A DNA stretch of 63,701 nucleotides, counting the filler, from Octopus bimaculoides (taxonomy: Eukaryota), in assembly GCF_001194135.2 (NCBI RefSeq). It is 11 parts of 11 records of this genome, joined end to end, with 100 filler letters (N's around TTAATTAATTAA, not from the genome) between each part and the next. Parts side by side here need not be neighbours in the genome. Positions count along the whole stretch, not along the records: positions 42,757 to 56,083 come from NW_026397824.1; 10 more parts are not named here. One strand, 5' to 3'. The stretch's first letter is position 1. Every line of letters starts with the position of its first letter. The notes beneath the pieces are model-generated. The model was not told the DNA's origin. It was given only the letters and a program-made list of their open reading frames with translations, and made no database searches. The position numbers were made by a program, and so were the translations under genes. Positions 1 through 63,701 of the stretch are shown piece by piece.

Positions 1-148
1 TTCAGTTTCCGTCTACCAAATCCACTCACAAGGCTTTGGACGACCCGAGGATCTAGTAGAAGACTCTCGTCCAAGGTGCCACGCAGTGGGACTGAACCTA
101 GAACCATGTGGTTGGTAAGCAAGCTTCTTACCACAAGGCCACGCCTAT
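1..148 (-). mobile_element. SINE family A, tRNA-derived head and core (cut by window edge)
   Basis: Reverse complement reads ATAGGCGTGGCCTTGTGGTAAG...GGTTCAGTCCC (Pol III A/B-box-like), followed by the core shared with many copies in the window. Confidence 0.85.
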
Positions 149-153
149 ATATT

Positions 154-196
<43 letters not shown>

Positions 197-201
197 ATAT
201 A

Positions 202-1540
202 CGAGGAGGTACGCAAAAGAAACCGGAATTTTGCAATATTATATTTTATTCACTTAGTTTTACATGTTTACACCATTGCCGCCTTCAAAGTATTCTCCAT
301 TTGAAGCAACGCATCGGTCCAGGCGCGTTTTCCTCTCTTCGAAACAGTCCTGGAACTCTTGCGAAGTGATGCCTTTTAACGCCTCTGTCCTGTTTTTTAA
401 TATTCACCTCTTACACATCTGCAAAACATTTTCCTTTAAGGACTTTTTTTCATTCGGGAGAACAGAAAAAAGTCGCAGGGAGCAAGATCGGATGGGTAAG
501 CGAGGTCATGCCACTTTTGGCAAAAATTGTCTCNNNNNNNNNNNNNNNNNNNNNNNNNNNNNNNNNNNNNNNNNNNNNNNNNNNNNNNNNNNNNNNNNNN
601 NNNNNNNNNNNNNNNNNNNNNNNNNNNNNNNNNNNNNNNNNNNNNNNNNNNNNNNNNNNNNNNNNNNNNNNNNNNNNNNNNNNNNNNNNNNNNNNNNNNN
701 NNNNNNNNNNNNNNNNNNNNNNNNNNNNNNNNNNNNNNNNNNNNNNNNNNNNNNNNNNNNNNNNNNNNNNNNNNNNNNNNNNNNNNNNNNNNNNNNNNNN
801 NNNNNNNNNNNNNNNNNNNNNNNNNNNNNNNNNNNNNNNNNNNNNNNNNNNNNNNNNNNNNNNNNNNNNNNNNNNNNNNNNNNNNNNNNNNNNNNNNNNN
901 NNNNNNNNNNNNNNNNNNNNNNNNNNNNNNNNNNNNNNNNNNNNNNNNNNNNNNNNNNNNNNNNNNNNNNNNNNNNNNNNNNNNNNNNNNNNNNNNNNNN
1001 NNNNNNNNNNNNNNNNNNNNNNNNNNNNNNNNNNNNNNNNNNNNNNNNNNNNNNNNNNNNNNNNNNNNNNNNNNNNNNNNNNNNNNNNNNNNNNNNNNNN
1101 NNNNNNNNNNNNNNNNNNNNNNNNNNNNNNNNNNNNNNNNNNNNNNNNNNNNNNNNNNNNNNNNNNNNNNNNNNNNNNNNNNNNNNNNNNNNNNNNNNNN
1201 NNNNNNNNNNNNNNNNNNNNNNNNNNNNNNNNNNNNNNNNNNNNNNNNNNNNNNNNNNNNNNNNNNNNNNNNNNNNNNNNNNNNNNNNNNNNNNNNNAAT
1301 CACTCGTAAACTTGTGTTTTGCTTATGGCTTATAAGCTGTTCGAAGCATGACAACTGTTTCGGACGCCGTTTTCTCCAGCAGAGAACAGAATTTCATGGA
1401 AGCGCGCTGTTCCTTCGTTTCAGCCATCGCAAAATTCGACGAACAGGGGAGAAACACGTGGCAGTACGACTTCAGTCGACGATTCCGGTTGGCGAACTGA
1501 TGCCTGAGGGTTGCATCAAGTGGCGTCTAGCAGCGTAAGT
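202..1540 (-). mobile_element. Decayed mariner/Tc1 transposon spanning the N gap 534-1297
   Basis: Minus strand from ATG at 1427: MAETKEQRASMKFCSLLEKTASETVVMLRTAY (mariner N-terminus); before the gap ..SDLAPCDFFLFSRMKK and TEALKGITSQEFQDCFEERKTRLDRCVASNGEYFEG (C-terminus); TIR-like TA|CGAGGAGGTACGCAAAAGAAACCGGAA at ~200-230; frameshifts and stops. Confidence 0.85.
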
Positions 1541-2036
1541 CTGAACTACAACTATTATTTTAATAAATGTCCATTGTCCTGAAATCTTTCATCACACATC
1601 TGTGACCTCTTCAGCGACAGTTTTCGTTTTCCTGTGTGTTCTTACTCCACTTACTCCATCCTGTTCTTCGAAGGTGTGTATCCTTATGTACGCATGCGTT
1701 TGTGTCCTTGTTTGTCTGTTTAGCGGGGTGGGGTGCGTGCGTGTCTGTACCATAGTTGATATGCTAAAATATTAATCATATTTGGTAATAAAACCGATCT
1801 GAAACAAGGAGCTTCAACAGAGTTAAGAATAAATAAAGAAGAAGAGCCTAGAGAAGGAAAAGGGAAAAGTTGAATATGGTTGTCACCATAGCATTTTGCT
1901 TGTGTGTCTCTTTGGGACGTCCCAAAGAGATACGCAAGCAAGAAAGAGAGAGAGAAAGAGAAGAGGAGAGAGAAAGAGAAGAGGAGAGAGAAAGAGGAGG
2001 GGAGAGAGAGCGGTCCTGAGACAGAGTGAGCGAGCG

Positions 2037-2072
<36 letters not shown>

Positions 2073-2172
2073 NNNNNNNNNNNNNNNNNNNNNNNNNNNN
2101 NNNNNNNNNNNNNNNNTTAATTAATTAANNNNNNNNNNNNNNNNNNNNNNNNNNNNNNNNNNNNNNNNNNNN
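2073..2172. other. Artificial scaffolding linker
   Basis: N44-TTAATTAATTAA-N44, exactly 100 nt, recurring 10 times. Confidence 0.95.
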
Positions 2173-2571
2173 ATCATCATCATCATCATCCTCATCCACC
2201 ACCACCACCGCCTCCTCCTCATTATAACACTAGAAGCTATGAACATTTTTGCCATCAAGTGTGTCTCTTATACATCTTGAGGTCTTGTTGTTGTTGCTAG
2301 TGGTGGTGGTGGTGGCGGTGGCGGTGGTTGTGGTGGTGGCGGTGGTTGTGGTGGTGGCAGTGGCGGTGGTTGTGGTGGTGGTGCTGTTGCTGTTGCTCTG
2401 CTCTCTTGAGCCCATGTCAGCTCTGATTCAACAGACATATGACCTAAGTCATTCCAATCGTAACCATCCCATCTTTTTTCTTGTTTTTTTTTTTGTTGTT
2501 TTTTTTTAGGCATATTTTATAAAACCACATAATCGACAGTCGCCTTACCTTATTTAAAATGGTGACGTTTG

Positions 2572-2635
2572 ATTCAAGGGAGATTTAATTGCTATTTCTA
2601 GCAGGTCATGCAAGCATTTAAAAGCTTCCTCGTTG
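2572..2635 (+). repeat. Repeat family E fragment
   Basis: GGGAGATTT..TGCTATTTCTAGCAGGT motif; related copies at ~5609, ~7337 (-), ~19980, ~41845 (-), ~60150 (-). Confidence 0.55.
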
Positions 2636-2829
2636 ACTTGACAGTCACGAGATTGTCTCATATAACTCTTATGTGCGTGAATATCTGTATGCTTGTCAGA
2701 ATGGATAAGTGTGAGTGTGCGCATGCGTATGTTGTAAGCAGCCTGGACAAACATTGTGTTGTTGTGTACAACAAATACAAACTCAATATTCACTCGCCGG
2801 AAGTGAAAACATTGTCCGCGAATAGTTCC

Positions 2830-3040
2830 TTTATTCTTTTACTTGTTTCAGTCATTTGACTGCGGCCATGCTGGAGCACAGCCTTTAGTCGAATCAAATC
2901 GACCCCGGGACTTGTTCTTTGTAAGCCTAGTACTTATTCTATCTGTCTCATTTTGCCAAACCGCTAAGTTACGGGGACGTAAACACACCAGCATCGGTTG
3001 TCAAGCGATGTTGGGGGACAAACACAGATAAACGATATAC
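2830..3040 (-). mobile_element. SINE family A, 3' half
   Basis: TTTTACTTGTTTCAGTCATTTGACTGCGGCCATGCTGGAGC...ATCGGTTGTCAAGCGATG, near-identical to other copies. Confidence 0.9.
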
Positions 3041-3069
3041 ACACACACATACATAAATATATATATATA

Positions 3070-3205
3070 TACAAAAAACAATAACAAAAAAACAACAAAG
3101 TGAGGACGTGATACGGATAGTGTTATTGGACGCTCGGGAAAGGAAGGAGAGAGAGTATGATGTTTCGGGCGAGCCCTTCGTCGGAAAGACAGAAAGTTCG
3201 GAGAA
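3070..3205 (-). mobile_element. Penelope-like terminal (pLTR) fragment with hammerhead-like core
   Basis: Minus strand CCGACGA-A-GGGC-TC-GCCC-GAAA-CATC followed by T-rich tail; runs into N gap. Confidence 0.55.
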
Positions 3206-3533
3206 NNNNNNNNNNNNNNNNNNNNNNNNNNNNNNNNNNNNNNNNNNNNNNNNNNNNNNNNNNNNNNNNNNNNNNNNNNNNNNNNNNNNNNNNNNNNNNN
3301 NNNNNNNNNNNNNNNNNNNNNNNNNNNNNNNNNNNNNNNNNNNNNNNNNNNNNNNNNNNNNNNNNNNNNNNNNNNNNNNNNNNNNNNNNNNNNNNNNNNN
3401 NNNNNNNNNNNNNNNNNNNNNNNNNNNNNNNNNNNNNNNNNNNNNNNNNNNNNNNNNNNNNNNNNNNNNNNNNNNNNNNNNNNNNNNNNNNNNNNNNNNN
3501 NNNNNNNNNNNNNNNNNNNNNNNNNNNNNNNNN

Positions 3534-3566
<33 letters not shown>

Positions 3567-3645
3567 ATATCTCCACAATGTGTTGATGAGAAAAGCATGT
3601 AATCGCTACCAATATAGCAAGAGATTTCTTCCTCTTTTACCTGCA

Positions 3646-3967
3646 AATCGACCCCAGGACTTATTCTTTGTAAGCCTAGTACTTATTCTATCGGTCTTTT
3701 TTGCCGAACTGCTAAGTTAAGGGGACATAAACACACCAGCATCGGTTGTCAAGCGATGTTGGGGGGAACAAACACAGACACACAAACACACATACATATA
3801 CATATATATATATATACATATATACGACGGGCTTCTTTCAGTTTCCGTCTACCAAATCCACTCACAAGGCTTTGGTCGGCCCGAGACTATAATAGAAGAC
3901 ACTTGCCCAAGGTGTCACGCAGTGGGACTGAACCCAGAACCATGTGGTTGGTAAGCAAGCTACTTAC
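3646..3967 (-). mobile_element. SINE family A copy, trimmed at both ends
   Basis: Tail segment, internal CA/TA microsatellite, core and B-box in family order. Confidence 0.9.
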
Positions 3968-4223
3968 ATGTTCCTAGTTACGACAGAAATTTTTCTTCTG
4001 GTAACACTGCATCTGTCCAATGAAACGAGCGTGTAAATAGATTTATAGAAATAGATTCAATAACATACATTCAATAAACCTTTTGAATTCAAAGAATCTA
4101 TGATATTCTTCCTTTTAAATCAAGGGACGAAAATAAATATATTTTAGGATAATTGATTATAAAAGTTCTCCGACCCCTGGAGTAGACCAATCGCTTACAA
4201 ATGAGAAGAGAAAAATTTCAGAA

Positions 4224-5104
4224 ATAGGCGCAGGAGTGACTGTCGAAAAGACCTGTCAAAAAGAGGATTTTATTTACTTTCTTTCGGGCGTGCCACTGCG
4301 AGATCTCCTGATGGCGACGGGACAATTGCTTGGAGGCCCGGATGAGGAAGATTAGATCTTTAAAAGGAACTTTTATTGAACTTTATTGAACTGCCATTGA
4401 ATTTTTGACTTTTATTGGATTTGTATTGAACAATGTTTTCGAGGGGTTATCGATCGGCGGACGTCGGTGCCTCTCATTTTTATTCACCTTTTGTTATCAT
4501 CTTCATCTCATTAATGTCCGTGTCCAGCCCGCAGCTACTTTACGTTTGTCTGTCCTTGTTTGTCCCCTCTTTNNNNNNNNNNNNNNNNNNNNNNNNNNNN
4601 NNNNNNNNNNNNNNNNNNNNNNNNNNNNNNNNNNNNNNNNNNNNNNNNNNNNNNNNNNNNNNNNNNNNNNNNNNNNNNNNNNNNNNNNNNNNNNNNNNNN
4701 NNNNNNNNNNNNNNNNNNNNNNNNNNNNNNNNNNNNNNNNNNNNNNNNNNNNNNNNNNNNNNNNNNNNNNNNNNNNNNNNNNNNNNNNNNNNNNNNNNNN
4801 NNNNNNNNNNNNNNNNNNNNNNNNNNNNNNNNNNATATATGTATATATATATATATGTATGTGTGTGTATATGTTTGTGTCTGTGTTTGCCCCCCCCCCA
4901 ACATCGCTTGACAACCGATGGTGGTGTGTTTATGTCCCCGTAACTTAGCGGTTCGGCAAAATGAGACCGATAGAATAAGTACTAGGCTTTCAGAGAATAA
5001 GTCCTAGGGTCGATTTGCTCGACTAAAGGCGGTGCTCCAGCATGGCCGCAGTCAAATGACTGAAACAAGTAAAAGATTAAAAGAGTAAAAGAGTAAATAA
5101 AGAA
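4224..5104 (+). mobile_element. SINE family A copy interrupted 20 nt into its head
   Basis: Head ATAGGCGCAGGAGTGACTGT (4224-4243), foreign sequence, gap, then microsatellite and intact tail ending in (TAAAAGAG)n at ~5100; linkage across the gap is inferred. Confidence 0.75.
4244..4572 (+). mobile_element. 3' fragment of a Tx1/L1-like element nested in a SINE-A head
   Basis: Open frame VEKTCQKEDFIYFLSGVPLRDLLMATGQLLGGPDEED* (stop 4353-4355), then a 3'UTR colinear with 53300-53435 (TGAAC repeats, GC-rich block, CCCGCA, TTGTCCC[C/A]TCT). Confidence 0.5.
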
Positions 5105-5608
5105 TTTATTCCAAAACTGACATGGCATAAAAGTCAAAACACATGTTTTGAATGTCTGTAAACGAGAGAACATTAATATAAAGAGCTGTAATGATTTCCA
5201 ATATAAGCAGGTCATGTTTTGAGAGAAACGGCCAGTTACATACACACACGTGTACGCACACGCTAACATATCTATGTATATATATATATATACAAACTTG
5301 TACATACGCGCGTGCGCGCACGTTCATCTAAATATGTGCAACGTGATCTACTTCTCACAGATGTAAACAACCCCAGATGGGTGACACGATGTTTGCATAA
5401 ATTAAGGTCATGTGATGTCTCTACTTCAGCGAACATAATTTTGTAAACAAACCAATTTTATGATATATGTAAACAGCATTATAGACCTATTATCATTAGC
5501 GTCCCAACCGTGCCCATCGCATATCTTATTTTTATTTCTCCAGCCTATGTTATCCAATGCATGCTTCCATCGTTTTTTTTTTTGTTTTTTTTTAACAAAT
5601 ACAGATAT

Positions 5609-5670
5609 GATTTGAGGAACATTTAGCTGCTATTTCTGGCATGTTGAAGGTCCACGTTGATGAGCTTTCA
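5609..5670 (+). repeat. Repeat family E fragment
   Basis: GATTTGAGGAACATTTAGCTGCTATTTCTGGCATGT resembles 2572-2635. Confidence 0.5.
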
Positions 5671-5752
5671 TTTGTTGAACTTAATATCGTTTTTTTGTTT
5701 TTGTTTTGTTTTTTTGGTGGTGATGGTGGTCAGCGATGGCGGCGGCGGTGGA

Positions 5753-5757
5753 TAAGC

Positions 5758-5822
<65 letters not shown>

Positions 5823-6240
5823 CGGACAGACGGACAGACGGACGGACAGACGGACGGACAGACGGACGGACAGGTAGGNNNNNNNNNNNNNNNNNNNNNN
5901 NNNNNNNNNNNNNNNNNNNNNNNNNNNNNNNNNNNNNNNNNNNNNNNNNNNNNNNNNNNNNNNNNNNNNNNNNNNNNNNNNNNNNNNNNNNNNNNNNNNN
6001 NNNNNNNNNNNNNNNNNNNNNNNNNNNNNNNNNNNNNNNNNNNNNNNNNNNNNNNNNNNNNNNNNNNNNNNNNNNNNNNNNNNNNNNNNNNNNNNNNNNN
6101 NNNNNNNNNNNNNNNNNNNNNNNNNNNNNNNNNNNNNNNNNNNNNNNNNNNNNNNNNNNNNNNNNNNNNNNNNNNNNNNNNNNNNNNNNNNNNNNNNNNN
6201 NNNNNNNNNNNNNNNNNNNNNNNNNNNNNNNNGGATAAGC

Positions 6241-6305
<65 letters not shown>

Positions 6306-6459
6306 CGGACAGACGGACAGACGGACGGACAGACGGACGGACAGACGGACGGACAGGTAGGCGAATAGGGAGGCAGACAGAAGAAACAGACAGACAGACA
6401 CACAGACAGACACACAGACAGACAGACAGACACACAGACAGACAAGCAGGCAGGCAGGC

Positions 6460-6539
<80 letters not shown>

Positions 6540-6645
6540 GGATCGATATACAAAGTAGGTAAACAGATCGATAGATTAGATAGACAGACAGATATCAGAC
6601 AGTATATATTAGTAAAAAGAAAGAGCATGAGAAGAGAGAAAGAGA

Positions 6646-6706
<61 letters not shown>

Positions 6707-6720
6707 AGAGAGAGAGAGAA
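5753..6720. repeat. Compound microsatellites (GATA)n,(GACG/GACA)n,(GA)n
   Basis: Direct reading; 5753-5878 is repeated at 6233-6360 across a gap. Confidence 0.95.
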
Positions 6721-6830
6721 GGCAGGAGTCAGAATGGGCAGAAATAGATGCGATGAATTGATATCGGAAGATGCAGTGATTGGAGAAATTTTGGGTCTGT
6801 GTCTGTCTGTCTGGCTGTCTGTCTGTCTGG

Positions 6831-6867
<37 letters not shown>

Positions 6868-7029
6868 CGTCCGTCTGCATGTCTGTTTCTCCGTACAGAT
6901 GTACCCTAGTCTTTACGCGTTTTTCAACTGATGTAATGTCTTTCGGTAGAGAGACGGGGGAGGAGAGATTGGTGGCGGTGGGTGTGGTGGTGAAGAAAAT
7001 TTTTGAGAATACAGACCAGAAGTGAGATG

Positions 7030-7091
<62 letters not shown>

Positions 7092-7192
7092 AAGTACTGC
7101 TACTACCTTGGAAGTCGGTCATGGACAATATTGCAGCCAATCATAATCTTCCAATTTTAGCCTTCATAAGTAGTTGAAAGAGAGAGTGTGTT

Positions 7193-7239
<47 letters not shown>

Positions 7240-7308
7240 GACATAGAAATATAAAGACACCAACAGGGTGGGAGAAGGAAAGACAGTATTTGCTGGGTGG
7301 GGTTGACA

Positions 7309-7380
7309 ACGAGCTTACCAAAGGTTTAAGGTGGTTGCTTGACCTGCTAGATATAGCAACCAATCGTCCTAAATTTACAC
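7309..7380 (-). repeat. Repeat family E fragment
   Basis: GACCTGCTAGATATAGCAACCAATC, reverse complement of the family motif. Confidence 0.5.
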
Positions 7381-7425
7381 TTTACAGTTTGAAATAAGTG
7401 CACTTTTACGACGTGTAACACACAG

Positions 7426-7525
7426 NNNNNNNNNNNNNNNNNNNNNNNNNNNNNNNNNNNNNNNNNNNNTTAATTAATTAANNNNNNNNNNNNNNNNNNN
7501 NNNNNNNNNNNNNNNNNNNNNNNNN
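7426..7525. other. Artificial scaffolding linker
   Basis: N44-TTAATTAATTAA-N44. Confidence 0.95.
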
Positions 7526-7642
7526 TACACATACACAAACATACGCATATACATGCATACTGATACACACACACATATATACATACATATATGCATATAC
7601 ACACACATACACATGTGCACCCGTATATACATATGTATACAC

Positions 7643-7713
<71 letters not shown>

Positions 7714-8208
7714 CATACATATATATACACACTCATACGTCCACATTTATACATATGCACACACGTACCCACGCATATACAAATATACACATGTGTGCGT
7801 GTCCCCACATACACATATGTATCCATCTACATATACACACATGTATAAATAGAAATATATTCATGCACATACACATAGCTATACATCTACGCCTATTACT
7901 TAATCAAATAAACAGATTCGCATATACATATACACATACATATACACATATACATACATATATATGTGTATATATAAAGGAAAAATAACTCAAGTGTTTT
8001 ATATATACATACACACACACACCCATATACATACATCCACATATCCATATATGTGTGTGTGTATGTGTGCATGCATACATATACATATACACACACACAC
8101 ACACATATATTTTTTCGTACACACACACACACACATACACATATATACACACACATACACACATGTACACATACATATACATACATAAACACACATACAC
8201 GCATACAT

Positions 8209-8258
<50 letters not shown>

Positions 8259-8406
8259 CGAAATATGCACTTACATACAGAACCTAATAACGTATATATA
8301 TATGGTTTTATACAAATACATACACAATTATACATGCTTACATATACGTAGATTTGTACACATATACACACACATATATATATATTTATATATATATATA
8401 TATATA
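7526..8406. repeat. Compound (CA)/(TA)/(CATA) microsatellite field
   Basis: Direct reading. Confidence 0.95.
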
Positions 8407-9519
8407 NNNNNNNNNNNNNNNNNNNNNNNNNNNNNNNNNNNNNNNNNNNNNNNNNNNNNNNNNNNNNNNNNNNNNNNNNNNNNNNNNNNNNNNNNNNNNN
8501 NNNNNNNNNNNNNNNNNNNNNNNNNNNNNNNNNNNNNNNNNNNNNNNNNNNNNNNNNNNNNNNNNNNNNNNNNNNNNNNNNNNNNNNNNNNNNNNNNNNN
8601 NNNNNNNNNNNNNNNNNNNNNNNNNNNNNNNNNNNNNNNNNNNNNNNNNNNNNNNNNNNNNNNNNNNNNNNNNNNNNNNNNNNNNNNNNNNNNNNNNNNN
8701 NNNNNNNNNNNNNNNNNNNNNNNNNNNNNNNNNNNNNNNNNNNNNNNNNNNNNNNNNNNNNNNNNNNNNNNNNNNNNNNNNNNNNNNNNNNNNNNNNNNN
8801 NNNNNNNNNNNNNNNNNNNNNNNNNNNNNNNNNNNNNNNNNNNNNNNNNNNNNNNNNNNNNNNNNNNNNNNNNNNNNNNNNNNNNNNNNNNNNNNNNNNN
8901 NNNNNNNNNNNNNNNNNNNNNNNNNNNNNNNNNNNNNNNNNNNNNNNNNNNNNNNNNNNNNNNNNNNNNNNNNNNNNNNNNNNNNNNNNNNNNNNNNNNN
9001 NNNNNNNNNNNNNNNNNNNNNNNNNNNNNNNNNNNNNNNNNNNNNNNNNNNNNNNNNNNNNNNNNNNNNNNNNNNNNNNNNNNNNNNNNNNNNNNNNNNN
9101 NNNNNNNNNNNNNNNNNNNNNNNNNNNNNNNNNNNNNNNNNNNNNNNNNNNNNNNNNNNNNNNNNNNNNNNNNNNNNNNNNNNNNNNNNNNNNNNNNNNN
9201 NNNNNNNNNNNNNNNNNNNNNNNNNNNNNNNNNNNNNNNNNNNNNNNNNNNNNNNNNNNNNNNNNNNNNNNNNNNNNNNNNNNNNNNNNNNNNNNNNNNN
9301 NNNNNNNNNNNNNNNNNNNNNNNNNNNNNCTTTAACGTTCCGAGCTACGTTCTTCAACTGAAAGAAATAAGGAGAAAAACAAGGACAAAAAAATTTAAAT
9401 GTAGTGGTCAGCGATCTATCATGGCCTCTGGACTGTTTTTATTCTGAACTCTACACTCTCCGGCTGCACCTCTCCTACCCGCGGATTACACTAGACCTAT
9501 CTACTGATCTATATATATA

Positions 9520-9843
9520 TTCTTTTATCCTTCTACTTGTTTCAATCATTTCACTACGGCCATACTGGAGCACTGACGTATTCCTCGTACGCCTAAAACT
9601 TATTCTATCAGTATCTTTTGCCGCACCGCTATGTACGGGTCGTAATCACACCAGCATCGGTGGTCAAGCGAAATTGTGAGGACAAACACATACACTCTTT
9701 CAATTTCTGACGACCAAATCCAATCACTAGGCTTTTCTCTGTCCGAGGCTATTTTCGAAGACACTTGCCAAAGGTTCCACGCAATGGGACTGAATTGGGA
9801 ACCACGTGGGTGGTGAGCAAGCAACTTAACACTTAGCCACATT
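9520..9843 (-). mobile_element. SINE family A, diverged copy
   Basis: CTTGTTTCAATCATTTCACTACGGCCATACTGGAGC...GCAATGGGACTGAATTGGGAACCACGTGG. Confidence 0.8.
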
Positions 9844-9974
9844 TTAGGAACGGATAAGATGTTTTGTTTTTTAGATTTGTCTGTCATGCCCAACATATAA
9901 AAATAGACCAATTACGATACGAATAATTGGGGCTGAGGGCTTTTTCCTATATGCTGAAGATCGTATCACCCCTT

Positions 9975-10209
9975 TAAATCGTCTCACTACATGAAAATCA
10001 CAAAAATACACGCGCCTCAAGTAACAGAGTAAGCTAATGGAAATTAGTGACAAAATAGATAGCTTTCGATTAGCTGATTTCTGGTTCTGCCCCATGGCTT
10101 TACTTCGTCAGTAGAGTTTTCATACAGGAAATAAAAGATATATATACATACCTACAGGAAATCAAACGCACGTGTATTTTTGTGATTTTAAAAATGCTGA
10201 GACGATTTA
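9975..10209. mobile_element. MITE-like element with ~38-bp imperfect terminal inverted repeats
   Basis: TAAATCGTCTCA...AAAATCACAAAAATACACG (9975-10012) is the reverse complement of 10171-10209 (12-bp and 19-bp perfect blocks). Confidence 0.55.
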
Positions 10210-10261
10210 GAGTTTATCTTCAGCATATACCAAGAAAACTTATTCTATGACCTTAATTATG

Positions 10262-10361
10262 NNNNNNNNNNNNNNNNNNNNNNNNNNNNNNNNNNNNNNN
10301 NNNNNTTAATTAATTAANNNNNNNNNNNNNNNNNNNNNNNNNNNNNNNNNNNNNNNNNNNN
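10262..10361. other. Artificial scaffolding linker
   Basis: N44-TTAATTAATTAA-N44. Confidence 0.95.
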
Positions 10362-10400
10362 CGTTACGAAGTTTTAACTTCTTTTACTCCTTCTGAGAAA

Positions 10401-10535
10401 ATGCGTAGCTCAGTGGTTAGACAACCGTGCTCTCGATGATCATAAGGCTGCAGGTTCGATTTCCTGTCTGGGAGACCCATCGTTACCTTGGGTGAAGCAC
10501 TTTACTTCGCATTGCTCCATTTCACTCAGTTCAAA
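10401..10535 (+). mobile_element. SINE family D head, diverged
   Basis: GTAGCTCAGTGGTTAG...GGTTCGATTTCC (A/B box), then GCACTTTACTTCGCATTGCTCCA...CACTCAG shared with 10812-11067. Confidence 0.65.
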
Positions 10536-10811
10536 GATTAGTTCTAGCAGCTATTGCGGGTGGGAAGTGGGTACTTAGCCGGTGACAGGGTTTGGAGTGG
10601 GGACTCAAGCATTCTCTCTCACACTTATACACCATGGACAACAGAATAAACTCCGGTCTAACAATTCCTTAGTCTTGTGACGGTTCTATTTACTCATTTT
10701 AGTTGTTTTTACGTATTCCGATATCTCCATCCCAACACGAATATATAAGAATGTCGTGAATAACTGTGGTCTGTGTTGGTAAATTTTGGGAGTTAGTGAT
10801 TGAGTGGAGAA

Positions 10812-11067
10812 GTAGTTGTTGTTCCTTCCCGAATCATACCAAATCATAAGGGCCGGTCTCTCGGTTTCCATGACGTATATATATTCCCGACCTGGACGGG
10901 ACGCCGGTCCTTCGCAGGATTGCTCATTATTGGCAGCTGAGTGGACTGGAGCAACGTGAAATGAGGTATTTTGCTCAAGAACACAACGTGTTGCCCGGTC
11001 TAAGATTGGAACTGCAATCTTACGATCATAAGTCACACACCCTATCCACTAAGCCACGCGCCTCCAC
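10812..11067 (-). mobile_element. SINE family D copy
   Basis: Minus strand GTGGAGGCGCGTGGCTTAGTGG head, ...CTTGAGCAA...CACGTTGCTCCAGTCCACTCAGCTG..., ends in CAACAAC repeats. Confidence 0.8.
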
Positions 11068-12378
11068 AGTGGGGTAGTAGTGACCATGAGTTTGCAATTT
11101 TTGAGGGTGAGCAAGGGATTGAGTGACTAGTTATGACTTCAAGTTTGTAGATAATGTGGCTGAATAATTTGAGTGAGTGATTAAATAGTTGTGGTTCTGA
11201 AGTTGAAGACTTTGAGGGTGAGTGAAATAGTGAGTGAGTGAGTGAGTGAGTGAGTAAGGGGTTAAGTGAGTGGTTGAGAATGTGAAAACTGTTAAGATAT
11301 TTGAGTGAATGGCTGTTGATCTGAATTGGGGGAAAAAAATACTTTCAAGAGTTGTTAAGAAATTGAAAGTTGTTGTGAACCTGAGTCGGCAAAATTTGAG
11401 GGTAATTAAGTGATTGAGTGATTGAATGATTGATTGCGACTTCAATTTAACGGACTATGAGGCTGGACATATGAGTGAGAGTATACGAGGTTCACAGTTG
11501 ACAAAATTTGAAGTTAAGTATTTGAATGAATGGATCCGACGAGGAATGAATTAGTAACCTTTTGTCATTGAAAGGTTTAGATTCAGGGAAACTCCTGCGT
11601 TTCAATCGATAAATTTAACATTCGGATTGCAAGTCAAACAAAATTCTTGTGGAAAAGAAAGAGCAAATGTTTCGAATGAGTTATGTATGTTATAAAAATA
11701 AAAATAAAAGAAAACAGCAACCCAGTAACATTGTATTTTTGTGCGTACGTGGTGCGATAAAGGAAAGAATTGGATTGAGTGCAAAATGGTTTTGCTGTTA
11801 TCTTTAGATGCTGAATGTTCCATGGTGTTTTATTTCGGTTTATGTCGAATGCGACATGTGATAAATGCTTTAGTATTAACACGTCCTTTGAGGTTTATAT
11901 GTGATGATAGTCGAACACTAGAAAGTGTTCCGACCAATTTGCAGGATTGTACTAGCATATAATGGAAATGGTTCGGTTGACGATAAAAACCATTCTATCG
12001 TGCCATTTGTAAAGGGAGTAAACAGCTGTGGTCGTTCCTTTAATCCAAGGAAATCCTTGTGTTCACAGCGGCTTTCTTCTCGGGCGACCAGTTTTGTTGT
12101 GTGTTGTCACTATTGTTGTTGTTGTTTTTGTTGTGGTGGTGGTGGTGGTGGTGGTGGTGGTGGTGGTGGTTCGTGTGTGTTTTGGGGAGAAATTTATACA
12201 GATGTATGTTCGTCCCTGCTAGGATCACCTTTGTCTTTCATCCCTCCAGGAGCAATCAAATACGTAGCACTAAAATAACAGAGTTTGATACAATTCAGTG
12301 AATCACTACTCTGCGAAAAATTCATCTTGTATCTAATCAAAAGAAGCTTTATGCATTTATATTATTTATTGCACAACG

Positions 12379-12590
12379 GTAGCGAGATGGTAGTATCGTT
12401 ACCGCGCCAGTCAAAATGCTTAGTAGCCTCTCTTCTGACTCTTTACGCTCTGAGTTCAAATGCTCCCGGTTTCGACTTTGCCTTTAATCTTTTCAAGGTC
12501 GATAAAACAAGTATCAGCTCAGCACTGGGGTTGATGTAAACGACTTTACCGTACCCTCAAAATTGCTAGTTTTGTACCAAAATGGGAAAT
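12379..12590 (+). mobile_element. SINE family B, diverged
   Basis: GAGTTCAAAT...CGACTTTGCCTTTAATCTTTTCAAGGTCGATAAAACAAGTA...GCACTGGGGTTGATGTAAACGAC. Confidence 0.8.
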
Positions 12591-12658
12591 AGTTATTTCC
12601 CAAAGGACAGACGGGTAACAGAAACTGGAAAAAAGATTGAATAAAATTATTTAGTACA

Positions 12659-13167
12659 CTTACTCTTTTACTTGTTTCAGTCATTTGACTGCGGCCATGC
12701 TGGAGTACCGCCTTTAGTCGTGAAAATCGACCCCAGGACTTATTCTTTGTAAGCCTAGTACTTATTCTATCGGTCTCTTTTTGTCGAACCGCTAAGTTAC
12801 GGGGACGTAAACACACCAGCATCGGTTGTCAAGCGATGATGGGGGGACAAACACACANNNNNNNNNNNNNNNNNNNNNNNNNNNNNNNNNNNNNNNNNNN
12901 NNNNNNNNNNNNNNNNNNNNNNNNNNNNNNNNNNNNNNNNNNNNNNNNNNNNNNNNNNNNNNNNNNNNNNNNNNNNNNNNNNNNNNNNNNNNNNNNNTAT
13001 ACGACGGGCTTCTTTCAGTTTCCGTCAACCAAATCCACTCACAAGGCTTTGGTCGGCCCGAGGCTATAGTAGAAAACACTTACCCAAGGTGCCACGCAGT
13101 GGGCCTGAACCCGGAACTATGTAGCTGGTAAGCAAGCTACTTACCACACAGCCACTCCTACGCCTAT
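12659..13167 (-). mobile_element. SINE family A, full length (gap in internal microsatellite)
   Basis: Head, core and tail present; 13-bp tandem duplication ACTCCTACGCCTA at the 5' end. Confidence 0.9.
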
Positions 13168-13969
13168 ACTCCTACGCCTACACTTCTTTACTTTCGGAAT
13201 TCAAGTCCCACTGATTTTGACTTTAATTTTTTATCTTTCCGGCAGTCGATTAAATAAGTATTGGGAAGACGGGAATGTAATCGATTTATTCATCCATTCA
13301 AAATTTGTAATATTGTAGCTGTTTTTAAAACCCATAATTGCGCTACCAACGCAATAGAAAAGCCGTGATTTGGTGGTTTCAATTCTCGGTTGAAATCATT
13401 CTACATCATTTACAATGCCTATAATTTGACAAACAGCTTAGGCTTCCTAAACTCCCATTTTTCCTATGATCGAATGATATATAAATTTAAGTCTGTATTA
13501 GAAAAAAAAAGAAGAAAAAGAAATGAGAATAATCACACACACACACACACACAAAGTAAGGTCCTGTGATTGACGTACAGTGCAAGAGCGCACTTTTGAT
13601 ACATGTCTGACGAAGCACCACTCTAATGTTTGAACCCGCAAATATTACGTAACTTTTCACACGGAATTTTTGCGTGAATTGGCCTTATAAACAGATTTGA
13701 TACAGAAATAATTGTATCTGTGATAAACTCTGTTTTTGTTTTTGTCGTGAACTCGCCTTGAGAAACATTAGTCAACAAACATCATCTCCTAATCTTAAGA
13801 TAGCAAGACACTTCCAAAATATCACGTAAGTGGTGGATCTAGTTTCTTTCAAAAGCATCACAGTATGGTCGCCAAGTAACTTAGAGTTACTATAAACGTC
13901 AAACTATATTCCATTTACTTCGGAAAAATGCAGAGATTAGAATTTTACGTTGTATATTTACTAAACCCA

Positions 13970-14172
13970 AGGTGGCGAACTGGCAGAATCGTTCGCACGC
14001 TTAGCGTCATTTCGTCCGTCTTTACGTTCTGGGTTCAAATTCCACCGGAATTGATTTTTGCCTTTCATCCTTTCGAGGTCGATAAAATAAGTATCAGCTG
14101 AGCACTGGGATCAATTTAATCGACTTAGCTCCTCCCCTGAAGTTGCTGGCTCTGTGCCAAAATTTGAATCCT
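13970..14172 (+). mobile_element. SINE family B
   Basis: GGTGGCGAACTGGCAGAATCG head, GGTTCAAATTCC B box, GCCTTTCATCCTTTCGAGGTCGATAAAATAAGTA body. Confidence 0.9.
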
Positions 14173-14335
14173 ATATTTGCTAGACTGCACGCAATCTCTT
14201 AGAATCTGCTTTATCATCTGTTTGGATTAAGACTCGATGGCAAGATTCACAGCTTGTTAAATAGATTATTTAATGGAATAAAGATAAAATACTACAATAA
14301 ATTAACTGGGATAGCTTTGGCTAGTTGTAGGTATA

Positions 14336-14525
14336 AGGTGTGGAATTAGCAGAACCGTTAATACGTCTAGCATAATGCTTAGCGACGTTTCTTCAAGCTC
14401 TTTACATTCTGAGTTTCAATCCCAGAGGTCAACTTTGCCTTTCTCCATTCGGGATTCGATAAGATAAAGTACCCGTCAAGTACAGAGGTCGATGTAATCG
14501 ACTTGTTCCTTCTCTTCAAAGTTTA
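14336..14525 (+). mobile_element. SINE family B, diverged
   Basis: Same motif order as 13970-14172. Confidence 0.75.
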
Positions 14526-14629
14526 AAGAAATTACAATCTCGGTCATTTATCGATCATGGAAACCGGGTAACCGGTCTTATAAGTCCTGGGGTTGACCAA
14601 AAATTAAAAACAAAATGTTGTAGACATCT

Positions 14630-14791
14630 ACAGGCGCAGCAGTGGCTATATGGTAAGAGGCTTGCTTCCCAACCACGTGGTTCTGGGTTCAGCCTCACTA
14701 CCTGGCAGCTTTGGCAAGTGTCTTCTACTATAACCTCGCGCCAACTAAAGCCTTGTGAGTGGATTTGGTAGACGGAAACTGATAGAAGCCC
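14630..14791 (+). mobile_element. SINE family A head and core
   Basis: CAGGCGCAGCAGTGGCTATATGGTAAG...GGTTCAGCC...AAAGCCTTGTGAGTGGATTTGGTAGACGGAAACTGA. Confidence 0.85.
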
Positions 14792-14819
14792 AGGACCACT
14801 GAACTCAACTCGTCTTTTT

Positions 14820-14999
14820 TTTTTCATTTTCTCTCTCTATTTTTTCTCTATTTATCTTTCATTCTTTTCTGTCGAAGAGCGTAGGCTTGAAATGTAAAAG
14901 ACTTTTCCATTTTTCCCCAGCGTCAAACTAATACACTTGCTTGTTGTTCCAACACTTATCTTCGTCTTTGTTTTCCTATAAACTTGAACTTTGTGTGTG
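14820..14999 (+). mobile_element. Penelope-like terminal fragment with hammerhead-like motif (14863-14902)
   Basis: TTTT-CTGTCGA-A-GAGC-GTAG-GCTT-GAAA-TGTA-AAAG: stem I, variant core, stem II, GAAA, GUA. Confidence 0.6.
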
Positions 15000-15910
15000 N
15001 NNNNNNNNNNNNNNNNNNNNNNNNNNNNNNNNNNNNNNNNNNNNNNNNNNNNNNNNNNNNNNNNNNNNNNNNNNNNNNNNNNNNNNNNNNNNNNNNNNNN
15101 NNNNNNNNNNNNNNNNNNNNNNNNNNNNNNNNNNNNNNNNNNNNNNNNNNNNNNNNNNNNNNNNNNNNNNNNNNNNNNNNNNNNNNNNNNNNNNNNNNNN
15201 NNNNNNNNNNNNNNNNNNNNNNNNNNNNNNNNNNNNNNNNNNNNNNNNNNNNNNNNNNNNNNNNNNNNNNNNNNNNNNNNNNNNNNNNNNNNNNNNNNNN
15301 NNNNNNNNNNNNNNNNNNNNNNNNNNNNNNNNNNNNNNNNNNNNNNNNNNNNNNNNNNNNNNNNNNNNNNNNNNNNNNNNNNNNNNNNNNNNNNNNNNNN
15401 NNNNNNNNNNNNNNNNNNNNNNNNNNNNNNNNNNNNNNNNNNNNNNNNNNNNNNNNNNNNNNNNNNNNNNNNNNNNNNNNNNNNNNNNNNNNNNNNNNNN
15501 NNNNNNNNNNNNNNNNNNNNNNNTATATATATATATATATATATATATATCTACGCATGTCTGTGTGTGTGAGTGTGCTATGTATGTATGTATGTATGTA
15601 TGTATCCGTACACAGATGTTTGTGCGTATAGACTGGTACGTATGGTAGACCTAAAATGCGTGCTCGATTAGTATATATATTTTTAATCCTGTTTGTTACA
15701 TAAAACACTCGTGCGTACATGTGAATGTGTGTGTGTGTATGTATGTGTAAGCTTGTGTTTGTGTGTGTGTATGTGTAAGCTTGTGTGTGTGCTTGTGTAA
15801 GTTTGTGTATGTGTGCATTTGTTTGTATGTGTGTGTGTGTTTGTGTATGTTTGTGTATGTGTGCATGTGTGTGTAGGTGCTTGCGTGTGTGTGCGTGTAC
15901 GCGCGCGCAT

Positions 15911-17330
15911 GTTTTATGTTTTACTTGTTTCAGTCCGTAAGCGGTGGTCATGCTGGGGTACCACAGCATTGGTGTTCCTTTCCTACACTTCTTGTGATCT
16001 TCCGCCTTTAGTTAGATCTTCGTAAATGAAGGAGTTCTAAGTTGCTGCCTTCGGTTGTGTTTCTTGTTGCTAAGTAGACTTATTTGGAATTCTAGCCAAC
16101 AGAAGGCTCAACTACATTTTAGAGATATCTACATCTGCACCATCCTTGTGTCTTAAGGATATTGAAAATTTTCGGGCCTTTGAACCTTAAGCTATTACAG
16201 TATCTGATCCAAAATCTAGATGACAAAGGTGAGATCTTTGACACTACGCAGTGGCTACCTGTTCGGAGATAAGTATAGCTTTCTATGCCAAAGTTTGATG
16301 CAAATCCTTCCAGGTTTTTCGGAGATATTACTGCATATTTTTCCTGTCTTCGGTCTAAGGAGTAGAATCTTAATTTTTTTAGCCTTTCCGAATAGTCGAA
16401 ACCTTGCAACGAGGCAATCTTCTTCGTGTAGCAGCGTTGGAGTTCTTCAAGTTTCGCTGTTAGTTTTATACTATGTGATGATCATAATTTGGAGTAATAA
16501 TCTAGACGGCCGAGGAAAATTGTCCTTCAGAAGACCACCGTGGTTTCCTACCCTCTTGTTCTGAAAGTTCTTAGAATCCATCCGGTCAACTGACTAATTT
16601 CAATACAATCTTAGTAATGAGCACATGAAAAGAATCATCATTACTCATGTCAGTGCCTAGGTCACACACAGATTGAGTCTCTGGTAGTACTGCAACTCTT
16701 CCGAGTCCAGTGTTTTTCGTCTGCATTTCCTTTAACTTTGTGCAGTTTATATTTAGCATTTAAATCATATTGCAGTGCGTATCATCTCTAGGATTCTTGT
16801 GGGACTCCACTCTCCATATACTAATATTGTTCCCTGGGAGACAGTTCCATTGGGTTCTACTGCTTGACTTCAGTCTTTTAAAACAACATGCAGCCATTCC
16901 ATCAGTTTTCAGACTATGCCGAGATCATGCAATTTGCGACATTTCATTTCATGATCGGTTTTTATGAAAGACTTTCGCAAAGTCGTGATTGATCACATCC
17001 ATATTTGAGTAACTGAGCACCTGTTTAACACCCAGTCGTAGTGTTGTAGGAGCTGTGTGTCAGGCAACTTCTTTCCGATCGAAAACTACGTTGGGTATCA
17101 GTTAGGAAGTAATTATCTTCAAAGAACGTGACTAGATACCTTCTGATAATTCATTCCATGACTTTTCTAATAGGTGAGGTCAGAGAGATAGGCCCATAAT
17201 TTTTAGCATCTGCTCTACTTTTGCCTCTAAAAATGGAGCATATTACGTCTTCCTTTAACTTGTCCGAAGGTTTGTCACTTGCAATGACGTTCTGGAAAAA
17301 AAACACTGCTGTGGTTTTGCTTGGGTTTGT
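15911..17330 (-). mobile_element. 5'-truncated, decayed CR1/L2-group LINE (RT domain, C-terminus and 3'UTR)
   Basis: Minus-strand fragments NYGPISLTS..KVME, QRSFRSERSCLT, MDVINHDFAKVF, DLGTDMS, QLTGWILRTFRTR, LEELQRCYTKKI..YSERLKKLRFYSLDRRQEKY..GPKIFN, all typical of CR1-type ORF2; many stops and frameshifts. Confidence 0.9.
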
Positions 17331-17532
17331 TTACAGGTCTTTGAACGGATTGCTGAGAATCGACCAGGCGCAGTCGTGGCTGTGTCGTAAGGAGCGTGCT
17401 TCCCAACTACATGGTTCCGGGTTCAGTCCTATTGAGTGGCACCTTGGGCAAATGTCTTTCACTATGGCCTTGGACCGACCAAAGCGTTGTGAGTGAATTT
17501 GCAGACGGAAACTGAAAGAAGCCTGTTGTATA

Positions 17533-17793
17533 TCACGTTTTATTATTTGCAATCTTTACAATTTTACAGTTTTACAGTTTTACAATATTGAAATAAACTA
17601 GTACTTACCTGATGAACGCATTCATCAGGTTTATGTAGGAGCAGTCGTGTTCCACAACTGACTGTCAACTGTGGAACACGACTGCCCCGACATAAACCTG
17701 ATGAATGAGTAACCCATTAAAGCACTAGTTTATTTCAATATTGTAAAACTGTAAAATTATAAAATTGTAAAAATTGCAAATAATAAAACGTGA
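17533..17793. mobile_element. 261-bp palindromic (foldback) element centred at 17663
   Basis: Arms TCACGTTTTATTATTTGCAA.../...TTGCAAATAATAAAACGTGA; central perfect 16-bp stem 17641-17656/17670-17685. Confidence 0.9.
17692..17733 (+). ncRNA. Degenerate type I minimal hammerhead ribozyme (Penelope-type)
   Basis: Stem I ATAAAC/GTTTAT, core CTGATGA, stem II ATGAG-TAA-CCCAT, TAAA in place of GAAA, stem III, CUA cleavage triplet; the mirror arm gives palindromic AGTACT for stem III. Confidence 0.65.
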
Positions 17794-17858
17794 AAATCAG
17801 ACTAAGTTGGAATTTCATTCATTAGTATATTGTTTTATACACAATCATACAAACTCGG

Positions 17859-17912
<54 letters not shown>

Positions 17913-18578
17913 ATCTGTGTGCGTTTTTGTTTGCCCCATCATCGCTTGTCAACCGAATCTGGTGTGTTTACGTCCCTGTAATCTAGCAGTTCGGCAAAGG
18001 AGACCGATAGAATAAGTACTAGGCTTACAAAGAATAAGTCCTGGGGGTCGATTTCTTCGACTAAAATCCCTTTAAGGGGGTGATCCAGCATAGCCGCAGT
18101 CAAATGACTGAAACAAGTAAACGAATAAAATCCACCGGGATCAGTAGCCTGAGGATGGTGGATTCCACAAGAGAGACGAGACAAGAAAAGAGTATGATGG
18201 GACGGCAATACATGAGCGCATTCAGCTCCAATGGGACGGCAGTACATGAGCAGAATCATCTCCAACGAGGAGAAGCCATTATAGTAGCGGTAGAAGAGAC
18301 AAAGAGAAGAGACAGCGCGCGCATGTATCAGAGGCTGAAGAGTGTCTGCGAGTAACTTTATGCTAACATGCTAACTAGCGGGGCCCGTGAATATTTCACG
18401 GAATTAATGGTAAACGTATTGGGCTATTACTGAAAACTTTATCCAAAATACCTGAAAGCGTAGCCTGTTTTGTATCTGTATCAAAAAATAGTTCCTCGTA
18501 TGTTAATCATTGAAAAGTGAAGGAAATTGGAATACGATGATTTCTTAATGCACTTTATATATACACCTTATATACTTT

Positions 18579-18954
18579 TTGTTGTTGTTGGCACTCCATC
18601 GCTTACGACGTCGAGGGTTCCAGTTGATCCGATCAACGGAACAACCTGCTCGTGAAATTAACGTGCAAATGTCTGCGCACTCCACAGACACGAAACCTCA
18701 ACGTAGTTCTCAGGGATATTCAGCGTGACACAGTGTGACAAGGCTGACCCTTTGAATTACAGGCACAACAGAAACAGGAAGTAAGAGTGAGAGGAAGTTG
18801 TGGTGAGAGATTCTCTACCATCCACTGCCGGAGCCTCGTGGAGATTTAGATGTTTTCGCTCAATAAACACTCACAACGCCCGATCTAGGAATCGAAACCG
18901 CGATCCTATGACCGCGAGTCCGCTGCCCTAACCACTGGACCATTGCGCCTCCAC
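18579..18954 (-). mobile_element. SINE family C, near full length with TSD
   Basis: Head GTGGAGGCGCAATGGTCCAGTGGTTAGG...CGATTCC; tail GAGTGCCAACAACAAC; 11-bp TSD TTATATACTTT at 18568-18578 and 18955-18965. Confidence 0.92.
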
Positions 18955-19344
18955 TTATATACTTTATGCACAGTTTTATTGATTTAATACAAAGCACACT
19001 CTCTCTTTCTCTCTCACTCTTCGCGTTTCCTTTCAACCTATCACGTGAAACTGTTACAGATGGGCTAAGTAACGGAAGAAAAAAACCTTAGTTTAAAAAA
19101 TTAGACATTTCACTCATCATCAACTCTCCCTCCCCATCTCTCCTCTCCTCCCACACCTTCCTATCTCCCCTCCACTTCACTCGCATCCCTCCCCATCACT
19201 ATCTCCCTTCAACCAATCCTGTGGAAGCGTTACGGACGGGCTAAGTAGCGGAGTGGCAAGCAGAATTATCATAAGATCAGTTGAGTGGCTCTTTTCCAGA
19301 TGCGATCCAGGATGTGTGTTTATTTTTTTATCGTTTATCTTTTT

Positions 19345-19577
19345 ATCGTTTATCATTACACTGCGGCCATGCTGGGGCACCGCCGCCATGAAGACCTTTT
19401 AGTTGAATGAATCGACCCCAGTACTTATTATTTTCTAAGCCTGTTACTTATTCTATCGTGTCTATTGTCGAACCACTAAGTTATGGGAAGGTAAAAACAC
19501 TAACACTTGTTGTCAAGTGCTAGTGGGAGAAAAACACAGACACACACACGCATGCACGCACACACACTCACACATAC

Positions 19578-19620
<43 letters not shown>

Positions 19621-19790
19621 CACAACGGGCTTCTTTCAGTTTCCGTCTACAAAATCCATTCACAAGTCTGTGGTTGGCCCGAGGCTATAGTAGAGAGCAC
19701 TTGCCGAAGGTGCCACACAGTGGGACTGAACCCGGAACCATGTGGCTGGGAAGCAAGCTTCTTACCATACAGCCACACCTGACCCTATGT
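19345..19790 (-). mobile_element. SINE family A, full length, diverged
   Basis: Tail, internal CA/TG microsatellite, core, head. Confidence 0.85.
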
Positions 19791-20060
19791 GTATACAAGA
19801 GCGACAGATCTGAAAGAAATACTCCAATTTAGTTGTTTTAGATGTTTATTCCGTCTGTACTATTGTCGTCTTATCTCCTGGTCAATGGTGATCAGTCACA
19901 CTCTGATCAGCCAAGGGTTATCTAGGACTACATCATCCAATATACTGTTCCATTATTCAAGATTGTAGGGTATGGTTTACGGGAGATTTTGGCTTCTTAT
20001 TAACAGATCGAGCGGCCATACAAAAGCTTTCGCGATATTTAAGTTTGTGAAAGGAAATTT

Positions 20061-20305
20061 ACTTTACTCTTCTACTCTTTTACTTGTTTCAGTCATTTGA
20101 CTGTGGCCATGCTGGAGCACCGCCTTTAGTCGAGCAAATCGCCCCCAGGACCTATTCTCTGTAAGCCTAGTATTTATTCTATCGGTCTCTTTTGCCGAAC
20201 TGCCAAGTTACGCGGACGCAAACATACCAGCATCGGTTGTCAAGCGATGTTGGTGGGGGGACAAACACAGACACACAAACACACACACACACACACACAC
20301 ACACA
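20061..20305 (-). mobile_element. SINE family A 3' half (ends at linker)
   Basis: Canonical tail sequence. Confidence 0.9.
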
Positions 20306-20405
20306 NNNNNNNNNNNNNNNNNNNNNNNNNNNNNNNNNNNNNNNNNNNNTTAATTAATTAANNNNNNNNNNNNNNNNNNNNNNNNNNNNNNNNNNNNNNN
20401 NNNNN
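20306..20405. other. Artificial scaffolding linker
   Basis: N44-TTAATTAATTAA-N44. Confidence 0.95.
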
Positions 20406-20780
20406 TATATATATATATATATATTATGCGTGTGTGTGTGTGCGTGTGTGTGTATGTGTGTGTGTTTATCTGTGTTTGTCTATGAATGCATAGAAAAGTG
20501 GTAGTTAAATTAACATATACTGGGATACAGTCCTAACAAGCAGAATCCTGGTTATGTAGATACACGACACATATTGATGTAAAAACAGTGAACCGATTAA
20601 ATTGTTGCGAAGCAAAACGATTTCTTTCGCTATTGACGTATATGCTTATTTATGTAAATGTTGTTGTGTGCATATATGTGTATTCACACACACGCGCGCA
20701 CACCGCACACATGCGCGCACCGCACACGCGCGCGTGCACGCCTATAGCTTATGTATAGGTGTATGTATGCAGATATATCT

Positions 20781-21397
20781 ATTCTTTTATTCTTTTACTT
20801 GTTTCAGTCATTTGACTGCGGCCATGCTGGAGCACCACCTTTAGTCGAACGAATCAACCGCAGGACTTATTCTTTGCAAGCCTAGTACTTATCCTATCGG
20901 TCTCTTTTGCCAAACTGCTAGGTTACGAGGACGTAAACACACCAACATTGGCTGTCAAGCGATGGTGGGGGACAAACACAGACACACACACACTCAAATA
21001 TATATATATATATATATATANNNNNNNNNNNNNNNNNNNNNNNNNNNNNNNNNNNNNNNNNNNNNNNNNNNNNNNNNNNNNNNNNNNNNNNNNNNNNNNN
21101 NNNNNNNNNNNNNNNNNNNNNNNNNNNNNNNNNNNNNNNNNNNNNNNNNNNNNNNNNNNNNNNNNNNNNNNNNNNNNNNNNNNNNNNNNNNNNNNNNNNN
21201 NNNNNNNNNNNNNNNNNNNNNNNNNNNNNNNNNNNNNNNNNNGGGCTTCATTCAGTTTCCGTCTACCAAATCCACTCACGCTTTGGTCGTTCCGAGGCTA
21301 TAGTAGAAGACACTTGCGCAAGGTGCCACGCAGTAGGATTGAACTCGGAACCATGTGGTTGGTAAGCAAGCTACTTACCACATAGCCACTCCTGCAC
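20781..21397 (-). mobile_element. SINE family A, full length (gap in internal microsatellite)
   Basis: Tail 20781-20990, head/core 21243-21397. Confidence 0.9.
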
Positions 21398-21466
<69 letters not shown>

Positions 21467-21526
21467 ACATATGTGTGTATGTTCGTGACAATGCGTTAAA
21501 AGTGGAAGCGAAAGTAGTATACATAC

Positions 21527-21569
<43 letters not shown>

Positions 21570-22127
21570 TTCCTATAGATTTATAAAATTTGTTTTCTAG
21601 TTTATATGTGCACCATTTACATAGGCCATTTGTGTATGTGTGTGTGTGTGCTCGCGCGCGCAAGGGCATGTATCTGTTAAAATTAATGACTATATAAGAT
21701 AATAAATCAAATGAAAAGCCAATCTCTATTCTATAAAATGAAGTCTCCACTCGATATAAGTCAGTGTTCGTTCTAATAGTTACAGTGCGTAAGATGGCAG
21801 AGGAAATGAGATGGGACTATTAAATGTATTTATGGTGATTTTCTTACTGTGAAGAAAGAATGAAATTACACTTCATTTTAGGTCAAGATGAGAAACTATA
21901 ATACTAACATTAGTAGTTTATGTTGAAATGTGCTCTCCGTCACTTTCGTCGATGACTATTCTTGTTGTATGATCAACAGATCTACCTGGTCATTGAATTA
22001 TGTTGTTAGATATTTGACTTTTTCGGAGACACTCAGAACATTTAACATAATACAAACCACACTCAGCATTATATTGTGTGTATAATGATTCTACTTTGAA
22101 ATTCAGTTACAGATTATGTAGATATAA

Positions 22128-22325
22128 AAGGTGGGTGTTGAAAAGTTCCTGGCTTTGTGCAAAAGAAAATACCGGAGGATCATTTAATTATGATTTTACT
22201 CAACATATTCTCCTCTCAGATTGACACACTTAATGCAGCGGTCCTTTAGTCTTTCTAAGCCTTGTAAAAGAATTCGAAGGGTTGGGCATGCAACCAGGCC
22301 TTTTGCGACACCCTTTCAGCACCTC
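22128..22325 (-). mobile_element. Mariner 3' end (second lineage)
   Basis: Minus strand QGLERLKDRCIKCVNLRGEYVE*, then TIR-like AGCCAGGAACTTTTCAACACCCACC. Confidence 0.7.
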
Positions 22326-22363
22326 CGCTTACATGCACATATGTGTATGTGTGTATATCACAT

Positions 22364-22613
22364 GTGGAGACGCAATAGCCCAGTGGTTAGGGCAGCGGAC
22401 TCGCGGTCAAAGGATCGCGGTTTCGATTCCCAGACTGGGCGTTGTGAGTGTTTATTGAGCGAAAACACCTAAAGCCCCACGAGGCTCCGGCAGGGGATGG
22501 TGGCCAACCCTGCTGTACTCTTTCACCACAACTTTCTCTCACTCTTATTTCCTGTTTCTGTTGTGCCTGAAATTCAAAGGGTTAGCCTTGTCACACTGTG
22601 TCACGCTGAATAT
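22364..22613 (+). mobile_element. SINE family C 5' part (cut by linker)
   Basis: Near-identical to the reverse complements of 18579-18954 and 54616-54989. Confidence 0.92.
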
Positions 22614-22713
22614 NNNNNNNNNNNNNNNNNNNNNNNNNNNNNNNNNNNNNNNNNNNNTTAATTAATTAANNNNNNNNNNNNNNNNNNNNNNNNNNNNNNN
22701 NNNNNNNNNNNNN
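22614..22713. other. Artificial scaffolding linker
   Basis: N44-TTAATTAATTAA-N44. Confidence 0.95.
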
Positions 22714-22753
<40 letters not shown>

Positions 22754-22852
22754 ACACACGCACGCTTACATATGCGTGTGTGTGAGAGAGAGATAGAGAG
22801 ATAGAGTGTATGTGTGCGTGTGTTTACAATGGCGTCTCCAAATGAAACTGTT

Positions 22853-23030
22853 GTTTTATTCACTTAGTTTTACATGTTTACACATTTATCGCATTGAAAA
22901 TATTCTCCATGTGAAGCAATTCATGGTCCATATGTCTTTTCCCCTGTTCGGAGCAGTGATGTAACTCTTGCAAAGCTATGCCTTTCAATGCCTCCGTCAC
23001 ATTTCTTTCTTCTTCGTCTGCAAATTCCGT
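22853..23030 (-). mobile_element. Mariner 3' fragment, same family as 202-1540
   Basis: TTTTATTCACTTAGTTTTACATGTTTACAC shared with 244-271; EFADEEERNVTEALKGIALQEL. Confidence 0.8.
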
Positions 23031-23854
23031 AGCAACAGAAACCTGTATTACCCAATATTCTAAAGTACTATGCATATCACACACACACACACACACACAC
23101 ATACGCACACACACACACACATACTCACACACACACACACGCACATGTATATACGAAGATATAACAAAGAATGGAGATTTTTATACGTTTAATTTTGTGG
23201 GGTTTTTTTCGGCATATACTTTTCCGGCACGTCTTTCTTCTGCGTAAGTATTTGAAAGTATTTTAGATGTGATAGCTCTGTGCATGAAATCCATTTATAT
23301 TAAATCAATCAATTCTAGTGCAAATTCAGATCCAAAGATTGACATTCTCATTTTTCCTTTTTTCCAACCCTAACCCCGTACAGGTGAATGAAGAGAACTG
23401 AAACTTTTAGTATTAAAGATAAGTCTATATNNNNNNNNNNNNNNNNNNNNNNNNNNNNNNNNNNNNNNNNNNNNNNNNNNNNNNNNNNNNNNNNNNNNNN
23501 NNNNNNNNNNNNNNNNNNNNNNNNNNNNNNNNNNNNNNNNNNNNNNNNNNNNNNNNNNNNNNNNNNNNNNNNNNNNNNNNNNNNNNNNNNNNNNNNNNNN
23601 NNNNNNNNNNNNNNNNNNNNNNNNNNNNNNNNNNNNNNNNNNNNNNNNNNNNNNNNNNNNNNNNNNNNNNNNNNNNNNNNNNNNNNNNNNNNNNNNNNNN
23701 NNNNNNNNNNNNNNNNNNNNNNNNNNNNNNNNNNNNNNNNNNNNNNNNNNNNNNNNNNNNNNNNNNNNNNNNNNNNNNNNNNNNNNNNNNNNNNNNNNNN
23801 NNNNNNNNNNNNNNGAAAACAGCAAAATAATAATGATGGCAATAATGAAAATTA

Positions 23855-23907
<53 letters not shown>

Positions 23908-24149
23908 CTGGGAGAGAACAACGATTATTTCATTTAAGGATCGAGAAATTCGCAAGAATGCCCTGATCGAATTATTTACTCTCTGGATTGAGATTTATTT
24001 CTTCCGTTTGTAAAAAAATTATCCTATATTGTGCAGTCTGTGTGAGCCTATGTATGAGTCTATATGTTAGTCAATGTGTGAGTCTGTATGTTGAAATCTC
24101 ATGTTGTGTTCAGTACAGAAATATATGTTTGCACGTCACCATATATTAT

Positions 24150-25168
24150 CTTTCTCTGCATGTCCTTATGAACTGCTCACTATATATCATGCTATTTTCT
24201 CGTTCTTTCTTGGGTTTTTTTTCGCTCACACTTTCCATCTTCTTTCTCTATCCCTCTTTGGCTCCCTAAATTGTTTTTGACCGTATCTAAATATGTATAT
24301 CTCTTTACTATCTCTTTCCTTTTTCTCTTAAACATCCTCCATCAATGCCGTCTTCATTCTTTACCAAACCACAGTTCTCTAAATCATCTTCTCTTTCATT
24401 CCGTCTTAATTACATTATACATTCCTTCTCATTGTCTCTCTCTTCCCCACTTTCTTTCTCACTTTCTCTCTATCTCTCTCTTCATCTCTCTCTTTCAATC
24501 TCATTTTTTTTATATTCTTAGACTCATGTCCTTTTGCTTCTTTCCATCGTCTGCTTTTAAGCATTTCTCACTGCGTGTGTTGTTCTCTCTCTCACTCATG
24601 TTGTTTCTTCCGTTTTCTTCGACTCCATCTCTATTTTTCTCTCTTGCTTCTCCTCTATCTCTGCCCCTCTCTCACTCTCTTTCTCTTTCCCTCTCTCCCA
24701 TGCGCACGCACATATTTCTACGCTCACGCTCTTCCACACGTACACTACATTTCTCTTAATCTATAGCTTTCCAATATTCTCCAGCGTACGGCACTCCCCC
24801 TCTTTCTCTGACTGTCCTCTCTCTTTCTCCCTGCATATATATATATATATATANNNNNNNNNNNNNNNNNNNNNNNNNNNNNNNNNNNNNNNNNNNNNNN
24901 NNNNNNNNNNNNNNNNNNNNNNNNNNNNNNNNNNNNNNNNNNNNNNNNNNNNNNNNNNNNNNNNNNNNNNNNNNNNNNNNNNNNNNNNNNNNNNNNNNNN
25001 NNNNNNNNNNNNNNNNNNNNNNNNNNNNNNNNNNNNNNNNNNNNNNNNNNNNNNNNNNNNNNNNNNNNNNNNNNNNNNNNNNNNNNNNNNNNNNNNNNNN
25101 NNNNAGGCAGAATACCCGTCTTTCTTTTTCCTTATCGCTTTTTATCCATCTCCCTCTCACTCTGCATT

Positions 25169-25216
<48 letters not shown>

Positions 25217-25678
25217 CGTACCTACCTCTCTCTTTTCTTTCCCTCCCTCTACGTATACATCTCACTCACTCAATATAAATCTCTCGCATGCATTCTCTCT
25301 CTTCACTATCAACACACTCTCTCTTTGCTCTCACTCTTCTTTTCTCTCTCTCTTTTCTTTCATTCTCTTCCCCAGTCACCTCCCCTCCTTTTCGTCTTCA
25401 GTCCCCTTCTCTTCCACCTTTCTTTATTTCTCTTTCCTTATTTCAAACATATTCTCCTTTTCTCTCCCTTTACAACCCCACACATTCTCTCCCTCCTCTT
25501 ACCATCTCTTCCCCTCCCTCCCTCCATTCTCACTCACTTATTCAGATACATTTACTCACACCACCCCTAAACATTTCTCCTCTCACCTTCTTACAATCGA
25601 TCCCGCAAAATTCAATGAATGTTATATCGTTAACTCAGTCTCTCTTTCCGAACCTATCTATCTCCCTCTCTTTCTTTT

Positions 25679-25715
<37 letters not shown>

Positions 25716-25870
25716 CTTCTCTCCCACCCTCCTCTCACTATATATGGTTCCTATTCTTCCTCTGTATTACTCTCCACCTCCCGCTATTCCTCTCTATCTC
25801 CCAATCACCTTTGTTCCTTACTATCCTTTCTTTATCTCTGGTTTCTTCCTCTCCGCTAGAAGGTATCTCC
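24150..25870. repeat. Long pyrimidine-rich (CT) low-complexity tract
   Basis: Strong C/T skew on + strand with (CT)n runs, one internal gap. Confidence 0.85.
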
Positions 25871-27104
25871 TATAAATAAAATACCTATAAGTACTTGACA
25901 AATTTTGATGTAATTACTTATCGATATTTTCTACCGTTTCCTTGCAGATCCAAACCAATGAATAATGCCTGAAGCTTGTCACAAACGAAAGCAAACGAAG
26001 AAACCAAAAAAAAAAAAAAAGAAACAACTACAGCAAAAAATTTTTCTCCCTCTAATTTTATCTTTATTTTTCAAAGATCGCATACGAACCGAAGAATAAT
26101 TAGAGTAGGATTTGAAAGAAACTACGAAACAACGATACAAGAATATCAAGCAAGAAGAAGACAAAAAATTCTAAACGAAATAGCATCGCATAAAACTCAG
26201 CAAAAGATAGATACGAAAACATAGAAGTGAAAATGGATTTGTAAAAAGAAAATAAAAACACGAACAAATAAATGAAAGTGTAAAAGAAATGTCTCCGTGA
26301 CAAATTTGATGGATGATGTTAGTAGAAAAATAACAATATGGCGGCAATTTCATGTAATGGCGGTTGTAGGTGTATCTGTTTTTTTTTTTTTGGTTGTTGT
26401 GACTTCAATGTAATTATATAATGAATATACAAAGACAGAAACGGGGGAAATAATGATCAAATAAAAGGATGAGTGTACGCCGGATTGAAATGGCAACAAC
26501 TTTGTCAACAACTGGACAAACTCTGTACATGTTTGTATGCTGATATGCGTGTGTATATGTGTGTGTGTATGTGTGTGTGTATATATGTGTGTGTGTGTAT
26601 AAATATATACTTGTATAGTTGTGTGTGTGCTGCATTGCGGTCTTTCGACGATAAGATACGTGCATTTGGGTATTTTTTTCTAATATAGCGACTTGTTCAA
26701 CTAGGCGAATTATTTTCTGCTGACTGAATATCGATGCACCTGGACATCCAACAGGTGTGTATACATTTAACATACTTCTAGGGCAGAATCAGCCTACCGC
26801 AATTACATAAAACAGGAACTACAGGTAAAGTTCACCAAAGGAACATCTAATCAGTTTCTATTTACACAACATTGCCCATGCGGCTTAGGTTCAATGAAGG
26901 CCGCAGAAAATGTTATCAAGCAGTGGGACCGAACACGGGCCTTATAGGTGTGAAGCCAACGTCTTCGCTATCCTGCCATTCTTTGCACACACAAGTGCAC
27001 GCACAGACACAAGTGCACACACAGACACAAGTGCACACACACACACACACAAGTGGACGCACGCACACACACACAAACATATACATATATGTACAAATAT
27101 ATTT

Positions 27105-27259
27105 GTATGATAAGAAGTTTGCTTCCGAAACACATGATTCGAGGTTCAGTCCCACTGTGTGGCCCCTTGGGCAAGTGTCTTCTGCTATAGCCTCGGGCCA
27201 GCCAAAGCCTTGTGAGTGGATTGATGGACGGAAACTGAAAGAAACCTGTCGTATATGTG

Positions 27260-27292
<33 letters not shown>

Positions 27293-27540
27293 ATGTGTGT
27301 GTGTGTGTGCATGTGTGTGTATTTGTGTGTTTGTGTCTGTGCTTGTTCGCCAACCATCGCTTAACAACCGATGCTGGTGTGTTTACGTTCCGGTACTATA
27401 GCAGTTCGGCGAAATGTTACCGATAGAATAAGTACCAGAATTACAAAGTATAAGTCCAGGGGTCGATTTCTTCAACTAAATGTCAGTGCTCCAGCATTGT
27501 CTCAGTCAAAATTACTGAAACAAGAAACGAATAAAAGAAT
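27105..27540 (+). mobile_element. SINE family A, nearly full length
   Basis: B box GGTTCAGTCCC, core CCTTGGGCAAGTGTC, (TG)n, tail ending ATAAAAGAAT. Confidence 0.9.
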
Positions 27541-27594
27541 ATATTTATATATACATACATATGTACGTTCTTATACACACACACACATGTGTGC

Positions 27595-27628
<34 letters not shown>

Positions 27629-27682
27629 GTGTGTGTGTGTATGTATATATATACATGTAATATATATGTATATATATACTAT

Positions 27683-27781
<99 letters not shown>

Positions 27782-28169
27782 TTATATATGGATGAATGTT
27801 GAATGTACGTATGTATAAAGTCATTAACGAGAATGAAGGACAACACATATCTTAAATTCAGAATTACAGCATACTAAAAGCCAACACACGTTTCTTTTCT
27901 GTAGGCATTTTTGGAATGTAATATCGTAATGGTAAAATATACAATGCAGTCAATAATGAATAGATCCTAATATCAGATACATATCCCAAATTTTATCTCA
28001 ACCTAATTTTGTCNNNNNNNNNNTATGTATATATATATGTGTACATATACATATATGTATATATGTGTGTGTCCTTATATATATATATATATATGTATAT
28101 GCATATATATATCTGCATATGTATATATATATGTGTACATATACATATATGTATATATGTGTGTGTCCT

Positions 28170-28206
<37 letters not shown>

Positions 28207-28978
28207 ATTTATGTGTTTGTTTGTTTGTTTGTGTGTGTGTGCGTGTAATAATGTAATAAGAATTTACAAATCCAAGCATATATTTTTGTTCTGTCTTCCT
28301 ACATTTTCTAACCTTATATTTAATTAGGTTCGTGTATTATATATTCCGAAAGAACTACTAATTTTTCCAAGCTTTTATGACGCTATAACTAAGCATTTAC
28401 AAAATACGCCATGTTTCTCGAAACAAGCTTTCAGGGTCTTTTTATGCTCTAGATATACTTAAAAAAAGAAAAAAAACAAGGACCGTGGACACTGACGAAA
28501 ATAAATATTAATAATAATAACAATAATAATAATAATAATAACAATAATAATAATAATGGAACGAGAACAAGAAAACCAATATCTCCTTCCTCCATAATTA
28601 ACCCATAATTAATGCAGCTAGTGTAGAACAGAATAACAAAAAATATATCAAAGTAGGTGAGACAGCAACTCAAGCCGGAGTGGGTGTTGTTCTCCACGTA
28701 ATGAAACTGTTAGTAGCTCTTTGGGCTGTCCATTTAATTGAGATTTATCTCTCATTTGATGGGGAACATTTTTTTTTCGGGGNNNNNNNNNNGGCGCTCA
28801 TTCTGCCTATTTAGGATGTATGAACTATGAACTCATTACGTCTGAAATTTCAAATAATATTTCGTATTTTATCGTATATATCGTTGCAACAGTTGCAGAT
28901 GTTTTCGCTGTTGTTTATTCATGTCTTAAGCGCAATAAGATTGAACACATCTATAATCATACTATTCGTAACCATTTC

Positions 28979-29324
28979 TCTTTTACTCTTTTACTTGTTT
29001 CACTCATTTGACTGTGGCCATGCTGGAGGACAGCCTTTAGTAGAGCAAATCGACCCCAGGACTTATTCTTTGTAAGCCTAGTTCTTATTCTATCGGTCTG
29101 GGGGAACAAACACAGACACACAAACATATACACACACATACATATATATACATATATACGATGGGCTTCATTCAGTTTCCGTTCTCGAAATCCACTCACA
29201 AGGCTTTGGTCGGCCCGAGTCTATAGTAGAAGACACTTGCCCAAAGTGCTACGTAGTGGAACTGAACCCGGAACCATGTGGTTCGTAAGAAAGCTACTTA
29301 CCACATAGCCTCTCCTGCGCCTAT
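28979..29324 (-). mobile_element. SINE family A with internal deletion
   Basis: Tail, microsatellite, core, head ending CCTGCGCCTAT. Confidence 0.9.
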
Positions 29325-29398
29325 TATTATAATTTAATATTAGGATGTATGTTTTCGTCAAAGAATAAAGGAAAAAAGGATCTTGAAAAAATATTGAA

Positions 29399-29701
29399 TG
29401 CGCAGGCGTGCCTGTGTGTTAAGGAGCTTGCTTCTCAACCACATGGCTGCGCGTGACACCTTAAGCTTGTTTCTTCTACTTAAACCACAAGTCGACTAAA
29501 GCCTTGTGAGTAGATGTGGTAGTTGGAAACTGAAACAAGCCTGTCGTGTATATATTTATGTGTGTGTGTGTTTGTGTTTATCCACTCCCTACCATCACTT
29601 GGCAACCGACGGTGGTGTGTTTACGTCACCGTAAATTAGTGGTTCGGCAAAAGAAACTGATAGAATAAGTACCAGACTTGCAAGTAAATGAATAAAAGAA
29701 T
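29399..29701 (+). mobile_element. SINE family A, diverged, head-to-head with 28979-29324
   Basis: GCAGGCGTGCCTGTGTGTTAAG head, AAAGCCTTGTGAG core, partial tail. Confidence 0.8.
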
Positions 29702-30203
29702 GCTATATTTACAATTTAATCAGAATAATCGTCTACAAAATAATTCACTCAAATCTTGATAAACTGCAACCAAATTTCGGTTCCCGATTTGTACCGTATC
29801 TCTCAACGTTTATAGAGACAACGAAACGTTTTTGATGAAAATTTAATCTGTAGTTGTTATATACTATTATGAATCCCGACATTCTTGTTTTTCTATCATA
29901 AGATCCTACGTAAATAATTGAGGTCTTTTCAATGTTAACATCACCACTGATATGTCCAAATAGATTTGCAACATATTTTACAGTAAGTCACCACCAACAG
30001 AGAGGAAACAGTGGCAACAAAGGAAGGAAGCAGTCATGTGTAAGTTTAGATGATGTTCAATATCACATGTCGTTCGACAACCCAACCTGACACCGTTAAA
30101 AGTCTGAAACAGTCGAAAAACACTGAGGCTGTGGCAAACTACAGTCGTACACATTCATTTAGAACCTCTTTCTCTCATGTGTAAATATCACAAAATTGTT
30201 ATG

Positions 30204-30762
30204 ATTTAAGAAAAAAGGTTCTTCTCTCTATCTGGTGGGATTTCGAAGGAGTAATTCACTTTGAATTGTTACCACCTAATGCAAAAGTCAATGCTCAAGT
30301 CTACTGTCAGCAATTAGAGCGTTTAAACCAAACTTTGAAGAAAAAAAAGACCCGCTTTAGTGAATCGAAAAGGAGTGATGTTTCATCAGGGCAATGCACG
30401 ACCCCACACTGCTAAGATAACATCACAGAAGATCGAAGAGCTTGGTTGGGAAAAAATTCCTCATCCACCTTATTCTCCCGACCTTGCTCTTTCAGACTAT
30501 TATTTGTTTCGAAGTTTACATAATCATTTGGGGACATAAATTTCGCAGGTCAAGAGGAGGGCGAAACTGACATTTCAGAGTTCTTCGCTTTGAAACCAAA
30601 AGTGTTTTACATTGATGAGATTAAACAGTTTGTAAATAGATGGAAGGAGGTCATAGATAATCAAGGAAAGTGCATTGATGATTAAATTTCAATTAAATAT
30701 AACATTTGATCACTTGTTTTCTTTATTCAAAATTCGGACAGAACTTATGGGATGACCTGATA
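30204..30762 (+). mobile_element. Mariner transposase 3' half and right TIR (third lineage)
   Basis: KKVLLSIWWDFEGVIHFELLP...FHQGNARPHTAK...IPHPPYSPDLALSDYYLFRSL...VNRWKEVIDNQGKCIDD* with two frameshifts; second catalytic D appears as G; ends GATGACCTGA|TA. Confidence 0.92.
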
Positions 30763-30768
30763 TATATG

Positions 30769-30825
<57 letters not shown>

Positions 30826-30963
30826 NNNNNNNNNNNNNNNNNNNNNNNNNNNNNNNNNNNNNNNNNNNNNNNNNNNNNNNNNNNNNNNNNNNNNNNNNNN
30901 NNNNNNNNNNNNNNNNNNNNNNNNNNNNNNNNNNNNNNNNNNNNNNTATATATATAAGATACA

Positions 30964-31006
<43 letters not shown>

Positions 31007-31633
31007 GTTGATTGAAATAGATGGCTCTGGTGGATAGTTTATCACTTTTGGAAGCAGCAAACAGTTCCCATCAGTGCATCTACTTTGGATGTGAATCCGG
31101 AAGATTACAGTCGTTTCTTGGCATAAACATCCTGATAACTAGTTACACATGAGCAGCTGACTGATCGTAAAACAGGAATCATATTCTGTTCGTCCGTATC
31201 TTTGATTCTGCAAGGGCAGGAAATTTTGCTGATATATGATATTTGGTGCTTGGTGCGAAGTTACAAGAAGAAAAAAAAGAGGAAATAAGAAAGCAATCGG
31301 TTTCGAAGCGACTAGATTTCAATTGTCTTGGAGTGCATTATTTATTGCCTTCATTTTTTTTTCTTACATTTTTCTTTCCTTTTTAAATAAGATACAGCGC
31401 CATCTTGGGAGCACATTTTGATGCTTTAAGCTCTTTCAATATATAATGATAAAGTATGTCTATTCAAGTAACTTCCAATGATTTACGCTGAAAGTATTCT
31501 AAATAAAGTGCATGAAATAGATAAAGGATGCTGTAGTTATGGAGCTGGAGTTAGTCACTAAAGATTTCGCTGTCTCTATGCGTATACCTATGTACATATA
31601 TGTACAGATATATGTAATATGTATAAAACATGG

Positions 31634-31681
<48 letters not shown>

Positions 31682-32387
31682 AATATATATATTGATATAN
31701 NNNNNNNNNNNNNNNNNNNNNNNNNNNNNNNNNNNNNNNNNNNNNNNNNNNNNNNNNNNNNNNNNNNNNNNNNNNNNNNNNNNNNNNNNNNNNNNNNNNN
31801 NNNNNNNNNNNNNNNNNNNNNNNNNNNNNNNNNNNNNNNNNNNNNNNNNNNNNNNNNNNNNNNNNNNNNNNNNNNNNNNNNNNNNNNNNNNNNNNNNNNN
31901 NNNNNNNNNNNNNNNNNNNNNNNNNNNNNNNNNNNNNNNNNNNNNNNNNNNNNNNNNNNNNNNNNNNNNNNNNNNNNNNNNNNNNNNNNNNNNNNNNNNN
32001 NNNNNNNNNNNNNNNNNNNNNNNNNNNNNNNNNNNNNNNNNNNNNNNNNNNNNNNNNNNTCTTGTACGCATGTATGTATGTATGTATGTATGTATGCATG
32101 TATGTATGTATGTATGTATGTATGTATGTATGTATGTACGTATGCATGTATGTATGTATGTATGTATGTGCGTATGTATGTATTCACAAACATTCGTGCA
32201 CAGACACAAACACACTTACATTTATTGTGGGAGAAAAGGATGGTGAGAGTGTTTAAATGGAAAAGGGACAGAAGGAAGATATGGCGATGTCTTATAGTGG
32301 AATGGTTTCAAGGTAAAGCTAGAATATACAAGCAAGTTGGTTAAGGTGAAGGATCAAATCTTTCTTCTTATCTTGAATTCCTTGCAG

Positions 32388-32435
32388 GCTGAATCGATTT
32401 GGAAAAAAATATCTGGAATATTTCCCTGCAGAATG
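32388..32435 (+). CDS. Candidate 48-nt internal exon, product unknown
   Basis: Acceptor CTTTCTTCTTATCTTGAATTCCTTGCAG, donor ATG|GTAAAA; open as LNRFGKKYLEYFPAE or AESIWKKISGIFPCRM; no homology recognised. Confidence 0.25.
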
Positions 32436-32854
32436 GTAAAACATTCCTTTTGGTGCATGGATAAACACTGGCCTCTCACACTTCTGCTGTCCGAAAAGTG
32501 TATTTACCACTTCAATGAAAACACATTATCTAAACAATTAGTGAGTAAAAACTTCCATTGATATATTCATGTCCAAATCCAGAGGACTAACGAAGTTATC
32601 AGAATCAGCAACATAATCTAAAGAGTTCATCGAAACACTTATTTGGTAAAATATCTTTCAATATTTTAAAATCTAAAACCAGAACACTAAAGATGGCATC
32701 TTCACCGTTGTCGTCGTCGTCATCATTATCAGCAGCAGCAGCAGGTTACTAGAAACAATAGATCTTATCCAAGCAATTAGTTGGTAAGAACTGCCTTTAT
32801 AACGTTTAAATCTAAAGGAAGTCATTCTCATATCAACTGATCAAAATTTCTGCT

Positions 32855-32912
32855 GGTGCTCCAGCATGGCTACAGTCAAATGACTGAAAGAAGTGAATGA
32901 ATAAAAGAATAA
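32855..32912 (+). mobile_element. Isolated SINE-A/CR1-type 3' tail
   Basis: GGTGCTCCAGCATGGCTACAGTCAAATGACTGAAAGAAGT...ATAAAAGAAT. Confidence 0.8.
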
Positions 32913-33243
32913 TATATATATGACGCGAACTGGTGTGAATTTGATCGTTAATAATAAGAAATGAAAGCAAGGAATACTTGTTTTATCTTTTATTCGGTCT
33001 CCTCATGAATTATATTCTGAACTAATTCTGGAAACAACGGAAGAAAATTTCTGAAGTGGGGCTTTTGTATTCAAAAGAGAAATAGAGTAGCCTGGGTTAG
33101 TTAGAAATTGAATTTGAAACAAAATCTTCAATCAATAAAAATTATCCATGAAATTAGTAAACTTTTTCTAATTTGTATTACTTGTATTTTCTAAAACTGT
33201 CCACTTTCTGATCTTATTTGAAACGTCTGCCTAAATTCCATTA

Positions 33244-33350
<107 letters not shown>

Positions 33351-35496
33351 CACAGACACACATACACACTCACACACACACACAAGATAGAGATTCGCTT
33401 AACATCACGAAGTTTTTCGAATATATTTCATAGGTAATGCCCAGCCTTATTTGTGCTTAGTATACATGGCGGGCACAAAAAAATTAACCGGCGTTATTAT
33501 GTTGGTCATTATACACGGTACCTTATATGTAGCAAGATTAATTCAATTTAAAAATATCCTTTTACGGAAAACATTAGTATTCGCAAATAACGTAACTACT
33601 CCCGTTGTGCACAATATATGTATTTTTTCTAGATAATGTGGGCATAATATTTAAGTTAAAATTAGGTGTATTTTCAAAATAAGATCTAATATTCACTGAT
33701 CAGATGGAGTTCGTCTATGTGCTTTCACAAGGAGCTTCAAATAGCAACCAAAAGTTCTCCCTATTAAAGCCTAACATCTTTAAGACACAGGGTGTAATTT
33801 TGTTCTGAGAGTTTCTCACTAAAGATAGGTTGTCCCATTTTTACGTTATATACACATATATAAGTATACATACATAGAATGCTGTAGGCACCCGTTAAAC
33901 TCGTGGTACAAATGAAATGCACAGGGGTATGCGTGCGCGGTGTGTGTCTATATGTGTGTGTGTGTGCTTGACTGTGTTCTGCCGCATTTCTGCCTACTAA
34001 ATTCCACTAACAAAGTCTTTATTAGACAACTGGACAGTACGAAAGACTACAATTACCAAATGCGCTGCGCATTTGACTAGAAACTGGTACCATTTGGCTA
34101 GCGAGTCGAAACTCTGAACCATCCAATTATGACTGAGCTGAAACACCATGCCTTTGTTTTATTTATCCACTACTTGGCTGCCTCGCAGCCATAATAAACG
34201 TTGCATTATATAACTTGTAATAGATATGACAACTCGGTGATAGCTTTCTCATCCGTATTGCATACGACTCTGTCACAAAGACGTATCATTATTCTATAAT
34301 ATATCTAATTCTTATATCATTCTGTACCATTTTCCAGTTTTCTCTCGTCTTCTCATTCTTTATTTACGTGTGTTCATTGACTGACACTTTCGTTGAAATA
34401 TCAAGTTAAAGACTGGCGTATTATAATTCATATCCCGATATATAGTAATCGCCGAAGCTAGTTATGTATTGTTATGCTATACTTCGTTCAAATTACTTGA
34501 TTATAGCATATATTCGTTCCCCTCGTATTAACTTGCTTCTATCGTATTAGTGTCAACGAAGAAATATCAATTAAATTTTCTCCGTAAGCTTATAGTACGT
34601 CCTGCTTTTAATGTATTTTTATTACTCTTGCAGCTATACCAACAGTTCTGTATCTAAAATCTTTCAATTCTATGTCAGCGGCATAAAATGAAATGTATAG
34701 CAGCTGGACCTCTACTCGAATTCTTAATAGCAAAAGCATTCCCACCTTTGTTCCACTGTTTCATTGCTTAAGTCACTTAAATTTTATACGACCTTACGCT
34801 GCAAGTTTGAAACGTAGAAGAGAGAATGCTCACCACTGGAAACATTTGTAACATTACACAAGTAGGGAAGAAAACAAAAGAAAAAAAGTATTGTCAACCA
34901 GTTAAAGCTGGTGAAAAAGATGATGTTACGGAGTGGTACTGTCGAAGTAGACAGCGTGATACGATAAGCGATGTGCAAGAGCAACGAGCGGGATACATGA
35001 TACGATGAAGGATGGATAGAGCGATAGATCGAAATGTGTAGCGTTATGTATACAATCAAGAATGTATACTTTAAACCACGTGATTAAATTCTAAAGGCAT
35101 ACACTTCCTGAATGTTAAGAGAATGCAGTTCATGCACTTTTATAAGGTAATTGGGTTTTAATTAAGGGAAGTAAACTTCAGATTGTACTTAATTTTTACA
35201 GAATGTGATCATATTCTATACATTTTTTTTTTAATGCAACAGGATTATATTTTGAGGTATGCATTTCCTAATTGTTTTAGAGGATGTAGTTCAACAAATA
35301 CTGTTTGTTAGTGAACGGTTCTGTTTTACAGATAATTAGTGTACTGTTGCTTCATTGAAAAAGTATGTAATTCCTGCCTTTTGTCTATATTTTCTCTACG
35401 GAATGTTTCTATTTAACAACCAAACACTTCCTACTTGTTTTTAGAGAGTATGATCCGATGTGTAGTTCAAGATTTTACAAATAAACTAAAAACAAA

Positions 35497-35907
35497 AGAA
35501 CGCTCAATTTTAGAGGCATGCGCCACCAGAGTTTTATTGTTATATGGTGAGAATTCGGTGCCATATATAGGTTTAAAACAAAAGACAGATAGCTGAAGTA
35601 ACAACAAACAAAGTGTATTCGTTTGACGTTAAGGGAAAATGGACGTTTCGAGCCTACGCACTTCTACATAAAGGAATACGGAAAAAAAAAGACGGACAGA
35701 GGAAAAAACACGGACAGAAAAAAGGTGTCGGGATAAATGATGGCACACACACACACACACACACACACGCGTGGTTCTTGACTTTTTCATGAAAATATGT
35801 TTTTCTACACACCTTTGACGACAGAACGCTCAATTTTAGAGGCATGCACCACCAGAATTTCCATTGTTATATGGAGAGAATTCAGTGCCATATATAGGTT
35901 TAAAACA
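35497..35907. repeat. ~85-bp imperfect direct repeat pair (35497-35581 and 35823-35907)
   Basis: AGAACGCTCAATTTTAGAGGCATGC...GTGCCATATATAGGTTTAAAACA occurs twice. Confidence 0.9.
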
Positions 35908-36011
35908 GAACGGTTGTTTCAGAGTCATCCACACCCTGACTTTTTCAGAAGAATAGATTATACATGTATTGTTTAAAACATAAGGATCCATATTAAATTC
36001 AGCCGGTTGCA

Positions 36012-36118
<107 letters not shown>

Positions 36119-38671
36119 GGGAATTTGATCCTATGCTTATTTTAAAATTAGTACGGTTTTAGGTATTTCTGGTACATGCAGTTCCCTATTTTACTTTAAA
36201 GAAAAGGCAGTTTTAATATACAATCTTAACTACAGGCGTGTTTTATTTTAGAGACTTGTTCTTACTGATCCCTTCTACAGAATATGATCCGATATGAACA
36301 GAATGGACACGAATAGGGAGTCTTTGATATTTGATCACAGATTTTCTCGGTCGGGAAATGGCCTGGAACTAAAGAGCAACAACATCAGGAACAATAGCAA
36401 GAACAACAGAAGCCGCAGTAACAATAAAAACAACGACAACAACAAAAATCTATGTGAATTTGTTGTTGTATATTCCTGACATCATTCAATCACTAGCGGA
36501 AGTAAACACGGAACATAAACCTATTGATGTGATGTAATAAATCCCAACCCAATGATATCGCCATTGTATCTATTGTATCTCAATGTGCAGCAATAATTAG
36601 AACGGCAACAAGCCTTTATTATGTGATACGATATCATCAGAGATCTCGTGTGAGGCGTGCGTAGAGCGCCAGCGCTGTGTGCTAATATATNNNNNNNNNN
36701 NNNNNNNNNNNNNNNNNNNNNNNNNNNNNNNNNNNNNNNNNNNNNNNNNNNNNNNNNNNNNNNNNNNNNNNNNNNNNNNNNNNNNNNNNNNNNNNNNNNN
36801 NNNNNNNNNNNNNNNNNNNNNNNNNNNNNNNNNNNNNNNNNNNNNNNNNNNNNNNNNNNNNNNNNNNNNNNNNNNNNNNNNNNNNNNNNNNNNNNNNNNN
36901 NNNNNNNNNNNNATATATATGTATATGTATGTATGTATGTGAGTGTATGTATGTATAGGGTGTGTGTTCACGCGCGCGTGTATGTGTCAATCAATAAATA
37001 ACTAATTCTTACAGAGATTAATTTACATATATCTTTTTGATGTGAAACAACAAAAATATCAAAGGCACACACACGTAAGCAACATCAGCAGTAGCAGCAT
37101 TGACATCAGCAGCAGCAGCAGTAAAACTCTCCCCGCCACCACCGCTATTATCATCACTGCCGCTGTCGTCGTCGTCGGCGTCGTCGTCGTCGTCGCCATT
37201 GTTGCTTTCGTCGTCCGCCCTCAGCACTGTTTTTCAATAACAACACTATTATTAATAACAGTTAACTCACGCATCGGCAGAGTCATTACCATCTTCCACC
37301 TATTCCTAACACTCTTTCATCGCCTCCTCATTATCAGCATTGTTGCCATCATCACAATCTCAATCAAGGTTATCCTCACAAATATTGCCACCATCCTCCT
37401 CCTCATCACCACCATAATCGTCAATCGTATCATAATAATAATAATCTTCTTCTGCTATTACTATAGTCATCGTTATCATCAACTTAATTATCATCGTCAT
37501 CCCCTTCATCCCAAATACCATCTTCATAACGACATATATCAGTTAATGAGAGAAACAGGAAGAAGGACCCGTGATATATTTGAAACCTCCAACGAGGTTG
37601 ATGAGATCAATGTAGTTTACGATCAATTTGAAAATCTGTGGATCGATATCTGAACGGAAATTGTGGATGGAATAAGTGTCATGATTTATTCTGCTGTTCT
37701 GTAGAGCTAATAATTTTACCAAGTATTTAGTGGGTGTATGTGGGGAATAAAACATATTAAACACGTGATGTATTCCGAGTGGATAGATGGAAGTGGTATC
37801 CGATATATAGACGAACGGAGCAGAGACCGTTGTAGCAGTTGTAGAAGGCAGGTAAAGGTGACACAGAGGATTCACTTCTGTTAGATGTAAATAGTAGTAT
37901 GAAATGTTAGGGTGGTTGAGCACTGAGATAGCTGCCTTCTTTCTTTTTCTTTCAGAAAATAGTAATACTGTGCACATGGAAGAATGCATTACCTACTGGC
38001 GTGGCGTGAGCAATTTAAGAAGCAACTTGTTTGAAACGAATTTTGTACCACTTCAGAATGCAAGTGAAGAGTGGCAAAAACATATTTCGAACAATCTTCC
38101 ACTATTTCAACCAAATTCATCAACTTATAACCTATCAGATATTGAGCAACGTAAATAAGAAAATACTCCGATGGCTTCGAACAGATGATATTCCCTCGAA
38201 CTATATTGTTTCCCAAACAGTTCATATAGAATTACATTAATAATCTTGCGCAGAAACATCAGAAATCTTATAGCTTTCATTGTTCAAATATAAAATTACC
38301 AATCGATGAGACCGTTAATAAAAAACCACTTACAATGCCTAGCAAAGTTGAAGTTAATGTTTATCTTCAAGGATCCACCAATCATAAAGATGATGTTTCC
38401 AATTCACTGAATCCATTACAAAATTCTGAAAACAACAAAACCATTTAACTTTTCAATATAAGTTATTTCGGCTTTTCTTTTTATTATTCCAGTTTTGGGG
38501 ATACATATTTTCAGTTTCTTTTGCATGAACCTTATTATATATACTTTCATTAGCCTGTCAAATCATTCATAGTTTTGTTTATCTATTCATTTTATTTCGC
38601 TGATAAGGGTTTTATTTCTCTCTTCGGAAACTACTTCTATTTGTATGAATGAATTTTGTTGAAGTGAACAA

Positions 38672-38717
<46 letters not shown>

Positions 38718-39393
38718 CAGCAATGTTATCAAACCTCTGCCTAGTTTGTTCAGTATCAGATGAAGAGTGAATGAAGAACCAGTTGATAATTAGCAGATTT
38801 TGTCAAACTACTCCTCATTTTGTTTTGTAATGACGGATAATGTCAAAAAGGTTCACTCGAGTGAGAATGATTGGTTTAGCTTTGACGTACCAGAAACTAA
38901 AATTGCAGGGTTTCTTCACATGGTGAGAGAGAAGAGTTCTCGCGACTGAAATATGGAGCTAGAGTCATTTGTTAATACTAAGTACAAGATTTGTTTGCTT
39001 TGTGTTGTTGGCGGAAGCAAAATCTGGTACATGAAACTTCATCCTCGAATAGAGGTGCTTGCGGAGGTCTAAAAGAGTCCAATGATATTTTTGTTATTAA
39101 TTTTGTTGTATAGTGACACAGATTCACTGTAATCCAGGGAAAACATGCCTTCCGAGAAGCATGGCTGATCCGCATTTATTTTGGTCATTACCATCTGCAC
39201 GGATTCTGAGGGAAAGAAAAAGCAAATCTCTTGGAGCCACAGGGTGCAATCGAAAATGAAGATTATGTCATATTACTGTCGAAGACACCGCACATGTGAC
39301 AAGCAGTTGCCTAAAAGTATCGCTAATACAATATACAATGTCATTCAGAAAAGACTGTCCTGGAATGAATATACAATTACCCCCAGTAATGGA

Positions 39394-39457
<64 letters not shown>

Positions 39458-39978
39458 ATATATATACAAACAGCACAGAGGATATAGGTGGCATATTCCC
39501 ATCAAAACTTTTGTCAATTGAAAACATAATAGGCTAGATATTGTTGATTGGGACAGGCAAGAAAAGGTATGTACAATCATACCTGTCAGCCGTTCCGCTA
39601 ATGTAAATATCTCTTTGGAAATGAAAGAGAAAGAAGATAACGCTAGACAAATGCTGTGGAACCTCTTGCTTCTCTATCCAAAATATAAATTCATACACAT
39701 ACCAATAATAATTGATGCACATGATTTTGTGAGCAAATTCTTAAGTGACAATCTGAATAAGAAAGGGTTTTTGCAAAAAGAAATCAATAACTAACACAGT
39801 TTTAAAATGTGAATATGTTTTCGTTATCGACATTCGAACGACAGAGCTTTGCATCCTCAGACCAAGATGGTTTAAGTCAGAAGAGAACACATAAACACAT
39901 ACGCACATACATACACACATACATACATACATACATGCATACATTCAAACATATATATACATAGATGTAGTAGCAGCT

Positions 39979-40041
<63 letters not shown>

Positions 40042-40892
40042 ATCACTGCAGGAATTGACTAGTCGCATTCTCTCTGGTGTTCTGCTAAATCAGCACACTA
40101 AAAACAGCAATGCAGTTTCAGGTGAAATTCAAATAAAAACGTTTCAAACTCCAAAGCTAGAATTGCTCTGTAATTACGCAATATCCGAAATTCGGAACCA
40201 TTGAAATATTTCTGTGGATAACCAATATCCTAACTTTTACACGTTCGATATTGAATGTGTAAATAACTGCTCTCCTTCATTTAAATATTATATAACAAAT
40301 ATGATAATTTTTTGAAATGACAAACAACCACAGAACGGTTTCATGGAGCATATCTAACCCTCCTCAATCATGCTTCAAACACGCCCGATTGCAGGCCTTC
40401 TGAAAGGTTGTCGAAACAGACGCTTGCCACCCACCTGTACGCTTTTAAAACGTTGTTAAGAGTAATAAGATTTCGAACCCGTAAAGATGTTTCTGATGTA
40501 CCCGGCCCCTATAACAACGAGTATCTAACAGCTGGCTGCCTCAAGGTCCGTATCACATAGTCCTAACTCCTACAAGGAATCGCAACTTTTTTAATTTCTC
40601 TAGTTTGCCCCATTACTCTCTTTTACCGTGAAAACCTGCGTGGGAAGGGTCTTCCTTGCAGTTTATGAATGACAGTAGGTATGGGAAATGATCTAACAGG
40701 TAGTACAAATTAAGGATCTCTTTTAGATGTACACCTAATATAAAAAAGTATTAAGTAATGATTCAAGTCCTCGAACAACGTCAAGGACGCTCACGTAGAA
40801 TTAACAGTAAATGTCCAGTAAATAGCCCATGCAACGCATGGTCTACAAAGCAGGAGTGGTGTTGTGTAACAGCAGCAAGGAAAGGACACATA

Positions 40893-40924
<32 letters not shown>

Positions 40925-41774
40925 TAATATTTTGATGCAAAAGAATGATCTTTTAAGACCCGGATAATTAATCAAAGATCCTCTTTTAGAGTGCCAGAGA
41001 GGCGCAATGTTACAACATTGGTTCGGTGCGCTCGATGTTTGTTTTTTTTCTTCTTCTTTTCCACGAAAAAAACACCAAATAAACATCGCTTGACGAACAT
41101 CAGGCAAAATACAATTTACAGAATGCAACAAGGAAGTCAACCAACTAGAACCAGAGACTTTGCCAAAACAACATTATTTTCACCAAAACATTCACGAGAA
41201 ATGCAAAAAGACGTCATCTAAATCAGCAATCAAACACTTAATCCTTTAGCATAAAAGNNNNNNNNNNNNNNNNNNNNNNNNNNNNNNNNNNNNNNNNNNN
41301 NNNNNNNNNNNNNNNNNNNNNNNNNNNNNNNNNNNNNNNNNNNNNNNNNNNNNNNNNNNNNNNNNNNNNNNNNNNNNNNNNNNNNNNNNNNNNNNNNNNN
41401 NNNNNNNNNNNNNNNNNNNNNNNNNNNNNNNNNNNNNNNNNNNNNNNNNNNNNNNNNNNNNNNNNNNNNNNNNNNNNNNNNNNNNNNNNNNNNNNNNNNN
41501 NNNNNNNNNNNNNNNNNNNNNNNNNNNNNNNNNNNNNNNNNNNNNNNNNNNNNNNNNNNNNNNNNNNNNNNNNNNNNNNNNNNNNNNNNNNNNNNNNNNN
41601 NNNNNNNNNNNNNNNNNNNNNNNNNNNNNNNNNNNNNNNNNNNNNNNNNNNNNNNNNNNNNNNNNNNNNNNNNNNNNNNNNNNNNNNNNNNNNNNNNNNN
41701 NNNNNNNNNNNNNNNNNNNNNNNNATGACAATGACATCACGCGTAAACGGCTCCTTTCCTCAGAAAAAGAAAAG

Positions 41775-41865
41775 ATTTGGCTATTTCTTGCACACACTGC
41801 TACCACGTAACAGGTATTTCGAACTGTTACGTGGTAGTAGGGCTTGCTAGAAATAGCAGCCAAAT
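41775..41865. repeat. ~90-bp hairpin with family E motif in both arms
   Basis: Perfect 14-bp stem CTACCACGTAACAG/CTGTTACGTGGTAG with 10-nt loop; outer arms TTTGGCTATTTCTTGCA / TGCTAGAAATAGCAGCCAAAT. Confidence 0.8.
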
Positions 41866-42276
41866 GTTTGAAGGTGAGATACGTTGAATGCACTCGAAAG
41901 AAACCAACGGAAAAAAGACTATTTCACGCTGATGTTACGAACAGGTCTTTTACGAAATATTTACTGTATTCTTAAAGTCATTTTCACTTAAAAATATTTT
42001 GCCTATCATAATGTGTCTAATGGAAAGTTTAAAGTTTCTTCTCTTTCAGTAAGATTTGGACTTATATTATTTCGAACTCTAAGTTGCGAAGATGAACTTC
42101 TATGCTGCACTTCAACCAAAATTGCGAAAAGAGCTACTCGCACCACGAACAAAATTGTAAAAATTAAAAAAAAAAAACATTATCTTTCTCTTCGATATTT
42201 TCTGTTCCTTCTCCCCTTCTTTATAAAGACTCATGATGACTGAACTTTCAATAAAGTACATTTATGATCTTCACCA

Positions 42277-42328
<52 letters not shown>

Positions 42329-42656
42329 GTTTGATTTTTCTCTTTTCTTCTTTTTTTCTCTGACTCCTGACGAAGGATTGAATCTGAAACGTTGGACATT
42401 CCACTCCTCGCGGTAAGTTCACTGTACCCCTTTCAGTTTTTTTTTCTATGTGTACAGATAGATAGATACATGTACACACACAGGATAAGAGAGAGAGAGA
42501 TATATATAGAGAGGGAAAGATACACAGCTGATATGTATGTAACTGGAATATAATAAATGCATGCTTATAGCTGAACAAAATGGTATATATATGCAATATA
42601 TTATGTAAGATATATTACATATGAATATGAAAGCATAAACGAATGTATGTCTGTGT

Positions 42657-42756
42657 NNNNNNNNNNNNNNNNNNNNNNNNNNNNNNNNNNNNNNNNNNNN
42701 TTAATTAATTAANNNNNNNNNNNNNNNNNNNNNNNNNNNNNNNNNNNNNNNNNNNN
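42657..42756. other. Artificial scaffolding linker
   Basis: N44-TTAATTAATTAA-N44. Confidence 0.95.
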
Positions 42757-42844
42757 CATGCTAAATAGGGCAGTTAAAGACCAAACCACGATAAAAAATC
42801 CTTAAGGCACGCTGTTAATGACATCATTGTAAGAACAAATCACA

Positions 42845-43055
42845 CCTAGGAATTATCCTTTGTAAGCCTGTACTTGCTCTATCTTGTGCGGAACTACTAA
42901 GTTTCCGTCTCGAAATCGTTTCACAAGGCTTTGGTCGGCCCGAGGATGTCGTAGAAGACACTTCCCCAAAATGCCACGCATTGACACTGAACCCCTAACC
43001 ATTTGGTTGGGAAGCCAGCTTCTTACCACACAGACACTTCTGCGCCTATGTGCAG
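42845..43055 (-). mobile_element. SINE family A, degraded
   Basis: TTTGTAAGCCTGTACTT..., CACAAGGCTTTGGTCGGCCCGAGG, CTTCTTACCACACAG. Confidence 0.8.
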
Positions 43056-43422
43056 CCCCATTTATTTATACCAACATAAATTTTAATTTCAAATAACTTC
43101 ATATGAATATTTCATCAAACTCTATCTCCTGTTACTTCGGAATAGCTTAAATAAGAATAATGACAACTTTTTTTTATCCTTTATTAAACATAGTTCAAAA
43201 TACACCGTTAGACTTTTACAAAATTCGCTTGAAACGCTATTTCGTTTGAAACTTATTCATATTTTCATTAACCAATCAAATTTTACAGATCTTATGCGAT
43301 CTATGTCATATTTTATTTGGGACGATGAATCGATTGATAATGTAGACATGTTTTTGTATGTGTATGTACGTATAAGTGAATATATATATATGTGTGTGTA
43401 TATGTGTATATGGGTGTATGTG

Positions 43423-43454
<32 letters not shown>

Positions 43455-44150
43455 TATATATGTGTGCGTGTTCTTATGTGCATTTTCTGTTTTCTTATAT
43501 ATATGGATTTGCATGTACATAAGCGTACTTACATGTATGTGAGTGTGTGTATATATTTGTGCATGATAAGTATATATCTAAGTGAAAACTAATCAAAGCT
43601 TTTATGTATATGTATGTATGTGTGTTTCCGTATATATATATATATCTGTATGTGTATCAGTGTATATTTCTACTTATCCTGAATTAGTAAAAAAAAAATA
43701 TATGATCGTGTGATAGTAACTGGGAATATATTCTTATATATACATAAGTTCTTTTTTTATATATAGAAATTACATATGTAATTTAATTTATCACCTCATT
43801 CATATTGCACATTATTAATATTATAATTTAATCTTCAATCTCTATTTATCTACCCTTCCTTGACCTAATTATATTTGTATAACATATCTTACCCATTACA
43901 AAATTGTTACCCCCACCGCCTAGACATATATCAATACTAATCATAAACAGTGTTCTTCAGTCTGCCGTGATGGCTCAAACAACTAACACACAATATTTCT
44001 AAGGGTATAATCTCTCTGAAGAGATTAAGCTCAGAAATATGATTTCTTAATTTCACTGGGCCTAATTGAAACAGCTGTAAGAGATAATGATCGATTTTTT
44101 ATGCTTTGATAAACTCTCATGAACTTCAATATCTCCATTTACTAATTCTT

Positions 44151-44185
<35 letters not shown>

Positions 44186-44255
44186 GTTGTACTTGGTGAT
44201 GGTCATATTGCCAGTTTAGCCAATAAAACCACACGCACTTATATATATATATATA

Positions 44256-44286
<31 letters not shown>

Positions 44287-45514
44287 GTAGCAAACCATAG
44301 AGGCAAATCTTTTTTACTAACTTATTTAGAAAATATGAAAGCCGACCTAAGCCGGGAGATGCAACGAGTAATCAGCAACCACTTATGCAAAACATAAGCA
44401 CACACACTCATCACCAACTCATCACCAAATCACACACACAAGGCTCCATACAAAAAGCTACCCTCACTGCTACCTCTGAACAACATAACAAGACGCTGAG
44501 CTCTGAGACCAATACAAGTATCAAGCTATTCTTGCCTCTACATGCAGATACGTAATGTAAGGCTGAACACAGTATGGCCCTATGTGAAGTGGTTCTCTGG
44601 GCAGAAACGATGAGGAACTGGAGCTCCTTACCGGCAATGGTTGTCCTGTAAGGAGACCCTGTCAGCTAGACGGCAGTTCGGTCGAGCCGATGAGTAAAGA
44701 CACACAAACATTGCATTTTATGTAATAGAGGAGGTTTTCATAGGTGCAAGAAAAACAGTTACGGATGTATTCAGTGTGATGGCTAGGCCTTGCAAGGACG
44801 GTAGTATTAATAATGAATGGACTGAGGGAAGTGAAGGAGCCAGGATTCTCTAGAATGGGATTTTGGAAGGGAACTACGGACCTGTAAGTCGTGTAGTTTT
44901 CCAGATCACTTGAAGGAGGAGAGAGGTCGGCTAATGAAAAGTGTGTGAGTGAAAGCCGGAATGAACTCGAGAAGTGTGAAAGCCTTTCCGGCGAAGAGTT
45001 TCGTTAGCAGGGTGGAAAAGGATGAGAAAAGAAATGTGTTTGGAAAGGTTGAGGAGAGAGAGTGGAGCACATATCACGCTGACAAGTACGTGGTAGAGCA
45101 ACTGGGACTAAGGTGGTGAGACTTCCCTGGTGTGTGAAAAGAGGGTCCAAATATCAAAACTGAAGGTCTTGGCCAGAGATACACAGACGTCAGAGACGGA
45201 TGAATTGAGAATGTATGTGTATGTGTGCATGTGAGTGTGTATGTGTATATACGTGTCTATGTGTACGTATGTGTATATATGTGCATATACGTGTGCATGA
45301 GTATCATCGGAGTACAGACCGAAACTTCGAAGTCACTGTCGAAATCGTCTTATTCAAGAATTAGAAATTTGTACTTTACGAAAGTACAGAGTAACACACA
45401 TCAGAATAAACTAAAATTGTTCTTATTACAAGTGAACATAAAAACAAGCATTATATTTATATATATATCTACGTGTGTTATTGTGTGTGCGTGTGTTTGT
45501 ATAATATATATACA

Positions 45515-45550
<36 letters not shown>

Positions 45551-46269
45551 GCGCATATTTACGAATTACCATAAAAACCTTCATCAGACATTTCAAACCA
45601 AGATGATGTTCACTAATTTATTGAACCCATATTTAATGACCTATATAATTTACATTTGTACTGAGTACCTCTCTACTCATCAGCCGCATAGTTATTCATA
45701 TTACTAATCTATCTCATTCTGGACTTTAAATAAATTGATCAATACCGTTTTTGTAGAATAAATGCGGAAGAATATTATCTATTCATGATAAATACATGCT
45801 GCATTATTGCAGTTAGTTCGCTATAATAGCAGAAATAAAAAGCAACCCCACAGATAACTCTTAATGACAACTACATAAACAAAGCAACTACATACACACA
45901 CACATACATACATACATACATACGTACATATCTATATCTCTCTTTCTCACTCTATATATATATATATATATATGTTTGAGTGTGTGTGTGTGTGTGTGTG
46001 TGTGTGTACATATATAGATAGATATACGGACAGACAGACAGACAGGTAGATAAATAGTCAGACAGACAAGGTAGATAGATAGATAGATAGACAGACAGAG
46101 AGACAGACAAGCAGATAAATAGACAGACAGGCAGAACATAGAGAGAGAGATTGATAGACAGAGAGACAGACAGACATAAAGAGAGATATAGATTGATAGA
46201 CAGACAGACAGATGGATACATACGTACGTAGAAATACAGGCACTCGCGCGTATATCTTTAACATTTTTA

Positions 46270-46430
46270 ACAAAATTACTATTGACGGTGACTCAAAAGC
46301 TTCGGCTTGTTAAGCCATTATCGGAGTGCTTATCTGGTACTTATTTATCGACTCGAACGGAAGAAAAGCGGAATTTGAACTCAGAACGTGAGGAGGTACG
46401 AAATGCCGCTAAGATTGTCCAGCGTGATGG
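46270..46430 (-). mobile_element. SINE family B fragment
   Basis: Minus strand CTTAGCGGCATTTCGT...ACGTTCTGAGTTCAAATTCCGC...GTCGATAAATAAGTACC. Confidence 0.75.
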
Positions 46431-46477
46431 TTCTTAATTTATTCTTTCAATATTACAAGCAGAATTTATATTACAAA

Positions 46478-46685
46478 CAGAATCCCTAATACACCGGGCG
46501 AAATGCCTAGCGACATTTCGTCTCTCTTTACTTTTTGAGATTAAATCCTGCCGAAGTTGACTTTGCCTTTCATCCTTTCTTCAGGGTCGAGAAAATAAGC
46601 ACCAACTGAACACTGGTGTCGATGTAAGAGACTTACTCTTCTCCCCGAAATTGCTAGCCTTGTGCCAAAATTGGAAACCAATATT
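46478..46685 (+). mobile_element. SINE family B
   Basis: Body GTTGACTTTGCCTTTCATCC...; flanked by repeated ATATTACAAACAGAAT (46468-46483, 46681-46696). Confidence 0.85.
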
Positions 46686-48609
46686 ACAAACAGAATTTAG
46701 TGCACAATGCGATGAGTTAAATCTTGCAGTAATTTTGGATAGCGATGTCATTCATCCGTTCAGTTGAAATGTACGACATGCCAAAGATTTTATGGAGTTT
46801 CTTAAAACTCAGAGCATGAATATTGTAATGTTCTTACTCGTTCCAACCTTTACTGTACACACACTTTTTGCATCATAATAGACTCTGGAGTAGCACAATC
46901 AAAGAAAAGACTTTTGTTCAATAATATTATTTTCAAGGTGGCGAGTGACAGTTGACTTGGAGTTGTTGAGATTTACTTGCAGTTTCTGCGATCTGACTTG
47001 ACAACATGCGTGAATTAATTTTGCATTTCATCAATTCCGCATTTCATCAATTCTGCATTTCATCAACATTTCTCCATAACGTTCTGCAATCTGAGTTGAT
47101 ATCTCGTGTAAATTAACTATCTGTTTCCTCAAATTTGCGTTTCATCAACAAACTCCCAGCCTGTGACAATATTGGCACAAATGTAAGAGCGTGTAATGAG
47201 GTACCATGCATATCTGTTCCGGTTCCTTCCAATTGGAACTCAATTCCACGCTTTTATATTGGCCTTGTCATTATGAACCGCTGCCTCTGAATCTCTATTG
47301 ATCTCTGAAAACTTACTATTCCGTGAAATTACAATTGCCTTATGGAAGCAGAAGTTGAGAGTGGATTTTCATTTCATTGCCTTAGATACAAAGATATCCT
47401 ACAAAGTACCTTGAAGGTGAACTATCATTTATTTCCACGTTAACAATATTGAGTCCAATTCTGATAATTTACATTATAACCACTACCATACCATGTTATA
47501 TTACTGAACATGGCTATTGTGAAGATGCGTGCGCACGATTTGTGTGTTGTGTTACTACATCTGTTATACGGAGAAACTGTGTATAGCTATATTTGTTAGA
47601 AACGACTAAAAATTTTCTTTGTGAATCTTTTAATTATATATTCATCTATTTTTTTATCTTCCCATATTGACACCATCCGTAATTTTGAGACGATTTCGAG
47701 GTTATATTAATCAGTATTTCCTCAAAAATATTTACAGTAATAGCGAACACACTATAAAGTTAGAAGCCGCAGAGAAGATGGAAAGTATTCTTGGAATAGA
47801 GTGTGCTCACAGAATTGAAGATTTCATGCAATTATTTTAGTTACCGTTCTCCGGGCTAGATAATTATACTAGTCTTAAATGAAGGATTTTATATGAATTT
47901 TAGACCTATATTAATCAATGTTTTTTAAAAACCAATGGTTCGTAACAATAATATTTAGTAGAAAATATATAAAATTCGGTTAAATCCATTTATATTTCTC
48001 ATCAATCACCCCTCACATATGTATAAATCAAAAAACGAGACATTTTGAAATCAGTTAAATTACTATCTGTAGGCATGCTCATGTCAAAGACCTGTTCATA
48101 TATGAACACATGCATGTGTATACCTGTATATGTTTGTGAAACTAAATCCATCCATCCATCTGGCTACCTAGCTAGCTAGCGAATTATCTCATAAACAATG
48201 AATATATTCGGGCATACACAAACATTAGTATATGCGACATTGTACCTTGTGATCTGATGTGTATTTTGGAATTGTATGCTCCTGAATATATATTGTTGTG
48301 AAAAATAATCCAGCTTCCATGAAATAACCTTGCTATTTGTATATACTAATGGACTTTATTTAACAGTTTCTGCTAATAATATTTTCTGTTATTGTGACGT
48401 CAGAGCTTTGTGTGTCCTCCGGCACATACAATAGAGATTATACTTAATAACAATACAGACTGTTTACTTCTAAGGTTTGCCGTGAAAACAATCTTCTACA
48501 TTTACACATATACAGTGATTTGCGCAAATACTCGAACATTCAGACACCCACACACAGATATATATATATATACATGTATTTAATTATACACACACACACA
48601 CACACACAC

Positions 48610-48657
<48 letters not shown>

Positions 48658-49809
48658 TCCATATATACATATGCTGCCATATGTGTCAAAATCTGATATA
48701 AATGTTGCTGCCACGTTCCACAGACGTTTTGATTCCCTGGGATTTCGCTATTCAGTTCTTAATATATTTTTATTTAGTTTCAGCTTTGTCACTATATAGC
48801 TATGCAAAATGAATAACATCACACACTTTTGTCTTTCCTCTATTATGATTACATCCTGTTTGTCTTCATGTGTTGTATTATCAATTTATACAGAAAAAAT
48901 CCCACAGGATCATATAATAGCAATTTTCAATAAAAGCTTCTAGCTAGAATTGGTAATACCAGTTTGTCTGCTGTGTGTCCAAGTTTTCAACTAGCTTCAT
49001 CCAGTCTTCTTTTCTATATCCTATTTTATATTCTTTCTATATTCTCCTTGAATCATCTACATATATTCACGTATTATAATGGATAAAAGTCTCATCTATT
49101 TCCCAACACCTCTGACATTTGATATCTTTCTGCATTTTCGCCACCTTTTGTTTTATAAACAAACAAAAAGAAAAAAAACGTAATCGCTTGTTTCTGAGTA
49201 TTTATGATAATGGCATGTTGCTTTCTTTCTTCAAAATTTCCTTCCTTCGAACTATCCGCGTTGCTTTTCTCCTGATACATATTCTGTATGCTTGATAAAT
49301 TTTACGTTCTACACTGTTCCTGCCAATACTGCTACGTATTGTTTCTTTTATTTGTAACGAAATATCATTTACATACATTCCTCCATCCATCCATCCATTC
49401 AGACATACATAAAAAAAAACTACATATATACACTGACACACATATGTATGTATCACCATTGATATCCATGGCTGCACATTAAATATGCGTTTCACATTGT
49501 CGAAAATAGCTATTTTCTACACCTATAATTGCTAAGTGTACTGTGTACGGTTTTTGTTATATTGAGTATTCTTTCGTGGTATATTTTCTTTTAAATATAT
49601 TCTCCAATCCATTGATTCTCCCTTTTCACGGTTTGTAAGTTCAACTTCACTTTTCATATTAGTGCCCTTGTTTTGTTTATGTTCTTACTTATTCGATTTA
49701 GGTTGGAAGCCCAAATGTTATGTCTGCAATATCTCATTTAACTGAGGCTCCTTTCGAAAAATAATAAAATTCTATTATCATTCTCACCATCATCATCATT
49801 GTTGTTTCC

Positions 49810-49990
49810 AGGCGGCAAATGGCAGAATCGTAAGCGGCATTTCGACCGTTCTTAGGTTCTGAGTTCAAATTCCGCCGACTTTGCCTGTCATCCATTCTGG
49901 GCCGATAAATTAAGTATCAGTCAAGTACTAGGGTCGACGTAATCCACTATCCCCTTCCTCCAAATTACATGTCTTGTTCCTATAGTAGAA
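49810..49990 (+). mobile_element. SINE family B (internal deletions)
   Basis: TGGCAGAATCG, GAGTTCAAATTCCGCCGACTTTGCC. Confidence 0.8.
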
Positions 49991-50018
49991 AGGATTATCA
50001 TCGTTGTTGCTGTTATCA

Positions 50019-50230
50019 GACGGCGAGCTGGCAGAATCGTTAGTACACCGGGGAAACTGCTTTGCGGTATTTCGTCCGTTTTTACGTTCTGACTTCAAAT
50101 TATTCCATGATCAATTCGCCATCCATCATTTCGCTGTTTATAACATAAGTACCAATTTAGCACTGGGGTCAGTGTAATCGACAGCTCTCCTTACGCAAAA
50201 TTGCTGGACTTGTCCCAAAATTTAAAAATA
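50019..50230 (+). mobile_element. SINE family B, uninterrupted (empty-site reference)
   Basis: GGCGAGCTGGCAGAATCGTTAG...GCGGTATTTCGTCCG...TTCAAAT; target motif present once at 50066-50077. Confidence 0.85.
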
Positions 50231-51165
50231 TCATTAGAAAGCAATTAAAACTCATTGTCCAAAAGTAGCTAGCTGAGTCTTTATATGTTATGTACGAAAT
50301 GATAACTATTAGTTATCTGTCGAACAGTATTATAAAAGCAGAGAAAAGAAAGCTGCACGCAACTACATTCACTATTGGTGCCAGAATTTTGTTTTCTCTG
50401 TTTCACAAGTAACACTTTATGGAAAGATGAGAACATCGCCTAACGCCTGCTGTCAAGACATGACGGCCGGAAAACGAAGGAGACATTGCCAGTAGTAATA
50501 TTTTTCGAGATATGACGATGGTTAGAAAATGGATGAAAGTCAAGGGCAGAAAGAGGTCGAAGTAGTTAGCGAATAGAAATAGGAGAATTAAAAGCGAGCC
50601 AAGGCTGAACACAACAAACGCACAAGAATATAATTAATACAGTTTAACAAAATGCTGGAATCTGAAACAGGTGCATACATATCTAAGAGCACTTAAACGG
50701 TAATTAGCCAGGAAGTACAAAGATAAGAAACGTGTAATTCTTGAAGAAGAACATGTAAGAATGCAACATGTTGAATCCAACACCAAGAATGCTTACGGGC
50801 ACTTTCAGGACACACAATTCCCAACACAATCAACCGAAGTGTCATATATGTATTGTAATAGTCACACCAAGTTCCTATGTTCTCGATATGGATGTGAGCT
50901 GTCTTGACTTTTGTTTATTTCATTGTATATCCATCTCTGTCCATTTTTGTAATACATATATATATATGTATCTGCGTATGTATGCGCACATCTCACTTTC
51001 TCTCCATATATATGTGTGTGTGTGTACTCTTATTCAAAATGATGTGCTTAACTATTGTGTTCCTCTGACATTTTATTTACAAATATCAGACTTCATGCAT
51101 TATTCCGTACTGATCTATATTATTTATGTGTGATGTTTTATTTATTAATTATTAACACTATTAGA

Positions 51166-51270
51166 AAGGTGGCGATCTCGCAGCACGTCTCGCACAATGC
51201 TTAGCAGTGCTTCGTTCGTCTTTACGTTCCGAGTTCGAGTAACGCCTAATTTGACTTTGCCTTTTAGCAA
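51166..51270 (+). mobile_element. SINE family B fragment, diverged
   Basis: ATGCTTAGCAG...GTCTTTACGTTCCGAGTTCGAG...GACTTTGCCTTT. Confidence 0.65.
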
Positions 51271-51534
51271 AGCTAGAGATTCTCAAATAATTTTCAGTTC
51301 ATTATAAATGCTCTTACAACCATTGGTTTTCAAACTGTCATGAGATGCTACATAATTTTCAGTTTCAGTGAGTAGATATTCATATTTTCAGAGCTTGTCA
51401 AATTCCTCAACCCGATTATATAACAAGGGATACTAACATAGATTATTAAACAGACTTTACGATTTAGGTTTTTAAGGCCGGGAGCTGGCAGAATCGTTAG
51501 CACGCCGGACGAAATACTTAGCGGTATTTCGTCT

Positions 51535-53465
51535 CCGTGAGATTTCTGGTCGGACGTGTTATTACTCGCTGCGGTTTATTCTAGTATAACGCCACTATTG
51601 TTTGGTGGGCGTTGCTGAGATGGAGAAAATGAAGACGTATGCAGCAGCGACGGGGAGTCGAGCTTCCGTCGTCCCAGGCCTGTTGAAGCAATATGAAATA
51701 CATTGGAATGAAGACATGGCTAAGAAGGTTGGAAAATATAAAGAAATGATAAAGAAGGAGGGGCCAAACGTAAAGTTGACCCCATCAGAGGAGGAAAAGA
51801 GGAAAATGGAAATTGGAGTCGTGGAATATAAATCCTTTTCAAAGAAAAATAAAAGAATAGAGAGTGCAACGAAGGAGGAGGTGGAGGAGTGTTTGAAGGA
51901 ATTGCAAGAAGATGTGTCGTTTTTTACAAGAGGCAAGACATACGCGTCTGTAGAAATAACATTTGTATCGGAGGAGGCAGCAAAAAAATACGCCAATAAA
52001 ACACTAGCCAAGGGAAACTGGATGCTCTTTCCCAATAAGTTGGGTAGACGTCCAACGTGGGTTAGAGTGGGTAGGATCCCACCGAAAATAGAGTTGGAAT
52101 GGGTAATGGCAACAGTTTTTCCTGAAAGAGGAGAAGATGTAAGGATAATTATGATAAGCAGAACCCAACAAATAAATTGCTGGGGATATGGATTGGCAGT
52201 GCTTTTTATGGCAAGTCAGAGAGTTTACAGTGACATACCGGAGACACTGGAACTGCCTAACGAGGACAAACTGGACATAATGTTGGAGGGGAGACCTCCA
52301 AAGTGCTACGAATGTGGCAAAAGAGGTCACATTAGAAGAAGGTGCCCAGAAATAATGGAAAACAAAGAAATGGAAACGCAAGAAGGCGTGATAGAGGAGA
52401 GGAAACAGTCACAAGAAGAAGAACAGAGAGCTGATTTTGAGGAAGCTAAATCAAGGAAGAGAGAAAGGAGGGGCTCATCGCCGAAAGTCGAAAAAGGGAA
52501 AAAATGCAAATCACAGGATCAAGTGGGATTACTGAGGAAAGAAGATAATAGCGGCAGAACATTACCACAGAACCATACAGTCTCACAATAGCACTGACAG
52601 ACAGATACACAGATGCATAAACACACAGACATACATACACTCGGAAGCGAAGAAGATAACGCAGAGTTGCAGAAACCTAAAAGCACGGAACCTGAAAACA
52701 CAGACACAGAGACAGACTTACAGTCACATAAACATGCAGAACCACAGATAGATAAACACACAGATATACAGTCACAAAGAAATATAGAAGAACAGACGCA
52801 TGGTAGTACAGAATCATAAAAACAAAAAAATAACAGACATACAGACGCAGGAGGTACATAGGAACGGCATATATTCGATGCCATATCGATACACACAAAA
52901 AATAGAGAAGAAGATATCCAAAATAAAAGACATTGTCAAAGTGGACCTCTCGGACCGTTGCGATAAGGAGGCGAGATGGATTTTAATAGCAAAAGAAAAG
53001 GATAACAAATTGAAAGAGGCTTTCCCGACAGATATAAACCCACTGGGGCCCGAGGGGTATTTCGAACCCAGCGCTCCAGTGGTGAACTACGAGGAAATAA
53101 AAGATTATATAAAATGGTGAGTAGTTTTATCTTGGATAAATTAATTGAGATAATTTTGAAAAGAATTATCGAAGACTGTGAAAGGAACTATTGAGAACTG
53201 TTNNNNNNNNNNTATATAAAATGGTGAGTAGTTTTATCTTGGATAAATTAATTGAGATAATTTTGAAAAGAATTATCGAAGACTGTGAAAGGAACTATTG
53301 AGAACTGTTGAAATAATTGAAATAACGCGGCCGCCCCGGGGTGGGGCTGGGGTGGCGGTCCCATCATTGTTTAATTTCATTGTTCCATTCTATCATGTGT
53401 TAATTGACCCCGCATGTGTGTATTGTCCCATCTGTGTTTAGCCCCTTGTGGGTAATACAGAAATT
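51535..53465 (+). mobile_element. ORF1-only Tx1/L1-like non-LTR retroelement with 12-bp TSD
   Basis: Flanked by GGTATTTCGTCT at 51523-51534 and 53466-53477; short 5'UTR, gag-like ORF with CCHC knuckle, 3'UTR with G-rich block and AATACA; no endonuclease/RT; ~1824 bp after removing the 97-bp assembly overlap and the 10-N gap. Confidence 0.8.
51620..52591 (+). CDS. LINE ORF1-like nucleic-acid-binding protein with CCHC zinc knuckle
   Basis: First ATG 51620; CYECGKRGHIRRRC (CX2CX4HX4C) preceded by ...PETLELPNEDKLDIMLEGRPPK, typical of L1/Tx1 ORF1; same frame resumes after TAG/TGA to 52819, then a shifted frame runs to 53120. Confidence 0.8.
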   Translation: MEKMKTYAAATGSRASVVPGLLKQYEIHWNEDMAKKVGKYKEMIKKEGPNVKLTPSEEEKRKMEIGVVEYKSFSKKNKRIESATKEEVEECLKELQEDVSFFTRGKTYASVEITFVSEEAAKKYANKTLAKGNWMLFPNKLGRRPTWVRVGRIPPKIELEWVMATVFPERGEDVRIIMISRTQQINCWGYGLAVLFMASQRVYSDIPETLELPNEDKLDIMLEGRPPKCYECGKRGHIRRRCPEIMENKEMETQEGVIEERKQSQEEEQRADFEEAKSRKRERRGSSPKVEKGKKCKSQDQVGLLRKEDNSGRTLPQNHTVSQ

Positions 53466-54615
53466 GGTATTTCGTCTGCGGCCACGTTGTGTGTTCAAAT
53501 TCCGCAGAGGTTGACCTGGCCTTCCATCCTTACGGGGTCGATAAAACAAATACTATACAAATGGTGCTATTCTATCGATAATGTCCATTGAATGTTAACA
53601 AAGTGACTAATCATATTAAAAAAACTTCCCCTGTCTCCCTGCAAGTTTCCAGACTAAAATATTTCACAGGCATGAAATTTCGAGTTGCGACAAGTTAATC
53701 AGAGGGAATATGTCTGTGCATTGTTGTGAGAGTGTGTTTGACACTATACCTGTGTATTTTATACATAATTATGCTTCGAACGGTACAGCTCGAAGTCAAT
53801 AAAACTATTAAAGATATGTGTAACTATGGGACCACAAAACGTTCGCTTAAATGAAAGTCCAAGGCTGAGTTATCCTTTCGAAGATTATAAATTCTGAAGG
53901 CGGCAACAATATCTATCTGTTGTGTGTGTATATACATACACACATACATACATACACATATACACATACACCTACCAAACACGTGCGCGCACACACATAT
54001 ATTCATGCAGACAAAGTGAAAAACACGTGTCTTGGGATCACTACGAACGTCACTCATTTCGGTAATGAAAAAACGTAATTTTTTTTTTGTTATTCAAACA
54101 TATTCTCGTTTTGTTTACGTTGAAAGTAAAATTTCCTTCCAGCTATAAATGACAACACCTAGCGTAAATGCAGAAAACAATAATAGAAATGAGAATGAAA
54201 TACGCAGCAGGACCTAAGAATTTATGACATAAAGAAATAAAACCTTTTTAAAATACAGCGATAATACACCTCGATCACTTTAAGTGATACACTAAAAAAA
54301 ACCCAGCTAAATGTACATTTTTCACAAACGTTGACGCTGCTTGACAAATTATTGATAAAGATAATTCCGATTTGCTGTGACGCCAGTTGAAAGTACAAGT
54401 AAATCGTAAAATGCACTACATTATGGAAAATAAATAATTAAAAAAACTTGGTAGAATTTTATTGACAAGTATGTGTCACCCAGCGCTCTTCACCCGAATG
54501 GGCAAGTAAATATAACTCGCGTGCCATTTCATAGCCAGCAGGTAAAACAGGTTTCTTTATAAATCTGTCCAATATATGCGGCGATATTTCCTTAACAAAG
54601 GATATATGAAACAGT

Positions 54616-54989
54616 GGCACTCCGTCGCTTACAACGACGAGTGTTCCAGTTGATCCCATCAACGGAACAGCCTGCTCGTGAAATTAACGTGCAAGTGGTT
54701 GAGCACCCCACAGACACGTGTATCCTTAACGTAGTTCCCAAGGAGATTCAGCGTGAGTGTGACAACGCTGGCCCTTCGAAATACAGGTACAACAGAAACA
54801 GGAAGAAAGAGTGAGAGAAAGTTGTAGTGAAAGAGTACAGTATGGTTCACCATCATCCCCTGCCGGAGCCTTGTGGAGCTTTAGGTGTTTTCGCTCAACG
54901 AACACTCACAACGCCCGGTCTCGGAATCGAAACCGCGATCCTACGACCATGAGTCCGCTGCCCTAATCAATGTGCCATTGCGCCTCCAC
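54616..54989 (-). mobile_element. SINE family C with TSD
   Basis: Near-identical to 18579-18954; 13-bp TSD TATATGAAACAGT at 54603-54615 and 54990-55002. Confidence 0.92.
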
Positions 54990-56083
54990 TATATGAAACA
55001 GTAGACACTATCAAAATAAGACCGGAATGAAGATGCCTGTGGTTAATGTCGTGAAAAATGTCCTATACACAAATACATCGGAATGATAGTCTTGGATGTA
55101 TGTAACATGACTGAAACTTGTCCCGTGATTACGTGGGACAGAAAAAATTGTAAGTGAACAACGGGATAAATAAATGCAACATTATAATAGTAGGAGTTTC
55201 AATTTAGATACAAGACCTTGTAACGATCACACACCACATAGCTATTCTTTATCTGTGACATCAAACGTATGCATAAAACAAAAGAATGAAATTAAACAAA
55301 ACATGTAGACTGGAGGTTTAACGTGTGCACATGCGTGAGGTTAAAGAAATTCGATGATACCCTCCCTGGAAGAAATTAAGAAGTGAAGATCGAAGAAAGA
55401 GAGAGAGAGAGAGCTTTAAAAGCAGCACTTTCTATTACCCACTATTTCCAGAGCGTAACTTTCCCAAGATCCGAGGATGTCCCACCATTCTATTTGCTAT
55501 TCCTTGTCTAAAAATACCATGATCATCCTCCTTTTTATTAACTACCTATATATGATGGCCTCATATATAAATATCTCAAAATATAAATAATAATAATTAA
55601 GGATTCCCTTATTGTAGTAAAGGATTTTTTTTATTGTTGTAAATATTATAGGTTCGATACTTATTGATTTACTCAGTCGGTTCATTGATCGGTTGAAAAA
55701 AACAGAATGACCTAAAAAATTAATGCTACTCTCATCAGAGTCATTATGTGTGTATATATTTATATATAACAACCATGTATGTATATATAAAAAAGAACTA
55801 CATTTGCTTTTAGAAACCTCGAATGGGTATCGTAAGATACAGACAAGAAAGGGATATTTCGAAAGTAGCATCGCCCCTAAAACAGCAAAAATGTTAGGTA
55901 TTATTACCGTTACAGAGCAGGGAAAATTGCAGCCAACAGCCATGGGAATCGAGACCACATTCTCCAAGATACCGGCTGAGTGCTTTAACCATTAACAACA
56001 AACAGCGCCGATTTTCAACGCGAAATAGATAGCTTTTAGAAATATAACCCGTGTTACGTGAGCCATCATATATATAAATATAT

Positions 56084-56183
56084 NNNNNNNNNNNNNNNNN
56101 NNNNNNNNNNNNNNNNNNNNNNNNNNNTTAATTAATTAANNNNNNNNNNNNNNNNNNNNNNNNNNNNNNNNNNNNNNNNNNNN
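56084..56183. other. Artificial scaffolding linker
   Basis: N44-TTAATTAATTAA-N44. Confidence 0.95.
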
Positions 56184-57947
56184 ACGTACGTACGTACATA
56201 CATACGTAGATACGTACGTACGTAGTACATATATACGTAGTTACGTGCGTACGTACATACATACGTAGTTACGTACGTATGTACATTTATACGTAGTTAC
56301 GTACGTACGTACATACATACGTAATTACGTACGTACATATATACGTACATACATACATACGTACGTACGTACGTATATACGTATTTACGTACGCACGTAC
56401 ATACACACCTAGTTACGTACGTACGTACATACGTACGTAGTTACGTACCTACGTACATACATACGTTGTTACGAATGTACGTACATACATACGTATATAC
56501 CTACGTACATACATACGTAGTTACGTACGTACATANNNNNNNNNNACATACGTATATACCTACGTACATACATACGTAGTTACGTACGTACATAAAAACG
56601 TAATTACGTACGTACGTATATACATACGTTGTAACGTACGTACTAACATACATACGTAGTTACGTACGTAGGTACGTACGTAGGTACGTACATACATAGG
56701 TAGTTACGTACATACGTACATGCATACATACGTAATAACGTACGTACGTGCATACATACTTAGATACGTACGTACGTACATACATACGTAGTTACGTACG
56801 TACGCACGTACATACATACGTAGTTACGTACGTAGTACTTACATTCATAATTACGTACGTACATACATACGTAAATACGTACGTACGTTCATTCATACGT
56901 AGTTACGTACGTACGTACATACATATCTAGTTACGTACGTATATACATACGTAGTTACGTACGTACATACATACATACGTAGCTACGTACGTACGTACAT
57001 TAATTTGTAGTTTCGTACGTACATACATACGTTGTTACGTACGAACGTATATACATACGTTCTAACGTAGGTACGAACATACATACGTAGTAACGTACGT
57101 AGGTACGTACATACATACGTATTTACGTACGCACGTACATGCATACATACGTAATTACGTTTGTACGTACATACATACATACCTAGTTACGTACATACGT
57201 ACGTGCATAACTTCNNNNNNNNNNCGTACATACATACATACCTAGTTACGTACATACGTACGTGCATAACTTCGTAGTTACGTACGTACATACATACGTA
57301 GTTACGTACGTACATATGTACGTAGTTACGTACGTACGTACGTAGTACATACATACGTAGTAACCTTCGTACGTACATACATACGTAATTACGCACGTAC
57401 GTACGTACATACATTCGTAGTTACCTACGTACGTACGTACATACATACGTAATTATGTACGTACATACATACGTAATTACGTACGTACATACATACGTAC
57501 GTACATTCATACGTTGTTACGTACGTACGTACATACATACGTAGATACGTTCGTACATACATACGTAGTTACGTACGTACATACATACGTAGATACGTAC
57601 GTACATACATACGTAGTTACGTACGTACGTACATTCATACGTANNNNNNNNNNTACGTACGTACGTACATACATAGTTACGTACGTACGTACATACATAC
57701 GTAGTTACGTACGTACGTACGTATATACATACCTAGTTACGTACGTACGTACATACATACGTAATTACGTACGTACGTATATACATACATACGTACATAC
57801 ATACGTAGTTACGTACGTAGATGCATACGTAGTTACGTACGTACGTACATACATACGTAGTTGCATACGTACATACATACGTAGTTACGTACGTACATAT
57901 ATACGTAACTACGTACGTACGTACGTACATACATACGTAGTTATGCA
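56184..57947. repeat. CpG-rich minisatellite built from ACGT/ACAT tetramers (unit ~TACGTAGTTACGTACGTACATACA)
   Basis: Direct reading; occupies a whole linker-bounded segment. Confidence 0.95.
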
Positions 57948-58047
57948 NNNNNNNNNNNNNNNNNNNNNNNNNNNNNNNNNNNNNNNNNNNNTTAATTAAT
58001 TAANNNNNNNNNNNNNNNNNNNNNNNNNNNNNNNNNNNNNNNNNNNN
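57948..58047. other. Artificial scaffolding linker
   Basis: N44-TTAATTAATTAA-N44. Confidence 0.95.
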
Positions 58048-59478
58048 ATGTACATCTGTAAACGTGTATCTGTGAGGTTCTGCGTGTGTGTGTATGTATT
58101 TGTGTTTGTGTGTGTGTGTGTGTGCATGTGACTACAAACTTGTATCTGTGTATGTTTCTCTGCACATATGCTTGTGTGTGTATATATATGTGTGTGTGTG
58201 TGAGTGTATGCTACAGTGTATGTGTGTGCATTTCATTACATGCATGTGCATATACATGCACATGCGCTGCTGCATACATGCGTATGTATGTGTAGTTGCA
58301 AGCATGTCTCTGAATATGTGTATGTCTGCGAGTGCATCTTTTTATGTATGTATGAGTCTGTATGTATGCACAAATACCTCCATATGGGTTGTGTATATAT
58401 ATATATATGCGTGTGTGTGTGTGTATATGCACATATATACATATATATATATAAACAACACATGCACTTGTGTTTCTGCAGATGCAAATGCAAGTGGTTG
58501 TCTATGCATACATACATGTATGCATGTATGCTTCTTTTCCAGCCTCTCTGCATGTATATGTATGTGTGCACATGCATTCATAACAGGACAGTAATCATTT
58601 GTGAATGTTTTCTATGCAGGTGTGTGTGTGTGTGTGTGNNNNNNNNNNNNNNNNNNNNNNNNNNNNNNNNNNNNNNNNNNNNNNNNNNNNNNNNNNNNNN
58701 NNNNNNNNNNNNNNNNNNNNNNNNNNNNNNNNNNNNNNNNNNNNNNNNNNNNNNNNNNNNNNNNNNNNNNNNNNNNNNNNNNNNNNNNNNNNNNNNNNNN
58801 NNNNNNNNNNNNNNNNNNNNNNNNNNNNNNNNNNNNNNNNNNNNNNNNNNNNNNNNNNNNNNNNNNNNNNNNNNNNNNNNNNNNNNNNNNNNNNNNNNNN
58901 NNNNNNNNNNNNNNNNNNNNNNNNNNNNNNNNNNNNNNNNNNNNNNNNNNNNNNNNNNNNNNNNNNNNNNNNNNNNNNNNNNNNNNNNNNNNNNNNNNNN
59001 NNNNNNNNNNNNNNNNNNNNNNNNNNNNNNNNNNNNNNNNNNNNNNNNNNNNNNNNNNNNNNNNNNNNNNNNNNNNNNNNNNNNNNNNNNNNNNNNNNNN
59101 NNNNNNNNNNNNNNNNNNNNNNNNNNNNNNNNNNNNNNNNNNNNNNNNNNNNNNNNNNNNNNNNNNNNNNNNNNNNNNNNNNNNNNNNNNNNNNNNNNNN
59201 NNNNNNNNNNNNNNNNNNNNNNNNNNNNNNNNNNNNNNNNNNNNNNNNNNNNNNNNNNNNNNNNNNNNNNNNNNNNNNNNNNNNNNNNNNNNNNNNNNNN
59301 NNNNNNNNNNNNNNNNNNNNNNNNNNNNNNNNNNNNNNNNNNNNNNNNNNNNNNNNNNNNNNNNNNNNNNNNNNNNNNNNNNNNNNNNNNNNNNNNNNNN
59401 NNNNNNNNNNNNNNNNNNNNNNNNNNNNNNNNNNNNNNNNNNNNNNNNNNNNNNNNNNNNNNNNNNNNNNNNNNNNNG

Positions 59479-59960
59479 GTGGTGGTGGTGGTGGTGGTGC
59501 TGATGATGATGATGATGATGATGATGACATTGATGATGATGACGTAGATGCTGCTGCTGAATGCTGGTGATGATTATAATGAAGATGATGAAGATAACTG
59601 TGTTGAAGATGATAATGATGATGATGCTGAAAGTGACGATGATGATGATGATGACAGCACCAACAAGGGGTATTTATGTGGTGGTATCGATTGTAATGAG
59701 GATAAATTGATGATAGTGATGATGACGATGATGATGATGATGACGATGATGATGATGATGACGATGCTATGATGATGACGATGCTATGATGATGACGATG
59801 CTATGATGATGACGATGCTATGATGATGATGGCAAAGGTAATTTTAGTCATGAAGATGGTGAGGATGATGATAAAGATGCTTAAGCAGTAGTGATGAAAA
59901 TGATGATGATGATGATGATGGTTGTAATGATTCTGCTAATGATGTTGATGATAATTAATA
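59479..59960. repeat. (GGT)n/(GAT)n trinucleotide field with 18-bp GATGATGACGATGCTATG repeats
   Basis: Direct reading. Confidence 0.9.
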
Positions 59961-60072
59961 AAATGTGTGTAAGAAGAAACAAGAATGGGCTAATGGTTAA
60001 GAAAATTGCTTTGCCATCATAAGGCTGCGGTTTCAATCCTATAGAGTGGCACCATGAGCCGAAGTTTTGTAC

Positions 60073-60135
60073 CAGGTGTGGCTGTGTGGTGAGTAGCTTG
60101 CTTCCCAACTACATAGTTCTGGGTTCCAATCCCAC
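60073..60135 (+). mobile_element. SINE family A head fragment
   Basis: CAGGTGTGGCTGTGTGGTGAGTAGCTTGCTTCCCAACTACATAGTTCTGGGTTC. Confidence 0.8.
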
Positions 60136-60277
60136 CAGGAGTTTACATGGTGGCTTAACCTGCAAGAAATAACAGCAAGATACGATGACGACGACGACCA
60201 CCACCACCACCACTACCAAGTAAACCACCTCCAATGAAACCACCAACAGCAATGCCACCAATGCCGCCGCCACCGCC

Positions 60278-60377
60278 NNNNNNNNNNNNNNNNNNNNNNN
60301 NNNNNNNNNNNNNNNNNNNNNTTAATTAATTAANNNNNNNNNNNNNNNNNNNNNNNNNNNNNNNNNNNNNNNNNNNN
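60278..60377. other. Artificial scaffolding linker
   Basis: N44-TTAATTAATTAA-N44. Confidence 0.95.
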
Positions 60378-60432
<55 letters not shown>

Positions 60433-61798
60433 TAAATATATCAGTATAGTTTTATATACGCTAAGTATGAATTAATTGAGATACAAAGATTTGCTTAATT
60501 TACTTAATTTATATCTTAATTTGTATCTATGTATGTATGTGTATTTGTATGTATGTATGTATGTATGTATGTATGTTAGCGTTGTTAGAGTATATTCTCA
60601 GTGACAATTGTTCCGAAGCTACTAAAATGCAAATTGAAATATAGGTATAAAAACGAAGACAGAAAAACAGTTAAGTTAAAGTATAAGCTGTCGTTCTGTT
60701 TTCCTTTCTTCTTTTTCTACTACATTATTTCAATTTGCATTGTATTAGCCTGTTTTGAATTCACGAGCAGTGAGAGAACTCAATCTCCATGATAAAAGCA
60801 AATATATTCTTTTTGCAGTGTATATGACACGATCGTAGATATGCTGGTTACCATTGGTTTCTCGTGTGAAACAAAGTCTACTTAGCCTATTACAAATGTA
60901 AGAAGTCCTACGTAGATTAAGGTTACAAGGCAATGCAGCTTTAGTAAGTTATAATTACACATCTTATATAGTTATAAGTTTTAAAAAAATTACATACACA
61001 CACACACATGCACTCCTATAATCAAACAGTGGTTGTGATGCCTATCTCCTTTCGGTAGTTTTCCTAGAAATTTTCGTCACACTATTCCCGTGGCCTTTCT
61101 GACGGGATGAATTTACTTGCATCTTATGCTCTTGAGTCGCACCTCTATAAAAAAACACCCTACATGTGAGCTGTTGTGATGCTGTTATAATTACTTTATC
61201 ATTTTCTATGCTTGTATTTCTTGTGGCTAACAGAAGAATCTCAGTGTCTGTGTATAACGTTGACTTTAATTTATTTCGATCTTATTGTATCTTTATTTTT
61301 GTGCCACTATGATGGTAAGTGGTGGTTGTGAGAATGTATTACTCCAATCTTTCTGTTGAACGTGTCTGTTGATGATGGGGTTCCAAATTTGTTTCCTGTA
61401 TTCGTACACACTCTGTAATATGTTGTAATGTTGGGTCTTTTTGATGTGTGGAAAGTATTTTTTACTTCAACTTATTTTATCGATCCACTGTGCGTCTATA
61501 TGGCATTTTGGCAGAACATGTATATTACCCTTTTTTCATTGTATTCCTATCACTAATCTGCAATCGTTTCAGCTATACTACTGGCCGTTTCTCCTATATA
61601 GGTTGTGATCATGTCTCTACATTACTCTTCCATGCATCTCATGTATTACACGACATTTCTAGTTTTGTATTTTATGTGAGTTGGTCCTACATATTTCGCA
61701 GCTGTTGCATGCACAAGGTTATTCTCAAATGAGTATGACTTACATAATTAGTCACTTGAAGGATCTGCATGCTTATTTTTGTGCTCCTTTCATTTTAA

Positions 61799-62030
61799 AT
61801 GGATTTGGTTGACGAAAACTTAAAGAAGCCCGTCGTACAAATATATATCCATATATGTCAGTATATGTGTGTCTGTGTTTGTCACCCACATCCCACCATC
61901 ACCACCATTTGTTTACGTCAACGTTGCTTATCAGTGACCGATAGAATAAATACCGGGTTTTAAAAAAGTAGTGGGGACTGGGGTTGATTCGCACGAGGGC
62001 GGTGCACCAGCATGAAACAAGTAAAAGATA
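61799..62030 (+). mobile_element. SINE family A, degraded 3' two-thirds
   Basis: GGATTTGGTTGACGAAAACTTAAAGAAGCCCGTCG...GGCGGTGCACCAGCATGAAACAAGTAAAAGA. Confidence 0.75.
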
Positions 62031-62181
62031 TAGATACATATATGTTTGTGTATGCACAATATATACATGTATATGTATCTATTTATGTATGTATGTATGT
62101 ATGTATGTATGTATGTATGTATGTATGTATGTATGTATGTATGTATGTATCTATCTATCTATCTATCTGTCTATCTATCTA

Positions 62182-62229
<48 letters not shown>

Positions 62230-62424
62230 ACAATATATGTATATATATATATATATGAATCCACACACACGCTACACATCTAATAAGAACAAGAAAAGGG
62301 AAAGAAAAGAGAGCTAGTTTACGGAAGCTATTGAACGAGGGTTTGTGAGGTGAGACAATCAATTAGCTTGACCAAAAGAGATGGAACAGCCGGACAGGGC
62401 GGAGGAAATAGTGGTGCCGGTCCT

Positions 62425-62524
62425 NNNNNNNNNNNNNNNNNNNNNNNNNNNNNNNNNNNNNNNNNNNNTTAATTAATTAANNNNNNNNNNNNNNNNNNNN
62501 NNNNNNNNNNNNNNNNNNNNNNNN
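62425..62524. other. Artificial scaffolding linker
   Basis: N44-TTAATTAATTAA-N44. Confidence 0.95.
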
Positions 62525-62551
62525 ATTATTACAATCATTATTATTATTACG

Positions 62552-62587
<36 letters not shown>

Positions 62588-62726
62588 ATTGCTGTAGTAT
62601 ATTTTGTAAAATCCTAGTCAATACATCTTTTAAATAAATTTTACTCAATTTTGAGGCCCTCAAACGTTCCAAAATTTTCCAGTCATACGTAAACGTACTT
62701 CAACTAATAACTTTCATGTTAGCTTT

Positions 62727-62759
<33 letters not shown>

Positions 62760-63701
62760 TACATACATACATACANNNNNNNNNNCATACATACATACAT
62801 ACATACATACATACATACATGCATTCCAGCAAGCATACATACATATAAATATATTTATATACATACATACATATATATACATATGCATATATATATATGT
62901 GGGTGTGTATATATATAATACATAATATAAAATACATCCATATCTGCATACATACATACGCACACACATACACGTACATACGTGCATATATACATGCATA
63001 CATTCATCTCGATAACTGCTTTTCAGGCGATTTTGGTCCCTGTGAGAACGTATGTATACAATTATGTACTTTGAATGCAGCATTTGAGCGTTTTGTTCTT
63101 ATTTCTAGCAACGTAGGTGCTTACAACACCCTCAGTTATGTCAAATGACGGTTGTAGCTATATACACATGTATATACATATATATATNNNNNNNNNNNNN
63201 NNNNTATATATATATATATATATACATAAATATATACACATATATATATACCTACATATTTATACATATATATATACCTACATATTTATACATATTATAT
63301 ATATACCTACATATTTATACATATTTAAACATACGTATGTTTATATAATACATAATATGTAACGTATACATACATTCATACATACATGCGTATATATGAG
63401 CATGCCTAGATATGCATCTATATTCATGAGAATACATACATAACTCGAAGCATGCAAATCTGCAGACATACATACATAGATGCATACACGCATACATACA
63501 TACATACTTACATACATACATATATACTACGTGCACACTGAGTATTTTATCAAAGCTGAAAATATTTCTCAAACTATAACCAGTTGCATGTGTTCTAAAT
63601 ATATCTGATGAACGGTTTGTAAAGTCTTTTCAGCTTCAATGGAATACTATTTTACTTTACCTGTGGTATTCGTGCAGGCATTTTCCCACCGCCATTTGCG
63701 C

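What the first reader, a model, noticed from the sequence alone, without database searches (positions are those of the whole stretch)
51476..53555. ORF1-only Tx1/L1-like retroelement inserted between the A and B boxes of a tRNA-derived SINE
Seen: a SINE-B copy is cut after GGTATTTCGTCT (51523-51534) and resumes with the same 12-mer (53466-53477). Removing 51535-53465 plus one TSD restores a normal SINE-B; the uninterrupted copy at 50019-50230 carries the motif once. The insert encodes one gag-like ORF with a CCHC knuckle and no endonuclease or RT. The only gap (10 N) is flanked by a 97-bp overlap, so ORF2 is unlikely to be hidden there. Known: Tx1-clade LINEs are often target-specific (U2 snRNA, 5S rDNA, tRNA-gene spacers, other transposons), and ORF1-only non-autonomous L1 derivatives (HAL1) exist. 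Inference: a compact non-autonomous element mobilised in trans by a site-specific Tx1 LINE, using an abundant SINE as a safe landing pad (a parasite of a parasite).
Basis: partly seen in the sequence, partly recalled or inferred. Interest (0 to 1): 0.88.

Follow-up and report, generated by a model that had tools for sequence, protein, structure and literature searches.

The report
ORF1-only Tx1-like retroelement inside an octopus SINE
A 1.8-kb decayed mobile element in an octopus genome keeps the RNA-binding gene and the 3' end of a Tx1-like LINE but lacks the copying enzyme; it sits inside a common SINE repeat, and nothing yet shows it aims at that SINE.

Summary
GGTATTTCGTCT flanks 51535-53465 and occurs nowhere else in the window. 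Removing the insert restores a SINE that aligns without a break to intact copies. The 10-N gap lies between two identical 97-bp ends, so this is an unmerged overlap and leaves no room for ORF2.

The insert (about 1,824 bp once collapsed) is an ORF1-only relative of octopod Tx1-like LINEs:
- Its ORF1 has two RRM-like domains, a CCHC knuckle and a conserved C-terminal block at 52800-53120.
- This ORF1 is homologous to ORF1 of full-length LINEs in O. vulgaris, O. sinensis and Argonauta, where an APE+RT+zf-RVT ORF2 follows.
- That ORF2 scores higher against Xenopus Tx1 than against human L1.
- The last ~70 nt are 81% identical to the 3' end of an intact O. vulgaris LINE.
- This copy is dead: two stop codons and one frameshift.

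Three gap-free O. vulgaris relatives are also ORF1-only (about 1.7 kb).

The "SINE as landing pad" idea is untested. It rests on one copy, SINEs make up about 12% of octopus genomes, and no relative sits in this SINE. The closest known analogue is HAL1. Interest is moderate.

The parts
51476..51534 (+). 5' part of the interrupted SINE copy; A-box-like TGGCAGAATCG at 51486-51496
   Evidence: Aligns to the heads of uninterrupted SINE copies in the window, L005 and L006.
51508..51533 (+). Perfect ~11-bp hairpin within the SINE (GACGAAATACT / tagc / GGTATTTCGTC); its 3' arm is the duplicated target
   Evidence: DNA fold of the restored SINE; sequence read.
51523..51534 (+). Left copy of the 12-bp target-site duplication GGTATTTCGTCT
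   Evidence: Exact 12-mer; only two occurrences in the window.
51535..53465 (+). Inserted ORF1-only element: 1,931 bp as assembled, about 1,824 bp once the 97-bp overlap and gap are collapsed
   Evidence: Bounded by the TSD; length computed.
51535..51619 (+). 5' UTR (85 nt), beginning CCGTGAGATTTCTGG
   Evidence: Read. Similarity to the 5' ends of full-length relatives is not above chance.
51620..52591 (+). Main open part of ORF1 (323 aa from the ATG): two RRM-like domains, a CCHC knuckle (52301-52351) and a long helix; ends at TAG 52589-52591
   Evidence: Pfam zf-CCHC. 461 homologues at E <= 0.001. AlphaFold2 model with alignment, pLDDT 82.4. Best Foldseek hits are tandem-RRM proteins.
52577..52791 (+). 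Low-complexity CA/GA-rich linker with an internal ~135-nt duplication; carries in-frame stops TAG 52589 and TGA 52595
   Evidence: Repeat family D10; comparison with O. bimaculoides P0009.
52800..53120 (+). Conserved C-terminal block of ORF1 (...LKEAFPTDINPLG...KDYIKW*), now in another frame after a frameshift in the A-run near 52826
   Evidence: Colinear with the C-termini of P0001 and P0009. The motif LKxxFPxDVG is present in uninterrupted ORF1s of full-length LINEs P0007, P0020, P0090 and P0100.
53121..53465 (+). 3' UTR (238 nt after collapse); no ORF2 and no poly(A)
   Evidence: tblastn with ORF2 of L003 and of Xenopus Tx1: best E = 0.31.
53106..53309 (.). Assembly artefact: exact 97-bp overlap (53106-53202 = 53213-53309) on either side of the 10-N gap 53203-53212
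53393..53465 (+). Conserved 3' tail ...GACCCCGCATGTGTGTATTGTCCCATCTGTGTTTAGCCCCTTGTGGGTAATACAGAAATT, shared with full-length LINEs
   Evidence: 81% over 68 nt to the O. vulgaris L007 LINE 3' end. Local score 63 against shuffles 13.6 +/- 2.2, z = 22. Alignment A4. A terminal stem-loop is predicted with marginal support, z = -1.8.
53466..53477 (+). Right copy of the 12-bp target-site duplication
53478..53600 (+). 3' part of the interrupted SINE; B-box-like GTTCAAATTCC at 53493-53503
   Evidence: Alignment to intact copies.

Best explanation
The insert is a decayed copy of a short (about 1.8 kb) non-autonomous retroelement derived from an octopod Tx1-like LINE of the L1 superclade. It keeps a 5' UTR, the whole ORF1 (two RRM-like domains, a CCHC knuckle, a linker and a conserved C-terminal block) and the ~70-nt 3' tail of the LINE. 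It lacks ORF2, the endonuclease and reverse transcriptase gene.

Inferred mechanism:
1. Its RNA is bound by ORF1p, either its own or the LINE's.
2. ORF2p supplied in trans by a full-length relative recognises the shared 3' tail.
3. ORF2p nicks the target and copies the RNA by target-primed reverse transcription, which produced the 12-bp duplication.

Shown here: the anatomy, the homology, the absence of ORF2, the shared tail and the TSD. Inferred: trans-mobilisation and recognition of the tail.

This copy landed in a SINE. Nothing here shows that the SINE was the intended target. The copy can no longer make full-length ORF1p.
For: Insertion:
- TSD and restoration of the SINE.
- The gap is an unmerged 97-bp overlap.

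ORF1 homology:
- The ORF1 family has 461 hits, including proteins from O. bimaculoides, O. vulgaris, O. sinensis and Argonauta.
- Homologous ORF1s are followed by an APE+RT ORF2: within 5-11 nt in L001 and L003 and about 200 nt downstream in L006; the two ORFs overlap in L007 and L008.
- O. vulgaris L007 has an intact ORF1 (516 aa) and ORF2 (1,132 aa; APE+RT+zf-RVT).

Clade:
- Xenopus Tx1 was the only hit of L003 ORF2 named after a known retrotransposon: 323 bits, 30% identity.
- Human L1 ORF2p scores 253 bits and R2 scores 86 bits.
- L007 ORF2 against Tx1 gives 322 bits.

Fold: tandem RRMs plus a CCHC knuckle, which is type I ORF1p as described for Tx1-like elements (PMC5203782).

3' tail: shared with full-length LINEs L007 (z = 22), L008 (z = 6.7) and L006 (z = 4.2), and with ORF1-only L004 (z = 8.7).

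No ORF2 remnant in the insert.

Architecture elsewhere:
- ORF1-only elements of 1,733 and 1,724 bp lie in gap-free O. vulgaris sequence, and a third ORF1-only copy (L002) has lost its 3' tail.
- In a neighbour-joining tree the ORF1-only elements group together, bootstrap 68%.
- At least three further close copies exist as O. bimaculoides gene models, 89-95% identical in protein.
Against: - Only one copy of this family could be read as DNA. Whether its close relatives (P0001, P0006, P0009) also lack ORF2 is unknown.
- Clade assignment rests on pairwise scores, not on an RT phylogeny with reference elements.
- The 5' UTR shows no significant similarity to the 5' ends of full-length relatives. 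An intact 5' end is therefore assumed, not shown.
- Trans-mobilisation is inferred. No partner LINE from the same genome was seen.
- The ORF1-only clade has only moderate bootstrap support (68%) and thin sampling.
Confidence: 0.8

Rival explanations
1. The element belongs to a family that specifically targets this position of the SINE, with the hairpin or GGTATTTCGTCT as a safe landing pad.
For: - The Tx1 clade is known for target preference, including insertion into other transposons (PMC4494074).
- Three O. vulgaris ORF1-only relatives share homologous upstream flanks, and two of them share homologous downstream flanks, within one palindromic repeat.
- The O. sinensis full-length relative lies between (ATT)n tracts.
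- O. vulgaris L007 forms head-to-tail arrays.
- The TSD is exactly the 3' arm of a perfect hairpin.
Against: - Only one copy was examined.
- SINEs are about 11.6% of the genome (PMC13282606) and about 10% of this piece.
- None of the seven related elements with readable flanks is in this SINE.
- The Argonauta relative has an ordinary 16-bp TSD in sequence that does not look repetitive.
- Sequences at the inferred nick sites of four elements share no clear motif. I compared these by eye only.
Confidence: 0.22
2. This is a one-off, internally deleted copy of a full-length LINE, with ORF2 lost during or after insertion. It is not a member of a propagating ORF1-only family.
For: No second DNA copy of this family with the same architecture could be retrieved.
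Against: - ORF2 is missing cleanly: the complete ORF1 and 238 nt of 3' UTR, including the conserved tail, remain.
- Three O. vulgaris relatives have the same ORF1-only architecture, two at about 1.7 kb.
- Its ORF1 groups with those ORF1-only elements, not with ORF1s of full-length LINEs.
Confidence: 0.1
3. It is a full-length LINE whose ORF2 was lost from the assembly at the 10-N gap.
For: The gap lies 83 nt after the ORF1 stop, which is where ORF2 starts in full-length relatives.
Against: - The two contig ends overlap exactly by 97 bp.
- The right-hand contig itself reads ORF1 end, then 3' UTR, then TSD, then SINE, without interruption.
- A hidden ORF2 would need to be flanked by 97-bp direct repeats, which no full-length relative shows.
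- The collapsed 3' UTR (238 nt) is close in length to the 235-nt 3' UTR of the full-length relative L006.
Confidence: 0.04
4. It is a domesticated gag-like host gene or a processed retrogene rather than a transposable element.
For: Octopus annotations list relatives as 'uncharacterized protein' genes.
Against: - The ORF is broken by two stops and a frameshift.
- A TSD is present and the insertion lies inside a SINE.
- The 3' tail is shared with LINEs.
- The family is multicopy and some members are fused to unrelated host domains in gene models, for example WD40 and LDL-receptor.
Confidence: 0.02

Closest known systems
HAL1 (half-L1) of mammals
   Same: A non-autonomous LINE derivative that encodes only ORF1p and depends on ORF2p supplied in trans (PMC5753468, citing Smit 1999 and Bao & Jurka 2010).
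   Different: HAL1 derives from mammalian L1, has a type II (Transposase_22) ORF1p and a poly(A) tail. This element has a type I ORF1p (RRMs plus CCHC), a specific non-poly(A) 3' tail and Tx1-like partners. Its ORF1 profile matches no L1 ORF1p structure by sequence.
Tx1-clade LINEs (Tx1L in Tx1D, Tx1-Mar in Mariner-N4_AMi, Keno, Kibi/Koshi)
   Same: The partner ORF2 is closest to Xenopus Tx1 among named references. It is inserted inside another transposable element, as many Tx1 families are (PMC4494074). L1-Tx1 families are already annotated in octopus genomes (PMC13282606, PMC8967140).
   Different: The element itself has no ORF2. Target specificity is not shown for it. No RT phylogeny was made.
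SINEs that share the 3' tail of a 'stringent-type' LINE
   Same: A ~70-nt 3' tail is shared with full-length LINEs. An Argonauta SINE carries the same tail type. Tail recognition by ORF2p is established for stringent LINEs (PMC4176376).
   Different: This element is 1.8 kb, codes for ORF1p and has no pol III head.

Membership tests
LINE ORF1p, type I (RRM + CCHC) | At least one RRM fold | tested here: met
   AlphaFold2 model built with a 28-sequence alignment, pLDDT 82.4. Best Foldseek PDB hits are tandem-RRM proteins: IMP3 RRM12 at E = 1.6e-4, then NONO/SFPQ and hnRNP A1 UP1.
LINE ORF1p, type I (RRM + CCHC) | CCHC zinc knuckle | tested here: met
   Pfam PF00098, 22.7 bits against a cut-off of 20.8, residues 234-250.
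LINE ORF1p, type I (RRM + CCHC) | Homologues sit directly upstream of an APE+RT ORF2 | tested here: met
   Seen in L001, L003, L006, L007 and L008.
Tx1 clade / L1 superclade (applies to the partner LINEs) | ORF2 with an N-terminal APE endonuclease, an RT and a C-terminal zinc motif | tested here: met
   L007 ORF2 matches PF03372, PF00078 and PF13966. This holds for relatives only; the window element has no ORF2.
Tx1 clade / L1 superclade (applies to the partner LINEs) | RT groups with Tx1 in a phylogeny that includes reference clades | tested here: inconclusive
   Pairwise scores only: Tx1 323 bits, human L1 253 bits, R2 86 bits. No Repbase or Dfam references were available.
Tx1 clade / L1 superclade (applies to the partner LINEs) | Target-specific insertion (typical of the clade, not obligatory) | tested here: inconclusive
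   One copy of this family. Relatives lie at a shared site in a palindromic repeat (L002, L004, L005), between (ATT)n tracts (L006), in a tandem array (L007) or in apparently ordinary sequence (L008).
HAL1-like ORF1-only non-autonomous LINE derivative | ORF1 present and ORF2 absent between the element's ends | tested here: met
HAL1-like ORF1-only non-autonomous LINE derivative | 3' end shared with an autonomous LINE | tested here: met
   81% over 68 nt to the L007 LINE; z = 22.
HAL1-like ORF1-only non-autonomous LINE derivative | Several independent copies with the same architecture | tested here: inconclusive
   Close protein copies exist in O. bimaculoides, but their DNA could not be retrieved. 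More distant O. vulgaris ORF1-only elements do exist.
HAL1 proper (mammalian L1 derivative) | Transposase_22 (type II) ORF1p and a poly(A) tail | tested here: not met
   No Transposase_22 hit in Pfam. The ORF1 profile finds only CCHC knuckles in the PDB. The element ends ...ACAGAAATT with no A-tail.
tRNA-derived SINE (the host repeat) | tRNA-like head with A and B boxes | tested here: inconclusive
   A-box-like TGGCAGAATCG and B-box-like GTTCAAATTCC were read by eye. ARAGORN at 80% threshold calls a tRNA-like fold in the restored copy only. Rfam gives no tRNA match at E <= 1.
tRNA-derived SINE (the host repeat) | Short, multicopy, dispersed | tested here: met
   At least five copies in the 13-kb piece, and further copies in the O. 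vulgaris and O. sinensis loci.
Insertion by target-primed reverse transcription | Target-site duplication flanking a complete 3' end | tested here: met
   12-bp TSD. Relatives have TSDs of 16 bp (L008), about 14-19 bp (L004) and 20 bp (L005).

The most novel reading that the evidence does not exclude
Octopods harbour an old, diversified lineage of ORF1-only Tx1-like elements. Its ORF1s are only 36-41% identical between subfamilies. Each subfamily targets a particular site in another repeat: here, the hairpin arm of a SINE; in O. vulgaris, a palindromic repeat. The lineage tracks active LINEs by acquiring their 3' tails. The same tail type appears on at least one octopod SINE (Argonauta) and possibly on others. 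If so, the LINE, the ORF1-only element and the SINE form a three-level parasitic network.
Probability: 0.2. Interest if true: 0.6.

Novelty: new member of a known kind. Interest (0 to 1): 0.4.

Why it matters
ORF1-only LINE derivatives are documented mainly as HAL1 in mammals. Finding the same strategy in Tx1-like LINEs of cephalopods, with a different type of ORF1p and a specific 3' tail, suggests it is a recurrent route to non-autonomy.

It also gives a natural system for asking whether ORF1p in cis helps an RNA to capture ORF2p in trans.

There is a practical consequence for annotation. Several octopus "uncharacterized protein" gene models are ORF1s of this repeat family, for example A0A0L8HJ83, A0A0L8ID47 and A0A0L8FR31. 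Some are fused to host domains in gene models.

The "parasite of a parasite" targeting idea would be more interesting, but it is not yet supported.

Tried and rejected
- More DNA copies of this family. Exact look-ups of P0001, P0006, P0009 and the window ORF1 found no contigs. A scan of metagenome contigs with the 3'-end pattern found none. A protein-based scan of the same collection found none.
- Single-sequence AlphaFold2 gave an unusable model, pLDDT 39.6. It was replaced by the alignment-based model.
- The first word-indexed protein search found only one homologue. The full HMMER scan was needed.
- Rfam on the piece gave no tRNA or SINE family. All hits were miRNA models landing on microsatellites, which are chance matches.
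- 5' UTR similarity to full-length LINEs is not above shuffles, although a CGTGAG(A)TTTyTG word recurs.
- 3' UTR similarity outside the last ~70 nt is not significant.
- Tails of the window's own SINE copies against the window element's tail are not significant. Against the L004/L005 tails they reach only z = 2-3.6.
- ORF2 remnants in the insert: none.
- The 26-aa ORF that overlaps the ORF1 stop (ATGGTGA, 53114-) has no detectable relation to ORF2.
- dN/dS was not attempted. No DNA exists for close copies, and the distant ones are saturated.
Full report
**Observation.** The piece (42757-56083) has 36% G+C and is rich in microsatellites and in copies of one SINE.
- GGTATTTCGTCT occurs at 51523-51534 and 53466-53477 and nowhere else on either strand of the window.
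- Joining 51470-51534 to 53478-53600 gives a sequence that aligns without a break across the junction. It matches the neighbouring copy at 50019-50230, an O. vulgaris copy (L005 14534-14401, 83.6% over 134 nt) and an O. sinensis copy (L006 21026-20885, 78% over 142 nt).
- The intact neighbour carries GGTATTTCGTCC, so it matches the motif at 11 of 12 positions, not exactly.
- This is a genuine insertion with a 12-bp target-site duplication.

**The gap.** 53106-53202 and 53213-53309 are identical over 97 bp, on either side of the 10 N.
- The right-hand copy starts with the last 15 nt of the reading frame (…DYIKW*). It continues uninterrupted through the 3' UTR into the TSD and the SINE 3' half.
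- The left-hand contig holds the SINE 5' half, the TSD and the ORF.
- Both contigs belong to this locus and overlap, which is the signature of an unmerged overlap.
- A hidden ORF2 would require 97-bp direct repeats on both sides of it. No full-length relative shows such repeats.
- After collapse the insert is 1,824 bp. Its 3' UTR is 238 nt, close to the 235-nt 3' UTR of the full-length relative L006.

**What the insert encodes.** The long ORF (51620-52591, 323 aa from the ATG) has one Pfam hit, a CCHC knuckle.
- An exhaustive HMMER scan found 461 relatives at E <= 0.001.
- Named relatives come from O. bimaculoides (P0001 89%, P0006 95% and P0009 94% identical), O. vulgaris, O. sinensis and Argonauta hians. 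The rest come from unnamed ENA and metagenome contigs.
- With a 28-sequence alignment, AlphaFold2 gave a confident model (pLDDT 82.4). Its best PDB matches are tandem-RRM proteins.
- The protein is therefore two RRM-like domains, a CCHC knuckle and a long helix. This is the type I ORF1p described for Tx1-like and plant L1 elements (PMC5203782).
- By sequence, the family profile finds only CCHC knuckles in the PDB and no mammalian L1 ORF1p.

**The ORF once extended further.**
- P0001 and P0009 run on into the 106-aa ORF at 52800-53120.
- A motif there (LKEAFPTDINPLG) is conserved at the C-termini of uninterrupted ORF1s of full-length LINEs: P0007, P0020, P0090 and P0100.
- In the window copy this block is cut off by TAG 52589 and TGA 52595, which lie in a duplicated CA-rich linker (family D10), and by a frameshift near 52826.
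- P0001 and P0009 are gene models, so their exact joins may be predicted introns. The conclusion rests on the uninterrupted ORF1s.

**It is a LINE ORF1.** An APE+RT ORF2 follows the homologous ORF1 in five loci:

| Locus | Source | What follows ORF1 |
|---|---|---|
| L001 | Marine metagenome | ORF2 starts 11 nt later |
| L003 | ENA contig | 1,158-aa ORF2, 5 nt later, in a tandem array |
| L006 | O. sinensis | ORF2, frameshifted |
| L007 | O. vulgaris | Head-to-tail array; first unit has intact ORF1 (516 aa) and ORF2 (1,132 aa; PF03372, PF00078, PF13966) |
| L008 | Argonauta | 5,438 bp between 16-bp TSDs |

- For L003 ORF2, the only hit named after a known retrotransposon among 118 was Xenopus "Transposon TX1 149 kDa protein": 323 bits, 30% identity over 943 aa.
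- Human L1 ORF2p scores 253 bits and R2 scores 86 bits.
- L007 ORF2 gives 322 bits to Tx1 by BLASTP and 244 bits to human L1 by phmmer. These two scores come from different programs.
- This places the partners in the L1 superclade and nearer to Tx1, but it is not a phylogeny.
- L1-Tx1 families are already annotated in octopus genomes: 13 families and 421 recent insertions in O. vulgaris (PMC13282606; also PMC8967140).

**No ORF2 in the window.** tblastn with ORF2 of L003 and of Tx1 finds nothing in the insert (best E = 0.31) or elsewhere in the piece.

**Shared 3' tail.**
- The last ~70 nt of the insert are 81% identical to the 3' end of the intact O. vulgaris LINE L007. The local score is 63 against shuffles of 13.6 +/- 2.2, z = 22.
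- The tail also resembles the 3' ends of the Argonauta LINE (z = 6.7), the O. sinensis LINE (z = 4.2) and the O. vulgaris ORF1-only element L004 (z = 8.7).
- Upstream 3' UTR and 5' UTR similarities are not above chance.
- A terminal stem-loop centred on GCCCCUUGUGGG is predicted, with marginal support.
- The pattern, in which only the tail is conserved, is what is seen between SINEs and their "stringent" partner LINEs (PMC4176376). I infer that a relative's ORF2p mobilised this element in trans.

**ORF1-only is not unique to this copy.**
- Three O. vulgaris loci from a gap-free chromosome assembly carry ORF1 homologues with no APE or RT within 8 kb.
- L004 and L005 are 1,733 and 1,724 bp between their junctions and end in the same tail type, …GGCCTTGTGCCTATAATAAAGAGAAA.
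- In a neighbour-joining tree of the RRM-CCHC region, the ORF1-only elements (window plus P0001; L002, L004 and L005) group together with 68% bootstrap. ORF1s of full-length LINEs fall outside this group.
- This hints at an old ORF1-only lineage, but the sampling is thin.

**Target choice.**
- I could read only one copy of this family. All attempts to retrieve others failed.
- SINEs are about 11.6% of the O. vulgaris genome (PMC13282606) and about a tenth of this piece. One hit in a SINE is therefore unremarkable.
- None of the related elements lies in this SINE.
- Against that, the group does show target preferences:
  - L002, L004 and L005 share homologous upstream flanks, and L004 and L005 share downstream flanks, within one palindromic repeat.
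  - L006 sits between (ATT)n tracts.
  - L007 and L003 form arrays.
  - Tx1-clade families often target microsatellites, small RNA genes or other transposons (PMC4494074).
- The window TSD is exactly the 3' arm of an 11-bp perfect hairpin in the SINE. I cannot say whether this means anything.
- I put the targeting hypothesis at about 0.2.

**The host repeat.**
- It is multicopy. It has A-box-like and B-box-like words on either side of the insertion point.
- Evidence for tRNA origin is weak here. Rfam gave no tRNA hit at E <= 1. ARAGORN called a tRNA-like fold only at a relaxed threshold, and only in the restored copy.

**Comparison with what is known, and verdict.**
- The closest analogue in function is HAL1, the ORF1-only L1 derivative of mammals (PMC5753468). 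This element is not HAL1: it has a different ORF1p type, no poly(A) and Tx1-like partners.
- Insertion of Tx1-type elements into other transposons has precedents (PMC4494074).
- I file it as a new member of a known kind, a non-autonomous ORF1-only LINE derivative. This copy is a decayed one. The "safe landing pad" reading remains an open and testable hypothesis.

Noticed in passing
L007 (O. vulgaris OX597840.1) 2584-17026: Head-to-tail tandem array of full-length Tx1-like LINEs with a period of about 5.28 kb. The first unit has an intact ORF1 (516 aa) and ORF2 (1,132 aa; APE+RT+zf-RVT), so it may still be active. L003 (unnamed ENA contig) shows a similar array with a period of about 6.56 kb.
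   Followed up: partly
L008 (Argonauta hians) about 6990-7132 and 13160-13244: A SINE that shares the core of the octopus SINE ends in the same 3' tail as the adjacent full-length LINE (…AAGCCCTTGTGGCTAATAGAGAAAT; z = 8.7 against the LINE and z = 12.6 against the window element). The LINE, the ORF1-only elements and at least one SINE subfamily therefore share one tail type. Tails of the octopus SINE copies in the window are only weakly similar.
   Followed up: partly
L005 7443-7462 / 9187-9206; L004 7906- / 9653-; L002 5281-5924: Three O. vulgaris ORF1-only elements sit at the same place in a palindromic, MITE-like repeat. The 5' and 3' 'TSD' copies differ by the same T versus G in both L004 and L005. 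This suggests the 5' copy travels with the element, for example through co-transcription with the target, and is not a fresh duplication. Unexplained.
   Followed up: partly
L006 (O. sinensis CM016872.1) 8724-8778 and 14347-14370: A near-full-length LINE (ORF2 frameshifted) is flanked on both sides by (ATT)n. This may be a microsatellite target or the element's own repeat tail.
   Followed up: no
window 51508-51533: The duplicated 12-mer is exactly the 3' arm of a perfect ~11-bp hairpin in the SINE. Both inferred nicks therefore bracket one hairpin arm.
   Followed up: partly
window 52577-52656 and 52712-52791: An internal ~135-nt duplication in the CA/GA-rich linker of the element carries the two in-frame stop codons. 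The O. bimaculoides model P0009 lacks this 147-nt block.
   Followed up: yes
window 53114-53194: A 26-codon ORF (MVSSFILDKLIEIILKRIIEDCERNY*) starts at an ATG that overlaps the ORF1 stop (ATGGTGA), which is where ORF2 would start in a full-length element. It has no detectable similarity to ORF2.
   Followed up: partly
window 43340-46040, 48596-48677, 53870-54045: All Rfam matches in the piece (mir-297, mir-3149, mir-466, sno_ZL1 and others, all far below gathering scores) fall on TG/TA/CA microsatellites and are chance hits.
   Followed up: yes
window 46325-46680: Two SINE copies in inverted orientation lie next to each other. A short SINE fragment lies at about 51170-51260, just upstream of the interrupted copy.
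   Followed up: no
proteins P0140 and P0105 (O. bimaculoides P0140; source of P0105 not looked up): Gene models fuse this ORF1 to WD40 or LDL-receptor class A domains. These are probably intronic or adjacent TE copies merged into host gene predictions.
   Followed up: no
L002 10930-12697, minus strand: ORFs of 444 and 148 aa; the shorter shows an RT-like YMDD motif. They are not detected with the Tx1-like ORF2 query and probably belong to a LINE of another clade.
   Followed up: no
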